The notes below the pieces were generated by a model. That model did not search any database, was not told where the DNA came from, and worked only from the letters and a program-made list of their open reading frames with translations. A stretch of DNA of 64,000 nucleotides from Dictyostelium discoideum (taxonomy: Eukaryota). Of the stretch, positions 1 through 64,000 are shown one piece after another (the first letter of the stretch is position 1; every line of letters begins with the position of its first letter). The stretch covers positions 3,744,001 through 3,808,000 of the forward strand of contig CM000151.3 of the NCBI GenBank assembly GCA_000004695.1. Reading direction: 5' to 3'. The position numbers were made by a program, and so were the translations under genes.

Positions 1-1
1 T

Positions 2-282
2 GTTTCAACAAAAAAAAAGAGTAAAAAAGAAGCAGAAGCAGATTGTTCACAACTTGTATTAGATTTTTTAGAAAAAAGACAAACTCAGCAACAACCTCAA
101 CAACAACAATTTCAAAATCAAACTCTACCAATTCCAAAACTTTATCAACTTTTAAATCAACAGCCTCAAATTCAAACTCAAACTCAACCTCAACGACCAA
201 TATCTCCAACAATTAGATTACCTATTTCACCAACATTATCACCAAGTAGTGAAACACAATTTGAAATGAATAACCCTTTTCT

Positions 283-333
<51 letters not shown>

Positions 334-485
334 CCTACAACAACAAAATCAACAACAACTAATACAACAAATATTACAACTACAACAACAGACAGAACAA
401 CAAAGAATACAAAAACTAAAACATGCATTCTCACAACCACAATCACCACTACAACTACACTCACTACTACCACAACCACAACCGC

Positions 486-580
<95 letters not shown>

Positions 581-627
581 CTACAACAACAACTACAACA
601 ACTACAACAACTACAACAACTACTACT

Positions 628-711
<84 letters not shown>

Positions 712-2233
712 GATAGAACAACAGATAGAACAACCACAACTACAACCACTACAACAACCACAACTACAACCACTACAACAACCACAACTACAACAACTGC
801 AACAACCACAACTACAACAACTACAACTACAACTACAACAACAACAACAACAATTAGATCAATTTTTGAAACAGCAACTTATTTTAGAACAAAAGCTAGA
901 TAAAATTTCAAAACAATTGGATAGGTTAGATAATACTACTTTTTCATCTATTTTTGAATCAATGAATTCGCTTCATGATAATCTTAAAATTTTAATTAAC
1001 AATAAAAAAAATAATAAAAATAATAATAACAACAACAATAGTGGTAGCATTGATATAAATAACAATAATAATAATAATAATAATAACAGTGATTCCAATA
1101 GTATTAATAGCAAAATAGATTTTGATAATAATAAAATAAATAGAAATGCTTTAGAAGGTGATAATAATAATAATAATAATATTATTATCGGAATGTCAGG
1201 TCTCTCATTAACAAAGTCTGTAAATCTATTGGATGAACTTGCAAATGCAAAAAAAAATAAAAATAAAAATAATATTATCACAGAGGATTATAGTCTTGAT
1301 GATAAAAAAAACAATAATGAAAGTACAAGTACAACTACAACTACAATAGCACTATCATCACCAAGTGATCAAGAATATAAAAATAATAAAGAAAAAAAAG
1401 TTGAAACAATAACAACAGCAACAACTACAGCGACAACAACAAAAACAGCAATTACATCAAGTATAGTAAAAGTTAAACCACCAAAGAAAATTAGAGAAAA
1501 AGGATTTAAAAGGATAAGAGACAAATTATTTAATTCAAATAATATAACAGAAATCACAGAATTATATGTTTATAAAATTATAATTTCAAATCCACCAAAT
1601 ATAATTAAATTTGAACATCAAGAAAAAGAATATGAATTCTCTAGTGAATTTTTATTATTCTCTATTAATAAATTACCAACTTTACCAGTGATTCATGTTT
1701 CAAATCTTGCAAATGATCATTTTGGTGTTGCAATTACAAATTTATTTGATGATCAACAACAACCAACTAAAATCCAATTAAAGAAAATTGAATTTGAAAA
1801 ATTAATAACAATTCATAATTCATTCTTTTCAAAATTATTATGTCAAAAATATTTAAAAGTTAAAGATATAACAAATGAAAATAATTTTAATAATAGTCAT
1901 TTAGTGATACCAAATATCAATGAAAACTATACAGATTTTAATAGATTATTTGATGATTTATTAAATTTATTCGATTTTGAATCAATTGAAGAACAAGATT
2001 TAACAATGGAAAGAATTAATCAACTTTGTAATGATAGAATCGTACTAAGTGATTATGGTGAATATTTCAATTGTCAATCAATTAGTGAAAATAGTGAAAA
2101 GAAATTACTTTTAGATTGTTTTCATTCAAGAGGTAAAAATGATAAAGAATATTGGATATCTAAATATATTGTATTCTTTGATAGTAATGGTAAATTTGAA
2201 AAACCAAATGATTGGAAATTAAAAAAACAAATC

Positions 2234-2267
<34 letters not shown>

Positions 2268-3469
2268 GTTTAGAAGAAACAATAATAATAAATAATGAAC
2301 CACCATTAGATTTAAAAGATTATCAAAGAAATTCAAAAATTTTAAGAAAGAATCCACTAGAAGTTGTAGTCGTTGGATTCCCATGTTTTGTTGGATTATT
2401 AGGTAAATTTGGTGTTTTACCATTAATTTGTGAATTGAAATGGAATTTAAAAGTATTGAAATTTATAAATGAATCAAACTATATTAAAGATATAGTTTGT
2501 AAATTTAAAAACAATACAAACAATCAAGTATTGAGAGAAGTTTTAACTCATCCATCAACAAAAGTAATTAGTGAACGTAAACCAATTGAAAAAGATCAAT
2601 TTCAATCCTATAGACCATTTATGAAGGATTATCAACGTTTAGAGTTTTTAGGTGACTCAGTTTTAAAAATCACTTCATCTCTATATTTATTTAAAAAATT
2701 CGATAATGAAGGTGAAGGTTTATTATCAAAGAAAAGAGAATTCTACACAAAGAATGAATATTTAACTGAATTATCAAGAAGAATCGGTTTCGATTATATC
2801 TTACGTATTACAACCATTGGTGATCATTCAAAACCTCATGCTGATTTAATTGAAGCTTTCATTGGTGCAATTTATATTGAATGTGGTTTTAAAGATTCAT
2901 TTGATTGGATTATTAAATGGATTTTTGATAATAGTTATTATGGTAGTGATAATAAAATTTATGGTGGTGGTGGTGGTGGTAGTGAAATCAATAATAATGA
3001 TGAATTACCAATTATTGAAGATAATTTAATTAATTATAAATATTATGATCAAATTAATCAATATTTAAATTCAACAGATTTTAATGATCAAACAAATGAA
3101 TTAGTTTCAAATGATCATTTCTATTCAAATCAAAATAATAATAATAATACAAATTTCTCTGAAAGATTAGAATTTTTAGGTGATGCAGTTTTAGATTTCA
3201 TTGTTGCAGATTATCTCTTTTCAAAATATAAAGAACAACAAGAAGGTTACTTGACAGAATCAAAATCTAAATTAGTGAATAATGAAAATTTATCAAAAAT
3301 TTTAAAATCAAATAAAAATATATTCTCTCCAAGTCAACAAGATTCATTTAAACATTTCTCTGTAAAAAGAATGGGTGATCATATTGAATCATATATTGGT
3401 GGTTTTTATCTAAAATTTGGTTTTGAAAAAACTAAAAATAGAGTTTATAAACTTTTTGATTTAAAATAA
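2..3469 (+). CDS. Dicer-like RNase III protein, 5' partial (two RNase III domains; dsRBD-like helix at window edge)
   Basis: Reading frame of track ORF 266..3469 stays open back to nt 2 with no stop, so the N-terminus lies outside the window. Two RNase III signature blocks are present: ERLEFLGDSVLKITSSLYLF and ERLEFLGDAVLDFIVADYLF. In-frame residues SKKEAEADCSQLVLDFLEK near the window start resemble the C-terminal helix of a dsRBD. Long (CAA)n poly-Q tracts. The architecture matches Dictyostelium Drn-type Dicers (drnA/drnB) but I cannot tell which. Confidence 0.75.
483..716. repeat. (CAA)n near-perfect trinucleotide repeat, about 75 units, coding poly-Q
   Basis: Direct reading; lies inside the Dicer-like CDS and produces spurious poly-V/poly-N ORFs in other frames. 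Confidence 0.95.
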
Positions 3470-3734
3470 ATAAAAATAAATAAATAAATAAATAAATAAT
3501 AAATAAATAAATAAAAAAAAAAAAAAAAAATAAAAAAAAAAAATTAAGATATTTTATTCATATCCGATATTTTTGAAAAAAAAAAAAAAAAGTTTTGAAA
3601 AAAACGATTATTTCGTTTTTTTCAATTTTTTTCTCATTTTTCCCATTTTTTTTTTTTTTTTTTTTTTTTTTTATGGGTTGTGAAATTAATAACACTCTTT
3701 TAATCAATCTAAAAATATATATAAATAAATAACC

Positions 3735-4763
3735 ATGGTTGTTGTTACTGAAGAAATTGTAAATGGATTAAAAGAAACATTAACAGATGTTTCACAACCA
3801 ATTGCTAAAAGATTTAGATCATTATTTACATTAAGAAATTTAAATGGACCATTATGTATTGATGCTATGGCTAGTGGTAAGGTTTTATTAAATATAAATA
3901 AATGAATAAATAATATTAATATTAATATTAATTTAATTAATTAATTATAATTTTTAGCATTAAATGATAAATCAGCATTATTAAGACATGAAATTGCATA
4001 TTGTTTAGGACAAATGGAAGATGAATATGCATTAAAAGTTTTAATTGATTTAGTAAAGAATAGTGATGAACATCCAATGGTACGTCATGAAGCAGCAGAG
4101 GCATTAGGAGCAATTGGTAGTGAAAGTGCTCATAAAACATTGAAAGAGTATTCAAATGATCCAGTTAGAGAGGTTAGTGAAACTTGTCAATTGGCATTAT
4201 CAAGAGTTGAATGGTATGAAAAGAATAAACCAGAAACAGAAGAGGATAAAATGTATATGTCAGTAGACCCAGCTCCACCACTTAAAAAAGGATCTGTTAG
4301 CAGAGACGAATTAAGATCAAAATTTTTAGATTCAAATTTAGATATTTTCAATCGTTATAGAGCATTATTTTCATTACGTGATATTGGTGATGAACAATCT
4401 GTTCTCGCCTTATGCGATGGTTTAAAAGATCAATCTTCAGCTTTACTCAGACATGAGGTTGCCTTTGTTTTAGGTCAATTACAACATCGTGTAGCTATTG
4501 ATCCATTAACAACTTGTGTTTTAGATGAATCTGAAAATGCAATGGTACGTCATGAAGCTGCTGAAGCTTTGGGCGCAATCGCTTCAACTGAAACTATCCC
4601 ATTATTAGAGAAATTATTACAAGATAAAGAACCAATCGTTAGTGAATCTTGTGCTGTAGCTTTAGATGTAACTGAATATTTTAATAATACTGAATCTTTT
4701 CAATATGCTGATGGTATTAAAATTTTATTAGAAAAGAATTTGGTTGACCAACAACAAAAATAA
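3735..4763 (+). CDS. dohh: deoxyhypusine hydroxylase (DOHH), 2 exons
   Basis: Exon 1 3735..3876 (ATG; donor GTAAGG; phase 1) and exon 2 3958..4763 (acceptor TTTTTAG). The spliced protein is MVVVTEEIVNGLKE...MASG|ALNDKSALLRHEIAYCLGQ... and carries the HEAT-like His-Glu repeats HPMVRHEAAEALG (twice), LLRHEIAYCLGQ and LLRHEVAFVLGQ, which are diagnostic of DOHH. Confidence 0.85.
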
Positions 4764-4893
4764 ATTTTTTAAAATAAAATATAAAATATAAAATATAAAA
4801 TATAAAATATATAAAAAAAAAAAAAAATTTAAAATATAATATATATAAATTTATTTATTTATTTATTTAAAAAATAATAATAATTTAAAATTA

Positions 4894-4925
<32 letters not shown>

Positions 4926-4940
4926 GGTGATGAAAACAGT

Positions 4941-5724
4941 TTAAAATTTAGTTTCTGGTCTTTCTTTAATATATTTTGCTACACCTTCATTTGATTCAAA
5001 AAATTTCTTTAATTCAGCGATTTTTGGATACTTTTCATCTGATAATTCACTGGATAAGGCTGCTTCCCCTCTGAATCTAATGTAATCAAAACCAACATAA
5101 ACATATAAATCAGCTAATGTAACTGATGATCCAACTAAGAATCCAGTTTCTTGTAATTTCTTTTCAAATGAACCAAAGTATTTTTCATAAAGTTTTTGGA
5201 GTTTTTCTGGCTAAAAAATTTTGAATAGTTTTATTTGTTAGTATTAATATTTATTTTTTTTAATAAAAAAAAAAAAAAAAAAAAAACTTACAACTGGATT
5301 ATTAAAAGCTGGGAAAATATCAGCGTGAATTGCAGTAACAATTTGATCAACTAAAAATTCTTCTTCAAGATTTTTACCCATAAAGTTGTGTTTTTTGGCA
5401 ATGTATCTTGCAATGGTAGATGATTGTGTAAGAACAAAATCACCATCACGATAAATTGGTAATTGACCATATGGAAGAGTTGCACGAAGGGCATCTGAAA
5501 TTTCAGTAACTGTAATATTTTCATATGGAATTCCAAGATAACTTAATAAAACACGAGAGAATTGACCTAATCCACGACTATAATTTTTTAAAATAATAAT
5601 AATTAATAATTTATTTTATTTTTATTTTTATTTTTATTTTTATTTTTATTTTTACTCTATTTTTATATAATTTTAAAATTTACCCTTGGAAATAAGTTAA
5701 ACTTGGGACTGATGATGTTGACAT
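4941..5724 (-). CDS. glutathione S-transferase (sigma-like), 3 exons
   Basis: Minus-strand exons 5684..5724 (ATG...CAAGG; donor GTAAAT), 5292..5577 and 4941..5210 (donor GTAAGT; stop at 4941). Phases are consistent and the protein is 198 aa. N-terminus MSTSSVPSLTYFQGRGLGQFSRVLLSYLGIPYENITV and ...IARYIAKKHNFMGKNLEEEF... match the GST N-domain; the C-domain reads LADLYVYVGFDYIRF. Confidence 0.75.
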
Positions 5725-6108
5725 TTCAAATATTTAGTTTAGTTTTTTGTTTGTTTGTTTTGTTTAATTAATAATTTTTTGTTTTAATGAAAATAAAAAA
5801 AAAAAAATTTTCTATTTATAATTTTTTAAAAATAAACACCAGTTTTAATAAATAAAATTTGTGCAACCTTACAAAAAGCTTCTGACACATAATATAATCG
5901 ATACAATCACCACATTAAATTTTAAAAAATAGATATTTTTGAAATTTCTATTTTTGAAAATTTAGTGGTGACAATTTAACTATTCACAAAAAAAAAGAAC
6001 ACCCTTCGAATAAAAATTAATAAAAGATATTTTTTTAAAAATTTTCTCGAACAATATATATATATTATGGGATAACATTCTTACATTTTGATTTTTTAAT
6101 TTTGTTTT

Positions 6109-6140
<32 letters not shown>

Positions 6141-6263
6141 CACCCTTTAATAAAAAAAAAAAATTAATATCTTTTTTTTTTCAAGAGAAAATTACTGGTA
6201 ATAATTAAAATGGATATATGATATTATTTATCTTATTATATTATTGTTTTTAATTTTAAACAA

Positions 6264-6306
<43 letters not shown>

Positions 6307-6392
6307 CATTTTTTTTTTTTTTTTTTTTTTCATTTTAATTTTAATTTTATTGAATTCAATCAAAAAAAAAAAAAAATCAAAGAAAAAGTCAA

Positions 6393-7194
6393 ATGGAGGA
6401 TATTGAAATAAATTTATCTAAAGACAAAAAAAAAGAGTTTACTCAACTTTTAGAAAGTACAACACCAACTGATAAACTTGCTTTATTTTTTAATTTACAA
6501 GAACAAAGAGTACTTATTTCAAATCAATTTACAAGGTATTTTTTTTTTTTTTTTTTTTCAAAATTTTAATATGCACTAATTTTTTTTTTTTAAAAAACAA
6601 TTTCATTTTACAATTAGTAATTTTAAAAAATTTTTAAAAGATCAAAATATTGAAGAATACAATAAAGGTTGTCAATCAATTACAACTCAATTATCAAGTA
6701 TAGGTGAAGAGATTATTCAAATACAAGAATCATTATCAACAACAAATCCTGAATGGTCAAAGATTATATCTGAAGTTAGAGAGAATGAAAAAACAAAGTT
6801 TATATTAGTAGGTATAAAAATAATAGTTAAAGTTTATTTTTGTTTTTTTTAATTTTATTTTTATTATTTCTAAACATTTTTTTTATGATTTGTTATTTTT
6901 ATTTAGACAGCACAAAATCAAGTTTTAAAAGTAGAGATTGATAATAGCCAACAATTAACATCAAATAAACCAAATGAAAAACCAGCAGCAGGTAGTTGTT
7001 TCTATGAACATATTGAAAAATGTGAAAGTCAAATTAATGAAAATAGATTAAAGATTAATGATTGTATAGATACTATCAATGAAAAGTTAGAAATTTTAAA
7101 ATATGATTTAAATGAAGCATTCGCTGGTTTAAATACTGATACAAGTAAAGAAAATCAATCTAATCATTCTCATCATCACCATGATCATAAATAA
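6393..7194 (+). CDS. hypothetical small coiled-coil protein with His-rich C-terminus, 3 exons
   Basis: Exons 6393..6535 (donor GTATTT, phase 2), 6618..6807 (donor GTAGGT) and 6907..7194. The frame is continuous across both junctions and the product ends ...SKENQSNHSHHHHDHK*. The exons are too short to appear in the ORF track. No family recognised. Confidence 0.45.
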
Positions 7195-7888
7195 AATTTT
7201 TGTTCAAAAAAAAAAAAAAATAAATAAAAATAAAAAAAATAAAAATAAATATAAAACCAATAGTAATGTAAATAAATAAATAAATAAATATATTAAAATA
7301 ATTTATTTCTCATCCCCCTTTTTTTATTTTATTTTTCATTTTTATTATTTGTTTTTTGTTATAATGTATTAAATTCTTTTTTTTATCATTCAAGGTAAAA
7401 CAAGAAATTATTTATAATAGTTATTTTCTTTTCTATTTTTTTTTTTTTTTTTTTTTTTTTTTATCAACAATAATTACTTGTCATCTATTTAATTGGTCTA
7501 AATATAAAAAAACTAATTATATTTTTTATAATTTGTTCTGGAATTTGTACAACATCAATACCGACATTATCAAATTTTTTTTTTTTATTATTTTTTTTTT
7601 TATCGCAATGCATGATTTCAAATTAAAAAATGATTTCAGACTAAAAATAATAAAAAGTCAATATTTAAAAAAATCTTTTTTGTAATTTGGACGTGGGTTT
7701 AACGAAATTTTAAATTAGGTTGGTTGTATTAAAATTAAAAAAATAAAAAAAATAAAAAAAAATGAAAATATGAAATTTTTTTTTTTTTAATCAAAAAATA
7801 TAAGTAGAAGATATTTCATTGATCAAAAAAAAAAAAAATAGCTAAAAAATAAAAATTAATTGTATTAATACAAATATATATAAATAAA

Positions 7889-8050
7889 ATGACAAAAACA
7901 ACAATGAAAGCAGCAGCATTTACACAGAAGAATGGTAAAATAGAGATTATTGAGTTACCAATCCCAGAACCAACTCAAGGTTGGATTAGAATTAAAGTTC
8001 ACGCCTGTGGTGTTTGTCAAGGTGAAAATGTTTGTAAACATGGTAAATTA

Positions 8051-8117
<67 letters not shown>

Positions 8118-9008
8118 TATTAATAATTAAATTTAATAGGTGTAATGGGTAATTCATTTCCAAGAGTTCCAGGACATGAGGTTGTAGGTGAAATTGATAA
8201 ATTAGGAGAAGGTGTTTGTAATGAAGAATATAAAATTGGTGAATTTGTAGGTGTTGGTTGGTTTGGTGGTAATCAATGTGGTAAATGTGAAACATGTTTA
8301 GAGAATGAATGGAAACATTGTAAGAAAGTAAACACTTGTGGTGTTACTTATGATGGTGGTTATGCAGAGTATATGATTGCACCAATTAGTGCACTTGTTA
8401 AAATACCAAAAGGAATGGACCCACTTGAAGCTGCACCATTGTTATGTGCAGGTGTAACAGTTTATAATTCATTTAGACATCAAGACATTAAAGTAGGTTC
8501 ATTGGTTGGTGTTACAGGTATTGGTGGTTTAGGTCATTATGCAATTCAATTCTGTAAGAAAATGGGTTACCAAGTGATTGCAATGTCAAGTGGTAATTCA
8601 AAAGAACAACTCTCAAAAGAATTGGGTGCAGATTATTATGTTGATATGTCAAAGGATAATTACATTCAAGAGATTCAATCAATTGGTTCAGTTAAATGTA
8701 TTTTAGCAACTGCACCAATTGCATCAACTGTTCAAGGTTTATTAGAGTCTTTAGGTATAAATGGTAAATTGGTGATTTTGGCTGCTTTCCATGAACCATT
8801 CCATGCAGATTCATTGACAATGATTGGTGGTTCTAAATCAATCGTTGGTTGGGCTTCTGGTGATAATCGTGATTCTCTTGATACTTTAAATTTTGCTCGT
8901 AATAATAATATTAAATCATTAGTAAATACTTTCCCATTGGAAAAAGCAAATGAAGCTTTTGAAAATATTGGTCAAGCAAAATTTAGACATGTTATTAAAT
9001 TATTATAA
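7889..9008 (+). CDS. zinc-type alcohol dehydrogenase / quinone oxidoreductase family protein, 2 exons
   Basis: Exon 1 7889..8042 (donor GTAAAT, phase 1) and exon 2 8140..9008 (acceptor AATAG). Catalytic-zinc region CGVCQGENVCKHG|GVMGNSFPRVPGHEVVGEI and nucleotide-binding glycine motif GVTGIGGLGHYAIQF. The intron carries a 60-nt poly-A. Confidence 0.85.
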
Positions 9009-9104
9009 AAAATAGTAATAATAATAAATAATTGATTGTAAAAAAAAAAAAAAAAAAAAGAATCTTTATTATAAATATATTTTTATTTTTTAATTTAATT
9101 GATT

Positions 9105-9368
9105 TTAATCAGCATATTGATTTCCTAAATATTTTAAATGTGTAATTGTTTTATTTTTTTTTATAATTTCATCAAATAATTCAAAAGATGGTATATTTGT
9201 TTCAAATGTTTTCAATTTTTTAAACAGAGATAAGAATGAAATAAAAATTTCAATTTCTGAGTCTGTTAAATCCTTTATTGTTTTTGTTAAATCTTGATAT
9301 ATACATTTATCATAAAAAACTAATTTCTTAATATTATAATTTCTTTTAAAAATTTCTTCAAATTCATA

Positions 9369-9425
<57 letters not shown>

Positions 9426-9837
9426 TTCATGACTAATATTATAATATTTTTGACAGAATTTGCAATTGCCAAATATTTTATCCCCACGTTCATCTTTAAT
9501 TGATCTTAGATTGGGTGAAATTAGGTTATTAATTAAACAAATAAAACAAGTTTTAAAGTAAAGACAATCTATATTTTCTCCAAATAATAAAATTTGTTTT
9601 AGTTGAATTGGATAGATTGGACCTACATCTAATGATTTTAAATTTGGTAAATAATTAGATTTACCATCTAAAAATAATTGAAAAAGTGGATAAAAAAAAG
9701 CTTTTGATACTACTATTAATTTTTTAATTGAGTTTGACCAATGTTTAGTGATTTCAAAGAAAAAATCTCCACCAGCATAATTATCAATTATTAAGGTTTC
9801 TATGTTTTTCACTCTTTTTTTCAATTTTTCAACATTG

Positions 9838-9872
<35 letters not shown>

Positions 9873-10460
9873 TTCTCCTTGTTGTTGTATAGAATCTCTA
9901 ACCAATGAAAATTCACAAATATCAATTAAATTTGTTTGTTCACATTGATATAACGAATCAATTATTTCAAATTCATTTTGGTAATTTACATTTCTTAATA
10001 TAAAGTTTTTAAAATTACCTTTACCTTGTTGATGTAATTTTGATAATTTCATTATTTTGTTATTTACTTCTTCTAATTCTATTTTTATATATTTGCAACC
10101 ATTTGATTTTAATTTGTAAAATGATTTCTCTTTGTGATCATAATGCAGTTTTAATGTTTCAATATTTTCTTTTTTTATTATTGAATAATGTTGTTGTTGA
10201 TCTTGGTCTTGATCATTATAGTTGAAATCGACTGATACTGTTAAAAAATTTGATAAGGTTTTAAACCATTCTCTTGAAACTAATGACATATTTAAAATTA
10301 AAGTTTTTATTCTTTTTTCATTTTTTCTATATCCACTAGTAACACTACTACTACTGCCACTACTACAAATATCTATTAATCGATTTTGACAATCGATATT
10401 ATGGCTAATCAACCTAATTATAAACTTTTGGATGTATAATGGTAAAGTTATTATTGTCAT
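9105..10460 (-). CDS. hypothetical protein with poly-N tracts
   Basis: Single 451-aa ORF with Dictyostelium-type codon usage. (AAT)n-encoded poly-N runs at 9361..9420 and 9841..9880. No domain recognised. Confidence 0.55.
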
Positions 10461-11008
10461 AAAAAAAAAAAAAAATTATCTTTTTCGATATCTTTTTTAA
10501 ATGATTAAAAAAAAAAAAATTTGAAATTTAATCACAAATCGGTTTTTTTTTTTTAAAAAAAAAAACAGGAAGAACTGAAATTTCTTAAAATTTGATTTGT
10601 TTTTTTTTTTTTTTATTATTATTTTTATTTTTTAATCACTTTATCTTAATACAATTTTTTTTTTTTTTTTTTTACATAGAGTTTACACTTTTTTTCACTA
10701 TTTTTTTTTTTTTAATCATTTTATCTTAGTTTTGTTTTTTTTTATATTATTTTTTATTTTTTTTTTTTTTGTTTAGCACATTGAGCCAGAAATAAGAAAT
10801 TTACTCTAATGATAGTCATTAAATTTTAAAAAACAAATAAAAAAATAATTCATTGATTTAAAATAAAAATTAAATGATAGTATTTGTTAATGTAATAAAT
10901 CAAATAAAAACATTTACAAAAAAAAAATGAAAAATAAAAAAAAAAATAAAAGTGATTGTTTAAATTTAAAAAAACATTAAAAATGACTTGTTTTCAATTT
11001 GATTTATT

Positions 11009-11645
11009 TTAACATGTTTCTTCAACAGTTCCAAAAGGATCTTTAACATCACCTGATGAAACACATGAGAGACTAGAATAATCTGTTTCACAACATGGAT
11101 TACAAAGAGCTAAACAAAAAAAAAAAAAAAAAAAAAAAAATTAGGTTTTAATAATTTGTTCAAAAAAAAAAAAAAAAAAAAAAAAAATTTACTTTTATAT
11201 GGTTGATTATCAATACAAAAAAAAATTATAACTTCTTCATCATAATTTAATTTTGTTTCATTAGTTGCATACCAATAAAACCATGGATTTGATTGACAGT
11301 TTATATCGCCTGGAAATGTAGTTTGTCTGTGACCATATTGTGGAATATAATTTGGGTTTGTAGAGATTGAAATTTTGACAAAGTTATTTGCTTCTGCACC
11401 ACTATTCCAAACATAATTAGGTGCTTGATAACATTCATTAATTTCAAAAGTTTTATCAGTTTCATTAACAATTTTTGAACATTTATTATCATGATATTGA
11501 TTAATAGTTGCATTTGAATGATCATGGTTAAATTCAACCATAAAAAATTGTCTATCAAATGCAAAACATTCATTAACAATTAGCGAATAACCATTACCTG
11601 ATGTTTCATCTCCTGAACAATCATGTTTTTCATATGGTGTCATAT
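11009..11645 (-). CDS. cysteine-rich, N-glycosylated putative secreted/GPI-type protein (core exons)
   Basis: Main exon 11193..11645 (MTPYEKHDCSGDETSGNGYSL...DNQPYK; donor GTAAAT) is spliced in phase to the terminal exon 11009..11109 (..TLCNPCCETDYSSLSCVSSGDVKDPFGTVEETC*). Many Cys residues and NxT sites. A signal-peptide-like exon lies upstream at about 11732..11812 but sits in a different frame from the only available ATG (see findings). Confidence 0.55.
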
Positions 11646-12189
11646 CTTTAAAATATAAATTAAAAAAAAGTTTTTTGTTATTATTATTATAATTGGAATC
11701 ATAATTTAAATTATAATAAAATCATATAAAATATATTTACCTAAATAAGTCACTGATTTTGCAATATCATTTTTTAAAAATAAAATAAATAATGAAAAAT
11801 TTATTCATTTCTTGAATTTTGTTATATTTTATATTATTTTTATTTTTTTTTTTTTTTTTAATTTTTTTTTTTTTTAGTTTGTAAATCTAAAAAATTATTG
11901 CAATCAAATTAATTTTTTTATAAATTCAGTTGACGAAGTTTTATTTTATTTTAAAAATCTAAAAAATATCCAAAAAAAACTTTGAAAAAAAAAAAAAAAT
12001 AGTTTTTTTTCGGGATTATAAATAAAATTGATCAAATATTCAGGTGTATGACAACATTTTTTTTTGTAAAGAGTTTTGAAATAAGAATAACTCATTTTTT
12101 TGAGTAATTTTACTGTTACTTATATTAAAATTCTCTTAATAAGTCTAAATGTTTCTTTAAAGTAATTAAAAGTTTTAGAGAAGAAAAAA

Positions 12190-12240
12190 GATAGTAATAA
12201 TAAAAACTACTCGAGTAGTTATTATTATTACTATCTTTTA
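12190..12240. repeat. near-perfect 50-bp palindrome centred on CTCGAG
   Basis: The sequence aagatagtaataataaaaactactcgagtagttattattattactatctt reads almost identically on both strands. Confidence 0.8.
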
Positions 12241-12557
12241 TTCTTTATTTGTAATTTAAATTAAAAACAGATCTAGAACTTCAAATTGCATTTTTTTTTT
12301 TTTTTTAACATCCAAACTTAAAAATAATGTTGTGGTAAAATTATTTAATAAATTTGTTAGATAAAAATAAAAAAAAAAAAAAAAAAAAATGCAAATTTAT
12401 GATCTGATTTGTTAAATAAACATTATTTTTATTTTTTTAATCATAAATCTTTTTTTTTTTTTAATATTTTTTTTTTAAAAATTTTTTTTTTTTTTTTTGA
12501 CCAAATAAATAGTTATCTTTTTTTTTTTTTTTTTTTTTTTTTTTCTCAATATTCAAG

Positions 12558-12764
12558 ATGATAGGCGTGGTGGTTTCCATTGGGAAGCTTCTACAAAAGG
12601 GAAAAAAAATCGGAATTGCTCCAGGTGCTGTGGCAGCTTATGAAGCAATAAATTTTATTCACAAAAGATTCAATAAAAACTTAGAATATACAATTGAAAA
12701 CTGTAAGAAAACTAAAGAAGTCTATGAAAAGGGGAAAGAATTAATTGTTGAAATCATCAGATAG
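12558..12764 (+). CDS. small hypothetical ORF (68 aa), uncertain
   Basis: ATG-initiated ORF MIGVVVSIGKLLQKGKKIGIAPGAVAAYEAINFIHKRF... It ends with TAG immediately before a GTATGT, followed by about 380 bp of unusually complex sequence. No homology recognised. Confidence 0.2.
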   Translation: MIGVVVSIGKLLQKGKKIGIAPGAVAAYEAINFIHKRFNKNLEYTIENCKKTKEVYEKGKELIVEIIR

Positions 12765-13511
12765 GTATGTCAACATACCTCTCAAAAACCCACCAATGGT
12801 GCCAAATAATATAAACCCTACCGAACAGAATAAAAAGTCTTTTCAATCTTTTCTTTTTCGAAAGTAAATGCACCAAGGCGAAAGAGTTTTATGAAGATCT
12901 TCATAAAATTATAACCTACCTTTCATTAACAAATTTTAACCACCAAATAACTCCATTCACAACACCATCATCAGTTGAATATCTTCTATTTAAAATATTA
13001 AAGTAATTCACCATTAATTCGTACCACGTTCAGAAACAGATTTACTATTACACCATTATAATATTTAATTAAACTCAGAAAGTATTCCATTATCACACTC
13101 GGTTCAAACTTTATCAATATTAAATCATTATCAAATCTTTCAGATTCTAACATTTAATGTTGAAGTTGAAAATAAAGAAATATCAAAAGAAATTGGTAAT
13201 ATTCATGCAAATATTGCCTCGCTCATAGTAAATGGAAACAAAGAAGAAATTAATGAAATATTTCAAACATAATAAATTAAAATTATATTAAATTAAATTA
13301 AATTAAATAAATTATAAAGCTATTAATCATATTTAAATAATAATTATTTAATTTACATTTTTTTTATTTTTTTATAAAAATTAAATTATAATATTATAAA
13401 AAATATTTCTTTTTATTTTTTATTTTTTTTATTTAAAATTGTTTTATCTTGAATTTTGCACCCACCATTATGGATACAAATTCTTTTCAATACCACACAG
13501 GGTTTAAAAAA

Positions 13512-13562
<51 letters not shown>

Positions 13563-14068
13563 GTGTGGGTGTGGGTTTTGTAAAAACCAAATGTATATAT
13601 ATTTTTGTTTTTCATCTCTTTGACAATGAAAAGACACAATCATTAAATCTGTTTGGTTGATGTTTTTATGGGTGGTATTTAATAAAAAATTCATTGACAT
13701 AAAAAACATCACATAGTAATTTTTTTTAGCATCCTAATTTAATTCCATAATTTATAATTTTTTCACACATTTCCATTAATCATTAAATTTAATTTTTTTT
13801 TTATTATTTTTTTTTTAATATATATTTTTTTTTTTTTTTTTTTTTGAAAATATAATATTTCCTTTCAGTTAATTTAATACAATAAAAAATGTGGTACCAA
13901 AAATAGGAAATTATTTTATTATATTTTTAATTATATTTTTCTTTTTTTTTTTTTTTTTTTTTTTTTTTTCCAATCAATTATTTTTCACTCTTAACTTTTT
14001 TTTTAAAATATATTAAAACAAATAAAAAAACAAAATATAAATTAATATATAAAAATATAAAAATTAAA

Positions 14069-15460
<1,392 letters not shown>

Positions 15461-15989
15461 ATAAAAAACAAAATTTTTTTTTTTCATTAAATGAATTTTT
15501 TAAAAAAAAAAAGAAAAAAAAAAAAATTAAATATATACTTGGTGATTATTATATTATATTTTATATTTATTTATGGTTTTGTTTGTTGAAAAAAAAAAAA
15601 AAAAAAAAATAAAAAAAAAAAAAAAAAAAAAAGGTGATGGGTGTATCTTGACTTTTTAATAATTTTTTTTTTGTGAAAAAATATTTTGACCAAAAGTTAT
15701 ATTTTGTTTTATTTAAAAAAAAATAGTTATGATTTCAAAAAATATTTTCTTTTTTTTTTTTATAACTTAAAATATATTCATTTATATTTTGGTCAGTTCC
15801 AAAATTAGAAAAAAAAAAAAAAAAAAAAAAATTGGAAAATAAAAAAAAAAAAAATATAAATAAAAAAAAAAATAAAAATAAAAAAAAATAAAAATTTTTA
15901 AATTAAAAAAAAAAAAATTTGTTGTGAAGATCAAAATTTCTTTTTTTTTTTTTATTTTTTTTCTCACCAAATTATAAAATTTTTAAAAA

Positions 15990-17568
15990 ATGAATAGACC
16001 ACCACAAGACGTAGAATTTAAAGCTGGTAAAGCTAAATTAACAGGTACAACAGTAACATCAGATTCAAGAAAGGGTTACTTAAAATTTGGTGTTGTATGT
16101 TTTTTAAAGAGAAAAAAAAAAAAAAAAAAAAAAGCAACACAATATAATACAATAAAATAAAATAAAATAAAATAAATAAAATATAATATAACATAACATA
16201 TAATAATATAATAAAATAAAATGCATATTTATTAACATTTTTTAATTATTTATTTAAATAATAATTTATATATAGACACCAGAAGGATTAACATGTGTTC
16301 AATGGAGACCAAGAGATTCATCAGCATATGAAGATGAATTTTATTTTGCACCAGGTGAATCAAAATTTATCAAAGTACCTGCATGTAAAACTGGTAGAAT
16401 GTATTACTTAAACTTTTCAGGTTCAGATCAAAAGGAATTCTATTGGTTACAAGAAGCAAATGTAGAAGGTGATGCTAAAATTGAAAAAGCACTTAAAGTT
16501 ATTGAATCATATATTCCAGGTAATTTTTTTTTTAAATTAATTAATTTATTTATTGGTGTTTTATTTTTATATACATTTTTTTTTTTTTGTTTTTTTTGTT
16601 TATTATTTTTTGTTTCTATGAAGGTGTGAATATACATAAACGATAATAATAGCACTCAAATACTTACAACACTTATAAATATATTCTTTTAATAGACTTG
16701 TAAATAATATAAAATAAAATGAAATATGTGAAAAATTAAATAAAATAAAATAAAATAAAAATAATAATAATAATAATAATAAAAATAAAACAAAATTTAT
16801 AAATAGTAATAATAAAGATGAAAACAAATGGAACAACAGTGACAATAATGGAAAAAAAAATAAAAAATCATATAACTAAATAATGTTAATAGACCCACCT
16901 TTTATTATTTTTATATAAAAAATCAAGAACTTTTAATTTGTTTTATACTCTTATTATTGAAAGTACTAATGAATCTTTTTTTTTTGGTTTTATTTTATTC
17001 TTTTTTTTTTTTTTAATGCACTTTTCTTTTTCTTTTTCTTTTCCTTTTTTTAGATGATGATGATGATGAAGAAATGGTAGTTGATACACCACCACCAACA
17101 ACAACAATAAAACAAGAACCACCTAAAAACCCAACAATAAATGAAGTTTCACTAAGTCAACCAAAACCAACTACAACTCCACCACCATCAGCAACCAATT
17201 TAGATTTTATTAAAGATCTTTTTTCAAATTTACCAACACAACCAAAACAACCACAAATTACATTGGGTAAAATATTGACAGCAGAGAATTTAATACCATT
17301 CTTAAGAGAGAATCCAGAGATTAAAAAAGATTTAATTCAATATTTACCAGAGGAATATCAAAAGGATGAGAATATGATTAATGAAGTTTTACATTCTGCT
17401 CAATTTTTACAATCAATTGAAACCTTAGATTATGCAATTCATGAAGGTCATGGTCCTGAAATTGTCTCTCTTTTAGGTTATGAACCATCAATTGCTTCTC
17501 AAAGAGGTGTTGAGGGTTTCTTAACAAATATTCAAGAAGGTACAAATAAAAAGAAAAATAATAAATAA
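15990..17568 (+). CDS. adrm1: proteasomal ubiquitin receptor Rpn13/ADRM1, 3 exons
   Basis: Exons 15990..16094 (donor GTATGT), 16276..16519 (donor GTAATT, phase 1) and 17054..17568. N-terminal Pru domain: [35 protein letters not shown]|[15 protein letters not shown]...[25 protein letters not shown], which aligns with human ADRM1 ([44 protein letters not shown]). The C-terminal DEUBAD-like region reads [22 protein letters not shown]...[17 protein letters not shown]. Confidence 0.85.
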
Positions 17569-17740
17569 TTAATTAAAATTGTATTATCAAAAATAAAAAA
17601 AAAAAAAAAAGAATAATAAATTCTAATTTATTTGGGTTTTATATTAAAACTCTTTTTTTTTTTTCTATTTGTTTACTATAATATATTTACACAAAGGAAG
17701 GTGGTTGTTGATGTTACATATTTTTTTTTTTTTAGTATTC

Positions 17741-19698
<1,958 letters not shown>

Positions 19699-20399
19699 CC
19701 TCTTTTATTTTTTTTTTCTTTTTTTTTTATTTATACTGGAAAAATTATATTACTTTTTATTTAATAAAGTGTGTGAGTGTGTGTATATGTGTGTATATAT
19801 ATTTTGTATCTATGATATTATTATTTATATTGTGTGATGGTAGATTAAAAAAACAAAAATGTTACACACTAAAATTTAATTATTTAAAAAAAAAAAAAAT
19901 AAAAAAAAAATAAAAAATAAAAAAATAAAAAAAGTTATAAGGAGTTGGTGTGAATGAAAACAAAAAAAAAAAAAAAAAAAAATTTAGGTAAAAATTGTGG
20001 TGTTATTAAAACAAAATTATTAAAAAAAAAAATAAATAAATAAAATTATTAAGAATTTAATAACCAAAAAAAGTGTAAATTACAAATTATAGTTTTATTT
20101 TCCAAAAACACACAAGATTGATATGTTGAAAACCACTAACAACTATAACTCCTTTTAATGTTTGGAAAAAAAAAAAAAAACAAAACAAATTATAGTAATA
20201 AAAAAATCACAAAAAAAGATATATTGCGTGTGTATTTATTTATTTATTTTAAATTTGAATAAGAATAGCAAATAGTTTTTTTTTTTTTTAAAAATTTTTC
20301 TAATTTCTTTTTTTCTAATTTCTTTTTTTATTTTTTTTTTATTTTTTTTTATTTAAATTAATTTAATTTTAAAAATTTTTTTTTTTCTTGAACGATTTC

Positions 20400-20431
<32 letters not shown>

Positions 20432-21351
20432 ATTTTTTTTTTTTTATTTTTATTTTTGTTTGTTTTTTATATTTGGTTTGGATAAAAATAATTTTTTTTT
20501 TGAAAATGATTTATTGGTGGGTGAAAAAATTGTATTGTTATAATAATCAATTTGATGATCAACTATTAATTATGCAACCAATTTTTTTTTTTTTTTTTTC
20601 TGTGAACCCACTCTTTGTAAATGTGACCCACCAAAACGCACCAATGATATAAAACTAAAATTACATTATTGTTGATTTATTTTTAAAATTTTATAAATAA
20701 TAAAAAAAAAAAAAAAAATCAGCATTTTGTGCTCTCTGTTATCGAATTCGCACCATCACAATTTTTTTTTTTTTTTTCATTTTCCAAAAAATAAAGATTT
20801 ATTATTATTATTATTATTATTATTAATAATTAATTATCAATCTCCTCCCTCAGGCAAATGAATTTTTTTTATTTTTATTTTTAATTTTTTATTTTTAATT
20901 TTTTATTTTTAAATATTTGAATTTTAGTTTAAAAGATAGAATATAAATAATTTTGTTAATGCACCAACGATTGAACAAAAAATATTTTAATAAATTCACC
21001 ATTAGTGAGAACAGCACTGACTTACCTCCACTATCACATACCATTGATTCTTTTTATATTATTTTATTTTATTTTATTTTTATTTTATTTTAATTTTATT
21101 TTTATTTTTTTTTTTTATTTTTATTTTATACTATTTTTATTTTATTTTATTTTATTTTTATTTATTACATTTTTATTTTATTTTAAAGATAATTATTTGA
21201 ATTTTAGAAAAAAAAAATTTAGATAAGATTACTCTTTTTTTATTTCATTTACAAATTGTAAAATTGGGATTTATTTTTGGTTGGTTTAATATTTAAATTA
21301 TAATTTAATTTTTGTAATTTTAATTACAACCACAATTGTTTGAACCTCCAG

Positions 21352-21667
21352 TTAAAATGGAACCCCCTCCAAGCTTCCATAAGTTTCAACAAGAATACCA
21401 CCAGGGTTACGACCAATTCCACCGAGAAATCCTGGATTGCTAATGCTAATGCCGCCACGGCGTTCAATTGAATTCATTGATTGTAAAGAAGATAATGAAT
21501 TTGATAATGATGATAAATTATTTGATTTCGAAATTGATTTAACATTACTAATTGATGAAATTAAACCTATATAAAATTATTATTAAATTTTTAAAAAACA
21601 AATAATTTAAATATTTTTTTTTTTTTTTTTTTTTTTACAAAAAATAAAGCATACCTAAGATTGTCAT
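21352..21667 (-). pseudogene. hssA/2C/7E-family small glycine-rich protein gene, copy 1; C-terminal frame diverged
   Basis: Mini-exon 21655..21667 (ATGACAATCTTAG; donor GTATGC) plus exon 21352..21566 gives [75 protein letters not shown]. The conserved family tail [14 protein letters not shown] is still present at nucleotide level but lies one frame out, and the QCGGC cysteines are replaced, so this copy looks frameshifted or degenerate. Confidence 0.45.
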
Positions 21668-21773
21668 TTTTTGATATTATTTAATAGTATTATTTGTTTG
21701 TTCGTTTTGGAATATTAATAAAAAAATAAATAAATAAAAAAGTATTTATCACTACGTTATCAAACAGGGTCTG

Positions 21774-21805
<32 letters not shown>

Positions 21806-22024
21806 ACAGCTGTGTTATTTTTATTTGTGTGCAAATATAAAATTTAATATAAATTTTTGTTTTTGTTTTTTGGACCCCCTTTTTAAAAAGGGGTTAATAT
21901 ATTTTATTGATGTAGTTAATTTATTATCTTTTGAAAACAATAATTTGATATATTAATCGAGAGTGATGGAAGATTATAATCATATCGAGGACAGCCAAAC
22001 GGAGATTTCTATTCAAAAGCATAA

Positions 22025-22083
<59 letters not shown>

Positions 22084-22469
22084 ATTTTGAGTAATTAATG
22101 AGGTTTTTGATAAAAATTCATTTTCTTTATGATTAATCTTTTTGATTGAATGATTTTTTTTATTTTTTTATTTTTTTTTAAATTTATTATTATTTAAATT
22201 TTCTTATCCAGGGATAATTTAATTTGGAATTTTTTTTTTTTGTGATTTTTTTTTTTTATATTTAAAAGACAAACTTGTAATTTAAAGTTACAACTCTTAT
22301 TAATTTTTTAAATAAAGAACAACTTTGAAAAATAATAAATTTAAAAAATAATTTTAAAAAAAGTATAATTAAATAATTCTATTTTTTTTTTTTTTTATTT
22401 TACAAATTAAAAAATTGGGTTTTATTTTTGGTTGGTTTAATATTTTAATTATAATTTAAGTTTGTAATT

Positions 22470-22637
22470 TTAATTACAACCACAATTGTTTGAACCTCCA
22501 GTTAAAATGGAACCGACTCCGTGTAAAACAGAACCAATGATTACACCAGTACCAACAAGAACACCACCAACAAGACCACCAACTCCACCGAGTAATCCTC
22601 CATTTCCACAACCACCACCACATTGAATTGAATTCAT
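22470..22637 (-). CDS. hssA/2C/7E-family small glycine-rich protein, copy 2 (55 aa; lacks the MTIL mini-exon)
   Basis: [58 protein letters not shown] matches the typical C-terminal two-thirds of Dictyostelium HssA-like proteins. Sequence 5' of the ATG differs from copy 1 and has an in-frame stop, so no MTIL exon was found. Confidence 0.5.
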
Positions 22638-22699
22638 TGATTGTAAAGAAGCATCCTCACCCTTTTATGATGTTTTTGTATGATTGGATTTTTAAATTT

Positions 22700-24654
22700 T
22701 AAAGTGAGAAAAAAATTTAGGAACTTCGGACGAAAGTTGAAAATTTTTTTTTTTTTTTTTTTTCCGGCAAAAATGAAAAATATTTAATAAAAAAAAATTG
22801 AGCGAATATAGCCACTTCCACAATATACATATAAAAGAGCTTTATTTTTTGTATTTGTTAATTTTAATTAATATTGAGATATAGTAAATTTTGAGGCTTG
22901 TCAACAACGAGAATCGATGCCTGAATCTGAGGAAAAATAAAAATCTATGGTTTACCGGTGACTCGACCAATGAGTAATGGTAGACGTAGAATTAAATTCT
23001 AAGTTGAAATCACTTGATCCGGTTTATCTACGGGGTCATTAAGGTACCAAAAATTAAAATTACTGAAAAAAAAATTTTAAAAAATTTTCAAAAATTTTTT
23101 TATATGGAGAAATTTTTTTTCGGAAAATCGAAAAAAATTCTGCGCGTAAATCGTCTCGTTAAAATTTAATTCTTTTTGAGTATGTTAATGATCTATCGTG
23201 TATCTAACTTCTGTATTTCGCTTTTTGCACTCAATTTTTTTTTATTAAATATTCAATCGAATCTTTGGCGGGTGGTAAGTGAAAAATCACCATTTTTCCC
23301 AAGTTTTTTTTGGTGTAAGGAGGCTAAGTAAAAAGTCCCTCGTGTTCACTCGACCGACGGTTCCTAGTAAGCTTTCCAGAGCATTTGGGATAATCTGACA
23401 CAAGATCGTATTTTAAAGGGGGGTACTGGACCCCCTAAAAAATTCGCCAAGTTGACACACCAAAAACAGTGTTTTTTCGTGGATTTTTCAAGGAACTTTA
23501 TAGATATTTTAATTAACGAAATTGAGTGAATGTAGACCCATAAAAGTAGCAACTAGACTCAATGAGAGATATTCTGACACATTTTACCAAATAGCTTATG
23601 TGCATATAGTGAATATAAAGACTGGGGACGAAAAGTGAAAATTTTCCAATAAATTCAAAAATTGGTGTATTTTAGCGAAAAATTTAAATGGTGTCGTTCC
23701 TTATCAATCAAAGTTTTTTTAAAAGATAGATATTTTAATTTTACACTTACTGTTACCTCACGGCAGAGTCAACCAAGTAACACAATTTTTTATTTAACTC
23801 GGAAGTTCGTAAAAATATGACATTGGATCCTCATTTACAGATTACAGTGGTTTTATGGTGAGTCGACCGTGAGGTAACTGTAATTAGTTATATTCTTGGC
23901 GATGTTAATGTATTTTTCCGTTTTTGCCTAGGGGGTCACGATCAAAACTTATTAAAATTTTGGCGCCAAAAAATTTTTCATATAAAAAAAAAAAAAATTA
24001 ATGTGAGAAATTTCAATTTGGAGGTTCGAAAAAAATTCGAAAAAAATATGTACTATTTTTTTATTCCAATGATTTTTAGATATAATATAGCTGAAAATGA
24101 GGGCTATCTTTTGTATGTCTTACTTTTTAAATGGCAAGTTAAAAAAAAAATTGGTTTACAAAAAACTTTCTCAAGTACCCCCTATTTTTGGGGGTAAAAA
24201 AGTGCAAAATTTCACTGTAACTTTCATAAATATTACTCCTATTTAGTTCACTCGACCGACGGTTCCTAGTAAGCTTTCCAGATGTACTGACACAGCCTCG
24301 AAACAACGCGCGTAGTCTGGCGGGTCAAATAGACCCCTAAAAAAATTCTGAAAAAATCGCTGTTTTTTGGTGTTTTTTCGTAGGTGATAACTTTTCATTA
24401 AAATAAAAGGAATATTACTCGTAGGATTTAAAAACGTATATGTTTTTAAACATTCTCAAATTTATAGAAAATTTATAGGAAATAGGAACAATTTACTTAT
24501 GAATGATTTTTAAATATAAAAACCCCGATCCATTTTTGAAAAATCGATTTTTTTTAAATTTTTAGCGAAAAATATTTAAATTTTTAAAATGACTTTAAAT
24601 TTGAACCGGACTTTGATTTTTATAGATTACTAGTCATTTGACATCAACACATCA
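22700..24654. repeat. unclassified non-coding complex repeat with about 0.9-kb internal periodicity, truncated by the assembly gap
   Basis: Moderately GC-rich non-coding sequence with internal direct repeats. cactcgaccgacggttcctagtaagctttccaga occurs at 23346 and 24249; ggtgactcgaccaatgagtaatggtagacg (22958) pairs with ggtgagtcgaccgtgaggtaactgtaat (23868); ggggtactggaccccctaaaaaattc (23431) pairs with ggcgggtcaaatagacccctaaaaaaattc (24320). No ORFs. Confidence 0.6.
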
Positions 24655-24754
24655 NNNNNNNNNNNNNNNNNNNNNNNNNNNNNNNNNNNNNNNNNNNNNN
24701 NNNNNNNNNNNNNNNNNNNNNNNNNNNNNNNNNNNNNNNNNNNNNNNNNNNNNN
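24655..24754. other. assembly gap (100 N)
   Basis: Run of exactly 100 n characters. Confidence 1.
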
Positions 24755-25287
24755 AAAATTGGGGTGCACCAAAATTTACATCAGCAGAGAGATTTGAAGC
24801 ACAATTTAGTAAAATTAAAGACCTTTTGACAAACAATACAAACAACCAAGATCAACATAAATTTGAAAGAGTAAAAAAAATATTAATGGCAACATTTTTA
24901 GATAATTTTAACAATCTAAAAGAAAAAGATGATGACAATAATGATTTAATTTTAGGGCAAATAATTAAAAAAAATGAAAATATTTATTTAAAAAATAATA
25001 TTTTATCAGACATTAACTTGCATTACAAAAACATTGAAAATATTCAATTTCATAAATCAATTAAAAATTTAAAAGAAATATATAATGTTGGTGATGGAAT
25101 TGAAGTTGCCTCAGAAAATTCATTAACTGGACGATGGAGTGCAATAATTATTGCTATTTGTTTAATAGAATTAAAAAATAAAAAAAGTGCACATTCTATT
25201 TATATACAATACTTTGATAAAGATACAGGTGATCAAAATAATAAGTACCACTTTTTAAGAAAAAGCTTTTCAAGTATAACATATTAA
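24755..25287 (+). CDS. 3' fragment of an unknown ORF, truncated on its 5' side by the gap
   Basis: Reading frame is open from the first base after the N-run to the stop at 25285..25287 (..NWGAPKFTSAERFEAQFSKIKDLLTNNTNNQDQHKF...SITY*). There is no ATG at its start; track ORF 24826 begins at a TTG. It could be host-gene or repeat-element coding sequence. Confidence 0.3.
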
Positions 25288-25396
25288 ACACATTAATACC
25301 AATACAAATCGATTCGTCTAACTATCTTATAATTTATAAGTGCCATGACCAATTTTCAATAAGTAAAAAAAAAAAATGAAAAAAATTCGTTGAACT

Positions 25397-25600
25397 CACA
25401 GCGAAGAAAAAACCACCTTTAAATTCGCTTTAAATTAAATTTAAATTTGCTTTAAAGTCCTGAATTAAAGCAATTTTAAAGGTAATTTTAAAGGTAATTT
25501 TTAAGGTTACTTTAAAATTACCTTTAAAATTACCTTTAAAATTACCTTTTTAATCGCTTTAAAAGCGAGGTCCTGAGTTCGAAGCCGTTATTTAACGGAT
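25397..25600 (+). repeat. terminal-type repeat copy A
   Basis: See the composite element; starts at cacagcgaagaaaaaacc and contains (ttaaaggtaatt)n-like sub-repeats. Confidence 0.7.
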
Positions 25601-25640
25601 AAATTTTTTAAATTTTTTTTTTTAATTTTTCAAAAATTAC

Positions 25641-25713
25641 CAAAAGGGATTCGATCCCCCGACCCTCTATTAAAGGGTAGTCTCATCAACCATTACACCA
25701 TTTGATTGCTTTG
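25641..25713 (-). tRNA. tRNA-like degenerate sequence (possible tRNA pseudogene or element-associated tRNA remnant)
   Basis: Minus-strand sequence ..TGGTGTAATGGTTGATGAGACTACCCTTTAATAGAGGGTCGGGGGATCGAATCCCTTTTGG.. has a D-arm like tRNA-Gln/Glu genes (TGGTGTAATGGT), an anticodon-type hairpin (ACCCT-TTAATAG-AGGGT) and a T-arm-like GGGGGATCGAATCCC. The acceptor stem does not pair, so this is not a functional-looking tRNA. Confidence 0.25.
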
Positions 25714-25789
25714 ATGAAAAATTTAAAAATGATAGAATATTTTATCCCCATTTTTTTGTTCTAAAATTAGATCTTTTTTATTAAAAACC

Positions 25790-26131
25790 TTTAATTTATG
25801 TTTAAAGGAAATTTAAATTCACTTTAAATCTACTTTAAATCCTATTTAAAATTAATTTAAAATAAATTTTAAAGGTATTTTTAAATGTCTTAAAAATTAT
25901 CTTAAATTTACCTTAAAAATCACCTTTAAAATCACCTTTAAAATCACCTTTAAAATTGCTTAAAAATTTATTTTAAAGCAAATTTTAAAGGCATTTTTAA
26001 ATATCTTAAAAATTACCTTAAAAATTACCTTAAAAATGAATTTTTTAAACGCGGCTTTAAATTCAATTTAAATCCAATTTAAATCAACTTTTCTTTAAAT
26101 TTGCTTTAAAGGTGCATTTTTCTTTGCTGTG
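25790..26131 (-). repeat. terminal-type repeat copy B (inverted relative to A)
   Basis: 25790..25995 is the reverse complement of 27700..27920. 25995..26131 resembles the reverse complement of the start of A, ending ..tttgctttaaaggtgcatttttctttgctgtgc. Confidence 0.7.
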
Positions 26132-26259
26132 CTTATTTACATAACTTTTACATTTTTACGTAACTTTTTCTTTTTTTTTTTTCTTTTTTCCAATTTTCTT
26201 TTTTTTCGGTTGGAAATTATAGGATTTTAAAAAAAAATTAAAAAAATATTATAAAAAAA

Positions 26260-26549
26260 ATGACTCACAATAATTCTGCATCATTTGAAACACCAAATAG
26301 AAGTGGTAATTATGTAAATAGATCATCTTTAACTTCACCAACATCACCAATAACACCAATCACATCTCTTATTTTAAATCAAACTGATACCTCCATAGGT
26401 CCACAACGTACTGTTAGAAGACAACAAAGACCTCAAAGACCAAATGCAAGTCATCCACCAACAACAAATATTGTAGAAAAAATATTGGTGTATGAAACAT
26501 TGCACAGAAATTGTGTTTCTCAATACTATGCAACTGGTAAGGTAAGATA

Positions 26550-26594
<45 letters not shown>

Positions 26595-27233
26595 AAGAGA
26601 CTAATTAAATTAAATAAACAAAAATAATACATAAGATTTCCTCTCGTTTTATTAGGACCTGTATATTAAATGCTGGCGGTACAAATTCAAATGAAAATAA
26701 AGTTGTTCTATCCAAATTGGTTAAATGGGTCAACAATAAACGTGGTAACACACGTATTAAAGCCCTAAATACCCTTAGACTTTTAGTTAGAAATAAAGTA
26801 GAACAGTTCAGCGAGTTGCTCTCTCAGGTTCCACCATTAATGGAGTATGAATCGGTATGTAAAAAAAAAAAAAAAATAAAAAATAAAAAAAAAATAAAAA
26901 AAAAAAAAAAAAAAAAATAAATTATTAATAATTTGTTTTTTTAATTTTTTAATTATTATTTAGATAACTCCTTTTGATTTGGCCACTCTTATTATCGATA
27001 CAGTTACCTTAGAAGCTTTTGACTCCGATCCTTTTGTAAAGTTCTTAGTGTCTCAATGCTTTACAATTGAAGAAAAAGAATGGTACAGCGGTTCCAAACC
27101 TCTTATTTCTTTAATAGTTAAAGCATTGCGTGGTGTTTCTCAAAAGTTCATTGACTCTCCTGATGAACTTACTTACACTGAAAAGGTTGCTTTTGAATTC
27201 ACTTCAATACCTCTTTATGCTCCACTAAATTAA
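26260..27233 (+). pseudogene. host-like spliced ORF set inside the repeat island (3 exon-like segments; exon 1/2 phase mismatch)
   Basis: Segments 26260..26541 (MTHNNSASFETPNRSG...QYYATGK), 26656..26854 (..ILNAGGTNSNENKVVLSKLVKWVNNKRGNTRIKALNTLRLLVRNKVEQFSELLSQVPPLMEYES; donor GTATGT) and 26964..27233 (ITPFDLATLIIDTVTLEAFDSDPFVKFLVSQCF...LYAPLN*). Exons 2 and 3 join in phase. No donor at 26536/26541 gives the phase that exon 2 needs, so either exon 1 belongs elsewhere or the gene is disrupted. Confidence 0.3.
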
Positions 27234-27419
27234 ATCGTTTAAATAAAAAAAATTAATATGATTTCACATACTCAACTTTAATTTTTTCTTTTTTTTTTAA
27301 ATCTTTTTTTAATTTTTATTTTAAATTATTTTTTTTAATTTTTATTTTTAAAGTGATATTATTAATATATCTTATCAAGTTAACTTTATAATATAAATTT
27401 ATAAATGCACTTTTAAATT

Positions 27420-27700
27420 GAATTTTATAAATATAATTAATAAGAATACTTAATAAGTGTACTTACAAAGAGTACATTATAATTATAATTAGTAATTACG
27501 CTTAATAATTATACTTAATAAGTATATTTAATAAGTATACTTAATAAGTATACTTAATAAGTATATTTAATAAGTATACTTAATAAGTATACTTAATAAG
27601 TATATTTAATAAGTATACTTAATAAGTATACTTAATAAGTATATTTAATAAGTATACTTAATAAGTATACTTAATAAGTATATTTAATAAGTATACTTAA
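27420..27700. repeat. 13-bp satellite (taataagtatact / taataagtatatt), about 20 units with a 39-bp higher-order period
   Basis: Direct reading. Related palindromic variants tacttaataagtattacttattaagtatacttattaa occur at 28040..28082. Confidence 0.9.
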
Positions 27701-27925
27701 TAATATTTAAAAATGCCTTTAAAATTTGCTTTAAAATAAATTTTTAAGCAATTTTAAAGGTGATTTTAAAGGTGATTTTAAAGGTAATTTTTAAGGTAAT
27801 TTTTAAGATAATTTTTAAGATATTTAAAAATACCTTTAAAATTTATTTTAAATTAATTTTAAATAGGATTTAAAGTAGAATTAAAGTGAATTTAAAGTGA
27901 ATTTAAATTTCCTTTAAACATAAAT
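27700..27925 (+). repeat. terminal-type repeat copy B'
   Basis: Reverse complement of 25790..25995. Confidence 0.7.
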
Positions 27926-28149
27926 ATTATTTTTTTCGTTAAAAAAAAAAAATTCCAAAATTTTTTATTTTTTTTTGTGTTAAAAAAAAATTCCTAAATT
28001 TTTTTTTTTATTGTATTTTTTTTCATCACACCATTATAAATTCTATGTACTTAATAAGTATTACTTATTAAGTATACTTATTAATATATATTAAAAAGAG
28101 TACTTGGATTTAAAGGTGCTTTAAAGTGTTGATTTTCGCCGCTGTGTGG

Positions 28150-28960
28150 ATTGGTATCGACTCTACTGATTGTTTGGTCAATACTTCTTGGAATGTTCCC
28201 AGTACTTGAGGAAACATATGACGATGATGACGAGGAACTTGAGCTTGAATCATCGGATACCAAGTTGCTGATCTCCAGATTGGGAAGATCAGTATTATAG
28301 AAACCTTCTTCGAACTGGATGAGTTCATCTTCTCCAGTATAGAAGGCAAAAGAATGGGTGGTGGAAAGGCCAGACATTACTTATATTGACTCCAATCGAG
28401 GTGGAGTGCATTCATTCTGATTGTTGAGTAGTTGTTCGTTTGATGGTTGAGGTGAGATGCGAACAGATCCATCTGTATTTGACCGAATTGAAGTTGCCAG
28501 TTGTAACTCTTGATTACTCTGGTCGATGATATGTGATTCATCTCTGAAAGACGACTGAGGTGGTCGGCTTTTACATTATTCATAATATATATATATATGA
28601 TAATATAAATTAAATTTTTAAATCTTATTCATAATATATATATATATATATATGATAATATAAATTACCAGCCTTATTCTTAATCACAAGCTTGTGTTCG
28701 AGTTTACTTAAAAAATACTACAAATATGTATGTTGTAACTCTTCCACTAAAGAATCCAGCTCTCCACGGTATGCTTGCTGTAGTTCTGCCTCATGAGCCT
28801 GGAGACGTTCCTCAGGAGACAAGCTATGGCTGAACGAATTAGACAGAATAACACCACGAGGGATACCGTAGTGGGATAGGTTAGATGCCTTCATAACAAA
28901 CCAGAAGTTTAACAGCCAACTCACTACCATGTCATTGTTAGAGACTCAAAACTAAATTAA
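28150..28960 (-). pseudogene. decayed DIRS-like (tyrosine-recombinase retroelement) fragment: RNase H C-terminal motif plus recombinase N-terminal motif
   Basis: Minus-strand translation gives ..NNVKADHLSRLSEMNHISSTRVIKSYNWQLQFGQIQMDLFASHLNHQTNNYSTIRMNALHLDWSQYK*. NxxADxLSR is the conserved end of retroelement RNase H domains. DLFAS.LN.Q...Y........DW matches, from memory, the N-terminus of DIRS/Ngaro-type tyrosine recombinases (DLFASRLNxQLPxYxSWxPDPxAxxxDAFxxDW). The reading frame is broken by an AT-rich tandem duplication at 28585..28680 and by stops. GC is higher than in the surrounding DNA. Confidence 0.5.
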
Positions 28961-29288
28961 TTTAAAGTTAGTTTGAGCTCAACAACATAACAAATTCGCG
29001 CATCTCCATGTAAAAATATTTCATTTAATTTTTGTTTTTTATTTTTTATTTTTTCAGTCAAAAAATAAAATTAAAAAAATTAAATAAAATTAAAATTTAA
29101 AAAAATAATAAAAATTCTGATTTTCGGTTTAGTTAGATAACGCCCTTACATTCAATTATCTGTTTTATGTATGTTTACTTTTATGATGTTAGTCTTTCAC
29201 TCTTTCTATCCTTCATATGGAATGACATTAGATTAAAGATTGGACTAGTTCGGTTAAAGATTGAACAAATGTGACAATGGATTGAAGA

Positions 29289-30480
29289 TTAGTGTGAGAA
29301 ACTTTTACAGTCATCGTATCCAGACGCCTTGTGGTCAATACGACCATTCTTAACAACCAGACTGGTGATCTCATTAATCAGCGTTTTATCGTGAGTAACA
29401 CGACCAGCGCGTTTAGCCGCTTCAGGTAGGACTTCACCGTACAGTGTCAACGCGATTCGGCTGTAGTAACGAACCCAAACTTGTTACGCACGTCATCGTA
29501 GAAATAACTACCACGAGGACGCAGTGGATTGTTAACCATAGCAGCTGCATTTTTATCCACCTTCACCTCTTCAACAATCCAGTTAAAAATATGTTTGAAT
29601 GGATCAATACCTTGTAACGGCGAATTTAATCAGGTTAGTTTCATTACAACCCCCTGCATCTACTGTAACCATATCACGAATGTAAGTAAACACTAAACCA
29701 ATGGCATCTCTACCGATCGCTTCCGAGGGATCCATCCCTAGTAGAATGTGTGCCCCTTCGTTAATTTCTCATGTCGATCTTTTGGTATGTGTCAGCCGAT
29801 ACTGTAACCGTCTTTGGAACTCAGTCCACAGTGGGTCACGTTCATAGTCACGGATAATGTTGTTTAGCTCAGTTGACAGAGGTGAACGTAAAGAACCTGA
29901 TGTCCAGCGGTTAAAGAAGTCACGGTCTGCTTCTTTAATTTTAACACCGGAGTTCTGCAATGCGTCACGCAGCCATTCTTTATCCAAACCAAGCTGACGA
30001 TAACTCCACGTCCCGTTAATCATAATAAGCGCACCTTTCTTACCGATGAGTTTGATTAATACGGTACGTAGTTCTTCCTGGTTTCTCAGGTCTATGATGG
30101 TCTTTAACCCAAAGATAAGACGGCAGTAGATCGCGAATCTCTTTTAATCGGTCGAAGTTAGACCGTCAGTAGTGCGTCATCCTTCGTAATCAGGTTAATG
30201 CTGATGGTATCTGACGAACCAGACTTACCGGTCTGACGGGGATTAACATGTAGTCGATGTGGTTATAGAAGCTCCAGATCAAACTCAGGTTAGCACGGTT
30301 TGCTTTAAAAGGACGCGGCGTTGCACCCGCAGAGAATCTAACGACCTCACGATAGTAATACCATGGGTTGAATCGACATTCGATAGCGAATTAATTTCTT
30401 ATGACAGATCGGTGGCAAATGGATCCACTGACTTAATTCCTGTTGAAGGAGACTAAGCATGAATGTACAGTTCTCAACAC
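29289..30480 (-). pseudogene. T4-type phage terminase large subunit (TerL, gp17-like) gene, frameshifted and decayed
   Basis: Minus-strand frames, joined across at least four frame breaks, give a P-loop ..HVNPRQTGKSGSSDTISINLITKDD.., then FDRLKEIRDLLPSYLWVKDHHRPE, ..LIKLIGKKGALIMINGTWSYRQLG.., ..ILLGMDPSEAIGRDAIGLVFTYIRDMVTVDAGG.., ..GSYFYDDVRNKFGFV.. and the C-terminus ..VVKNGRIDHKASGYDDCKSFSH*. From memory these correspond to T4 gp17 blocks: Walker A [48 protein letters not shown], the nuclease motif ATLDCSEGRGQDYHALHI and EGYHDD. Similarity is from recall only. Confidence 0.55.
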
Positions 30481-30595
30481 CCATTTCTTTATAAAGATTT
30501 AGAAATTCAAGTTAATCAAATAATATTAATATTGTATTTGTATTCAAAGTGAAAAACTAAATTTTTCGAAAAACGAAAAACTTCGTAAAGTATCA

Positions 30596-30665
30596 AAATA
30601 CTTTACAAAAATTCAAAAAAAAATTCAAAAAAAAATTCAAAAAAAAATTCAAAAAAAAATTCAAA
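30596..30665. repeat. (aaattcaaaaaaaa)n 14-bp tandem repeat, 5 units
   Basis: Direct reading. Confidence 0.9.
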
Positions 30666-30689
30666 AAAAAAAAATTTAAAAAAATTTAT

Positions 30690-30903
30690 CCGTTAAATAA
30701 CGGCTTCGAACTCCGGACCTCGCTTTTAAAGGATTAAAAAGCTAATTTTTAAGGTAATTTTAAAGGTATTTTTTAAGGTGATTTTAAAGTAAACTTAAAA
30801 ATTACCTTTAAAATTACCTTAAAAATTGCTTTAATTCAGGACTTTAAATTCGCTTTAAATTAAATTTAAATTTGCTTTAAAGGAGGATTTTTCTTCGCTG
30901 TGG
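30690..30903 (-). repeat. terminal-type repeat copy A' (inverted copy of A)
   Basis: Starts ccgttaaataacggcttcgaactccggacctcgctt and ends ..tttgctttaaaggaggatttttcttcgctgtgg, the reverse complement of the start of A. Confidence 0.75.
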
Positions 30904-31900
30904 AATAAGCTGAGTTATTTCGAAAAAAGTTTATTTTTTTTTGACAAATTTTGCATGTTTTTTTTTTTTTTTTTTAATAAAACACATTATTTAAAACAAA
31001 AATTTTAAATAATATAAAACAATATTTGTTAAGACCTATCGTAGAATTAAATTTGGTTGTATTTATGGAGAAATAAAGAAAATATAAAAAAAAATGAACT
31101 TCGAAAAAAAAAAAAGGAACTTCAAAAAAAAAAAACTACATAAAATTTTTGTTTTAAATAATGGGGGACCTATCAGTGAATAATTGAATTAATTTTGAAA
31201 AAAAAAAGTTATTTTGAAAAAGATCGAGTTATCCCGGAAAAGATCAATCTTTTCGCGAAAAATTTTTCATTGGCCATATTATTTTTTTTTTTTTTAATTT
31301 TTTTCATTTATTCACAATTAAAATAAAAAATATAATAAATAAATAAATAAATAAAATAAATAGTATGATTGACAAAAAAAAATCAAAAATACCAGGGCTC
31401 AAATAAAGGATTTATTTTTTATATGTAGTTTTTTTTTTTTAAGTTCCTTTTTTTTTTCGAAATTCATTTTTTTTTATATTTTTTTTATTTCTCTATAAAT
31501 ACAACCAAATTTAATTCTACGACAGTCTTTACAAATATTGTTTTATATTATTTAAAATTTTTGTTTTAAATAATGTGTTTTATTAAAAAAAAAAAAAAAA
31601 AAAACATATGAAAAGTGAAAAATTTTTCAAAAAAAAATAAACTTTTTTCGAAATAACTCAATTTATTCCGGGATAACTCGATCTTTTTCAAAATAACTTT
31701 ATTTATTCAGAATTAATTCAATTATCCACTGATAGGTCCATTATTTAAAATTTTTGTTTTAAATAATGTGTTTTATTAAAAAAAAAAAAAAAAAAACATA
31801 TAAAATTTGAAAAAATTTCGAAAAAAAAAACTTTTTTTGAAATAAATGAATTTATTCTGAGATAACTCGATCTTTTTTAAAATATGCTGAGTTAATTATA
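30903..31900. repeat. nested inverted and direct repeats of a ~300-bp AT-rich module (non-coding)
   Basis: The module gagttat(t/c)tcgaaaaaagtttatttttt..aataaaacacattatttaaaacaaaaattttaaataatataaaacaatatttgt.agac..tcgtagaattaaatttggttgtatttatggagaaataa occurs at 30903..31080 (forward), 31440..31640 (reverse) and 31740..31880 (partial). Segments 31140..31330 and 31620..31740 form a further inverted pair. Confidence 0.7.
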
Positions 31901-31979
31901 ACAGAAATTTTTACTTTATTTTTTATTTTTTATTTTTTATTTTATTGACTAAATTATTTTTAAAAAAACAATTACAGAT

Positions 31980-33072
<1,093 letters not shown>

Positions 33073-33144
33073 TAATAATAATAATAACAATAGTCTTAAA
33101 AAAAAATTATTTTTTAATTTAAATAGGCCAACAACTATCATTGT

Positions 33145-33216
<72 letters not shown>

Positions 33217-33876
33217 AAATAAATAAATAATAAATAAAAAAATAAAAAACAATTATTTAATAATAAAAAAACAATTAAATTACCATAACTATAAAATAAA
33301 ATAAAAAATATAAAAAAATAAACCTAATATATATATAGGTTACACTTTTTTTTTATTTTATATATTTTAAAAAAAAAAAAAACATATTAAATATATTTCT
33401 GAAAATGTATAAAATAGATTTTTGGATGTCAGTCATTTTGGTGCTTTTAATACATAATAATTTACTATAAATTATATTTTATTTTTTTTGTATTTTATAT
33501 ATTTTTTACGATAGCATCTTATGTTATAGCATAGTTCCAGAACCAACTCCATCAATTGATGATGATTCCACATGTATTTATGATTCAACCAATCTAAATT
33601 CAATAGATCTCCAACCAACGATTGGAACTAATGTCAAATGAAAAAAGAACTTCATTATTATCTTTCAACTTCTCTAACATGCACCGATATAATCACTCAT
33701 AAAAACTTGTACAATTTCTTACTCAACTTATGTTTGCATTAAAACCAAATAAATAATTAAAAATAAATAAAAATAATCTTTTATCATTAAATATATGGAA
33801 TGATTGCTTAAATTTTAATAAATTATTATTATTATTATTATTATTTTTTTAATGTTTAGATATTTATTTTATATAT

Positions 33877-35287
33877 TTAATATTTGTAATCTTTTACATA
33901 TAATGATTCAGATGCTGAACCAGTTGATTCCTCACCAGTGTATTTACCGAGTTGAGCAAGAGAGTTACACTTGGCACGATGTAAATAAACTTTACGAGCA
34001 GCTTCAACGTTGGCAGATTCACCTTTCCAAGTGGAGATGACAGAGGCCTGTAAGGCACGACCGTATGAGAAAGAGAGAGCCCATGGACGATTTGGTAAGA
34101 CATTCATAGCGTTTAAGTTTGCAGTGGCTTCAATTTCAGTTTGACCACCAGATAAGAAAACAACACCAGTAAGAGCTGGTGGAACAGTACGTTGAAGGGT
34201 ACGGACGGTGAATTTACCAATTTGTTCAGAGGTGGCTTTGATTGGACAGTCGGTACCATTGACGACCATATTTGGTTTTAATAAGGCACCTTCTAATAAG
34301 ATATGATGGTCATTGAGTGCTTTGAAAACTGCAGCTAAAACTTTTTCAGTGACTTCAGCAGATTGCTCGACAGTGTGATTACCATCCATTAAGATTTCTG
34401 GTTCGACGATTGGGACCAAACCATTCTCTTGACAAATTGCAGCATAACGAGCTAATGTGTGTGCATTTTCAGTGATTGATAATTGGGATGGACAATTCTT
34501 GGCAAGATCAATCTTTAAGACTGCTCTCCATTTTGCGAAACGTGCACCTGCTTCATAGTATTTCTTACAACGCTCTGCAAGACCATCTAAACCTTGGGTT
34601 GAGGTTTCACCATCGGTACCTGGAATTGGTACAACACCCTTATCAACTTTAATACCAATGTGAATCTTTTGTTCTCTTAAAACATCTGTGAATAATCTAC
34701 CATCTGCCATCTTTTGGTAAAGAGTTTCTTCATATAAAATAATACCACCAATAAATTCGTTAACACCATTACCAGTACCAATTAAAAGTTCTCTGTAGGC
34801 TCTTCTGTTCTCTTCATTGTTTTCTAAATTAATCTTTTTGAAACGAGCTCCAATTGTATTGGTTGATTCATCTGCTGCTAAAATACCTTTACCTGGTGCT
34901 ACAATTGCTTTCTGTTTTTAAAATAAAATAAATAAAAAAATAAAAAAATAAAATTTTAAAAATTAATAAAAATAATAAGAATAATAAGAATAATAAATTA
35001 ATAAATAAAATTTATTAATAATTAATAAAAGAATGAATAAATAGATAAAAAAAGGAATAAAAGAAAAAAAAAAAAAAAAAAAAAACTCCGAAAAATTGTC
35101 GGACAATTGTCGGACAATCTTTCACATAGGAGATAATATTTTTTTTTTTTTTTTCCAATCTTTTTTGATTTAAAAAAAAAATAAAAAAATAAAAAGAATA
35201 AAAAAAAAAAATAATAATCAAAAATTTAAATAGTTGATTAAAACTTACAGCAGTTGCAATTAATTCATCAGCAAATTTAGAATTCAT
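33877..35287 (-). CDS. fba: fructose-bisphosphate aldolase, class I, 2 exons
   Basis: Exon 1 35249..35287 ([13 protein letters not shown]; donor GTAAGT) and exon 2 33877..34911 (acceptor AAAACAG). The product reads [43 protein letters not shown]...IVEPEIL...LLKPNMV...[14 protein letters not shown]...*, the hallmark class I aldolase blocks. The 337-bp intron contains the junk ORF 35015..35368. Confidence 0.9.
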
Positions 35288-37188
35288 TTTAAAAAAAAAA
35301 GTATATAGTATAATGGTGTGCAATATAAAATATTGAAGAATGAAAAAAAAAAAAAAAAAAAAAAACAAAAAAAAAAATAAAAATTTTGAAGATAAAAAAA
35401 AAAATTAAAAAAAAAAAAAAAAAAATTAAAAATTAAAATTTTAAAAAATAAAAATTATAAAAATAAAAAAAAAATAAAAAATAATCCCCATCCTGTTTGT
35501 ATTCTCGGGTAGATATATAGGGTAATACTTTTTTTTTTTTTTTATCAACCCCTAATAAAGAATTGAAATTTCAAAAATATCACAAAGAAATTTAATTTTT
35601 TTTTACTTTTTAAATATCTTTTTTTGTGATTTACAACTTTTTTTTTTTTTAATTTTTTTTAAATTAAATTATTTTCTTTTTTTTTGATCATTCTTTATTA
35701 TTATTATTTTTATTTTTTTTTAAAAAATTATTTTACCTTCTTAATTTTATATATTTTATTATTTATTTTTCCTTTATAATTTCTTTATTTTTATGGTTAT
35801 TATTAAAAATTAAATAATAAAAAAAAAAAAAAAATATAAAAAATCTGGAAGTGGCGAAATGAATTTTCATTTTATTTTCCCTTTCACCAGTAAAAAGTTA
35901 TTGATTGAAAAAAAAAAAAAAAAAAAAAAATTATATTAATTTTAACACAAAGCCTATTCTTTAATTTCTTGTTTATTTATTTTTGGTATCAATTTTTTTT
36001 AAAGTTTTATTTTTATTTTTGATTTTATTTTTATTTTTTCTTAATTTTTTTGTTTGTTAAATAAAGGCACACATTCTTAAAATTTTAAGAAAATGACTTC
36101 AAAAATAGATGATATAGATATCGATAATGGAGAAGAGATTTTGAAGACCAAGATAGTGATGATGATGCATCTAAATCCAAATAAGATTCAAATAGAAAAC
36201 GAAAGGTTTCAACACCAGCCCTAAAATCAATACCAAAATTACCATTATTCAACAACCTAAAAATGATACAAACATCATAGAAAAGGATATTTTTTTTTTT
36301 TTATATGATAAATTCAAAATAGTATTTATTTTATTTGATTTCAATCTACAAATAAACAGATCCGACTGATTTTGATTTATCTTTTGGATGAAAAATTTTG
36401 AATTGTTTCATAAATGTTTTGTGATGCATTTCAATTGCCAATTTATTTGATCTAAATTGATGTCACAGTTAGTTTCATACTACAACCTTAGTTTCTTTGT
36501 ATTGTTTCGAACGGGTGTTTTTAAAAACACCATTTGGTTTCATCTTTATTTTCTATTCTAACAAATGGATCTACACTATTATCAAATGAACTATCTGTAA
36601 TTTCACCAGTAATAAAAAAAAAAAAATTAACAATATTATCAGAAGATGATGATTTTTTTCCTAATGTTTCATTTTTGCCACCCAAGTTACCTTTTTTTTT
36701 TTTTAAAAATAATATAAAATATATTAATATCCATCATTAAAATCCATTTATTTTATTTTATTTTTTTTTATTTTTACCTTGTTTAGTTTGTTCATTTATT
36801 ATATCGTTCATTAAAGGCTTTCTTTTTTTTTTTTCTTATTTATAAAATTTCTTTTGAAATTTCAATTTTTTACTTTACTCCAAAGCTTTTTAATTTTTTT
36901 TTTTTTCAAATAATTTCGATCAACACAAAAATCAGATATTTTTTTAATTTAAAAAAATGAAAAGTTTAAGAGTTTCGGGAGTCTGGAAGGTAAGAAAATA
37001 AAAAAAAAATAAACAACATCGAATTTGGAAAAATAAAAAAAAAAATAAATAAATAAATAAAATTAAGATAATTAATTTTTTTTTTTTTTTTTTTTGTTTA
37101 TTTTTTTTTTCTTCTCCTTTTGTGTTTCTTAATTGTATTCAATGATAAATACAATTTTTTGTATATTATTGAGTGTTGGATCTTTTTA

Positions 37189-37236
<48 letters not shown>

Positions 37237-37237
37237 C

Positions 37238-38033
37238 TTAAACGTGTAAGTGCAAATGTTCAAAATCATTGTAAGTGTCAGTTTCTTTATTATCATCTAT
37301 ACTTTCATTGATATCAATGTGTCTTGAGGAAGAGTCATTTGATGAAGGTGCTTGATCAATAGCATTTGAATCGTCTTTGATACAGATTACATTACACTTT
37401 GCATGTTCAAGGATGTAACGAGAAGTTGAGCCAATGAATATCCTTTTGATTGGTCCAATTCCTCTTCTTCCAACTACTAGATAGTGAATATCTTTTTCAA
37501 CTGCTGCTTTAATTACAGCTTCTCCAACATGATTTCCATGGCCTAACAATGCTTTAACATTTTGAACACCTAAATTTTTACATAAATTAGCTCTGTTTAT
37601 TAAAATTGATTTGTGTTTTCTCTCAATTGCTTTCAATGTTTCTTTAAAATATATATTAATGTAAATATTAATATTTAATTTTTTTTTTTTGTTTTTTTTT
37701 TTTTTTTTTTTATTTTATTTTATTTTATTTTATTTTATTTTATTTTATTTTATTTTATTTTATTTTATTTTATTTTATTTTATTTTATTTTATATATATT
37801 AATTAATTTATTAATTTATTTTATTTTATTTATTTATTTATTTATTTTTTAAAAAAAGACATACCTGAAACAACAACCGCAGAAATTGCGGACGATGGGA
37901 ATGTAATTGGATCCTCTGCTACAGAAATTAGGTATAACAAATCCTTATCTTTTTGAAATACATGATTAATAATTTCTTTGATTGAATGTTCAGTATTACT
38001 TCCTTCATCCACTGCTATCATATAATTTACCAT
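37238..38033 (-). CDS. universal stress protein (UspA-family) domain protein, 2 exons
   Basis: Exon 1 37865..38033 (MVNYMIAVDEGSNTEHSIKEIINHVF...AVVVS; donor GTATGT, phase 1) and exon 2 37238..37640. Contains the USP ATP-binding signature VVGRRGIGPIKRIFIGSTSRYILEHAKCNVICIKD. The intron carries an (ATTTT)n tract at 37700..37795. Confidence 0.8.
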
Positions 38034-38355
38034 TTTTTTTTTTTTTAATTAATTTTTGGATAAAAAAAAAAATTTTATTGGTATTATTTTTTTTTTTTTT
38101 TTTTTTAATTGAAATTACAACAAAAAATAATAAAATTAAATTTTTTTAATTATTTTTTTTTATTATTTTTTTTATTTTTTTTATTTTTTTTTTTTATTAT
38201 TGATTTTGTATGAAAAAATAAAATGGTAAATTATATTATTTTAATTTTTAGAAGATGAAATACAAAATTTTATTATTTTTTTAATACAATTTTGTATTTC
38301 ATCTTCTAAATATTAAAATAATACAATAAAAAAATTTATATAAATATAACCAATC

Positions 38356-38394
<39 letters not shown>

Positions 38395-38579
38395 CCAACG
38401 AACGTTCGTTTTTGTTTTTTTTTTTTATTATTTTTTTTTAATATTTTTTTATTTTTTTTTTTATTTTTTTTTTTTTAAATTGGTTCAATTAAAAAGTTTG
38501 CTAGTCAAACGATTTAGGCAAATAGTGTAATATTACGAAAATAAAACAAATAAATAACAAATATTTAAATAAAAAAATC

Positions 38580-38702
38580 ATGATTTCAAAGATTTTTTCA
38601 AAACAATCAATATTTGCAATATTTGTTATATGTTTGTTTATATTCATTTTAAATAATAATATTATTGACACAAAACTAAAAGAAAAACATATTAAAGAAC
38701 AA

Positions 38703-38791
<89 letters not shown>

Positions 38792-41402
38792 TAATAATAA
38801 AAAATCAAACGTAAAGAAAAATTCATATAATAGTTTTAGAAATATTAATTTTTTAAATGAAGAATTTCCTCAGCTCTACACATATAATCCTGAAGAGCAG
38901 AATATAGAAACATACCACTACTACGAGGAAGAGGAAGAAGAAGAAGTAGAAGTAGAAGTAGAAGAGGGAGAAGAAGAAGAAGATAATTATCAAGATAAAA
39001 ATAAATTAAAGATATTTAACAATGAGATTAAAGAGGAATGGTCAAAATTACCAAGTGATATAATGGATAAAAAGAGGATTTGTATAGTTACAACTGAAAT
39101 AGAGGGACCAGTTTTGGGAGGTGGTATTGGAACGGCATATACAGCATTATCACAAAAATTGAATGAGGATGGACATCAAATTACAATTGTTTTAGTGAAT
39201 AAAGTGAAGAGATTAACAATGGAGCATTGGATAGAACTTTACGGACGACAAGGTATAGAGTTGGTGATTTTAGATTTCTTTCTATTGGATCCTCTATCGG
39301 TTGGATCAAAGGTTGCAATGGAAAATCAGAATAAATTGAACCCAAATGAAACTGATAATCTCATTGGAATGATAGGTTGTACTGGACCATGCATTAGATC
39401 CTATCGTACTTATCTTTGGTTATCAAGACACGAGAATCAATTTGATTTCATACATTTTCATGACAATGGTGGTATGGCCTATTTCTCAACTCTATCACAA
39501 CGTCAAGGTTTACACTTTCAAGAGGTAAACATTGTCATTGGTGGTCATGGTCCACATCTTTGGGAAAGAATCGCAAATTCTGCCAATCTAGATGATGGTA
39601 AACATTTCGAAGTAGATTATTTAGAAAGAAAATCGGTTCAATTCTCAAATTATCTTATATCACCAAGTAATTATATGTTAAATTGGATGACTTATAATCG
39701 TTGGGAAATTCCAAAGAATTCTTTTGTTCATCAAAATTTATTACCTGGTAAAAATCAACAATCCTTATCACCAATGTTATTAAATGATTTTTTATTTAAA
39801 CAACAACAACAACAACAACAAGATATTAATGCTGATCAGCAAGATGATGACAATGATAATGGTTTAGAATTACATGATTTTAATGAAATATTATTTTTTG
39901 GTAGATTAGAGTCAAGAAAAGGTTTAGATATATTTTTAAAAGCTTTAGAATCATTATCACAACAAATAAAGAGTTATTCAATGAAAATTACATTCCTTGG
40001 ATCAAATACGAAATTAATGGAATTCAATGTAATGGCTGATTTATATATTGATTCAGTTTGTAGACGATTGGATATTTATTGTCAAATTTTAGTTGGAAAA
40101 TCTCATACTGAAGCAATTCAATATTTAACTACCAATAAACATGATAAATTGGTTGTGGTCGCTTCACCCATTGATAATTCTCCAAATACCGTATTGGAAT
40201 GTTTAACTCATCGTTTATCTTTAATTGCAACCAATGTTGGTGGTATACCTGAACTCATTCATCCAAATGATAGAAAGAGGGTTTTATTCGATCCAAAACC
40301 AAAATCATTGATCAAATTAATTAAAACTTTAAAAGAAACTGGTATCTCTGCTGCTAGATTTTCAACTGATGAATGGACTCGTCAAATGATTTGGAGTAAT
40401 TGGCATTCTATTGCACAATTGGATTCTTCAATAACAAATAGAAATAGAAAATTAAATAGTGTTAGATTAGATAATATCAAAAAGAAATTATTAACTATAG
40501 TTTTAATATATGATAGAAGTAATTTAGAAACTTTATTAAAAAATATAAACTCTATTTCATCTCAACCATCACCATACTTTAATTATAATATTTTAATAGC
40601 AAAATCTTCAAAGATTCCTGGTGGTTCAACTGATAAAATCTCTCCAAAACTTTCAAAACTTTTAAAATCTTTAAATATTTTTTATCTTGTAACTGAAATT
40701 AATGATAGTTTATTACAACCATTTCAACCATGGAACTCAAAAGAAATATTAGAACATTCAACAGGTGATAATATCCTCTTTTTAGATCCTTTAGATTATC
40801 TCTCTTCAAATGCTTTATATCTATTAGGAAGAGTTGATCAATTTACAAATGCTCAAATTATCACTGGTTCAGTTTTATTCAGTGGAAATAATTCAATTAT
40901 AATTGATAAAGTTTTTGATCAAATTAATAAAAATATTGGAACTACTACTACCACTACTACCACCACCACCACCACTACAACCACCACTACAACTTCTTCA
41001 ACTACATCTTCTTCTTTAGATCATTCACCAGATACAAGTATAACTTCAATTTATATGGGATGTACTGGTATGCCTGGTATAATGTATAATTGTTATGGTA
41101 GTAGTAATTTATTAATAAGTAGAGTAGCTTTACAAGAATTAAGTAATCAATATCCTGTACTCAAGAAAAACAATAGCGCTGATAATGATCATTTTGATCA
41201 TTTAGATTTCAATAGCGATATTGAAAATAGTGGTACTTGGGACTTTTATGCTCATGCAACAAGTAATGGTTATTCTTTACAAACTATACCAAAGGTTTTA
41301 TTTATCTCTGATAGATTAGAATATGAACCTCAAATTACCTATAGTCAAGAAACTAGAGTTTTAAAAAATTTTGATAGTAAATATTATAATATTTTTATTT
41401 AA
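38580..41402 (+). CDS. large membrane-anchored glycosyltransferase (GT4-like domain); may continue into the downstream sulfotransferase exon (see 41502..42646)
   Basis: 940-aa ORF with an N-terminal hydrophobic anchor (IFAIFVICLFIFIL) and an acidic low-complexity tract. GT4-type core: ICIVTTEIEGPVLGGGIGTAYTALSQKL..ITIVLVN ... ILFFGRLESRKGLDIFLKALESL ... NSPNTVLECLTHRLSLIATNVGGIPELI. The C-terminal half has a poly-T linker and a further domain. A GTAAAT donor sits 25 nt before the stop codon. Confidence 0.8.
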
Positions 41403-41409
41403 TTTTATT

Positions 41410-41457
<48 letters not shown>

Positions 41458-41501
41458 AATTAATTTTTAATTTTTTTTTTTTTTTATTATCCAAAAAATA
41501 G

Positions 41502-42646
41502 ATATTCTACCACCAACATTTGAATTATCATCATTAGCGACAAGACATTTTTTAACAACAAAGAAGTTATATTTAAATGAGATTATTAATGTAAATACAA
41601 AATCAAAAGAATGCGAAAGATTATTAAATAGTGGTAACATCAATAATATTAATAGTAATAATAATAATAATAATAATAACCAAGAGTTAATTAAAATATC
41701 AAATGATAATTTTAATGAAAATGGTGAAGAGAATCATATGGAAAGTAGAAATCATATTAAAATGTTATTTGTTAGAGGTCATGAAAAGAGTGGAACAAGT
41801 TGGTTAAAAAAAGTTATTGATTTACATCCAAGAATTTTCATGGCAAAACAAGAGTTTCATTTCTCTATTATGGAGGAAGGTTTAGATAAATTTACATCGA
41901 AACCATGGGCAGCTGCACAAGAACCATATAAATCTTATAGTAGAAAATGGTATAGATCATTTGTTAGAAATATTTTATTATCAGGTGTATCACCATCATT
42001 GGCTCCATTAATTAATTGGATCGGTGAGAAAACTCCATCACCATTGGCACCAATTATCTCTGGTTCAAGATATATTCTAATCATTAGAGATGGTCGTGAT
42101 GTGGTTATAAGTTTATTTTGGCATTATGTAAGATTAGGTGGTTTTGAAAATTGGTGTGGTCCAAATCAACATCATTTAGTCAATCCAGATTATGTCAAAG
42201 AGTATCGTGCTGATAATGGTACAAAAGATTACTTCTCAATTTATCCAGAAAGATTATTGGAAAAAGAAATTTGCTTTAGAAAAATCGCTTCTGGTTGGGC
42301 AAAACGTGTTAGAGAGGATCAATCTGTCATTGATGCATTACAATCGAATCCAGTTGCTTCGGTTTTCTCTTTACGTTATGAAGAATTACATAGAAATCCT
42401 GAAGAAAATAGAAAAGCTCTTTACCAATTTTTAGATTTAGATTATAATGAAGCTGAACCATTATCTGTTGAAGATAAAACTATACCCGGTGGTTTCGATG
42501 AAAAATCTGATAAAAATAAATTCTTTAGAAAAGGTGAAATTGGTGATTGGAAAAATTATTTCACTGATAATAATAAACGTTGGTTTAAAGAAGAAACTGG
42601 TAGTTTATTAGTTGATTTAGGTTATGAATTAAATAATGATTGGTAA
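41502..42646 (+). CDS. sulfotransferase-domain protein segment; no ATG of its own for about 80 codons, likely 3' exon of the glycosyltransferase gene
   Basis: The frame is open from 41471. The first ATG is at 41738, but upstream in-frame sequence is clearly coding (ILPPTFELSSLATRHFLTTKKLYLNEII...). It carries the PAPS-binding motifs: 5'-PSB HEKSGTSWL and 3'-PB YILIIRDGRDVVISLFWH. A TAG acceptor lies at 41499..41501. Dictyostelium Kil1 is a comparable Golgi sulfotransferase, but identity is not claimed. Confidence 0.7.
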
Positions 42647-42696
42647 TAAATAAAATAATAAACTATATTTAATAATATTTATTTATTTGTTTTTTT

Positions 42697-42727
<31 letters not shown>

Positions 42728-42785
42728 CATAATATTTAATAATAATTTATTTTATTTTATTTATTTTTTTTGATTTAAAATTGAT

Positions 42786-44150
42786 TTATCTTAATTTAAC
42801 AGATAAATGATTTTCTAATTTTTCACGTAAATTAAATTGAAGAATATCAATCTCTTCATTTGTTAAATTTCTATCCATTGAACGATAATAAATTCTATAG
42901 CAATGAGAAGTTTTATTTAATTTTTTATTTGTAAAATTATCAACTAAATCAACTCTTTCAACTAAATCACCACATGATTCACGAACAAATTCATAGAATT
43001 TATTTTCATGAAAGTTTTCTTCATCTTCTAACCAAAAACTAACATCTTTAAAGCATGATGGATATTTACTAAATTGTTGAAATTGAACACCTTTAATATC
43101 TATATCAGATAATGTTGAGGAGGAGGAGGAGGAGGAGGAGGAGGAAGAGGAAGATGAAGTACTGATAGACTTATCAACTCCTTTAAATTGATTATGAAAT
43201 CTATTATCTTCAGTCCAAAATAAACGAATATCAGGAATATTGAATAGGATCATTGCTAATCTTTCTAAACCAATACCAAAGGCCCATGCTCTATCATTCG
43301 ATAAACCACAATTATTCATGATTGAAGGATGAACAACACCACAACCTAAAACTTCTAACCATTGACCTTGGAAATAAATTTCCATTTCAAATGAAGGAGA
43401 AGTGAATGGGAAATAAGCATCAATCCAACGAACTTGTAAATCTTGACCAATGACACTACGTATCATTGATTCTAATGATTGTTTAAGATCTTTTTCAACA
43501 TCTTTTACTGATTGCAATTGTTTATAGTTATTATCTTCATAGTAATCTATGGTTTCATCGAATGGTTTACCATCTATAGCTAAATTTACTTTATCTTTGA
43601 ATACTTTTACACCTTCCATTTGATGAAAAACTGGATAGTGTACAGCATCGATAGTATCTCTACGATAGACATCACCTGTTACCAAGAATGCTTTTTCTTG
43701 CTCACGTAAAAGTTGAGATTGATGTGCACTTGTATGAGTTCTTAACAATTGATCCTTACTGAAATAGTAGGTATCATTTGGACTTCTTCCAACATGATCC
43801 ACTGGAAATAATAATTCATCAAAGTTCTCTTTAACACTTACTTTTGGTTCAAATGAATCAAAGAATTGGAATTTATGTTCTTCATCTGATAATTTATTTT
43901 GAAAATGATATTGAATCTTTTTCTTTATAATATTCAATGGATGATCTCTTTTACAATGTAAATTCTTACCAATCTTTTCTGTAATTGATTTTGAAATATT
44001 TCCATTCTCTGGTATTAACTTTGTATAGTCAATTTTACCACTACTATTGTTAGTTGTAGAACAATAAAAATTTATATTTAAATAACTTTTATTTAATCCA
44101 TCATATCTATTAACTATATTATTATTAATATTTCTTAAAATTTTGATCAT
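42786..44150 (-). CDS. phenylalanine--tRNA ligase, mitochondrial (monomeric FARS2-type)
   Basis: Single 454-aa ORF with class II aaRS motifs: FPVDHVGRSPNDTYYF, LRTHTSAHQSQLL, FLVTGDVYRRDTIDAVHYPVFHQMEGV and GQWLEVLGCGVVHPSIMNNCGLSNDRAWAFGIGLERLAMILFNIPDIRLFW. N-terminus looks like a presequence and a C-terminal anticodon-binding domain is present. Confidence 0.85.
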   Translation of the reverse strand: MIKILRNINNNIVNRYDGLNKSYLNINFYCSTTNNSSGKIDYTKLIPENGNISKSITEKIGKNLHCKRDHPLNIIKKKIQYHFQNKLSDEEHKFQFFDSFEPKVSVKENFDELLFPVDHVGRSPNDTYYFSKDQLLRTHTSAHQSQLLREQEKAFLVTGDVYRRDTIDAVHYPVFHQMEGVKVFKDKVNLAIDGKPFDETIDYYEDNNYKQLQSVKDVEKDLKQSLESMIRSVIGQDLQVRWIDAYFPFTSPSFEMEIYFQGQWLEVLGCGVVHPSIMNNCGLSNDRAWAFGIGLERLAMILFNIPDIRLFWTEDNRFHNQFKGVDKSISTSSSSSSSSSSSSSSTLSDIDIKGVQFQQFSKYPSCFKDVSFWLEDEENFHENKFYEFVRESCGDLVERVDLVDNFTNKKLNKTSHCYRIYYRSMDRNLTNEEIDILQFNLREKLENHLSVKLR

Positions 44151-44354
44151 TTTTTTTTTTTATTTGGATATTAAAAAAAATAAAAAAAAATTAAAAAAAA
44201 ATTAAAAAACAATTTAACCACAATTCGTTCGATTTTTTTTTTTTTTTTTTTTTTAATTTTGTTTTTATTTTTTGGTTTTTTTTTTCTTTCTCGCATTAAT
44301 AAAAAATATATTAATATATAAAAAAAATAATAAATTAAAAAAAAATATAAATAA

Positions 44355-45149
44355 ATGAAGAATATAGATTTAGATGAAATTGATAGATTAATAGAAGGAA
44401 GAGTTACAAATATAAATTCAGCATATAAATCTGAAGAGTTTAAAAAGTCAGTAGAGTCATGGAAAGAACAAAGAAACTCTCTAAGAGAATCTCTTTTAGA
44501 ATTTTGGCAAGATAATGAAGAAAAAATAAAATTTACAAATTGGTGGAAATCTTTATCAAGACAATATAAACAAGGTATGTTTTTAGAATATTCAATTTTT
44601 AAAAAAATAAAAATAAAAAAAAAAGAAATTCTTACTTTTAATTTCTCTCAAATTCTAATATTTTTTATTTTTATTTTTATTTTTATTTTTATTTTTATTT
44701 TTATTTTTATTTTTATTTTTATTTTTTTTTTCATTATTGTAGCAATGATATTAACATCAATTGACGATTTAAAACAATCATTAGATTTATATGATAACTA
44801 TGCACCAATTGCTAGTCCAGAATTATCAGAAGAAGAATTAGATTTTTTATTATTAAATGATATCCCAAAGGATAATAATGACCCAATCGAGGAGGATAGC
44901 TTTTTTAAACCACCACCAACACCAACTCTCATTAAACTTATAAATAGTTTGGTAGATTCAAAAGAAAATGACCCAAAAATATTCATTGGTCTTGATAGAA
45001 TGAAATTGTTTTTTAGTGATTTGGATGACCCTTCCAATGTAGTTCAATCAATGTTGGTCGTTAGATCTTGGATAATAATGGGTTTTATTGTAAAAATCCT
45101 CGGTTTATTTAATTCAGAGTTGGATCAACCAGAAGAAGAATTTAATTAA
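44355..45149 (+). CDS. hypothetical acidic protein, 2 exons
   Basis: Exon 1 44355..44574 (donor GTATGT, phase 1) and exon 2 44743..45149. The intron contains an (ATTTTT)n repeat that the unspliced ORF reads as FIFIFIF. No family recognised. Confidence 0.55.
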   Translation: MKNIDLDEIDRLIEGRVTNINSAYKSEEFKKSVESWKEQRNSLRESLLEFWQDNEEKIKFTNWWKSLSRQYKQGMFLEYSIFKKIKIKKKEILTFNFSQILIFFIFIFIFIFIFIFIFIFIFIFFFIIVAMILTSIDDLKQSLDLYDNYAPIASPELSEEELDFLLLNDIPKDNNDPIEEDSFFKPPPTPTLIKLINSLVDSKENDPKIFIGLDRMKLFFSDLDDPSNVVQSMLVVRSWIIMGFIVKILGLFNSELDQPEEEFN

Positions 45150-45212
45150 TTTACTATATGGAAATATATTTTAATTATAATTTTTTAAAAGGTAATTGAA
45201 ATTTTTTTTTTT

Positions 45213-45244
<32 letters not shown>

Positions 45245-46130
45245 TTTTTATTCAAAGTACTTTAAAAAAAATAATAATAAAAAAAAAAAAATAAAAAAAA
45301 AAATTGGTTTATTCTATTTTTAATTTTATTTTTATTTTATTTTATTCAATGAAATTTCATTTTTTTTTTCTTTTTTTTCAAAAAATTGTTTAGATAAAAA
45401 AAAAAATAAAAAAAATAATTTGTGAAAAAAAAAAATTAAAAATCACCCCACATGTGGGAATTAATTTTCAATTAAATAATAATAAATTAAACACAACAGA
45501 GGGGTAATAATGGCCTATAATTTATTGTTTTAAAAATCTAAACATTTTTAAAATAATATTAAAATTAAAATAAATAAAAAAAAAGTTTAAAATTAAAAAA
45601 AGTTTTTTTTTATTTATTTTTTTTTTATTTAATTTTTTTTTTTTTTTTTTTTTTTTTCTCAAACTAACCTCAAAAAATTCCAAATTAGAAAAATCTGGCA
45701 TATTAAGGCTTTGGGGTTAAAATAAAAAAAATAAAAAAGAAAATGAAAAATAAAGAAAATAATATTAAAATTTAAATTAATATTAATTTCATCGGTTAAT
45801 GCATCAAAAAATTAATTCACACCCCACAAATTCCTTTTTTTCAAATAACATCATATAAACACAACAGTAACACTAATATTAAAAAAAGATCCTTTTTTTT
45901 GTTTTTCTTAACCTATTTTTTTTTTTTTAAAAAAAAAAAAATAAAAAAAAATAAAAAATATTTTTTAAAAAAAAAATCATAATAAATACTTTAAAACCTT
46001 GTATTAAAATAAAATATATAGAATTTATATGTTATATTTTTCTTATTTTTTTCTATACATAAAAATTCTTTGTAATACTAAAAAAAAATAAAAAATTAAA
46101 ATAAATAATAAATAAATAAATAAAAAAATA

Positions 46131-46190
<60 letters not shown>

Positions 46191-46252
46191 AATAAAACAA
46201 AATAAAATAATTTAAAATAATTAAATTATAATATAAAATAATAATAAATAAA

Positions 46253-47311
46253 ATGGGTTTAAAAATTGTTGACGGTTCAATTGTACATGACAATTTAACT
46301 TCTTCATCGCCTCCATCAGTCACAAATTCTTCACCACTTTTAAATACTAAAAGAAGAAACAGTATTACTAGTTTAAGTGATTATAAAAAAAATAAAGATA
46401 CTTTAAATAATTCAAATAATAATATAAACCAACCTTTTGAAAATAGTAATAATTTTAATAACAATAGTAAAGAAATAAAAAATGAAAATAAAATTAAAAA
46501 TTTTTTCCAACATTTATTTTCAATATTACTATTAAAAAATCCAACAATGATTCAAATAATTGAAACATTAGAACTCTCAACAAACATTTACAATATTCAA
46601 TTTAAATTAAAATATTTATTGGCCATATGTGTTTCCTCTCAAATAATTTTCAAATCTTCTGGATTACTTATTACTTTGTTAGTTTTATATTTGGGAACAT
46701 TTTTTAATAAAATTTCAATAAATAATAAAGATAAAAATAAAAACAATAATACAATAGATTATAGTTTAAAAAACAATAATATTGATACAAGTTTAATTAA
46801 AGATATAAATAATAGTGTTATTAGTAATAATAGTAGCAATAGCAATAATAATAATATTAATAATAGTAATAATAATAACAATAATAATAATAGAATATTG
46901 TCACCGAATCAGTTATCAAAATCATCAAATGTTGAATATAATAAATGTAAATGTAAATCACCAACAACATCATCCAATAACTATCTTTCAAGTAGTCAAA
47001 GTAGAGTTCAAACATTATCTTCACCAAATATTTCACCTTGTAATATTTGTGTTTCACCAAATCTTTTATATAATTCATTATCGTCATTATCATCATCGTT
47101 ACCAATCAATTCATGCAACTATAGTATGAGTGAACAAGAAGGTGATGAATTTGAAAGTAACTTTGACTTTGAAGATAGCCAATATGAAGAGTCTGATGAG
47201 GAAGATAACTCTAGTCCAGCTTTTCATCTTTATAGCTCACCAAATCTCAGAGTTGCTTGTAATAAAATATCAACATTTTCACCAAATGGAAGAAAATTAG
47301 GAACAAATTAA
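46253..47311 (+). CDS. hypothetical S/N-rich protein with one predicted hydrophobic segment
   Basis: 352-aa ORF of low complexity (poly-N, poly-S). Hydrophobic stretch AICVSSQIIFKSSGLLITLLVLYLGTFF. Preceded by (AAAT)n at 46124..46190. Confidence 0.5.
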   Translation: MGLKIVDGSIVHDNLTSSSPPSVTNSSPLLNTKRRNSITSLSDYKKNKDTLNNSNNNINQPFENSNNFNNNSKEIKNENKIKNFFQHLFSILLLKNPTMIQIIETLELSTNIYNIQFKLKYLLAICVSSQIIFKSSGLLITLLVLYLGTFFNKISINNKDKNKNNNTIDYSLKNNNIDTSLIKDINNSVISNNSSNSNNNNINNSNNNNNNNNRILSPNQLSKSSNVEYNKCKCKSPTTSSNNYLSSSQSRVQTLSSPNISPCNICVSPNLLYNSLSSLSSSLPINSCNYSMSEQEGDEFESNFDFEDSQYEESDEEDNSSPAFHLYSSPNLRVACNKISTFSPNGRKLGTN

Positions 47312-47789
47312 TAAAATTATATATATATATATATACACACTAAATAATATTAAAAAAATAAAATTAAACTAATTGTATATTTTTGTAATCAATCTATATT
47401 TGATAATGAAAAAAATAAGATAAAAAAAATTGAGAAAATTAAAAGAATTCTTTTATAAATATCAATAATCTTTAATATATTATTTTAATATATTTTATTT
47501 GTCTTTTAAGTGTTATTAAAAAAAATAATAAACTGAAATAATTAACTAAAAAAATTCATTTTCATCAATATGCTAATTTTTTGGATATATTTTTAAAAGT
47601 TCATAAAACAATTAATTTTTTTTTTTTTTTATATTTAATTATTTATTTTTATTATTTTTATTAAAATTAGTCTTAACTATTTTAAAAAAAAAAAGATTTG
47701 AATAGATAATACCTAAGATTCATAGGTTAGATATAGATAATTTCGAAAACTAATTTTATTTTTTTATTTTATTTTATTTTATTTATTTT

Positions 47790-49130
47790 TTAATCATATA
47801 ATTGTTTAGTCCAATCAAACGGATCAAAATTTTGTTTAAAATTTTTAATTAAATAACTTTCATCAGATTTTGATCTTCTTTTATTATGAATATCATCTAA
47901 ATTTAATTCTAAAATTCCCATTACAACCGTTTTAGCAAAGTCATGTGGAAATTCGGATTCCTTATCGATTGGATGAAGATAGCCAATTTGTTTATAACCA
48001 AATTCAACCCAAAGATAAGGAAATCCTTTTGGGATTGAATTTTTAAGTCCACCTTTCTTTATTGTATCGATTAGTTTATGAGGTGCCCATTCACTTTCAC
48101 TTTCGATTAAGGATTTTTTAAAGTAAGCTGGAGCAGTTGTAAAGTTATCGTAGGTTAAAGGAATACAATCGATGATGGTGTGGCGTTGTTGTTTAAATTT
48201 CATAGCGGTTTCAATAAAGATTGGATAACGATCTTGTTTTGCAAACATTTGAATTAAACATTTCTTAAAGTTTTGAATTTCATCCCAAGTGTCTTCATCA
48301 GTTTCTACACAAGAAATTGTATGAGCAATTGGTATAATTTGACAATGACCACTTGCTAATTGACCTCTACTTGGTAGTTGTAAATAACAAGATGTTCCAG
48401 TTGCAATCACCATCTCTTTTATTACATTGGATTGACAATACCAACATTTATCTAAAATCATAGAAACACGGCGATCAGATTCAATGGCTTTTTCTTTGAA
48501 TCTTTGAATATCTTTCCCTTGTGCCTCTTTTCTCTTCTTTTCTGATGGTTGTTTTTGATTTGACTTATCAAATTCAGGACCAAAATCTTCACGATCATCC
48601 TTTGTCCATGCATTTGATTTCGATATTGTCTTTAAGAAATCATAATCCATATCTCTACTACTCTCAAATGTTCGTGATTGTTTCTTTTCCATTGATACCA
48701 ATGTTTCCAAATCATAATGTTTATCATCACTATAGTATTGGTTTTGTTCTTGTTCTCCTTTTTTTAAATCAAATCTTTCTCTAATCTTTGGATCCATTGA
48801 TTTCAATTTCTCTTGTTCTTCCTTTTCTCTATTCGATGTTGTTGTACTGGATATATTATTCTTTTCATTTAAAAATATCTTTCTACCAAATTGATCTAAA
48901 CCTGATAATTTTATTTTTGATGAATTATCAATAGTATTGTTGTTTGTTGATTCTACTATTGTTGAATTGGTGGTGGTTGTTGTTGTGGATGCTGATGTTG
49001 ATTCTTTTAATTGCTTAATTTGGCTTTCAATTTTTTCAATTTTTTCTTTATCTCCAATCATTTTTGCTTTCATTAATTCACCCGATAATTTATTTAAGTT
49101 CATTGGTTTTTTAATTGCTGTTGTTGTTGC

Positions 49131-49176
<46 letters not shown>

Positions 49177-50477
49177 GGTAAAGTTGAAGAAGTTGTTGGT
49201 AAAGTTGTTGTTGTTGTTGTTGTTGCTGCTGCTGTTGCAGGTGATATAATTGTATTATTTAATTCATGTGATTCATTTGATTCATTTGGCTTTATTTCTT
49301 TTTTGACATAATCTTCAAGCCTTGGTTGCTCAGTTCTTACAACCTCATACCTTTTTTCATCTCTCTTTGCTTCATTCTTGTGCTTTTCGGTAATGAATCC
49401 TTCATTTCTTTTAAAATTTTCACTTTCTTTATCATAATGAGTTCTATTATCATAATTACCACTATCTTTATCATTTCTACCACTATCTTCATTATCTCTA
49501 CTTCTATTCCTATCTTCATAGTCTCTATCTCTGTCTCTGCCTCTATCTCTATCCCTATCTCTGTCTCTATCTCTATCTCTGTCTCTATCTCTATCTCTAT
49601 AGTCTCTATCTCTGTCTCTGTCTCTATCTCTGTCTCTATAGTCTCTGTCTCTATAGTCTCTATCTCTGTCTCTGTCTCTATAGTCTCTATCTCTGTCTCT
49701 ATCTCTATCTCTTTCAGATGACGAAGAAGATTTTCCCCATTTTAATTGAGAGAATTGATTTGGTTTTTTCATTTGTTGTGAAATGTCATCAGTTTTGTCA
49801 TCATTTAAGAGATAATCTTTTGTTGGTTCTTTTGATCTATGACGATGACTTCCTGTATGATATGGATATTTTGAAGAAGATGATGATGATGATTCTATTT
49901 TATTTATCTCTGATTGATCGAATCTTTCATTTAATACCTTATTTAAATCAGTATCTGTTTCGATTGCTTGTTGTTTTGAACGTAACAATTTCTTTGCTCT
50001 CCAAGAGGCCCCACCATCTCCAACAAAATATGAAGGTTTAGCATCATTGGTAGAGGATGATGATGATGATGATGATGATGAAGATGATGTTTGATTATTA
50101 CTATTTTTATCTCCTCCTTCTAAATTATCTCTTAAGATATCCAATGATTTAACTAAACCAGATGTCTTTGATAAAATTCGGGTCAATTCTTCATCCCTTT
50201 CTCTCTTTTTATCTCTCTCGCTTTGTTTATCTTGATTCTTATTAAATTGTTGTAACCATGACTCGCTTTCAAACTTATCGCTACCAGCACCACCATTGTT
50301 GATTGGTAATGACATCCAATCATCTCTTTTTACTTCATCTTTTGGGTTTTCTTGAAAATTATTACTTTTATCATTTTCACTTTTATTTTTTTTATTACTC
50401 TTTTCTTTATTTTCTTTTTTCTTTCTTTTGCCACTATCAGAATTTTCTTTAACTTCGATCCATTCGTCGTCTGACAT
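47790..50477 (-). CDS. cwf19l2: CWF19-like protein 2 homolog (CwfJ C-terminal domains 1 and 2) with RD/RDY repeat tract
   Basis: 895-aa single-exon ORF. C-terminus: DKCWYCQSNVIKEMVIATGTSCYLQLPSRGQLASGHCQIIPIAHTISCVETDEDTWDEIQNFKKCL..YPIFIETAMKFKQQRHTIIDCIPL..FPYLWVEFGYKQIGYLHPID. A long (DRDRDRDY)n tract is encoded by CTCTATCTCTGT-type repeats at 49500..49700. Confidence 0.8.
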
Positions 50478-50806
50478 TATTATGATATTTTATATTTTTT
50501 TTTTTATTTTTTTTTTATTTTTTTTTTATTTTTTTGATCTCATGAATAAATTTAAAAAAAAAAAATAAAAAAACCAAAATAAAAAAAAAAAATAAAAATT
50601 ACAAACCGTATGATAGTTTGTAATATATAAAATTATTATTTATTTGTCTTTAAAATTTTTAAGAGATTATATAAAAAAAAAAAAAAAAATAAAATAAATA
50701 AAAATTAAAAAAAATAAAAATTAATTTAATTAAAAAATAAAAAATAAAAAATAAAATTTATTCCCACTTTTTTTTTTTTTTTTTTTTTAATTTTCTTTTT
50801 CCTTTT

Positions 50807-50844
<38 letters not shown>

Positions 50845-50896
50845 GTAATTTTATATATATATTAATTTTTTACACATTAATTTTCAACAATTAAAA

Positions 50897-52212
<1,316 letters not shown>

Positions 52213-52505
52213 ATCAAAACTTCTTTTTTTTTTTTTTTTTGTTCATTATTTTGTAAATAGATTATATATAAAGAGAAATAAAATTATTTTGATAAAAGTT
52301 TAAACTTTAAAAATAAAAAAAAAAAATTAAAAAAAAAATAAAAAAAAAAAACCAATTCAATATTAGATTAAGACAATGTAATTTATTAAAAAATAATCAA
52401 TTTGATTATTATTTTTTTTATTATTTTTTTTATTTTTTTTTATTTTATTTATTACTATTATTATTATTATTTTTAAATTTTTAATATTATTTAGTAGCAG
52501 TATTT

Positions 52506-54173
<1,668 letters not shown>

Positions 54174-54553
54174 TTTTTTTTTTTTTTTTTTTTTTAATAT
54201 TTATTTTTTTTTTTTTTTTTAATATTTATTTTTTTTTTTTTTTAATATTTAATAATAATATTTATATTTTTAATTTTTTTTTTATTATTATTAACTCTAT
54301 AGATGAAAAAATATTTTATTGAAATGATATCATTATAGAAAAATTATTATATTTAATTTCTATAATTTTAATTTTATTAGATTTATTAATTTTCATATGG
54401 ACAAATGATTATAATTTAATAAATTTTTTTTTGAGAAAAAAAAGAAAGAAAGAAAAAAGAATTTGAACCTTTTTAAAGATTTATAAAAATTATTTTGATT
54501 TTATTATAATTTTAAAAAAACATTTAAATTAATAAAAAAAAAATAATAATAAT

Positions 54554-54584
<31 letters not shown>

Positions 54585-55718
54585 CCAATTAAAAAAATTA
54601 AAAAAAAAAAAATTTTAATTAAATAGAATACAACAGAATAAGTATTAAAGTATTGAAATCCAATTGTTTTTATTATAAATTTAGAAAACAGTAATATATT
54701 CCTGTGTTAATGTGTGGTTTGTGTGTTGATTTATTCCATTTTTAAGCTTTAAAAATGCAGTGGAATATATATAATTTTTTTTTTTTTTTTTTGGACAAAA
54801 AAAAGGGGGGTTGCCATATTTATTTAAAAAAAAGCAATAACAATAATAAAAAGATAATATTGACAAAATTTAAAATACTTCCTAGAAAATATAAATATTA
54901 ATAAAATATTATAATAAATTATAAAAATTAATATAATAATCAATAACCCACTTATTTTACATAAAAATCCAAACTCCAAACAAACATTGTGGTAGTATAA
55001 AATTGTATTTAAAAAAGAAGAGTTTTAATTGAATAAAAAAAAACACCCATTAAAGAAAAATAAATTAAAAAAATAATTTTATTTTCTACCCACTGTGTGG
55101 TTATTATAATAAATCTTGTTAAAAATAAAAATTGTAGAGATATCAAAGGTATAAATATTTAACAATACTATTATGTACTCTTTCTAAATATTATTTTTGA
55201 CATTACGATTTAAAAAAAAAGAAGAAAAAAAAAATTAAAAAATTAAAAAATCTTTTTTATATTTTTTTATGAAAATCTATTTATTATTTTATTTATCTTT
55301 TTATTTTTTAAACTGAAAAAAAATAACCAGAAAACAGTAAAAAAAAAAAAAAAAAAATGAAATTTTAAAAAAAAAAGACAATAGATGAGAAATTGACCGG
55401 CAAACTTTTAAATTTATTTTGATTTTATTTAGTTATATGGAAATTTGTTTTTATATTATTTTTTATTTTTTTTTATTCATTTTTTAATTCAGTTTTATTG
55501 GAAATTAAAAATATCTTAATTATTTTTTTTTAATTTTTTTTATAATTTTTTTTTTTGCCGATTACATGGAGTTTGTCGTTTCCCAAAGATATTTTTTAAA
55601 TAATGGAGTTTTTTTTTTTTTTTTTTTGAAAAAATATATTTTAAAATAATTAATTTAGTTATGTTTTTTTTTTTTTTTTTTTGATGGTATTAAAAAATAA
55701 AAATTAAAATAAATAAAT

Positions 55719-56146
55719 ATGAATCTGAAATTTTATAACTTAATTTTTTTTATTTCATTTTTAATATGTTGTATACATGGGCAAAGGTACTTACCTGTTG
55801 AAGGAGGAAAATGTGAAAAATATATAGGAGATGGGGATAGTGGAAAAAGGATTTGTAATGGATACTTGGCTAACCCTGGTAAATATTGCTTTTAAAAATT
55901 ATTTATTATAAACATAAACTAACTATTTTTTTAAAAAAATAAAAAATAAAAAATAAATAAATAAAAATAATAATAATAAATAATAAATAAATAATAAATA
56001 ATAAATAAATAATAAATAAATAATAAATAATAAATAAATAATAAATAATAAATAATAATAAATTATAATAAATAATAAAAAAAATATTGAGTCTAATTTT
56101 TTTTTTTTTTTATAATAAATAATAAATAATAAATAATAAATAATAA

Positions 56147-56193
<47 letters not shown>

Positions 56194-57901
56194 AGATTCA
56201 GTATATGTACATAATAAAACCCAACAAGAAACACTAAAAGATTTAAGAAGTTTAATTAATCTTTTAGAATTAAATAATCCTAGTAAAGAATGCATAAATC
56301 CAAGTAATTATAAGATTATGTGTGCAATGATGTTTCCAGAGTGTATTGAAATAAATGGAACAAATATAGTGAAACCTATCACATTACCAATTTATACATG
56401 TAATAGTTTTTGTAAAGAAGCATTAGTTACATGCTCAGTTCCTAATACAATAGCATCATGTGATGGTGGGACAAATCTACCAATTCAACTTCCATATACA
56501 CCAATTGAATGGGTTAAATATAATCTAACTATTTATGGAGGCGTTGATGATTATAGAGTAAATTGCACAGATCCAACACTAATAAGCGACAGTGGTAGTA
56601 GTAGTGAAATAGAAGTTGGTTGTGTTGAACCCTTAATTAAAAGACCGACCAACGATACCAAAGGTGATTTGGAGAAAGGCTATTTCTATGTTAATAGTCA
56701 ATGTGTAATAAATTGTCCAGTAACGGGAATGCATCCAAAATCAGTTTGGAATCAAATTTTCAAGATTAATGATGTATTATCGAGTATATCATTAGCATGT
56801 ACATTGATTCTATTATTTACATTTGGAATATTAAATCCAAAATTAAATAGATTTGATAAAAAGAATTTATTTTTCATTGCCGGTGTATTTGGAATGTCAG
56901 TTTCAGGTGTATTAATAGCAGCCAATGGTTCAGAGAAAACTGTATGTCCAACACCTGAAAGATATGCTGTTAATACCGATAGAGTATGTGTTGCATCTGG
57001 ATTTTTAGTACATTTCTCCGCTTTATTTGCAATTCTATGGTGGACTATTGGTTTAGCAGATGTTTATTATGGAATTAAATTTGTTGGAAAAAAGATTAAA
57101 ATTAAGGTTCGTTACTATCTTTTGGCAACATTAACTATATCATTGGCATTTACATTGGTTCCATTAGGTACTGGCCAATATCAAGCTGGTCTTTCAAATG
57201 TTATGTGTTTCCTAAAGGATGAAATTTATCAATCAATGACATTTTTTGTACCACTTGGTATTTGTTTAACCATGGGTACAATATTAATGATATTAGTAAT
57301 GAGAGAGATTTATGTAATTGTAAAATCAAATTCAACTTCTTCCTCCTTTTCCTCCTCCTCCTCCAAATCCAAATCCAAATCCAAATCTTCAGATTCAATA
57401 TCATATCTTAAACTTCAAGTTAAACCAATGTTAAATATTATATTATTTTATTTTACATTTCTTTATCTTTTCCTATTTGTTCGTGTTATCAATAGTAGAT
57501 ATCAAGAATATGAAGATTCAGCAATTCCCTATATGCTTTGTTTAGCAAAAGGCGGTGGTGACTCTTGTCGATTAAAAGGTCCATCTGCTGGTTCATTAGG
57601 TTATTTCGCATATTGTTTACGTATCTATGGTATTTATCTTTTCATAATTTCTTTCTTATCATCTCGTACCATAAAGATTTGGAAAGAATCAATCATTTTA
57701 AATAATGCTTTTGTTACTCCAATCATTAAATTCATTGATTCTTCCTTCAGTAATAGATTCTCATCAAGTAAAAATACCTCTACTACTCAAAATTCAACTT
57801 TAAATAATACTGAAAGTGATACAAGTAAACGTGGTAATTCTTCTGCTGTTTCCATAAATTTAGAATCTAGAAATTATAATACTGATGATGATGATCTTTA
57901 A
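55719..57901 (+). CDS. frizzled/smoothened-like (Fsl family) 7-TM receptor with N-terminal cysteine-rich domain, 2 exons
   Basis: Exon 1 55719..55878 (signal peptide MNLKFYNLIFFISFLICCIHG; donor GTAAAT, phase 1) and exon 2 56196..57901. Frizzled-type CRD: CINPSNYKIMCAMMFPECIEINGTN...PIYTCNSFCKEALVTCS. Multiple hydrophobic TM segments follow, plus a KTxxxW-like ..TIKIWKES motif after the last TM. The intron carries (AAATAAT)n. Confidence 0.8.
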
Positions 57902-57962
57902 ATAAATAAATAAATAAAATAAATAAATAAATGTTGTAATAAAAAAATAAAAATTTTAAAAT

Positions 57963-59646
57963 TTATTTCAATGGTTTTAAACCTAATTTTGCTCTTAATT
58001 CATTCATTTGTTCAATTTCTGTTTTTTCATTGGGTACATTATTATCATTGGCTGTTGTAGTTTGTTGTTTTTCATACTTTGAGATATCTTTTTTCTTTTT
58101 TACACTTGTTGAAATTGATCCTTCTTCATTGTCTGATGTTGATGGTGACGATAGTTTTTTATCATTTTGAGAAGAAATATCACTATAATCTCTTTTATAT
58201 CCATTTCTATCCCTAATTGATTTATTTCTATTGTTGAAATCATCTTCATTATCATATCTATCTTTACTTTTATATCTATCATATTCATCTCTATAATTTC
58301 TATCTCTTTCACCTTCTCTTTCCCTATCTCTTTCTCTATCCCTGTTTCTATACCTATCCCTATCCCTATAGCTATCGCTATCTCTATATCGGTCATCTCT
58401 ATCCATTCTGTAGTATTCATCCCTTTTAGGTTCTCTATCTATGTCTCTATATCTATCTCTATCCCTATCTCGATTGGAGTCTTTATGATATTTTGTGGAT
58501 CTATCTCTATCATTGTCATCATATTTGTAATTATCTCTATCTCTGTAACTATCTCTATCTCTATCTCTGTACTTATCTCTATCTATGTATCTTTCCTTTT
58601 CCCCATCTTTATTATCTTTTTCTTTATATCTTTTATTTTCATTTTCGTTTTCATTTTCTTTATGTTTTTCTTTATGTTTTTCTTTATGTTTTTCATTTTC
58701 ATTTTCATTTTCAATGGTGGTGGTGGTGGTGGTGGTGGTGATGGATGATGATGACGATGATGTTGTTGTCGATTTTGATTTTAATTTTAAAATTTTATCA
58801 TATTCCTCCTTTTCAATTTGTTTTAAATCTAATAAACCCAAAGCCAATAGAGGTGATTCTCTTTCTTTGAGTAAAGATTGTTGAATTAAATTTGCTCTTG
58901 AAGGTATATGAGGTAATGCAATATCACAAGAGTAATTAGTAGTAAGTAACTCCTCAATGAATTGATCGACGAAAACCTTTGTTGAACCCATATCAGTTTT
59001 TCTTCTTAATGCTCTAAAATCTTTATATAATGGATCCAATTGATTATAGATATCCACTGGTTTGCCAACCAATCTTAAATAGATTGCCCCTAAAATTCTA
59101 ACATATTTAAAATCTTCATTCTCTATAAACTCTTTAATTATATCCATCTCTGGTTGAATTTGTAACATCTTTAATAATAAACATAAAAAATGTGTTGGTT
59201 GTTTGTTACCTCCAAAACAACCACCATATGATTCTAATGCCATAGCTCTATCTACTAAACTTTCCTCTTTTTTTTTTTAAAAGAAAAATAAATTCTAATT
59301 AATAAAATAAAAAATAAAGAAAATAAAAAATAAAGAAAATAAAAAATAAAAGAATAAAAGAATAAAAAAATAAAATAAAAATAGTTACTTACCATTTAAA
59401 CCAATACATTTTTCTTTCCAATAAGGATGACTTTGAATTTTTATACGTGTAATTTTTTCAATTAAATTTCTTGGATTAACACCATGAATTGATTTTATTT
59501 TTAATTTTCTTTTTTCATTGTTTATATTAGATGATGATATGTCACTTTGGTCTGTATCATTCTCTGATACCTCTGAATCATTATCATTTTCACTTTCATC
59601 TTCACTATCTATATTATTATTGATATCCTCACTCATTCCACTTGAT
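57963..59646 (-). CDS. prp38: pre-mRNA-splicing factor 38 (PRP38 family), 2 exons, with RD/RDRY-rich C-terminus
   Basis: Exon 1 59395..59646 (MSEDINN...KSIHGVNPRNLIEKITRIKIQSHPYWKEKCIGLN; donor GTAAGT, phase 1) and exon 2 57963..59266 (..ESLVDRAMALESYGGCFGGNKQPTHFLCLLLKMLQIQPEMDIIKEFIENEDFKYVRILGAIYLRL...). These align block-for-block with human PRPF38A (..VHGTNPQYLVEKIIRTRIYESKYWKEECFGLTAELVVDKAMELRFVGGVYGGNIKPTPFLCLTLKMLQIQPE..). The start could instead be the upstream ATG at 59690, which is preceded by a poly-A-derived Lys run. Confidence 0.85.
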
Positions 59647-59690
59647 TTTTTTTTTTTTTTTTTTTTTTTTTCTAAAACAATAAATTCCAC

Positions 59691-59734
<44 letters not shown>

Positions 59735-59760
59735 AAAATTTTTTAAAGTAAGAGATTTGC

Positions 59761-59796
<36 letters not shown>

Positions 59797-60180
59797 CTGT
59801 TTTGGGATGAAAAAAAAAAAAAAAAAAAATAAAATAAAATAGAATGGGTGAGGGATAAACAATTAAAAATTGTGTAGATAAAAAAAAATTATGGCAGTGG
59901 AATATTTGTTTAGGAATTTATCGATTAATTTTTTTTATTTATATAATTGAAGATGATAATTTTTTTTTTATTTTTTTTTTATTTATTTTTTATTTTATGT
60001 TTTATTTTTTCAAATAATGATATTAATTGATTTTCATTCATTTGAATGGATTTTATATTTTCAATTATCAAATAAATCTGAGGAAATAATTAAAAAAAAA
60101 AAAAAAAAAAAAAAAAATCCAATAGAAAATAAAAAAAAAAAATAAAAAAAATTTTTATTGCCGTTAAAGTTTGGGTTGCC

Positions 60181-60252
<72 letters not shown>

Positions 60253-60520
60253 TTTTTTTTTTTCCAAAACATACACACATAAAATTTATACATATAATTT
60301 TTTTTTTTTTTTTTTTTTTAATTCAAACTCTTGCACATATTAAGAAAGTTGTACATATAAAGTGATAGTTAGTAGAATAGTAATAGTAACAGTGTAAAAG
60401 CTTTTTTTAAAAGAAAAAAAAAAAATAATAAAAATAATAAATTTAAAACTTGTTTAAATAAAACTACAAGAAAAAATAAAACAAAACACCTGTATAATAT
60501 AAAGTAAAAAGAAAAAAAAA

Positions 60521-60594
60521 ATGTCAGAACCAGAATTAAAGGTAAGTTAAACTCTTTATTTTCATCAAATAACTATTAGATTATCTAATACAAT

Positions 60595-60636
<42 letters not shown>

Positions 60637-60942
60637 AATATCTTTTTTTTTTCTATTTTTATTTTTTTTTATTTTTATTTTTATTATTATTATTATTATT
60701 ACTATTATTAATTAAATTCTTTAGGTTTCAGTATCACAATTAGCACCAAGTGACAGAGAAGGTTGGTTAACAAAACAAGGTGGTTCAATTAGAACATGGA
60801 GAAGAAGATGGTTCGTTTTAAAAGGAAAAAAATTGTTTTATTTCAAGAGTAAAGGTGTAAGTTTTTTTTTTTTATTATTTTTTTTATAACACAACAAATT
60901 TAAAATGGATCACGATAAGAAATTTTTATTTGAATTTCCAAA

Positions 60943-60977
<35 letters not shown>

Positions 60978-60982
60978 AAAAC

Positions 60983-61024
<42 letters not shown>

Positions 61025-61526
61025 AAAACCAAAAAAAAAAAAAATCAAAAAACCAAAAAAAAAAAAAAAAAAAAAAAAACCAAAAAATGAAACTAATCGA
61101 AAATGTATATTATTATAGGATATTGAAGCAACAGGTTTAATTGAATTAGAACAAAATTCATTTGTAAAGGAAGAAAAAGATAAAGATAAGAAAAAGAAAT
61201 ACATGTTCACAGTTGGAACATCAAAGAGAGTATTTTACATATTTGCAGAGACTGAAACTGATATGAAACAATGGATGGAGTCAATTAAACGTAATTTAGA
61301 TGGCGAAGGTGGCATGAAGAGTGGAGGTAACGATATTGTTTCTTCACCAAAAATCAACAGCGAACCAACACCAAAAGTAAACCAAAATGGATCAGCACCT
61401 GAAAAATCATCATTATCATCACCAAGATCAAAGATATCAAATGCCAAATCAATCATTCCATTCTTAAGAGAAGTAAGTACTATATATATCATAATTTTTA
61501 AAGAGTTTCAAATCATTTAACCAATA

Positions 61527-61602
<76 letters not shown>

Positions 61603-62675
61603 GTTATTATTTTTATTATTAGGAGGAGAGTAAAGTACTTGAATTTTGGCAAATTTGGTCAGAATCAATTCCACCACAATCAGATTTACAAAGTGGAACA
61701 GCTATTGAATTCCATGTAGCAACATCAATAGATATGCAAAAGTTAACATGGAGAACTGCAGGTCCACAAAATATTTTCATTCAAAAGATGGTAGATTTCT
61801 TCTGGAATGTAGGTGCGCCAGAAAGTGAAATCGATAGATTAAATGATGTAGGTGCAATCATTAACCCTGTAAAGATTGGTTCTTGGATTGATATGTCTGA
61901 TAAAGGTGGTATGGATGGTGGTTGGTATTTCCCTGTTGATATTCCATTAAAATTAGCTATTGAAGCTTCTGATGCTGGCGAACCAACTCGTAAAGTAATT
62001 ATTGGTTTTTATAAGTCTTTTTAAAACTTTTTTTTTTTTTAAAAAAAAATATTAATATCCATATGTTTTTTTTTTTATAATAGTTATCAGAATGGGCAGA
62101 ATCAAATGAAGTTGTAAATTGTTATTCAATTGGTCGTGATATGGTAAATATTGATTTTTAAAAAAAATATATGTATTTATAAAAATAAAAAAAGTGCTAA
62201 TTGTTTTTAATTTTTTTTTTTTTTTTTAAAAAATAAGGGTGCTGCACCACCAAGACAAACTGAAACTAGATTTAAATTACCAGGTCCAGATTTTATAGCA
62301 CAATTAAATTTGGCAGTTGATGCATTCAAAACCTTTGAATTCCCACCAATTCCATCAAATGCATTGGAAATTTTATATCAAAGTTCAAATACTTTAGAGG
62401 CTGGTGGTTTATGTCTCAGTGTAATTACATCAAGTGAAGGTTTCGTTAGATTAGGTCTTTTAATTCCAAAACCAACTCGTGATGTTGTTGGTCAACTTTG
62501 TGAAATTGGTCAAGCTAACAGAGAAAGAATCTCCAAATTTGAAACAGCATTGGGTGGTTGTGGTCCAGCATTTGTTGAATTCCAATATTTACAAAAAGGT
62601 TTTGGTTATACAGTCTATAAGGAAGGTTTCGATATTGTTTTCCATTATATGGTTGGTGAGGATCAATCCGAATAA
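60521..62675 (+). CDS. PH domain-containing protein, 6 exons
   Basis: Exons 60521..60541, 60725..60856, 61119..61472, 61623..61994, 62084..62143 and 62238..62675, all phase 0, with donors GTAAGT x3, GTAATT and GTAAAT. Split PH domain: ..DREGWLTKQGGSIRTWRRRWFVLKGKKLFYFKSKG|DIEATGLIEL...YMFTVGTSKRVFYIFAETETDMKQWMESIKRNL. The C-terminal ~350 aa globular region is unassigned. Confidence 0.75.
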
Positions 62676-62837
62676 AGGTTTCATCTTTGTCAATTTTCCT
62701 TTTTGATGTTTACAATTATCCCTTTTTGACAAATATAAATATTCCCGCTTTCATCAATGTTTAATAGTAATCATCTCGATATTTCAAGATCTTTTCAAAA
62801 TTTTGGATTGATTTAAAAAAAAAAAAAAAAAAAAATG

Positions 62838-62871
<34 letters not shown>

Positions 62872-63702
62872 AAAATTAAATTATAAATAAAATAAATAAA
62901 TCTGTATTGTAATACGTTTTTTTAAAACCATTGTTTTATGGTTGTATTATTTGTTTATTTTTTATTTATTTCTTTTTTCGATCTTAAAAAAAAAAAAAAA
63001 ATCCAGATTTCATTTCTAAATAAAAAAAAAAAAAAAAAATTAATAAATTTCAGGAAATAAAATGATTGTTCGCAATGAGGATATTTAATAAAAATTCCCC
63101 ATCAATTTATTTGATGTTTAAAGAAAAATCTTTTAATAAATAAAATTTTTTTTTTTTTTTTATTTAATTTTATTTTATTTTATTTTGTATTTTTAGAAAA
63201 AGTGAAAGAGTTTTAACAATGCCGAGAAAATTTCAAATATCATTCGGTAAATTGTATCTTGTTAAATTAATAATAAAATTAAATTAATTTTAATTTTTTT
63301 TTTTTTTTTTATGAAAAACTAAAACAATGAGCAATAGTTTTTTTTTTTTTTTTTTTTAAAATAATAGAAAATTAAAACAATGCACAATAGTTTTTTTTTT
63401 TTTTTTTTTTTTTGATTGCCCATTAAAAGATTTTTTATTTTCAATATAAAAACAAGTAAAAAAAAAAAATTTTTTAAAAAAATCTATACCCAAAGGGTTT
63501 CTAAATGGTCATGATGATTTCAAAAAAAAAAAAAAAAAAAAAAGATATTTTCATTGATTTTTTTTTATTTTATTTTTATTTTTTTATTTTTTTTTTTAAT
63601 AATTATTTTTTTTTTTAAAAAAAAGTTTAAAAAAGTTTTTTTTTTTTTTTTTTATTCACTTTTCTAAAATCCAGAATTGGTAGATATATATATATAATAA
63701 AA

Positions 63703-64000
63703 ATGAATAAATTATTTTCATTAATTTTAGCTTTATTCCTTGTCAACTCCGCTGTTGTCTCTTCACTCGACTCATGTAGTATTTGTGTTGATTTTGTTGG
63801 TAACTCACTCAATGATCTTTTAAATATTATCCTTAGTAAGTAAATTATTATTTTTTTATTTTTTATTTTTTTGTTTTAAATATTTACCAATTTTATTTTT
63901 TTATTTTTTATTTTATAAAAAGACTCTGGTGTTATTGGTACCTGTGGTGATCTTTGCTCAGCTGTTCCAGGTGGTCAAATTGTTGATACCGTTTGCGACT
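63703..64000 (+). CDS. saposin B-type (amoebapore-like) secreted protein, 3' partial, 2 exons
   Basis: Exon 1 63703..63835 (signal peptide MNKLFSLILALFLVNSAVVSS then LDSCSICVDFVGNSLNDLLNIIL; donor GTAAGT, phase 1) and exon 2 63923..window end (..SGVIGTCGDLCSAVPGGQIVDTVCD). The cysteine spacing is saposin-like. Confidence 0.6.

What the first reader, a model, noticed from the sequence alone, without database searches (positions are those of the whole stretch)
25397..30903. Four copies of a terminal-type repeat define nested transposon-like units with cargo
A ~200-bp repeat built from (ttaaaggtaatt)-like sub-repeats occurs at 25397..25600 (forward) and 30690..30903 (reverse complement, near-identical). 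It starts cacagcgaagaaaaa and ends ..cgaggtcctgagttcgaagccgttatttaacgg. Related units 25790..26131 and 27700..27925 form a second inverted pair. The terminal heptamer cacagcg, or its complement, marks four ends: 25399, 26131, 28137..28149 and 30903. The geometry is a small ~730-bp element (25397..26131) and a larger unit holding a spliced host-like gene, a 13-bp satellite, a DIRS-like fragment and the TerL pseudogene. I cannot assign this TIR to a named Dictyostelium element from memory.
Basis: seen in the sequence. Interest (0 to 1): 0.7.

Follow-up and report, generated by a model that had tools for sequence, protein, structure and literature searches.

The report
Nested Dictyostelium DDT-type DNA transposons
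The four "ends" are real termini of ordinary cut-and-paste DNA transposons of Dictyostelium discoideum (almost certainly the known DDT family) piled into one another, and not one big transposon carrying host and phage cargo.

Summary
The repeats and all four CACAGCG ends exist as described.

- **Short element.** 25397-26131 is a complete 735-bp non-autonomous DNA transposon. Paralogous copies of its target lack it ("empty site" TTCGTTGAA-CT-TATTTAC), so it inserted with a 2-bp duplication (CT). Three more copies in a second D. discoideum assembly also have 2-bp duplications, two with empty sites.
- **The "host-like" gene.** This is DDB_G0274765, ORF2 of a ~5.5-kb autonomous element. That element has related CACAG termini, inverted 13-bp satellite arrays and an 816-aa protein. 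Profile comparison places the protein with CACTA/Mirage/Chapaev (CMC) DDE transposases.
- **Other three repeat units.** 27703-27949 is an internal fragment of another short copy. 28046-28146 is an inverted left-end stub of the large element. 30655-30902 is a truncated left end of a short copy.
- **No 5.5-kb unit.** The outer pair 25397/30902 has unmatched flanks (CT versus GA) and a truncated right arm. The DIRS fragment and the phage TerL pseudogene lie between unrelated stubs and are not cargo.

By size, subfamily count and elimination the family is DDT-A/B/S (Glöckner 2001). I could not compare it with reference sequences. The result is ordinary and already catalogued. The CMC assignment and the 2-bp duplication may be a small addition.

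The parts
24755..25396 (+). 3' part of the transposase gene (ORF1, C-terminal ~150 codons, prematurely ended at 25287) plus the ORF1-ORF2 spacer of a large A-type autonomous element. The 5' part is lost in the 100-N assembly gap at 24655-24754.
   Evidence: 97.9% identical to L002 4222-4873. The ORF 24826-25287 matches the C-terminus of the 816-aa protein. In L001 this copy is cut at about codon 540 by another element's terminus.
25395..25396 (.). Left copy of the 2-bp target-site duplication (CT).
   Evidence: Empty site TTCGTTGAA-CT-TATTTACAT in L002 and L003, against CT[element]CT in the window.
25397..26131 (+). Complete 735-bp short non-autonomous element (DDT-S-like). Termini are CACAGCGAAGAAAAA at the left and TTTTTCTTTGCTGTG at the right. 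Left subterminal 11/12-bp repeats run 25415-25565 and include the palindrome 25465-25562. The unique core is 25566-25786. Right subterminal repeats run 25787-26116.
   Evidence: 95-96% identical to three further full copies in L001. Empty site and TSD. No ORF of 50 aa or more. TRF.
26132..26133 (.). Right copy of the 2-bp target-site duplication (CT).
26132..27706 (+). Continuation of the large A-type element. It holds ORF2 (DDB_G0274765, 256 aa; exons 26260-26541, 26636-26854, 26964-27233) and the right subterminal 13-bp satellite array (27427-27703, 21 units).
   Evidence: Homology to L002-L005 starts exactly at 26132, at 88-97% identity. The spliced protein is 100% identical to P0060, which is DDB_G0274765. 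It belongs to a 19-member cluster restricted to D. discoideum. TRF.
27703..27949 (-). Internal fragment (consensus positions ~390-633, right subterminal repeats) of another short-element copy. It has no terminus.
   Evidence: 94.7-98.2% identical to the L001 copies. Alignment A2.
28046..28146 (-). Inverted stub of the LEFT end of a large A-type element. The terminus CACAGCGGCGAAAATCAACAC reads leftward from 28146 and is followed by the first satellite units.
   Evidence: 97% identical to L002 1061-1167 in reverse orientation, with the terminus matched. Left-end type sequence.
30655..30902 (-). Truncated stub holding the left ~240 bp of a short-element copy. The terminus is at 30902. The stub is cut at a (A8TTC)n microsatellite, and a 41-bp segment is inverted relative to 25417-25457.
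   Evidence: 90% identical to the left ends of the L001 copies and 85.6% to 25397-25600. The flank is GA, not CT.

Best explanation
The region is a nest of class II (cut-and-paste) transposons of one Dictyostelium discoideum family. The family has termini 5'-CACAGC...GCTGTG-3', 150-340 bp of subterminal 11-13-bp repeats, and 2-bp target-site duplications.

It has two autonomous subfamilies of ~5.1-5.6 kb. Each encodes an ~820-aa DDE transposase of the CACTA/Mirage/Chapaev (CMC) type, followed by a ~260-aa second protein. It also has a ~750-bp non-coding derivative.

In the window, a 5'-truncated A-type copy (24755-27706) received a complete short element (25397-26131) in the spacer between its two genes. 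Further fragments of the same family sit to the right: 27703-27949, 28046-28146 and 30655-30902. They are interleaved with a DIRS fragment and a decayed phage terminase fragment.

**Shown**
- The element boundaries, empty sites and 2-bp duplications.
- The multi-copy nature of both elements.
- Homology of the transposase to tnp2/CACTA-type proteins.

**Inferred**
- The transposase binds the subterminal repeats, cuts at CACAG and integrates with a 2-bp stagger.
- The short element is mobilised in trans, most likely by the B-type enzyme. The first 14 nt of the B-type terminus equal the short element's right terminus.
- The family is the published DDT-A/DDT-B/DDT-S.
For: **Species and locus**
- The window is D. 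discoideum.
- The window gene is DDB_G0274765.
- A second assembly carries the same locus at 99.8% identity.

**Insertion proof**
- Homology to paralogs L002-L005 breaks exactly at 25396 | 26132, with the CT duplicated.
- L001 copies a and b have empty sites in L003, with AT and AA duplicated.
- 8 of 9 complete copies have matching 2-bp flanks.
- For the first seven copies, 6 of 7 match. The chance of that is about 1e-5, given 0.11 per pair.

**Large element**
- Termini were found at L002 1067/6628, L004 1129/6424 and L005 1283/6517.
- The B-type element spans L006 4135-9190 and L007 3979-9558.
- ORF2 is conserved next to the transposase in both types, at 30-36% aa identity.

**Transposase**
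- An exhaustive profile search gives weak hits at E 1e-7 to 1e-3.
- Two of these hits carry Pfam PF02992 Transposase_21 above its cut-off, and one shows DUF4218.
- hhalign of A1 against those relatives gives probability 99.1% and E 9e-19 over 477 columns.
- It aligns IFSDG to NTDG and MDIPEF..CHTC to D.pA..C.fC.
- It also aligns PDILHNILLG to LHxIxLGV, and NFHLLLH..NWGAPK..SAERFE to NiHLLLH..WGPL..SaFxFE.

**Literature**
- The CMC(T) clade has CA(C)..(G)TG termini, 2-5-bp TSDs and C(2)C plus H(3-4)H motifs (PMC12730594).
- CACTA MITEs with a 2-bp TSD are reported (PMC6004678).
- D. discoideum DNA transposons fall into Tdd, DDT and thug only (PMC5633606).
- DDT elements cluster with their own kind and with DIRS (PMC2665215).
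Against: - No direct Pfam hit for the 816-aa protein, even at E<=1, and no PDB sequence hit. The superfamily link rests on intermediates that were picked by the C-terminal half of the same profile. Only the N-terminal D-D-C2C alignment is independent evidence.
- The AlphaFold models were unusable (pLDDT 40 and 42), so there is no structural confirmation.
- One of nine flank pairs does not match (L005, TA/AA).
- The large element's subterminal motif is the 13-bp TTAATAAGTATAC. The short element's is the 12-bp AATTTTAAAGGT. The A-type copy next door is therefore probably not the mobilising partner.
- The names DDT-A/B/S rest on my memory of Glöckner et al. 2001 and on elimination.
Confidence: 0.85

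Rival explanations
1. First reader's model. 25397 and 30903 are the two ends of one ~5.5-kb composite or nested transposon that mobilises a host gene, a satellite, a DIRS fragment and a phage TerL pseudogene as cargo.
For: - The two outer units are inverted and 85.6% identical over 216 bp, with exact 15-nt termini.
- The whole arrangement is conserved in a second assembly.
Against: - The flanks differ: CT at 25395-25396 and GA at 30903-30904.
- The left unit is demonstrably the end of the 735-bp element, which has its own right end and its own TSD.
- The right unit is a truncated stub of about 248 bp.
- The interior breaks down into independent elements with their own termini.
- No other locus fetched carries TerL or this combination.
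Confidence: 0.03
2. The short and large elements belong to the thug family (thug-S/thug-T), or to an uncatalogued family, and not to DDT.
For: - I could not compare them with any reference repeat library.
- thug elements are also small D. discoideum class II repeats, and thug-S yields hairpin small RNAs (PMC4894637).
- The short element contains a 98-nt palindrome with weak miRNA-hairpin-like Rfam scores, all below the gathering threshold.
Against: - The published thug-S miRNA sequences (miRNA_can_D3-5p/3p) are absent from the window and from L001-L005, even allowing 3 mismatches.
- The family seen here has exactly two autonomous subfamilies plus one short one. This matches DDT-A, -B and -S.
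- DDT is the abundant family that co-clusters with DIRS near centromeres (PMC2665215).
- thug makes up only 0.1% of the genome (PMC5633606).
Confidence: 0.1
3. The inverted repeats arose by local segmental duplication, inversion or recombination of low-complexity AT-rich DNA, with no transposition involved.
For: - The units consist of simple TTTAAA-type sub-repeats in a 78% AT genome.
- The region contains an assembly gap.
- One 41-bp segment is locally inverted between the two outer copies.
Against: - Three precise empty-site and filled-site pairs have 2-bp duplications.
- The element boundaries are identical in five copies.
- The same termini flank transposase-encoding elements at unrelated loci in three assemblies.
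Confidence: 0.02

Closest known systems
DDT-A / DDT-B / DDT-S (Dictyostelium DNA transposons, Glöckner et al. 2001 Genome Res 11:585)
   Same: - Restricted to D. discoideum.
- Class II elements with inverted termini.
- Two long coding subfamilies plus one short non-coding one.
- Strong tendency to insert into its own kind and to sit among DIRS and skipper sequences. This clustering is documented for DDT in PMC2665215.
- The transposase is absent from the AX4 protein set, as expected for genes that dictyBase tags as TE.
   Different: No difference is demonstrable. Identity with the reference sequences was not tested. ORF2 copies (for example DDB_G0267252 and DDB_G0274765) are listed as ordinary genes and not as TE genes (PMC12405889).
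CACTA/En-Spm, Mirage and Chapaev (CMC) superfamily DNA transposons
   Same: - 5'-CAC...GTG-3' termini.
- Short TSD. A 2-bp TSD is reported for some CACTA MITEs (PMC6004678), and 2-5 bp for the clade (PMC12730594).
- Arrays of ~12-bp subterminal repeats in both orientations.
- Motif order D...D...C(2)C...H(3)H...E.
- A second element-encoded protein. This parallels TnpA next to TnpD in maize En/Spm (my own knowledge).
   Different: - The sequence is too divergent for a direct Pfam Transposase_21 hit.
- The terminus is CACAG, not CACTA.
- ORF2 has no detectable similarity to TnpA or to anything outside D. discoideum.
- No phylogeny was made, so placement within CMC is open.
MITEs / non-autonomous deletion derivatives
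   Same: - The 735-bp element has no ORF.
- It has termini like those of the autonomous elements and the same TSD length.
- Several 95-98% identical copies exist.
- Insertions postdate a segmental duplication.
   Different: - It is larger than typical MITEs.
- Its core (25566-25786) is not a simple internal deletion of the A-type element.
- Only its arms resemble the B-type ends, at 73-77% identity.
thug-S and Tdd-4/Tdd-5 (the other D. discoideum DNA transposons)
   Same: Same host genome and same TE-rich neighbourhoods.
   Different: - The thug-S miRNA sequences are absent.
- Tdd-4/5 encode integrase-like (rve) transposases (PMC2836005). The 816-aa protein has no rve hit.

Membership tests
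CMC (CACTA/Mirage/Chapaev) DNA transposons | Termini 5'-CAC...GTG-3' | tested here: met
   CACAGC...GCTGTG at both ends of 4 distinct short copies (the window copy recurs in L001), 3 A-type copies and 2 B-type copies.
CMC (CACTA/Mirage/Chapaev) DNA transposons | Short target-site duplication (2-5 bp) | tested here: met
   The TSD is 2 bp. Three empty/filled site pairs show it, and 8 of 9 complete copies have identical 2-bp flanks.
CMC (CACTA/Mirage/Chapaev) DNA transposons | [quoted passage not shown] | tested here: met
   hhalign gives probability 99.1% and E 9e-19 against relatives with the invariant residues D, D, C-x2-C, H-x3-H and E. MDIPEF, CHTC, PDILHN and SAERFE are invariant in family alignment A1. 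Catalytic roles are inferred and were not tested.
CMC (CACTA/Mirage/Chapaev) DNA transposons | Direct match to a curated model of the family (Pfam PF02992 Transposase_21 / DUF4218) | tested here: not met
   There is no Pfam hit at E<=1 for the 816-aa protein. The link is only through intermediates P0120 and P0127 (PF02992 at 42 and 39 bits against a cut-off of 28.6) and P0129 (DUF4218, below cut-off).
CMC (CACTA/Mirage/Chapaev) DNA transposons | Subterminal arrays of short repeats in both orientations | tested here: met
   The short element has 11/12-bp units in direct and inverted runs. The A-type element has 13-bp arrays at both ends.
DDT family of D. discoideum | Sequence identity with the DDT-A, DDT-B and DDT-S consensus sequences | not testable with these tools
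   No Dictyostelium repeat library or eukaryote nucleotide database is available, and Glöckner 2001 is not held.
DDT family of D. discoideum | Two long coding subfamilies plus one short one, restricted to D. discoideum and clustered with DIRS and its own kind | tested here: met
   A-type and B-type transposases share ~50% identity. The short element is ~750 bp. Protein hits come only from D. discoideum and D. cf. discoideum. Nested insertions are seen. The expected features themselves come from my memory and from PMC2665215.
thug-S | Carries the multicopy miRNA hairpin (miRNA_can_D3-5p/3p of PMC4894637) | tested here: not met
   No match at up to 3 mismatches in the window or in L001-L005.
Tdd-4/Tdd-5 (Ginger-like) | Integrase-type (rve) transposase | tested here: not met
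   No rve hit in the 816-aa protein. Its motifs are of the CMC type.
   The right end is truncated at ~248 bp. The flanks are CT versus GA. The unit was not found at other loci.
   The repeats have their own termini and TSDs. The DIRS-like piece is a separate fragment at 28147-28577. It has a weak Dam-type methyltransferase hit and is 95% identical to a copy in L006.

The most novel reading that the evidence does not exclude
A 2017 review states that the D. discoideum DNA-transposon transposases share no significant similarity with known transposases. The DDT family may instead be a highly divergent amoebozoan lineage of the CMC (CACTA/Mirage/Chapaev) superfamily. On this reading it has strict 2-bp target duplications and a conserved two-gene layout. 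Its ORF2 copies are currently annotated as ordinary host genes. It would also show recent activity, because insertions postdate a segmental duplication. This classification may be unpublished.
Probability: 0.35. Interest if true: 0.3.

Novelty: already known. Interest (0 to 1): 0.2.

Why it matters
The direct value is mostly housekeeping.

- A suspicious "cargo-carrying nested transposon" turns out to be a pile-up of catalogued DNA transposons in a TE-rich, gap-containing part of D. discoideum chromosome 2.
- The family's insertion signature is now explicit: CACAG termini and a 2-bp duplication, with empty sites in hand.
- Its transposase can be tied to the CACTA/Mirage/Chapaev group.
- About twenty "hypothetical protein" genes (DDB_G0274765, DDB_G0267230, DDB_G0267252, DDB_G0277819 and others) are transposon ORF2 copies and not host genes. 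This matters when they appear in expression screens, for example among the DNMA-knockout up-regulated genes.

Tried and rejected
- **Reference papers.** Glöckner 2001 and Eichinger 2005 are not held, nor is Avesson 2012. Literature searches for DDT-A and DDT-S gave no structural description.
- **Exact look-up of window ORFs.** Two window ORFs were not found in public assemblies, nor was P0045.
- **tRNA hypothesis for the element core.** ARAGORN found none in the window or in four loci. Rfam gave no tRNA hit. The fold is no better than shuffles (z -0.15). I rejected it as a tRNA gene. Only A-box-like and B-box-like strings remain.
- **miRNA-like Rfam hits on the palindrome.** All are far below the gathering scores. 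They are treated as a generic hairpin.
- **Direct annotation of the proteins.** Pfam and PDB sequence searches of the 816-aa and 256-aa proteins found nothing.
- **Structure prediction.** AlphaFold models of both proteins were too poor to search with (pLDDT 40.0 and 41.6), so no fold search was run.
- **Names of the remote transposase relatives.** These are mostly unnamed metagenome or Logan proteins. One comes from the thrips Frankliniella.
- **The terminus at 28146.** I first took it for the right end of the gene-bearing copy. I rejected this because it is the left-end sequence type in reverse orientation.


Full report
**Observation**

- 25397-25600 and the reverse complement of 30688-30902 align at 85.6% over 216 bp.
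- 25794-26048 and the reverse complement of 27658-27925 align at 86.9% over 268 bp.
- The 15-mer CACAGCGAAGAAAAA is exact at 25397 (+) and 30902 (-). It has one mismatch at 26131 (-) and three at 28146 (-).
- The inner 32-mer with the GAGTTCGAAGCC string occurs twice, against none expected.
- The arms are built from 11/12-bp units (AATTTTAAAGGT) in direct and inverted runs, which give a palindrome at 25465-25562.
- Nothing similar occurs elsewhere in the window.

**Origin**

- The window is AT-rich, about 20% GC.
- A 940-aa ORF is 95% identical to a D. discoideum protein.
- The three-exon gene at 26260-27233 translates to a protein 100% identical to DDB_G0274765 of strain AX4.
- Locus L001, from another D. 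discoideum assembly (GCA_054883475.1), is the same locus at 99.8% identity over window 24800-31500.

**The small element is a real transposon**

The gene at 26260-27233 is not a single-copy host gene.
- It belongs to a 19-member 90%-identity cluster with AX4 paralogs on several chromosomes.
- It has no homologue outside D. discoideum and D. cf. discoideum.

I fetched four paralogous loci, L002-L005.
- In all four, homology to the window begins exactly at 26132, the base after ...GCTGTG.
- Their upstream sequence continues with window ...25396.
- The paralogs read TTCGTTGAA-CT-TATTTACAT. The window reads TTCGTTGAA-CT-[CACAGCG...735 bp...GCTGTG]-CT-TATTTACAT.

This is a filled site against an empty site, with a 2-bp duplication.

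L001 holds three more full copies, 759-760 bp long and 95-98% identical.
- They sit where the window has a 100-N gap.
- Their flanks are AT/AT, TT/TT and AT/AT.
- For two of them, L003 supplies the empty site...cttataat-AT-aaatatgc... and ...ataagt-AA-ttttaaatt....
- L001 and L003 lie on the same contig. These insertions therefore postdate a segmental duplication.

**The large element**

- Comparing L002, L004 and L005 delimits a 5.2-5.6-kb repeat.
- Its termini are CACAG(C/G)G(G/T)CGAAAA... at L002 1067/6628, L004 1129/6424 and L005 1283/6517.
- Its flanks are CA/CA, AA/AA and TA/AA.
- It carries inverted arrays of a 13-bp satellite just inside both ends.
- It encodes an 816-aa ORF with no intron, followed by the 256-aa three-exon gene.
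- A second subfamily has a transposase about 50% identical.
- This B-type element spans L006 4135-9190 (flanks CT/CT) and L007 3979-9558 (flanks AA/AA).
- Its termini are CACAGCAAAGAAAATCACACC. The first 14 nt equal the right terminus of the short element.
- The B-type element also carries an ORF2 homologue after the transposase.
- Overall, 8 of 9 complete copies have matching 2-bp flanks.
- For the seven tested first, 6 of 7 matched. The chance probability is about 1e-5.

**What the other three units are**

- 27703-27949 is 95-98% identical to consensus positions ~390-633 of the short element, in reverse orientation, and lacks a terminus. The "second inverted pair" is two copies of one element in opposite orientation.
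- 28046-28146 is 97% identical to the left end of the large element (L002 1061-1167), reversed. It is a stub and not the right end of the gene-bearing copy.
- 30655-30902 is the left ~240 bp of a short-element copy, reversed. It is cut at an (A8TTC)n microsatellite.
- The flank outside 30902 is GA, while the flank outside 25397 is CT.
- 25397 already has its partner at 26131.

Nothing supports a 5.5-kb mobile unit. The DIRS-like fragment (28147-28577) is 95% identical to a copy in L006 and has a weak Dam-type hit. The TerL pseudogene lies between the stubs and is not cargo.

**Mechanism**

- The 816-aa protein has no direct Pfam or PDB match.
- An exhaustive profile search with nine family members found about 20 weak relatives, at E 1e-7 to 1e-3. 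They matched only profile positions ~450-700.
- Two of these relatives carry Pfam Transposase_21 (tnp2, the CACTA type) above its cut-off. Others show DUF4218 or DUF1258.
- A profile-profile comparison of the two alignments gives probability 99.1% and E 9e-19 over 477 columns.
- That alignment extends N-terminally into the Transposase_21 region, which had not been used to select the relatives.
- It pairs IFSDG with NTDG, and MDIPEF...CHTC with D.pA...C.fC.
- It pairs PDILHNILLG with LHxIxLGV, and NFHLLLH..NWGAPK..SAERFE with NiHLLLH..WGPL..SaFxFE.
- This is the D...D...C(2)C...H(3)H...E layout given for EnSpm, Mirage, Chapaev and Transib (PMC12730594).
- That clade also has CA(C)..(G)TG termini and 2-5-bp duplications. 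CACTA MITEs with 2-bp duplications are described (PMC6004678).

I therefore infer a cut-and-paste DDE mechanism with a 2-bp staggered target cut. I also infer that the subterminal repeats serve as protein-binding sites. The short element would be mobilised in trans. The B-type enzyme is the likelier partner, because the A-type subterminal motif differs. ORF2's role is unknown. It is all-helical with a disordered N-terminus in a low-confidence model. An En/Spm TnpA-like accessory role is only an analogy.

**Name and novelty**

- D. discoideum DNA transposons are reported as three families: Tdd, DDT and thug (PMC5633606).
- Tdd elements have integrase-like enzymes (PMC2836005), which this protein lacks.
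- The published thug-S miRNA sequences are absent from all the loci.
- DDT is the abundant family that clusters with DIRS and with itself (PMC2665215).
- As I recall, DDT has two long members and one short member (A, B, S). This is exactly what I see here.

I could not compare with reference sequences, so the name is an inference. My confidence in it is about 0.75-0.8. Either way, this is a catalogued kind of element in a model genome. The possible small additions are the CMC assignment, the 2-bp duplication and the status of ORF2. A 2017 review says these transposases resemble no known ones.

**Verdict**

It is wrong on the larger cargo unit. The finding is ordinary.

Noticed in passing
window 28688-28936 and 29310-30511, minus strand: A decayed fragment of a jumbo-phage large terminase gene sits in the amoeba genome. 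It has 78% nucleotide identity to Erwinia phage pEa_SNUABM_54 CDS 00131, which matches PHROG 2 TerL at 3e-43. It covers aa 26-669 of 706 in three frames, and aa ~193-287 are missing. GC is about 40-45% in a 20% GC genome. The fragment is present at 99.8% in a second D. discoideum assembly, so it is not contamination. It looks like DNA acquired from a phage of enterobacterial prey.
   Followed up: partly
window 28934-29309: An AT-rich repeat splits the TerL fragment. It also occurs in L002 10040-10446 (87%), in L004 and in L006. At 29232-29253 (minus strand) it has a 21/22 match to the published small RNA miRNA-like_D4 (UCGAACUAGUCCAAUCUUUAAU), which is reported at four mostly subtelomeric sites.
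   Followed up: partly
window 25567-25598 (+) and 25637-25710 (-): The unique core of the short element carries strings that resemble Pol III promoter boxes. These are GAGTTCGAAGCC on the plus strand, and TGGTGTAATGG...GGGATCGAATCCC on the minus strand. They are conserved in all copies. ARAGORN and Rfam find no tRNA, and the fold is no better than shuffled sequence. Whether this matters for tRNA-gene-targeting TRE elements is unknown.
   Followed up: partly
window 24655-24754 (100 N): This is an assembly gap. The gapless ortholog L001 has at least 4.4 kb here, with three further short-element copies nested in related elements. Window sequence left of the gap (20000-24654) has no match in L001 1-4540.
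   Followed up: yes
window 26260-27233; AX4 genes DDB_G0274765, DDB_G0267230, DDB_G0267252, DDB_G0277819: These 256-aa 'hypothetical protein' genes are ORF2 of the large transposon but are listed as ordinary genes. DDB_G0267252 appears, without a TE tag, among genes up-regulated together with transposons in a DNMA knockout.
   Followed up: partly
window 30842-30882 versus 25417-25457: A 41-bp segment of the subterminal repeats is identical in the SAME orientation in the two otherwise inverted outer units. One copy therefore carries a small local inversion between TTTAAAG and CTTTAAA flanks.
   Followed up: no
window 30958-31113 / 31448-31603 and 31166-31266 / 31639-31739: Another pair of inverted repeats (78-99% complementary) lies just right of the last stub. 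It may be a further small element or a palindromic duplication.
   Followed up: no
L003 10440-10488; L001 4134-4265: Right-end fragments of a related but distinct short-type element (...GGCTTTAAAGGTGCATTTTTCTTTGCTGTG) abut interior positions of the transposase ORF. These are further nested insertions that truncate A-type copies.
   Followed up: partly

Follow-up and report, generated by a model that had tools for sequence, protein, structure and literature searches.

Positions 28150–28960 of the window (the whole 64,000-nucleotide stretch of Dictyostelium discoideum AX4 chromosome 2 analysed here) belong to a dead, non-functional mosaic, in which an internal scrap of the retrotransposon DIRS-1 lies beside the decayed terminase large-subunit gene of a jumbo phage. 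A solo-LTR-type insertion sits inside the phage-derived DNA, MITE-like ends bound the whole, and the stretch has no capacity to transpose, package DNA or methylate. We consider it very probable that these pieces together explain the locus and that the phage DNA was captured there. Repeats were traced by targeted BLAST, low-complexity DNA having overwhelmed a repeat search of the whole window. The surrounding intergenic region is littered with transposons, several other repeats border the locus, and its flanks consist of Dictyostelium repeats and genes. A normal three-exon host gene occupies 26260–27233. Each piece was identified and the junctions were placed at base level, as follows (window coordinates).

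25397–26131, plus strand: complete MITE-like member, 735 bp, its inverted ends being CACAGCGAAGAAAAA / CACAGCAAAGAAAAA; used as the reference for cacagcg termini.
27400–28146, minus strand: MITE-like repeat truncating DIRS-1; outer terminus CACAGCGGCGAAAAT at 28132–28146, inner boundary approximate.
28081–28377, minus strand: AX4 gene model DDB_G0274763, 98 aa; exact match to XP_643870.1 / Q556E0.
28147–28577, minus strand: internal DIRS-1 ORF2 fragment, 431 bp, recognised by its identity to a near-intact DIRS-1 copy (locus L006, 19417–19877).
28239–28496, minus strand: Dam-family methyltransferase-like core (Pfam PF05869) within the DIRS-1 fragment.
28578–28675, no strand: AT-rich junction filler between phage-derived and DIRS-1-derived DNA, holding a ~37–43-bp duplication.
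28676–30511, minus strand: jumbo-phage terminase large-subunit pseudogene, whole; ~1.46 kb without the 374-bp insertion.
28676–28935, minus strand: 3' part of the terminase pseudogene (phage residues ~587–673 of 706).
28936–29309, no strand: solo-LTR-type insertion, 374 bp, inside the terminase pseudogene, with TG...CA ends and a target-site duplication (TSD).
29310–30511, minus strand: 5' part of the terminase pseudogene (phage residues ~26–588).
29769–30484, minus strand: AX4 gene model DDB_G0274377, 124 aa, two exons, in terminase-pseudogene frames (sequence P0143).
30655–30902, minus strand: truncated MITE-like copy, first ~248 bp, upstream of the terminase pseudogene.

An initial annotation had called the interval a DIRS-like retroelement fragment, and the element is DIRS-1 itself: the fragment matches the L006 copy, which yields RVT_1, Dam and Phage_integrase products, at 96.5% nucleotide identity (416/431) with gaps excluded, or 90.2% counting the gap. 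Amino acid identity to the D. discoideum DIRS-1 fragments P0001–P0012 is 65–96%. The fragment starts with the last ~10 RNase H codons (NVKADHLSRL, 28548–28577), as had been recognised from the motif ADHLSRL on the minus strand, and continues with a linker and about two-thirds of a methyltransferase domain. In the reference copy, RNase_H and RT_RNaseH matches below the gathering threshold (E ~5e-4 to 9e-4) stop immediately ahead of the same motif. NNVKADHLSRL and QMDLFASHLNHQTNNYSTIRMNALHLDWSQYK share one minus-strand ORF (28377–28583). The peptide QMDLFASHLNHQ... (QMDLFASH...), previously taken for the N-terminus of a tyrosine recombinase, is the start of a Dam/PCIF1-like methyltransferase domain, as judged by Pfam and by the gene order of DIRS-1 ORF2, RT-RH-MT (PMC5633606). 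A joined 157-aa reading matches Pfam Dam (PF05869) at residues 30–115 with E=7.3e-10 and 39.2 bits, against a gathering score of 28.1, and PCIF1_WW weakly; intact reference DIRS-1 gives the same two matches. Similarity to a retroelement is therefore far beyond chance (E=7e-10). The catalytic DPPY-type motif is absent, both the window and intact DIRS-1 reading AFPPP (FPPP) at this place, and DIRS1 MT domains have been reported to be inactive (PMC4738411).

The DIRS-1 piece is a fragment and not a complete mobile element. One in-frame stop, TAA at 28377–28379, confirms that the ORF is broken, the same frame running on to 28113, and a 30-bp in-frame deletion is flanked by CAACTG microhomology. 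No tyrosine recombinase is present: the recombinase-bearing DIRS-1 fragments P0003, P0008, P0010 and P0011 align only to 28125–28147, and in the D. discoideum copies P0003 and P0008 the recombinase sits further downstream. The 64-kb window holds no other DIRS-1 homology, whether to the RT, the inverted LTRs or the internal complementary region. An ORF within the flagged interval has exactly the sequence of DDB_G0274763, which lies on the 8.48-Mb contig of AX4. This model reads the DIRS-1 fragment in an alternative frame, continues into the MITE end and is most likely spurious.

Next to the fragment, the CACAGCG-type terminus seen in the initial annotation is present on the minus strand at 28132–28146 and cuts DIRS-1 off exactly; alignment to DIRS-1 located the breakpoint at 28146/28147, where intact DIRS-1 copies read ...CCAATCCA|AATTCAACAACG and the window ...CCAATCCA|CACAGCGGCG. 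Within the window DIRS-1 does not resume beyond this MITE-like element, which contains a 12-mer and a 13-mer array (27501–27703). The motif CACAGCRNNGAAAAA occurs four times in the window, against 0.24 expected, and always at a repeat end. A terminus of the 28146 type recurs at 92% over 98 bp in locus L008, where the flanks are unrelated. The complete 735-bp member has inverted 15-mers at its ends, with no obvious target-site duplication there, and four more copies at ~95% identity in locus L005; the truncated copy at 30655–30902 is 86–90% identical to its left arm and to the L005 copies. We regard the CACAGCG elements as MITE-like and possibly of the thug-S family. Thug-S has been reported to host miRNA loci, and a hairpin inside the MITE-like element shows a likeness to generic miRNA precursors that scores far under the threshold. 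A tRNA-like-looking MITE stretch (25640–25709) received no tRNA call from ARAGORN or Rfam. Two larger units were considered and set aside: 25396–28149 is not a single transposon with inverted ends, being made up of the 735-bp MITE-like unit, the host gene and a second related element, and the segment between the identical inverted 15-mers at 25397 (plus) and 30902 (minus) contains the host gene and shows no sign of having moved as a composite unit.

On its other side, the DIRS-1 homology ends at 28577 and gives way to the filler (28578–28675), which has no homology to DIRS-1 or to phage. The AT-rich duplication described previously does exist (TRF: 28576–28684, period 49, 2.2 copies, 80% matches), but it sits between two unrelated sequences and outside the DIRS-1 homology; it therefore does not interrupt the retroelement ORF.

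Beyond the filler, the sequence is that of a phage. The 3' part of the pseudogene matches the terminase of Erwinia phage pEa_SNUABM_54 (QXO10957) and of an uncultured phage (P0014) at 72–75% by blastn and 63–70% by tblastn, and the pseudogene as a whole forms colinear blocks of 72–81% nucleotide identity with the Erwinia phage and uncultured phage contigs. By tblastn, residues 26–192, 288–450, 482–588 and 587–669 of the 706-residue phage TerL are covered. A search recovered 592 homologues at E<=1e-10, with 706-aa proteins at the top; the best protein relatives, likewise of 706 aa, lie on contigs of up to 272 kb and reach 71% identity. PHROGs calls a terminase large subunit (phrog_2, phrog_32359), and solved structures include no sequence relative of the phage terminase. 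No intact terminase ORF for the ATPase and nuclease domains remains: the gene is spread over three frames with frameshifts, in-frame stops and deletions (~330 bp near 30048–30098, 93–99 bp at ~29620, and 24 bp and 1 bp, all in the 5' part), besides the 374-bp insertion. Nor is there a neighbouring phage gene, since the non-terL ORFs of phage loci L001 and L002 match nothing in the window. The G+C content of the pseudogene is 43.4%, compared with 47.5% in the phage and ~17–25% nearby. To judge from these similarities, the terminase fragment was acquired horizontally from a jumbo phage related to pEa_SNUABM_54; because the nearest known phage is just 71% identical in protein, the donor itself would be an unsampled one. 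A literature search combining Dictyostelium with terminase, phage HGT or the gene identifiers returned no relevant report, and the phage relic appears to be previously unreported.

The insertion within the pseudogene has the ends TGTAAAAG...CTCTAACA and is flanked by a perfect 5-bp TSD, ATGAC, at 28931–28935 and 29310–29314; the phage carries a single ATGAC at the insertion point. It aligns over its full length to relatives of 76–83% identity at three repeat-rich D. discoideum loci, and these relatives occur in DIRS-rich contigs. Reported LTR lengths are 390 bp for Skipper-1, 208 for Skipper-2 and 265 for DGLT-A, and 10 Skipper-1 solo LTRs have been reported in D. discoideum (PMC5006619). The insertion is probably a Skipper-1 LTR, a family name taken from length, termini and TSD only. 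In locus L007 an RT_RNaseH product lies 2.7 kb from an LTR relative, with degenerate sequence between the two from which no integrase or chromodomain was recovered. A gag/protease reading of the L007 minus strand, prompted by an LDTGS motif seen by eye, was dropped when Pfam gave nothing; the plus strand decays past RNase H. Nor is the insertion a recognised group I or II intron, Rfam at gathering thresholds finding nothing in the window.

How the pieces came together can be proposed from their order and their junctions. Along the minus strand, a truncated MITE-like end is followed by the terminase remnant, ~100 bp of AT-rich filler, the DIRS-1 piece and a MITE-like terminus. The phage DNA may have come from phage-infected bacterial prey. 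End-joining at a broken chromosome would have captured it, with or beside a stray piece of DIRS-1 DNA, the filler presumably marking the join. After its arrival, an LTR retrotransposon integrated into the terminase remnant and later collapsed to a solo LTR. The second MITE-like terminus cuts DIRS-1 off ahead of its tyrosine recombinase; the element may have inserted into DIRS-1, or the pieces may have come to lie beside it. Centromeres otherwise hold almost all DIRS elements (PMC2665215), so that passive capture fits a lone 431-bp internal piece on a gene-bearing arm better than transposition does.

Alternatively, a larger DIRS-1 copy or fragment was here first, phage DNA and, separately, a MITE-like element inserted, and the rest of DIRS-1 was lost by deletion. 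It is common for D. discoideum transposons to nest in and fragment each other (PMC2665215), and the other repeats flanking the locus would suit such a history, which we nevertheless regard as unlikely: at least two independent large deletions ending precisely at the junctions are needed, DIRS-1 has been reported almost exclusively from centromeres, and none of its sequence is left elsewhere in the window. It is decidedly doubtful that terminase and DIRS-1 entered together as one chimeric molecule, be it a template-switch cDNA or two free fragments ligated at one break; if they did, the locus would preserve, as a fossil, the capture of prey-virus DNA or RNA with the help of a retroelement. In the cDNA version, the reverse transcriptase of DIRS-1 would have left DIRS-1 RNA for a phage terminase mRNA as its template, and the chimeric product (5'-terminase...DIRS-1-3') would have been integrated. 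Both pieces have the same sense with terminase upstream of DIRS-1, as a minus-strand template switch predicts, and extrachromosomal DIRS-1 cDNA exists (PMC5633606). Co-orientation, however, has a prior of 50%, the ~100 bp of AT-rich filler at the join is non-templated, no priming site anchors the internal DIRS-1 piece, and phage mRNA would have to reach the amoeba cytoplasm. This route is very unlikely.

That the whole of 28150–28960 is one DIRS/Ngaro-like relic, RNase H followed by recombinase with the ORF broken by the duplicated AT-rich insert, is highly improbable. The ADHLSRL motif, the 28146/28147 junction and the DIRS-1 character of 28147–28577 agree with it, and only that segment is retroelement sequence of this kind: in 28676–28935 a phage terminase gene is matched colinearly over its 3' end, 28936–28960 is the edge of the LTR-type insertion, and 28578–28960 aligns to no DIRS-1 copy examined. 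With the second peptide belonging to a Dam-like methyltransferase domain, no recombinase sequence, and a homology that stops at 28577 ahead of the duplication, this reading is refuted as to recombinase, extent and the role of the duplication.

Functional proteins of phage or retroelement origin, encoded by DDB_G0274377, DDB_G0274763 or both, are scarcely credible. Each is annotated as a gene model, and models stand at these places in another assembly too. The exon structures of the two assemblies' models are unlike, however (P0143 versus P0146; P0133 versus P0134), and the models splice round frameshifts and stops and take in only small portions of the parental domains; one is the off-frame DIRS-1 reading already described. 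The indels between alleles are not codon-preserving in effect. DDB_G0274377, like its neighbour, is most likely spurious. Changes on the pseudogene lineage are biased towards AT (GC>AT 76 versus AT>GC 37), compared with 86 versus 113 on the phage lineages (odds ratio 2.7, p=6e-5). By codon position they number 33/32/74, a pattern intermediate between selection and neutrality; a rough estimate of the neutral divergence since integration is ~4–5%.

The locus is real and old, because an independent assembly (GCA_054883475.1) matches it at 99.70% over 14,208 bp in the same arrangement and a less decayed allele exists elsewhere. Contigs from two other sequencing runs are 100% identical to it. The allele, L011, from another sequencing run (SRR26869267), shares the flank and the LTR edge, differs by eight substitutions, and keeps stretches of 24, 99 and 1 bp missing from AX4, thereby revealing the AX4-specific deletions in the terminase pseudogene. 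DNA of food bacteria or their phages contaminating the AX4 assembly, or a chimeric clone within it, might be suspected of an organism grown on enterobacteria and of a reference with an assembly gap 4 kb off, yet the chance of such an artefact is negligible and the idea is refuted by the same arrangement over 14.2 kb in the independent assembly and in contigs of three other sequencing runs, by the divergent allele, by the AT-biased substitutions and by a Dictyostelium repeat with its TSD within the phage-derived DNA.

On its own the DIRS-1 scrap is ordinary and a matter of routine repeat annotation; its neighbour gives the locus its value. That relic of a jumbo-phage gene is datable and allele-polymorphic, and the model bacterivorous amoeba carries it in its reference strain. 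It would be a rare and direct physical trace of DNA from a virus of prey bacteria reaching and integrating in the germline-equivalent genome of a phagotroph. The current annotation lists it as two 'hypothetical proteins', and retiring both models is probably right. It also offers natural material for the study of neutral decay (AT-biased substitution, deletion bias) in a genome that ranks among the most AT-rich of eukaryotes. It has no apparent function, and its importance is limited accordingly.

Relics of bacterial and phage DNA occur in eukaryotic nuclear genomes, as in 'you are what you eat' transfers and in foreign or organellar insertions at repaired breaks. The locus resembles them in being a short, non-functional fragment of a single gene, of foreign base composition and neutrally decaying in a repeat-rich intergenic region of a bacterivore, but it stems from a jumbo phage of lytic type and not from a bacterium or endosymbiont, it has a retroelement fragment joined directly to it, and a less decayed allele is at hand. 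Compared with the jumbo-phage TerL of Enterobacterales (pEa_SNUABM_54, MW879341, QXO10957; uncultured relatives P0013–P0016), it is colinear over residues ~26–673 of 706, with 72–81% nucleotide and up to 71% protein identity and a PHROGs TerL assignment, whereas it lies within a eukaryotic chromosome apart from any other phage gene and carries frameshifts, stops, internal deletions of ~450 bp and the LTR of a retrotransposon. DIRS-1 of D. discoideum is the founding tyrosine-recombinase retrotransposon, with a gag-like ORF1, an ORF2 for RT-RNase H-methyltransferase, a recombinase ORF3 and inverted LTRs. The piece found here shares 96.5% nucleotide identity over 431 bp with it, and the RNase H end motif followed by the inactive Dam/PCIF1-like domain, but amounts to only ~9% of the 4.8-kb element, lacks RT, recombinase, LTRs and internal complementary region, has a stop and a 30-bp deletion, and sits on a gene-bearing chromosome arm instead of in a centromeric DIRS cluster. 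Finally, the insertion has the TG...CA termini and 5-bp TSD of Skipper-1 solo LTRs and measures 374 bp against their 390 bp; the unnamed relatives to which it was matched are 76–83% identical.

A G+C-rich island at ~28–31 kb contrasts with its surroundings (window composition 17–30% G+C). Within it, positions 29150–30560 share 76% nucleotide identity over 80% of their length with Erwinia phage pEa_SNUABM_54 (MW879341) and also match other jumbo phages in their terminase large-subunit genes, and 28688–28938 is a colinear continuation of the same phage gene. A tblastn search with the 706-aa phage protein covered residues 26–192, 288–450, 482–588 and 587–669 in three minus-strand frames running from 30511 to 28688, and PHROGs assigned the relic to the terminase large subunit. 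At the protein level the closest relatives, 706 aa long and 71% identical, lie on contigs of up to 272 kb, to one of which nucleotide identity is 79–81% in the best blocks. Jumbo phages of Klebsiella, Serratia and Pseudomonas carry related terminases, and the closest cultured relative infects Erwinia. The G+C content of the relic, excluding a 374-bp insertion, is 43.4%, compared with 47.5% in the phage gene. No other phage genes are present in the window. On sequence grounds, we conclude that the relic is a horizontally acquired jumbo-phage terminase pseudogene, which fills the upper portion of the interval flagged at first (28150–28960) and extends 1.5 kb past it. A literature search found no paper describing it, and as a further case of DNA passing from phage to eukaryote it is new and of modest interest.

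The initial annotation had read this whole interval as a DIRS-like retroelement fragment, which holds for 28147–28577 but not for the terminase-derived upper part; its observation is real, while its extent and interpretation need correcting. The minus-strand peptide and in-frame stop that it quoted are present: the ORF at 28377–28583 translates as MNNVKADHLSRLSEMNHISSTRVIKSYNWQLQFGQIQMDLFASHLNHQTNNYSTIRMNALHLDWSQYK and, beyond a single TAA (28377–28379), the frame goes on as CLAFPPPILLPSILEKMNSSSSKKVSIILIFPIWRSATWYPMIQ... to 28113. DNA homology to DIRS-1 extends from AATGTAAAAGCC (28577) to ...ACCAATCCA (28147), with 416 of 431 positions identical (96.5%) and 30 bp missing in frame between copies of CAACTG. 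Past 28147, intact copies proceed as AATTCAACAACG... in the direction of the recombinase; the window has CACAGCGGCG... there instead. The joined 157-aa reading matched Pfam Dam (PF05869; E=7e-10, 39 bits against a gathering score of 28.1 bits) and, weakly, PCIF1_WW. Searched against 5.8 billion proteins, the DIRS-like reading retrieved D. discoideum proteins only (65–96% identity), which are pieces of a multi-copy element, one also carrying Phage_integrase and another Dam. A near-intact DIRS-1 copy (locus L006, 17180–20743) contains, in order, a gag-like ORF, RVT_1 (E=3e-19), a stretch ending ...GFFNVKADHLSRLSEMNHKSSSRVTKSYN, a Dam ORF (E=2e-10) and an integrase-matching product. When two reference ORFs were joined across the expected RNase H, sub-threshold RNase_H and RT_RNaseH matches were obtained that stop just before NVKADHLSRL. 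Since DIRS-1 ORF2 encodes reverse transcriptase, RNase H and methyltransferase, with the tyrosine recombinase in the overlapping ORF3 (PMC5633606), the Dam match places the second peptide, formerly taken for a recombinase N-terminus, in the methyltransferase domain. As judged by homology, the DIRS-like part is a scrap of ORF2 comprising the RNase H end and methyltransferase, lacking the recombinase and cut off by a MITE-like terminus; taken as a piece of a retroelement, it is unremarkable.

That terminus belongs to a family of repeats with CACAGCG-type ends. Four instances of the motif CACAGCRNNGAAAAA were counted across the window (0.24 expected), every one at a repeat end, and two further members are as follows.

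25397–26131: complete MITE-like unit of 735 bp; its ends (CACAGCGAAGAAAAA / CACAGCAAAGAAAAA) are inverted, and it contains 12-mer arrays and hairpins
30655–30902: third, truncated MITE-like copy

The CACAGCG terminus noted beside the fragment lies at 28132–28146 and is a variant of that of the 735-bp unit. Because the same 98 bp (92% identical) recur with unrelated flanks in another locus (L008), 28146/28147 is a true element boundary, and the fragment does run into a repeat terminus as first described. At least four further copies of the 735-bp element (~95% identity, both orientations) lie in neighbouring DNA of assembly GCA_054883475.1 (L005, 14170–20855). The AX4 assembly has a gap (run of N) at 24654–24753, which GCA_054883475.1 fills with copies of this element; their multiplicity is probably why the gap could not be closed. 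Possibly the family is thug-S, whose repeats have been reported as hosts of multicopy miRNA loci in D. discoideum. Near-perfect AT-rich palindromes of AATTTTAAAGGT-type 12-mers lie within the elements at 25468–25547, 30740–30830 and 27740–27860; in Rfam they resemble generic miRNA-precursor hairpins but fall far short of the thresholds (best 40.6 bits against a gathering score of 94). Stretches with GGTTCGAATCC-like T-arm motifs, tRNA-like by eye, were seen at 25640–25709 (minus strand) and 25566–25587 / 30705–30735, also within the elements; neither ARAGORN nor Rfam called a tRNA in them. The element abutting DIRS-1 contains a very regular 13-bp tandem array at 27501–27703 (CTTAATAAGTATA, 15.6 copies, 94% matches). 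Adjoining the truncated MITE end, a 767-bp structure at 30903–31669 with ~245-bp inverted arms (30903–31145 and 31418–31669, ~90% complementary) may represent a further small element of foldback or MITE type.

Between the end of phage homology (near 28676) and the start of DIRS-1 (28577) lie 98 bp of AT-rich DNA matching neither. The duplication reported earlier exists (28576–28684; Tandem Repeats Finder, period 49, 2.2 copies) and falls within this stretch, outside the DIRS-1 homology; since the stretch matches neither partner, we regard it as filler at the join rather than as an insert breaking a retroelement ORF. The phage DNA would derive from phage-infected prey bacteria, and it may have entered a chromosome break by ligation along with a stray DIRS-1 DNA fragment. 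Because DIRS elements otherwise occur almost exclusively at centromeres (PMC2665215), the isolated 431-bp internal piece found here, among genes of a chromosome arm, suggests passive capture more than transposition. Alternatively, a larger DIRS-1 copy may already have occupied the site; no DIRS-1 sequence other than 28147–28577 was found across the 64-kb window. Template switching producing a chimeric cDNA is another alternative to passive capture.

The identity, boundaries and order of the pieces are shown by these results, as are a later LTR integration and ongoing decay by AT-biased substitution and deletion. The 374-bp insertion (28936–29309) has TG...CA ends, sits between phage residues 587 and 588 and is flanked by a perfect ATGAC duplication, present singly in the phage. 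Relatives 76–83% identical to it, alignable over its full length, occur at three DIRS-rich D. discoideum loci. GCA_054883475.1 matches window positions 38962–24755 at 99.70% over 14,208 bp, uninterrupted through all junctions, and two other runs yielded contigs with 100% identity. In run SRR26869267, one contig (L011) shares the upstream flank and LTR edge with AX4 (29269–30580) and differs by 8 substitutions (about 0.6%). Three stretches lost from AX4 are still present in it: 24 bp, 99 bp (phage residues 451–481) and a single base whose presence avoids a frameshift; this allele is less decayed, yet still a pseudogene. Its divergence exceeds that of GCA_054883475.1 (4 mismatches in 14 kb), so that a diverged lineage or a sister species is its possible source. 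With two phage sequences used to polarise substitutions, 76 GC>AT and 37 AT>GC changes fell on the pseudogene lineage, compared with 86 and 113 in the phage lineages (odds ratio 2.7, p=6e-5). Changes by codon position in the pseudogene lineage (33/32/74) fall between the patterns of a gene under selection and of neutral drift, which suggests a neutral divergence since integration of very roughly 4–5%; the 3.5% by which the DIRS-1 piece differs from an intact copy is of similar magnitude. Together, the LTR insertion with its duplication, the independent assemblies, the less-decayed allele and the substitution direction exclude contamination or a chimeric clone.

Two AX4 gene models are drawn on these remnants.

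29769–30484: DDB_G0274377, 'hypothetical protein', spliced from terminase pseudogene frames
28081–28377, minus strand: DDB_G0274763, 'hypothetical protein', off-frame DIRS-1 methyltransferase region running into the MITE end

The second, on chromosome 2, corresponds to a 98-aa ORF identical to XP_643870.1, and the GCA_054883475.1 models on the same DNA (P0134, P0146) use different exons. Both AX4 models are most likely spurious and are candidates for removal or for relabelling as pseudogene or repeat. An apparently normal three-exon host gene (26260–27233; 256-aa product in GCA_054883475.1, no Pfam match on record) is sandwiched by two MITE-like elements. Elsewhere, positions 1–1000 show extreme strand asymmetry (GC skew -0.70, AT skew +0.51) and period-3/9/12 repeats, and are probably a long trinucleotide-repeat coding tract, of a kind typical of the D. 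discoideum genome.

Among D. discoideum LTR families, only Skipper-1, with an LTR of 390 bp, fits the 374-bp insertion in length (PMC5006619); a direct link from the relatives of the insertion to Skipper coding sequence was sought and not established. The domain order of the near-intact DIRS-1 copy agrees with the published ORF2/ORF3 layout (PMC5633606). The methyltransferase domain in the window has FPPP, not DPPY, at the catalytic position, and this Dam-like domain is in keeping with a published account (PMC4738411) that places the DIRS1 methyltransferase in the PCIF1/Dam clade and describes it as inactive.

What the first reader, a model, noticed from the sequence alone, without database searches (positions are those of the whole stretch)
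29289..30480. Decayed T4-type phage terminase large-subunit gene inside a Dictyostelium-style repeat island
Minus-strand frames carry, in the correct N-to-C order, a terminase P-loop (..NPRQTGKSGSS..) and FDRLKEIRDLLPSYL, which from memory matches T4 gp17 [15 protein letters not shown]. They also carry an LIMINGTW block (gp17 IIITTTPNG region) and the TerL nuclease motifs GMDPSEAIGRDAIGLVF and ..GYDDC-stop (gp17 ..GYHDD..). Colinearity is kept only by hopping frames at least four times, and there is an in-frame stop just before the P-loop, so this is a pseudogene and not an intact phage gene. GC is about 40-45%, against under 25% for neighbouring DNA. The segment is enclosed by AT-rich inverted repeats of host type (A/A'). 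A caudovirus packaging ATPase embedded in an amoeba nuclear locus is not expected. It is either an ancient horizontal acquisition carried by a transposon-like element, or a chimeric assembly with bacterial-prey phage DNA (Klebsiella T4-like phages have similar GC).
Basis: partly seen in the sequence, partly recalled or inferred. Interest (0 to 1): 0.85.

Follow-up and report, generated by a model that had tools for sequence, protein, structure and literature searches.

The report
Dead jumbo-phage terminase gene in Dictyostelium

Summary
Window 28688-30511 (minus strand) is a decayed copy of a phage terminase large subunit (TerL) gene, covering aa 26-669 of a 706-aa protein. It is not T4-type. 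Its relatives are jumbo phages: 74% nucleotide identity to Erwinia phage pEa_SNUABM_54 and 78% to two metagenomic jumbo-phage contigs. T4 gp17 is only a remote homologue.

The window is D. discoideum AX4 chromosome 2. Contamination or a chimeric assembly is excluded by these findings:
- An independent assembly reproduces 10 kb around the relic at 99.8% identity.
- A variant allele from another sequencing run has the same host junction and most of the same lesions, but keeps sequence that AX4 has deleted.
- A 374-bp host mobile element with a 5-bp target-site duplication sits inside the relic.
- Substitutions show relaxed constraint and AT bias.

The relic lacks Walker B, has about 9 deletions and a roughly 30-bp micro-inversion, and changes frame at least 7 times. 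It was not found at the syntenic site in seven related assemblies. It is currently annotated as hypothetical gene DDB_G0274377.

Best reading: a dead-on-arrival horizontal transfer from phage-infected prey into a transposon-rich patch, recent on the scale of the D. discoideum species complex. Interest is moderate.

The parts
28688..30511 (-). Whole TerL relic. It corresponds to aa 26-669 of a 706-aa jumbo-phage terminase large subunit: about 1445 bp of phage-derived DNA plus a 374-bp host insertion.
   Evidence: blastn against phages; tblastn with pEa_SNUABM_54 TerL; four-way nucleotide alignment.
30434..30511 (-). TerL aa 26-51 (frame -1), directly abutting AT-rich host DNA at 30512.
   Evidence: The same junction is present in the variant allele L036.
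30232..30402 (-). TerL aa 65-121 (frame -2). It is preceded by a 1-bp and a 7-bp deletion.
30188..30247 (-). Walker A P-loop segment PRQTGKSGSSDTISIN (frame -1). It is followed by a 36-bp deletion between two ACCTGAT direct repeats. That deletion is AX4-specific: L036 keeps 24 of the 36 bp.
30096..30165 (-). RSNFDRLKEIRDLLPSYLWVKD (frame -2). It ends at a 331-bp deletion that removes aa ~186-289, including Walker B (HIDE, D224/E225).
   Evidence: invariant columns of the family alignment.
29619..30104 (-). TerL aa 288-450 (frame -3), including LIMINGTW and the nuclease motif GMDPSEAIGRDAIGLVF. It has an internal 2-bp deletion, a 1-bp deletion and a stop. A 104-bp deletion follows at 29620; it is AX4-specific, because L036 keeps 99 bp.
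29310..29629 (-). TerL aa 482-588 (frames -1 then -3, with a 1-bp AX4-specific deletion at ~29449). It ends in ..HKASGYDD.
28936..29309 (.). 374-bp AT-rich host mobile element inserted into the relic. Its termini are TGTAA../..TAACA (the TGTNR pattern). It is flanked by a 5-bp target-site duplication: GTCAT on the + strand at 28931-28935 and 29310-29314, which reads ATGAC in the gene sense.
   Evidence: The empty site is seen in all three phage genes. Sequence. A second copy lies in another assembly (L039 18346-18757). A 5-bp TSD and TGTNR termini are typical of Tdd-4/5 elements and Gypsy-type LTRs (PMC2836005).
28688..28939 (-). TerL aa 586-669 (frame -1): MVVSWLLNFWFVMK...SKLEHKL.
   Evidence: 62% aa identity, E=3e-26.
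28708..28740 (+). Micro-inversion of about 30 bp inside the relic. LKNTTNMYVVT is read on the opposite strand and matches phage aa 653-663.
   Evidence: tblastn + strand hit; 30/33 nt identical to the phage genes in inverted orientation.
28584..28687 (.). AT-rich filler between the relic and the DIRS-like fragment. It contains a 50-nt direct duplication.
   Evidence: the repeat finder family D14; sequence.
28110..28583 (-). 3' end of a DIRS-type retroelement pol (end of RNase H plus the Dam-like methyltransferase domain). It is a single frame with one stop. The annotated gene DDB_G0274763 is an alternative-frame ORF lying over it.
   Evidence: Translation; weak Pfam Dam hit; Dictyostelium relatives carrying PF00589/PF05869; exact look-up.
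30655..30902 (-). Half A of host repeat X (86% identical to 25397-25630). It carries the terminal inverted repeat CACAGCGAAGAAAAA..
27703..27949 (-). Half B of host repeat X (93% identical to 25774-26004). Between the two halves, the central 143 bp of an intact X is replaced by the 2705 bp that hold the relic.
25397..26131 (+). Intact reference copy of host repeat X (735 bp, ~34-bp TIRs).
   Evidence: Further copies are in L006.

Best explanation
This is a non-functional relic of a horizontally acquired phage gene.

Shown:
- About 1.9 kb from the interior of the TerL gene of a jumbo phage is fixed in D. discoideum chromosome 2. The closest cultured relative infects Erwinia.
- It lies about 3.4 kb downstream of the aldolase gene fbaA, inside a copy of a TIR-bearing host repeat and next to a DIRS-type retroelement fragment.
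- It lacks the start codon, the stop codon and Walker B, so it cannot encode a terminase.
- It has since decayed as neutral DNA through microhomology-flanked and other deletions, frameshifts, a micro-inversion, AT-biased substitutions, and insertion of a 374-bp integrase-type host element.
- Part of this decay is still segregating between strains.

Inferred:
- The route was phagotrophy. A bacterium infected by a jumbo phage was eaten, fragmented phage DNA escaped digestion and reached the nucleus, and it was joined into a break in transposon-rich DNA by end joining.
- The fragment was dead on arrival and persists only by drift.
- The gene models DDB_G0274377 and ACTFIT_003308 are prediction artefacts built on its surviving ORFs.
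For: Homology:
- blastn gives 76% identity over 85% of the query (E=9e-92) to Erwinia phage pEa_SNUABM_54.
- tblastn covers aa 26-669.
- That phage protein matches PHROG phrog_2, terminase large subunit, at E=3e-43.
- The best of 5.8 billion proteins are 706-aa proteins from jumbo-phage contigs, at 72% identity.

Host identity:
- The neighbouring ORF is exactly DDB_G0274763 of AX4, on an 8,484,197-bp contig.
- The relic's own ORFs make up DDB_G0274377.

Genuine chromosomal residence:
- Independent assembly GCA_054883475.1 matches window 34935-24755 at 99.82%.
- Logan contigs from SRR17156088/89 are identical to the window.
- Contig L036 (SRR26869267) has the same host/TerL junction and the same 331-bp and small lesions. 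It still holds 24 of 36 bp, 99 of 104 bp and 1 bp that AX4 lacks, and differs at about 8 SNPs.
- A host element with a 5-bp TSD interrupts the relic.

Neutral decay:
- Window-specific substitutions fall 29/22/41 on codon positions 1/2/3, against 23/12/82 in the two closest phages (p=2e-4).
- GC-to-AT changes outnumber AT-to-GC changes 52 to 22, against 47 to 49 in those phages (p=0.007).
- GC is 44.1% in the relic against 47-49% in the same columns of the phage genes.

Only a gene fragment is present:
- The genes flanking TerL in the phages have no match anywhere in the window.

Recent origin:
- There is no TerL within 10 kb downstream of fbaA in seven other assemblies of the D. discoideum complex, D. 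citrinum and D. firmibasis.
Against: - The route of entry (prey, phagosome escape, end joining) is inferred, not observed.
- The true donor phage is unsampled. The best match is only 78% at the nucleotide level, so donor host and date are uncertain.
- Absence in the other assemblies was tested only within 10 kb of fbaA, in a region that is rearranged between lineages. Loss or relocation cannot be excluded.
- I could not test transcription or small-RNA production, so a non-coding role is not excluded.
- The organism and strain behind SRR26869267 are unknown to me.
Confidence: 0.9

Rival explanations
1. Contamination or chimeric assembly: phage DNA from the food bacterium was mis-joined to amoeba DNA in the AX4 reference.
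For: GC of 42-47% inside a 22% GC genome. The closest relatives infect Enterobacterales, the usual laboratory and natural prey. An assembly gap lies 4 kb away at 24655-24754.
Against: An independent assembly has the same 10 kb at 99.8% identity. Three further read sets assemble the same junctions. One of them is a distinct allele with shared and private lesions. A host element with a TSD lies inside the relic. Nine deletions, an inversion and AT-biased drift are not what contaminating phage DNA looks like. No sampled phage is closer than 78%.
Confidence: 0.01
2. Domesticated gene: the surviving ORFs (DDB_G0274377, 124 aa; ACTFIT_003308, 191 aa) encode a functional amoeba protein, or the locus yields a functional RNA.
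For: Two annotation pipelines call genes here. The longest ORFs keep 80-90% aa identity to phage TerL segments.
Against: The two gene models disagree in their exon structure. Walker B and about 110 aa of the ATPase are deleted, and the P-loop and nuclease motifs lie in different frames. Strains differ by 1-, 24- and 99-bp indels inside the models. Substitutions show relaxed constraint. No relic was found at the syntenic site in close relatives. The high residual identity is explained by the young age of the relic.
Confidence: 0.03
3. Capture by a mobile element: the TerL piece was picked up by, or is cargo of, a host transposable element. One route is template switching of a DIRS-type reverse transcriptase onto phage RNA. 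Another is capture between the TIRs of repeat X. Either way, it would have reached this locus by transposition.
For: TerL and the DIRS-like pol 3' fragment are colinear on the same strand, 104 bp apart. Both lie between the two halves of a TIR-bearing repeat, in place of its central 143 bp. The 374-bp element and a DIRS-like pol fragment starting at nearly the same position are also adjacent in another genome.
Against: Only one locus carrying TerL sequence was found among the Dictyostelium proteins in the database. The outer end of half B of X is not recognisable, so no complete mobile unit and no TSD for the composite can be defined. The junction between TerL and the DIRS-like fragment is AT-rich filler, not a clean switch point. 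Phage RNA inside an amoeba nucleus or cytoplasm is an extra assumption.
Confidence: 0.07
4. Endogenous element of a eukaryotic virus that uses an HK97-type terminase (herpes-like or mirusvirus-like), rather than a bacteriophage.
For: Such viruses encode TerL-fold ATPases and do integrate in protist genomes (context only: 10.1101/2024.01.18.576163, listed).
Against: The relic is 74-78% identical at the nucleotide level to cultured and metagenomic jumbo phages. The divergence is concentrated at third codon positions, which is the signature of a recently shared functional phage gene. No other viral genes are present in the window.
Confidence: 0.01

Closest known systems
TerL of Erwinia phage pEa_SNUABM_54 (QXO10957.1, annotated 'hypothetical protein') and its metagenomic relatives (P0001-P0004; JGI 3300031414, Logan ERR11525714)
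   Same: Colinear over aa 26-669. Nucleotide identity is 74-78% and aa identity about 72%. The P-loop QTGKSGSS, the nuclease motifs GMDxSEAxGRDAIG and GxDD, and the C-terminal helix are shared.
   Different: The amoeba copy lacks both ends, Walker B and two further blocks. It carries frameshifts, stops, an inversion and a host insertion, and it is flanked by amoeba DNA. None of the sampled phages is the donor.
T4 gp17 (PDB 3CPE, 3EZK) and RB49 gp17 nuclease domain (3C6A)
   Same: Same superfamily: ASCE ATPase plus an RNase H-like nuclease. The family profile aligns to gp17 residues ~392-504, the nuclease core, at E=1e-8 to 4.5e-7.
   Different: There is no pairwise sequence hit and no Pfam Terminase_6N/6C hit in any of 35 family members.
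Bacteria-to-Dictyostelium horizontal gene transfers, such as the TIR-domain genes tirB/C/D (PMC13142454), and the candidate transfers listed with the 2005 genome paper (from my own knowledge)
   Same: Prokaryote-world DNA fixed in the nuclear genome of a bacterivorous amoeba.
   Different: Those are intact, expressed, domesticated genes of bacterial origin. This is a phage structural-machinery gene fragment with no sign of function, that is, the raw unselected product of transfer.
Non-functional nuclear insertions of foreign DNA in eukaryotes: endogenous viral elements, organelle-derived inserts, and Wolbachia-to-insect fragments (from my own knowledge)
   Same: Fragmentary, rearranged, neutrally decaying, sitting in repeat-rich DNA, and polymorphic between lineages.
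   Different: The donor is a lytic bacteriophage that never replicates in the recipient cell, so no infection or endosymbiosis brings the DNA into the cell. Ingestion is the likely route.
Solo LTRs of Skipper/DGLT-A and non-autonomous Tdd-4/5 (Ginger2) elements of D. discoideum
   Same: The 374-bp insert has TGTNR termini and a 5-bp TSD. Its size is near the 390-bp Skipper-1 LTR (PMC5006619). It is repeated in another genome.
   Different: I had no reference sequence for these families, so the assignment to a family is untested.

Membership tests
Phage terminase large subunit (TerL) superfamily | Significant sequence homology to proteins established as TerL | tested here: met
   The relic aligns to pEa_SNUABM_54 gp131 at E=3e-96. 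That protein hits PHROG phrog_2 'terminase large subunit' at E=3e-43. The family profile hits T4 and RB49 gp17 structures at E=1e-8 to 4.5e-7. The relic's own 333-aa C-terminal conceptual translation hits no Pfam or PHROG model directly.
Phage terminase large subunit (TerL) superfamily | Walker A P-loop (GKS/T) | tested here: met
   PRQTGKSGSS at 30188-30247. G124, K125 and S126 are invariant in the 35-member alignment.
Phage terminase large subunit (TerL) superfamily | Walker B and catalytic carboxylate (hhhhDE) | tested here: not met
   HIDE (D224/E225, invariant) lies inside the 331-bp deletion. The deletion is shared by both known alleles.
Phage terminase large subunit (TerL) superfamily | RNase H-like nuclease acidic residues | tested here: met
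   GMDPSE (D413 equivalent) and GYDD (D587/D588 equivalents) are retained, but in different reading frames.
Phage terminase large subunit (TerL) superfamily | Intact open reading frame, i.e. a functional member | tested here: not met
   At least 7 frame changes, in-frame stops, nine deletions totalling 487 bp, a 374-bp insertion, an inversion, and no start or stop codon of the original gene. It is a relic of a member, not a working member.
T4-type terminase (gp17; Pfam Terminase_6N/Terminase_6C) | Match to the T4-type Pfam models, or direct similarity to gp17 | tested here: not met
   No Pfam family at E<=1 in any of 35 clade members. phmmer of the phage protein against all PDB chains gives nothing at E<=1. 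Only the profile-level match to the nuclease core is found.
pEa_SNUABM_54-like jumbo-phage TerL clade | Nucleotide-level similarity and colinearity with clade members from genomes or contigs of 100-270 kb | tested here: met
   74-78% nucleotide identity over 1396 aligned columns. Relatives sit on a 272,635-bp phage genome and on contigs of 97-268 kb. Weaker DNA hits are to other jumbo phages: Noxifer, PCH45, Asesino, PhiEaH1 and KpLz-2_45.
Horizontally acquired foreign-DNA relic fixed in a eukaryotic chromosome | Physical continuity with host DNA, confirmed independently | tested here: met
   Independent assembly at 99.82% over 10.2 kb. Three Logan contigs span the junctions.
Horizontally acquired foreign-DNA relic fixed in a eukaryotic chromosome | Evolution inside the host: host-type mutation bias, host element insertions, allelic variation | tested here: met
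   AT-biased and position-independent substitutions. A TSD-flanked host element lies inside it. Two alleles differ by 3 indels and about 8 SNPs.
Horizontally acquired foreign-DNA relic fixed in a eukaryotic chromosome | Patchy phylogenetic distribution: absent from relatives | tested here: inconclusive
   No TerL within 10 kb downstream of fbaA in 7 assemblies, and no TerL-derived gene models from them in the protein database. Whole genomes could not be searched, and the region is rearranged between lineages.
Integrase-type host element (solo LTR or Tdd-like MITE) for the 374-bp insert | TG..CA / TGTNR termini, 5-bp TSD, more than one copy | tested here: met
   Termini TGTAA.. and ..TAACA, and TSD ATGAC, judged against the empty site in three phage genes. 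A second copy is at L039 18346-18757. The criteria come from PMC2836005. The family name (Skipper, DGLT-A or Tdd) was not tested.
DIRS-type tyrosine-recombinase retroelement (neighbouring fragment 28110-28583) | RNase H end followed by a Dam-like methyltransferase domain; relatives carrying a tyrosine recombinase | tested here: met
   Pfam Dam PF05869 at E=9e-5, below the gathering score. Dictyostelium relatives at 65-92% identity include proteins with PF00589 and PF05869. Only a 3' fragment is present.

The most novel reading that the evidence does not exclude
The relic did not arrive as naked DNA. Instead it was captured by host mobile-element machinery, by one of two routes. In the first, a DIRS-type reverse transcriptase switched template from its own RNA onto a phage TerL transcript released from digested prey, giving a colinear TerL-to-pol-3'-end chimera. 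In the second, the piece was trapped between the TIRs of repeat X. Either would be the first case of a eukaryotic transposable element acquiring bacteriophage sequence, and would imply that such elements can shuttle prey-derived genes.
Probability: 0.06. Interest if true: 0.75.

Novelty: new member of a known kind. Interest (0 to 1): 0.48.

Why it matters
Functional bacteria-to-amoeba gene transfers are known. The unselected raw material, foreign DNA that integrates and simply rots, is rarely documented, because it is usually discarded as contamination.

Here is a verified case in the reference genome of a model phagotroph. The donor is a lytic jumbo phage that cannot infect the amoeba, so ingestion is the likely route. 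This is direct support for the 'you are what you eat' transfer ratchet.

The relic is young and polymorphic, with deletions still segregating. It can therefore serve three purposes:
- to measure deletion and AT-mutation bias on neutral GC-rich DNA in D. discoideum;
- as a strain marker;
- as a template for genome-wide searches that estimate the rate of foreign DNA influx.

Practically, two reference gene models should be re-annotated as artefacts laid over relics: DDB_G0274377 (TerL-derived) and DDB_G0274763 (alternative frame over a DIRS fragment).

Tried and rejected
- E. coli genomes: no match to 28700-30520.
- Pfam and PHROG scans of the relic's conceptual translation: no direct hit. Family identity had to come through the phage homologue.
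- phmmer of the phage TerL against PDB: nothing. Only the profile worked.
- tRNA search with ARAGORN on the window and on L006, and an Rfam scan of 24755-32500: no tRNA. The only hits were weak hairpin matches to MITE-derived miRNA models. My idea that repeat X contains a tRNA gene was therefore dropped, although a B-box-like motif is present.
- tblastx of 21 kb of phage DNA around TerL against the window: only TerL matches, so no larger phage segment is present.
- Literature searches for Dictyostelium plus terminase, and for the gene and run accessions: nothing relevant.
- Exact-pattern scan of metagenome contigs for the 331-bp-deletion junction: no hit.
It was reached instead through its cluster members.
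- I first took the 28082-28583 ORFs for a Ty3-type RNase H/integrase fragment. I revised this to DIRS-type after the Dam hit and the relatives found.
- I considered whether the 374-bp AT-rich block is a spliceosomal intron (GT...AG can be found). I rejected this because of the 5-bp duplication, the TGTNR termini and the second genomic copy.
- I considered that L039 might hold an orthologous 'empty site'. It does not: the region is rearranged there.
Full report
**1. The observation.**

The window is very AT-rich (22.5% GC). A block at about 29185-30515 reaches 42-47% GC.

blastn against 50,697 phage records gives one strong hit, Erwinia phage pEa_SNUABM_54 (272.6 kb): 76% identity over 85% of the query, E=9e-92. 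There are also short hits to annotated 'terminase large subunit' genes of other jumbo phages: Noxifer, KpLz-2_45, PhiEaH1, PCH45 and Asesino. A wider query showed that the homology continues to 28688.

tblastn with the 706-aa phage protein maps aa 26-669 onto window 30511 down to 28688, using frames -1,-2,-1,-2,-3,-1,-3,-1.

**2. What the gene was.**

- The phage protein is labelled hypothetical in GenBank, but it matches PHROG phrog_2 (terminase large subunit) at E=3e-43.
- Among 5.8 billion proteins, the nearest are four 706-aa proteins at 64-72% identity to the (decayed) query. They come from metagenomic contigs of up to 268 kb. Everything else is at 43% or below. IMG/VR gives the same picture.
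- No Pfam terminase model matches any of 35 clade members.
- The protein alone hits nothing in the PDB.
- A profile of the clade reaches T4 gp17 (3EZK, 3CPE) and RB49 gp17 (3C6A) at E=1e-8 to 4.5e-7, but only over the nuclease core.

So this is a TerL of a jumbo-phage clade and only a remote cousin of T4 gp17. 'T4-type' is not supported.

**3. Anatomy of the relic (four-way nucleotide alignment).**

Relative to the phage genes, the AX4 sequence differs as follows:
- Deletions of 1, 7, 4, 36, 331, 2, 1, 104 and 1 bp. The 36-bp deletion lies between two ACCTGAT direct repeats.
- One 1-bp insertion.
- A 374-bp AT-rich insertion (28936-29309), lying exactly between ..GYDD and MVVSWLL.. . It is flanked by a duplicated ATGAC and has TGTAA../..TAACA termini.
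- A micro-inversion of about 30 bp. LKNTTNMYVVT is read on the + strand at 28708-28740, and 30/33 nt match the phages in inverted orientation.

The 331-bp deletion removes about 110 aa, including the invariant Walker B residues D224/E225. Both ends of the gene are missing. The genes that flank TerL in the phages have no counterpart anywhere in the window. Of the 1932 bp expected for aa 26-669, 1445 bp remain.

**4. Where it is.**

- The ORF at 28084-28377 (-) is exactly XP_643870.1, DDB_G0274763 of D. discoideum AX4, on an 8,484,197-bp contig, which is chromosome 2.
- The relic's ORFs are annotated as DDB_G0274377 (124 aa, 'hypothetical protein') in AX4 and as ACTFIT_003308 (191 aa) in a newer assembly. 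The two models use different exons.
- The class I aldolase gene fbaA lies about 3.4 kb away, at 33877-35287.

**5. Is it really in the chromosome?**

- An independent D. discoideum assembly (GCA_054883475.1, a 4.9-Mb contig) matches window 34935-24755 at 99.82%, with 1 mismatch and 4 gaps in 10.2 kb. It covers the relic and both junctions, and it continues through the 100-N gap of AX4.
- Logan assemblies of SRR17156088 and SRR17156089 give contigs identical to 30574-29389 and 30206-29300.
- A contig from SRR26869267 (L036) is a different allele. It has the same AT-rich host flank joined to TerL at 30512/30511. It also has the same 1-, 7-, 4-, 331-, 2- and 1-bp deletions, the same 1-bp insertion, and the same start of the 374-bp insert.
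- However, L036 retains 24 of the 36 bp, 99 of the 104 bp and the single C that AX4 lacks, and it differs at about 8 SNPs. Of the five differences that the phage outgroups polarise clearly, four are G/C-to-A/T.
- Shared lesions plus private lesions mean vertical inheritance and continuing decay inside amoebae. Contamination or chimerism cannot produce this pattern.

**6. Molecular-evolution signature.**

- Over 1396 aligned columns, the relic is 78% identical to the two closest phage genes and 74% to pEa_SNUABM_54.
- Differences are concentrated at third codon positions (0.42-0.45, against 0.09-0.21 at positions 1 and 2). Most of the divergence therefore accumulated while the gene was a working phage gene. 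The donor is simply unsampled.
- Changes unique to the amoeba copy are spread 29/22/41 over codon positions, against 23/12/82 for the two phages (Fisher p=2e-4).
- They run GC-to-AT 52 times and AT-to-GC 22 times, against 47 to 49 in the phages (p=0.007).
- GC is 44.1% in the relic, against 47-49% in the same columns of the phage genes.
- A crude partition gives about 64 neutral substitutions, or about 4.6% per site, since loss of constraint. This is a rough figure.

**7. The 374-bp insert is a host mobile element.**

- The empty site is visible in all three phage genes.
- TGTNR termini and a 5-bp TSD are the signature of integrase-type elements. In D. discoideum, Tdd-4 and Tdd-5 make 5-bp TSDs, and Gypsy-type LTRs share the TGTNR ends (PMC2836005).
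- The Skipper-1 LTR is 390 bp, and ten solo LTRs are known (PMC5006619).
- A second copy, with the same 3' terminus, exists in another assembly (L039 18346-18757). There it abuts another DIRS-like pol fragment and has no TSD.
- I could not name the family.

**8. The surroundings.**

- Directly 3' of the relic lie 104 bp of AT-rich filler with a 50-nt duplication.
- Next comes the 3' end of a DIRS-type pol (28583 down to 28110). It is one frame with a single stop and has the motifs ADHLSR, DLFAS and IFPIWRSATWYP. There is a weak Pfam Dam hit. Dictyostelium relatives include proteins with tyrosine-recombinase and Dam domains.
- DDB_G0274763 is an ORF in another frame laid over this fragment.
- The whole 2705-bp block (27950-30654) sits between the two halves of a host repeat, X. 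The intact 735-bp copy of X, with TIRs CACAGCRAAGAAAAA.., is at 25397-26131. The block replaces the central 143 bp of X.
- More X copies fill the AX4 gap in the newer assembly.
It does not show that the composite is mobile, because only one TerL-bearing locus is represented among Dictyostelium proteins.

**9. Distribution.**

Through the aldolase cluster, I fetched 21-kb syntenic loci from seven assemblies:
- D. discoideum ACTFIW and ACTFIR;
- two D. cf. discoideum assemblies;
- two D. citrinum assemblies;
- D. firmibasis.

Synteny with AX4 holds from 45.3 kb to about 32.4 kb in the two D. discoideum strains. None of the seven has any TerL similarity within 10 kb downstream of fbaA, by blastn or tblastn.

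Third-position divergence of fbaA exon 2 from AX4:

| Assembly | Divergence |
|---|---|
| D. discoideum ACTFIR / ACTFIW | 2.9-3.2% |
| D. cf. discoideum | 5.2% |
| D. citrinum | 12.5-14.5% |
| D. firmibasis | 18.3% |

Together with the neutral divergence of about 4.6%, this suggests that the insertion occurred within the D. discoideum complex. The region is rearranged in those genomes and I could not search them whole, so loss or relocation is not excluded.

**10. Mechanism.**

Shown:
- An internal fragment of a jumbo-phage TerL gene is fixed in amoeba chromosomal DNA.
- It is non-functional.
- It is decaying neutrally, with AT bias and a predominance of deletions, and it is polymorphic.

Inferred:
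- It entered through phagotrophy of a phage-infected enterobacterium.
- It was joined into a break in transposon-rich DNA by end joining.
- It was dead on arrival.
- Some of the rearrangements, namely the inversion and the large deletions shared by both alleles, may date from the integration event itself. Others (36 bp, 104 bp, 1 bp) demonstrably came later.

A more exotic possibility is capture by a DIRS-type reverse transcriptase or by repeat X. It is compatible with the colinear arrangement but has no positive support.

**11. Novelty and verdict.**

I found no paper linking Dictyostelium with a terminase or naming these gene models. Bacteria-to-Dictyostelium transfers of functional genes are established, for example the TIR genes (PMC13142454). 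A verified, dated, polymorphic phage-derived pseudogene appears to be a new example of a known kind of event.

It is a useful curiosity and an annotation correction, not a new biological system. I give 0.48.

Noticed in passing
window 28084-28377 (-): The annotated gene DDB_G0274763 (98 aa, with a serine run) is an alternative-frame ORF lying over a DIRS-type pol 3' relic. The true frame (28583 down to 28110) has a single stop. The gene model is probably spurious. In the newer assembly it is even spliced to a piece of the TerL relic (KAM9945056.1).
   Followed up: yes
window 25397-26131; also L006 10533-12855: A 735-bp MITE-like host repeat ('X'). It has ~34-bp terminal inverted repeats (CACAGCRAAGAAAAA..CACCTTTAAAG), ~12-bp periodic TTTAAAGGTNATT units, and internal hairpins that weakly hit MITE-derived miRNA models. 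It also has a B-box-like GAGTTCGAAGCC motif, but ARAGORN and Rfam detect no tRNA. Several copies fill the AX4 assembly gap in a newer assembly.
   Followed up: partly
window 24655-24754: A 100-N assembly gap in AX4. Assembly GCA_054883475.1 runs through it and shows inverted copies of repeat X there.
   Followed up: partly
window 27307-27735: A long array with 13-bp periodicity that is also a near-perfect palindrome (arms up to 182 nt, 72-88% complementary), immediately beside half B of repeat X.
   Followed up: no
window 30902-31145 and 31419-31669; 30958-31013 and 31740-31795: Another inverted-repeat element just outside the X half, with arms 90% and 100% complementary. It is conserved at the syntenic position in the ACTFIW and ACTFIR assemblies.
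   Followed up: partly
L039 16583-17596 (-): In D. discoideum ACTFIW, the region corresponding to the AX4 relic neighbourhood instead holds a 338-aa ORF that looks like a PIF/Harbinger-type DDE transposase fragment, plus GC-rich low-complexity repeats. The locus is a lineage-specific transposon landing pad.
   Followed up: no
L039-L045 compared with window 35300-45300: Gene order upstream of fbaA differs between two groups. D. discoideum has Usp/FNIP, a glycosyltransferase/sulfotransferase and PheRS. D. cf. discoideum, D. citrinum and D. firmibasis have RNase H2-Ydr279, a WD40 protein and FNIP. So fbaA sits at a synteny breakpoint. Assemblies labelled D. discoideum (ACTFIW, ACTFIR) are 7-12% divergent from AX4 in this region, which is a lot for one species.
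   Followed up: partly
window 32387-32716: A long AAT/ATT-type trinucleotide run giving poly-N, poly-V and poly-L ORFs on different frames and strands. This is typical Dictyostelium simple-sequence coding repeat.
   Followed up: no
window 33877-34911 and 35249-35287 (-): The class I fructose-bisphosphate aldolase gene fbaA (357 aa) has a 337-bp AT-rich intron after codon 13. At about 40% GC, it is the only other GC-rich block near the relic, and it is a normal host gene. A 57-bp DNA match to a cyanophage aldolase gene reflects conservation, not transfer.
   Followed up: yes

Follow-up and report, generated by a model that had tools for sequence, protein, structure and literature searches.

In the window, which comprises 64,000 nucleotides of Dictyostelium discoideum DNA, two neighboring reading frames on the forward strand encode a glycosyltransferase and a sulfotransferase. 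The glycosyltransferase frame (38580..41402, 940 aa) ends with the stop codon TAA at 41400-41402. The sulfotransferase frame opens at 41471, directly after a TAA at 41468-41470, and runs to the stop codon at 42644-42646, with the first in-frame ATG at 41738, because all ATGs within 41403-41737 are out of frame. The initial annotation had proposed that an intron joins the two frames, and our analysis arrived at the same gene structure, with the following features:

38580..41376, + strand: exon 1, residues 1-932 and the first base of codon 933, according to the open reading frame list, the translation, the dictyostelid alignment A1, and the same exon in a second D. discoideum assembly (L001)
38607..38654, + strand: hydrophobic segment SIFAIFVICLFIFIL, residues ~10-25, after Lys4 and Lys8, a predicted signal anchor
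39075..40439, + strand: GT4 domain (GT-B, retaining-type), residues ~166-620, according to Pfam, motifs, and an AF2 model of the Tieghemostelium lacteum orthologue
40479..41369, + strand: GT2-like (GT-A) domain, residues ~634-930, with an 18-Thr insertion, aligning with a bacterial PF00535 domain
41377..41501, + strand: phase-1 spliceosomal intron with GTAAAT donor, (AAT)n microsatellite, T15 tract, and AAAAAATAG acceptor
41502..41737, + strand: start of exon 2, connector, residues 933-1011, ILPPTFELSSLATRHFLTTKKLYLNEII.. and a variable Asn-rich part, no in-frame ATG
41738..42646, + strand: rest of exon 2, PAPS-type sulfotransferase, residues 1012-1313, stop codon 42644-42646

The GTAAAT donor (41377-41382) lies just 3' of A 41376, the first base of an AGT Ser codon, and the T15 tract (41471-41485) precedes the acceptor ..AAAAAATAG that ends at 41501, with TAG at 41499-41501. 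The enclosed interval is 125 bp long, contains an (AAT)n run at ~41411-41455, and has an AT content of 96%, as compared with 73% and 80% in its flanks (72.6% for exon 1 and 79.7% for 41502-41737) and with 69.3% in the rest of the sulfotransferase frame. These are characteristics of a short, AT-rich spliceosomal GT-AG intron of the Dictyostelium type, as are the GTAAGT-like donor, the T-rich tract before an AG acceptor, and the restoration of a single reading frame by excision. When 41376 is joined to 41502, A and AT form an AAT codon, and the translation is a stop-free product of 1313 aa that reads ..RVLKNFD N ILPPTFELSS.. across the junction. The donor, the poly-T/TAG acceptor, the typical AT-rich (AAT)n interval, the absence of a start codon before 41738, and an in-phase join giving about 1300 residues had all been described in the initial annotation, and each of these readings was reproduced.

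The sequence pattern alone is only suggestive, because in-frame joins are cheap and non-coding runs can stay open over long distances. Mechanical joining yielded 40 stop-free in-frame GT..AG pairs, and the low-complexity non-coding DNA of the window reaches 66 open codons. The 78-codon open extension of the sulfotransferase frame was stop-free in 27 of 200,000 shuffles, and we rejected this statistic as decisive proof by itself in view of the 66-codon open runs in local non-coding DNA. In our assessment, it is conservation and not the sequence pattern that lifts the intron call above chance.

There is strong comparative evidence that 41377-41501 is a true intron, that it has been conserved in evolution, and that it connects the glycosyltransferase and the sulfotransferase in one membrane-anchored protein of 1313 residues. 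The orthologue KAM9954340.1 (P0001) from the second D. discoideum assembly, with 1303 aa and 97% identity, has the identical annotated junction KNFD-N-ILPPTFELSS. Separately encoded domains in orthologues had been named as an observation that would speak against the fusion, and the opposite was found, as all nine recovered dictyostelid homologues carry GT4 and sulfotransferase in a single protein. D. purpureum, Polysphondylium violaceum, Heterostelium album, and Cavenderia fasciculata each have a phase-1 intron that interrupts the same codon, with unrelated sequences of 63-89 nt; together with the second D. discoideum assembly, five other loci share site and phase. The lengths at the homologous site are 82 nt in L001, the locus of that assembly, 63 nt in L002, 78 nt in L007, 68 nt in L009, and 89 nt in L010, the donors are GTAAGT, GTAAAT, or GTAAAA, and the acceptors TAG or CAG. 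In T. lacteum, the intron is absent, and the locus (L008, 2001-5456) is a continuous ORF of 1151 codons from the GT4 domain through the sulfotransferase. Position and phase are thus conserved, whereas the sequence of the intron diverges, as expected for this class of introns.

Several further observations speak for one fused gene. Protein conservation among the dictyostelids continues through the junction in alignment A1, with conserved residues after the acceptor, and intron-less bacterial proteins with a GT4-GT2 arrangement align straight over the junction position. For the homologue P0003, uninterrupted contigs of gene length are available from four samples, and the same arrangement of parts is seen in a complete Trinity ORF of a Ceratiomyxa fruticulosa transcript. 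In the comparison of the window with L001, the indels in 41502-41737 are of 3 and 3 nt, and multiples of three are also found in the rest of exon 2; the intron indels are not frame-preserving, since they comprise 1, 40, and 4 nt, and those in the 3' intergenic DNA are irregular. Two negative results stand against the fused model: the protein collection contains no exact entry for the fused protein of 1313 aa or for the single ORFs of 940 and 302 aa, and the 26-mer of the spliced junction had 0 matches in JGI metagenome and metatranscriptome contigs.

It has to be considered whether the locus instead contains two tandem genes, namely the 940-aa glycosyltransferase ending at TAA 41400-41402 and an independent soluble sulfotransferase of 302 aa that starts at ATG 41738, in which case the open frame upstream of 41738 would be accidental or 5'UTR. 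The stand-alone ORFs do exist, the tolerance of the window's low-complexity non-coding DNA for open runs of up to 66 codons is compatible with an accidental frame, and many homologous sulfotransferases are stand-alone proteins of ~290-350 aa. A separate 302-aa product would not be structurally absurd, because the match of these homologues begins at query position ~86, only few residues past Met 41738. However, the fusion in nine of nine dictyostelid homologues, the single continuous ORF of T. lacteum, and the bacterial alignments over the junction argue for one gene, 41502-41737 codes for invariant residues (ATRHFL and others) and tolerates only frame-preserving indels, and only 101 nt with 96% AT (41403-41501) would have to serve as terminator and promoter before conserved coding sequence. 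We therefore regard two genes as highly improbable. A choice of another GT..AG pair for the joining of the two ORFs has a practically negligible probability. There are 39 further in-frame, stop-free combinations between 41200 and 41745, and we rejected them on the grounds of consensus and conservation: each removes residues on one or both sides that are conserved in all orthologues, their donors (GTGGTA, GTACTT, GTAATG, GTTATT, GTTTTA, GTCAAG) include none that is GTAAGT-like, and only 41377/41501 fits the position and phase of the five other loci with a gap-free alignment.

The fused mRNA could also be the main product and be accompanied by functional minor products, either a glycosyltransferase-only form (..KNFDSKYYNIFI) that results from intron retention, or a free sulfotransferase from an internal start at Met 41738, or both. 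In genomes with short introns, intron retention is the common form of alternative splicing. A glycosyltransferase-only isoform is possible, because the retained intron brings the stop codon 41400-41402 in frame, 24 nt into the intron and 8 codons past the donor, and Met 41738 coincides with the point at which the sulfotransferase fold naturally begins. On the other hand, this Met position is not conserved, with E, V, Q, and T in A1 orthologues, and T. lacteum has no intron to retain, which makes functional minor products rather unlikely. We are highly confident that a genuine phase-1 GT-AG intron and a single gene are present, and that this gene encodes a five-part protein of 1313 residues for which a secretory glycosyltransferase-sulfotransferase mechanism can be proposed.

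Exon 1 begins with the Met start and contains the N-terminal membrane anchor, an Asn/Glu-rich stem, the GT4 domain, and the GT2-like domain. Along all 1313 residues, 19-residue Kyte-Doolittle windows exceed 1.6 only at the segment of residues ~10-25, which we consider the signal anchor of a predicted type II or secretory-pathway protein. As judged by the hydropathy window only, the layout fits that of a Golgi type II glycan-modifying enzyme, with a single anchor behind the basic residues K4 and K8 and a low-complexity stem of Asn- and Glu-rich stretches after it. Most full-length A1 orthologues and, by eye, the Ceratiomyxa protein have a hydrophobic segment in the equivalent N-terminal position; the region is missing in the gene models P0005 and P0007 and in the truncated P0009. 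Bacterial homologues have no anchor, and their GT4 domain starts near the N-terminus or after another soluble domain.

The GT4 domain is recognized by Pfam as PF00534 (Glycos_transf_1; 45.4 bits, cutoff 26.4) and PF13692 (39.7 bits, cutoff 27). The regions that bind the nucleotide sugar in this family, namely the Gly-rich N-terminal loop (GGGIGTAY), the GRLxxxKG Arg/Lys motif (FFGRLESRKGLD), and the acidic E/D-x7-E region (PIDNSPNTVLE..GGIPEL), show little or no variation among dictyostelid and bacterial homologues, and the Arg/Lys motif has the form FFGRLExRKGLD that is common to the bacterial proteins. The GT4 part of the AF2 model of the T. lacteum orthologue is mostly predicted with pLDDT 80-94, and a Foldseek search of the PDB with this model matched the GT4 enzymes GlgM, BshA, and MshA with E-values of 1e-12 to 1e-11, with only GT4 matches for the entire model. 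The two-Rossmann fold of GT-B enzymes is thereby found in the model of the T. lacteum orthologue rather than of the window protein.

The region between the GT4 domain and the junction is a GT2 descendant but probably not an active member of this family, because the homology is continuous while the nucleotide-sugar and metal motifs as well as the profile match are gone. In BLASTP, it aligns continuously with the PF00535 domain of the bacterial GT4-GT2 proteins P0011 and P0020, and bacterial homologues score above 105 bits for PF00535. In contrast, Pfam gave no PF00535 match at E<0.01 for the window protein, and none of the dictyostelid orthologues has a precomputed match. The VDDGS motif is lost in all dictyostelids (IAKSS here, ATT.. 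or AVST elsewhere), and so is DDDN (DPLD here, elsewhere DFYD, DYQN, and similar). The sequence of the domain thus suggests that it is probably non-catalytic. The initial annotation had described a bifunctional protein of two domains; the catalytic motifs of GT4 and sulfotransferase are indeed intact, and what it missed is this third, GT2-like domain between them.

The connector at the start of exon 2 contains the residues ATRHFL, K953, Y956, E959, and I960, which are invariant in A1. Its beginning (ILPP..) is homologous to contiguous bacterial sequence, with the alignment running through ..NAVPPSL.., and in an exhaustive search the connector matched only dictyostelid and Ceratiomyxa proteins. 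For T. lacteum, AF2 predicts it with moderate confidence as a long helix. The sulfotransferase that follows matches PF00685 (Sulfotransfer_1; 53.5 bits, cutoff 22) and PF13469 (Sulfotransfer_3; 40.9 bits, cutoff 27). In alignment A2, which consists of the window sulfotransferase and 19 stand-alone homologues, 21 residues are invariant, all of which are by construction present in the window protein. The 5'-PSB motif GHEKSGTSW (K1028) and the 3'-PB motif RDGRDVVIS (R1128, S1136) align with the cytosolic SULT 5x2b and with TPST1 and are invariant in A1 and A2, and RKGEIGDWKNYF aligns with SULT 5x2b. In the TPST1 alignment, the family-invariant E1050 falls on the last Glu of HPDIRCGEE, the presumed catalytic base of TPST. 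The AF2 prediction for T. lacteum gives a pLDDT of ~50-68 in the sulfotransferase part, and structural claims on this domain were dropped as too uncertain.

The comparative evidence shows the gene structure, with 41376 joined to 41502 in the mature mRNA; the placement of the anchor, the sugar transfer, and the sulfation are steps that we infer. The 1313 encoded residues comprise five parts: a signal anchor, a low-complexity stem, a GT4 domain of GT-B type, a degenerate GT2-like domain of GT-A type, and a helical connector that leads to the C-terminal PAPS-type sulfotransferase. Held by the anchor, the catalytic domains would face the lumen of the secretory pathway, and the anchor and the intact motifs together are consistent with a Golgi location and luminal catalysis. 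The GT4 domain would transfer a sugar from a nucleotide sugar onto a glycan acceptor, and the tethered sulfotransferase could then sulfate the same or a neighboring glycan, presumably with E1050 as a TPST-like catalytic Glu, K1028 as the 5'-PSB Lys, and R1128 and S1136 as the 3'-PB Arg and Ser. The GT2-like domain, having lost its sugar-nucleotide and metal ligands, may serve as scaffold or acceptor-binding module. With the N-terminal anchor and the intact motifs, the formation of a sulfated glycan in one pass, as initially suggested, is plausible.

Several known systems resemble parts of this protein. Bacterial GT4-GT2 proteins are 27-28% identical over residues 166-939, which cover GT4, GT2, and a short segment behind the junction, and they have the same GT4 motifs. 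They differ by the absence of an anchor and of a C-terminal sulfotransferase, and their GT2 domain keeps the VDDGS and DDD motifs that were lost in the amoebae. They are annotated as 'O-antigen biosynthesis protein' or 'glycosyltransferase involved in cell wall biosynthesis' (e.g., P0011 and P0020). The GT4-GT2 part of the amoeba protein probably descends from bacterial O-antigen-type two-domain enzymes. As a side observation, P0020 may possess a weak sulfotransferase-like N-terminal domain, with a sub-threshold Pfam match to Sulfotransfer_3; the N-terminal region of P0020 was not recognized by an HMM of the sulfotransferase family. The three-part layout is older than the Dictyostelia, because it also occurs in Ceratiomyxa. 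Only tentatively, we consider a self-contained enzyme that adds a sugar and then sulfates it. In this scenario, a bacterial O-antigen-type GT4-GT2 enzyme would have been redirected to the secretory pathway and would have acquired a TPST/SULT-like sulfotransferase by fusion in a common ancestor of Dictyostelia and Ceratiomyxa. In social amoebae, it may make a putative sulfated glycan or matrix polysaccharide that differs from the Kil1-dependent mannose-6-sulfate epitope, and the dead GT2 domain may have been re-used as acceptor-binding module.

The N-terminal half of the window sulfotransferase aligns with TPST1 (E 2e-9), including the 5'-PSB loop, the catalytic Glu position of HP..(6)..E, the K/R-x-P motif, and RDGR..S. 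For the C-terminal half, the alignment is with the cytosolic SULT 5x2b and extends over RKGxxGDWKNYFT. The window family is nevertheless distinct from TPST1/2 and the SULTs, with proteins of ~300 aa from genomes and metagenomes as closest relatives (30-42% identity). The fusion to glycosyltransferase domains suggests a carbohydrate as acceptor rather than tyrosine or a small phenol. A related principle is known from the heparan sulfate NDST, a Golgi type II enzyme that couples consecutive steps by carrying a second glycan-modifying domain on the same chain as its C-terminal PAPS sulfotransferase. In NDST, however, the partner domain is a deacetylase and not a glycosyltransferase, and we found no specific sequence relationship, with heparan sulfate sulfotransferases being only marginal PDB matches (E 0.002-0.04).

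The fusion call is correct and not new, as the same fused model is present in public annotations of other social amoebae. It is no discovery, because it has already been deposited for a D. discoideum assembly (KAM9954340.1, ACTFIW_003881) and for at least six other species, among them D. purpureum (XP_003293999.1 / F1A2V5, DICPUDRAFT_42846) and, as 'putative glycosyltransferase' entries, H. album, T. lacteum, C. fasciculata, and P. violaceum. These annotated orthologues share the order of the three domains, the connector, and, except for T. lacteum, the site and phase of the intron, with 51-97% identity over the full length; the sole differences are the length of the intron and low-complexity insertions of Asn, Glu, and Thr. 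The ORFs 38580-41402 and 41738-42646 should be annotated as one gene with one intron, in agreement with the public models of every sequenced relative examined. Our literature searches found no paper on the window gene and no experimental characterization of its orthologues, PMC11468063 and PMC8724618 contained nothing of relevance, and we neither know of nor found an experimental study of physically coupled glycosyltransferase-sulfotransferase enzymes.

To our knowledge, Kil1 is the only characterized Dictyostelium sulfotransferase, and a knockout of the window gene could therefore reveal a second class of sulfated glycan, for which Dictyostelium is a tractable model organism. Kil1 is encoded by a different gene and has been linked to glycoprotein sulfation, and glycoproteins with the mannose-6-sulfate epitope were not detected in kil1 knockout cells (PMC3534706). 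By comparison, the window enzyme probably sulfates another substrate or acts at another stage. The single lead in the literature is a remark by Le Coadic et al. 2013 (PMC3534706), who mention 'gtr1' as a further putative sulfotransferase of D. discoideum; this may be the window gene. Sulfotransferases of the same family (E 1e-24 to 1e-40) are also attached to GT4 or GT2 domains in other proteins from genomes and metagenomes, namely GT4 with one sulfotransferase in P0157, P0175, and P0179, GT4 with two sulfotransferases in P0245, and GT2 with one sulfotransferase in P0250 and P0254. Domain order and number differ from the window protein, none contains the dictyostelid connector, and these fusions look independent in origin.

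Our comparative analysis shows that the glycosyltransferase and sulfotransferase reading frames belong to one gene with one phase-1 intron, and the predicted product is a three-domain protein. In Pfam, the upstream frame matched Glycos_transf_1/Glyco_trans_1_4 and the downstream frame Sulfotransfer_1/Sulfotransfer_3, all above the curated cutoffs. The features at the junction are:

38580-41402, + strand: upstream ORF, 940 aa, C-terminal end ..RVLKNFDSKYYNIFI before the stop
41377-41501, + strand: intron
41502-42646, + strand: exon 2

The donor GTAAAT begins at 41377, behind the first base of a Ser codon, and the acceptor side consists of a 15-T run (41471-41485) and ..CCAAAAAATAG up to 41501; the interval of 125 bp is 96% AT and includes an (AAT)n run. 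AT content is 72.6% in exon 1, 79.7% in 41502-41737, and 69.3% in the remaining sulfotransferase ORF. The downstream frame is open from behind a TAA (41468-41470) to the stop at 42644-42646, and as all six ATGs within 41403-41737 are out of frame, the first in-frame ATG is at 41738. Joining 41376 to 41502 gives 1313 residues without a stop, reading ..KNFD-N-ILPPTFELSS.., and at 41100-41900 the donor, acceptor, AT-rich interval, open frame, first in-frame ATG, and in-phase join are as the initial annotation had described them. By itself, the junction pattern exceeds chance only partly: the 78-codon open extension was kept in 27 of 200,000 shuffles, low-complexity non-coding DNA of the window has open runs of up to 66 codons, and 40 GT..AG pairs would join the end of the upstream ORF to the beginning of the downstream one in frame and without a stop. 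With so many possible joins and such long non-coding open runs, the case for the fusion depends on comparative evidence.

With the fused protein, masked, as query, nine dictyostelid proteins were identified that have Pfam domains of a GT-B-type glycosyltransferase (GT4) and a sulfotransferase in one chain.

Fused homologues (GT4 and sulfotransferase in one chain)
Second D. discoideum assembly: P0001 (KAM9954340.1), 1303 aa
D. purpureum: XP_003293999.1, 1201 aa
Polysphondylium violaceum, Tieghemostelium lacteum, Heterostelium album: one each
Cavenderia fasciculata: one, N-terminally truncated model
Synstelium polycarpum and one EukProt species: one each
Environmental protein: P0003

The initial annotation had proposed looking for the fusion in other dictyostelids, and it is indeed present in these nine homologues, with conservation uninterrupted through the junction in their alignment with the window's protein; P0001 reads exactly ..RVLKNFDNILPPTFELSSLATRHFL.. 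at this position. ATRHFL, K953, Y956, E959, and I960, which are encoded within the ATG-less stretch, are invariant in 10 of 10 sequences. Contigs of gene length, which look like transcripts, encode P0003 without a break in three JGI samples and one SRA run. P0010, a complete Trinity ORF of Ceratiomyxa fruticulosa, has its parts in the dictyostelid order, and its C-terminal region matched the exon-2 query (380 residues) from residue 2 to residue 379; the layout therefore predates Dictyostelia. Within P0010 residues ~700-1059, the 5'-phosphosulfate-binding (5'-PSB) loop (KSGTSW) appears degenerate by eye, and sulfotransferase activity may be missing in the Ceratiomyxa lineage. For C. fasciculata, the model on deposit (871 aa; locus L010, upstream of 4001) lacks the membrane anchor and the N-terminal half of GT4, which are present in all other orthologues, and is probably truncated.

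Orthologous genomic loci were retrieved and each protein was mapped onto its own DNA. The predicted intron recurs there: the homologous codon is split in phase 1 in five loci.

Introns at the homologous codon
L001, D. discoideum (second assembly): 82 nt, GTAAAT..ATAG
L002, D. purpureum: 63 nt
L007, P. violaceum: 78 nt
L009, H. album: 68 nt
L010, C. fasciculata: 89 nt

The splice signals are alike among these loci, and the intron sequences are otherwise unrelated. The T. lacteum locus (L008, 2001-5456) is without the intron and has one continuous genomic ORF of 1151 residues from GT4 through the sulfotransferase, whose translation is exactly the deposited protein; since the ORF is continuous in the genome, a gene-prediction artefact is ruled out as its explanation. 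Indels were compared between the window and L001 (95-97% identical).

Indels relative to the second D. discoideum assembly
Intron: 1, 40, and 4 nt
41502-41737: 3 and 3 nt
Rest of exon 2: 3 nt
3' intergenic DNA: 1, 1, 1, 2, 4, 1, 3, 15, and 1 nt

Indel sizes change at the proposed exon/intron boundaries, and this pattern indicates that frame constraint starts at the proposed acceptor. The 40-nt difference is the (AAT)n microsatellite (~41411-41455), and the intron measures 125 nt in the window and 82 nt in the second assembly, with identical splice signals. Furthermore, intronless bacterial two-domain proteins, in which GT4 is followed by a GT-A-type domain (GT2), align continuously to residues 166-939, with ..RSIRPYLN AVPPSL.. 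opposite ..RVLKNFD N ILPPTF..; as this alignment crosses the junction, the first residues of exon 2 and exon 1 belong to the same ancestral polypeptide.

Two separate genes would be compatible with a sulfotransferase fold that begins at Met 41738, which is the sole point in their favor, but every comparative line of evidence contradicts them and we consider them highly improbable. A splice pair other than 41376|41502 can practically be set aside, and it is unlikely that the fused protein is accompanied by minor products of intron retention or internal initiation.

In the fused protein, hydropathy indicates one hydrophobic segment at residues ~10-25, with two lysines before it and Asn-/Glu-rich runs behind it; an equivalent anchor is found in most full-length orthologues and is absent from the bacterial homologues. 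GT4 retains the Gly-rich loop, FFGRLExRKG, and the acidic D/E-x7-E region in common with its bacterial relatives. AlphaFold2 modelled this domain confidently in the T. lacteum orthologue (80-94 in most blocks), with structural matches to the GT4 proteins GlgM, BshA, and MshA. Both domains of the bifunctional protein postulated in the initial annotation are present, but the count of two is not correct, as a third, GT2-like domain homologous to bacterial GT2 lies between them (residues ~634-930; 40479-41369). In all dictyostelids its VDDGS is replaced by IAKSS or similar, and its DDD motif (DXD) by DPLD or similar; Pfam recognition of this domain is lost in the window's protein and the dictyostelid orthologues. 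Judged from these motifs, it is probably a pseudo-glycosyltransferase, which could now serve as a scaffold or acceptor-binding module. The intron site lies in a short loop behind its last helix, and exon 2 starts with a conserved segment, predicted with moderate confidence as a long helix in the T. lacteum model.

An exhaustive HMMER search placed the sulfotransferase domain in a large family in which most members are stand-alone proteins of ~300 aa, whose matches begin just behind Met 41738; the preceding 78 residues were matched by dictyostelid and Ceratiomyxa proteins only. The window's protein and 19 stand-alone homologues have 21 invariant residues in common. Cytosolic SULTs align with the C-terminal half of the domain, including RKGxxGDWKNYFT, whereas the tyrosylprotein sulfotransferase TPST1 aligns with the N-terminal half (5'-PSB loop, RDGR..S, and an invariant Glu). 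This residue, E1050, is opposite the second Glu of TPST1 HPDIRCGEE, which we take to be the TPST catalytic base. Confidence of the AlphaFold2 model was too low for use in this domain. The same family is combined with GT4 or GT2 in varied arrangements in the genome or metagenome proteins P0157, P0175, P0179, P0245, P0250, and P0254, and such fusions appear to have arisen repeatedly. P0020 from Acidobacteria bacterium Mor1, one of the bacterial GT4-GT2 homologues, has HRSGTSLL, FGFKDPR, and LRHPAAVVRSL motifs in residues 1-290 and a sub-threshold Sulfotransfer_3 match in its N-terminal region (E 0.003, 18 bits), so that a fusion in another domain order, sulfotransferase-GT4-GT2, may be present in this protein.

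The fused protein would be a type II enzyme of the secretory pathway, in which GT4 would add a sugar and the tethered sulfotransferase would sulfate the same or a nearby glycan, and the suggestion of the initial annotation that both steps could occur in one pass is reasonable. Among Dictyostelium sulfotransferases, only Kil1 has been characterised, and mannose-6-sulfate-epitope glycoproteins were not detected in kil1 knockout cells (PMC3534706); the substrate of the fused enzyme probably differs from that of Kil1. The same study gives 'gtr1' as a further putative sulfotransferase of the genome (PMC3534706), which may be the present locus, as a 'glycosyltransferase' name on a sulfotransferase gene would fit. 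Beyond this remark, we found no literature on the fused gene; exact matches to the fused protein, the 940-aa ORF, and the 302-aa ORF were not found in the protein collection, and the scan of JGI metagenome and metatranscriptome contigs for the spliced-junction 26-mer gave 0. The fusion is not a new finding, as public records already include a model with exactly this junction from one D. discoideum assembly and fused models from at least six further species; the initial annotation had inferred it correctly and with good reasoning from raw sequence.

A convergent gene (42786-44150, - strand) has its stop 139 nt from that of the fused gene; with this short spacer (42647-42785, 96% AT), the two 3' ends must be closely packed or overlap. 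In the second assembly, its syntenic counterpart combines a tRNA-synt_2d with an FDX-ACB domain, as is typical of phenylalanyl-tRNA synthetase of the mitochondrial type. On the other side, ORFs at 37842-38033 and 37238-37636 (- strand) look like exons of one universal-stress-protein-domain gene with a short intron between them, and the annotation of the syntenic gene of 37238-38033 in the second assembly lists Usp and FNIP domains. The stem contains a run of 28 Asn (38703-38786) and the GT2-like domain a run of 18 Thr (~40956-41009); both are much shorter or absent outside D. discoideum and slightly different in the second assembly, and they resemble low-complexity expansions that are specific to the lineage and tolerated within loops. 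Over 38000-45200, the window and the second assembly (GCA_054859355.1) are ~95.5% identical with gaps and ~97.5% without indels (proteins 97%), a divergence that seems high within one species, so that one of the sequences may come from a divergent isolate or a cryptic sibling species.
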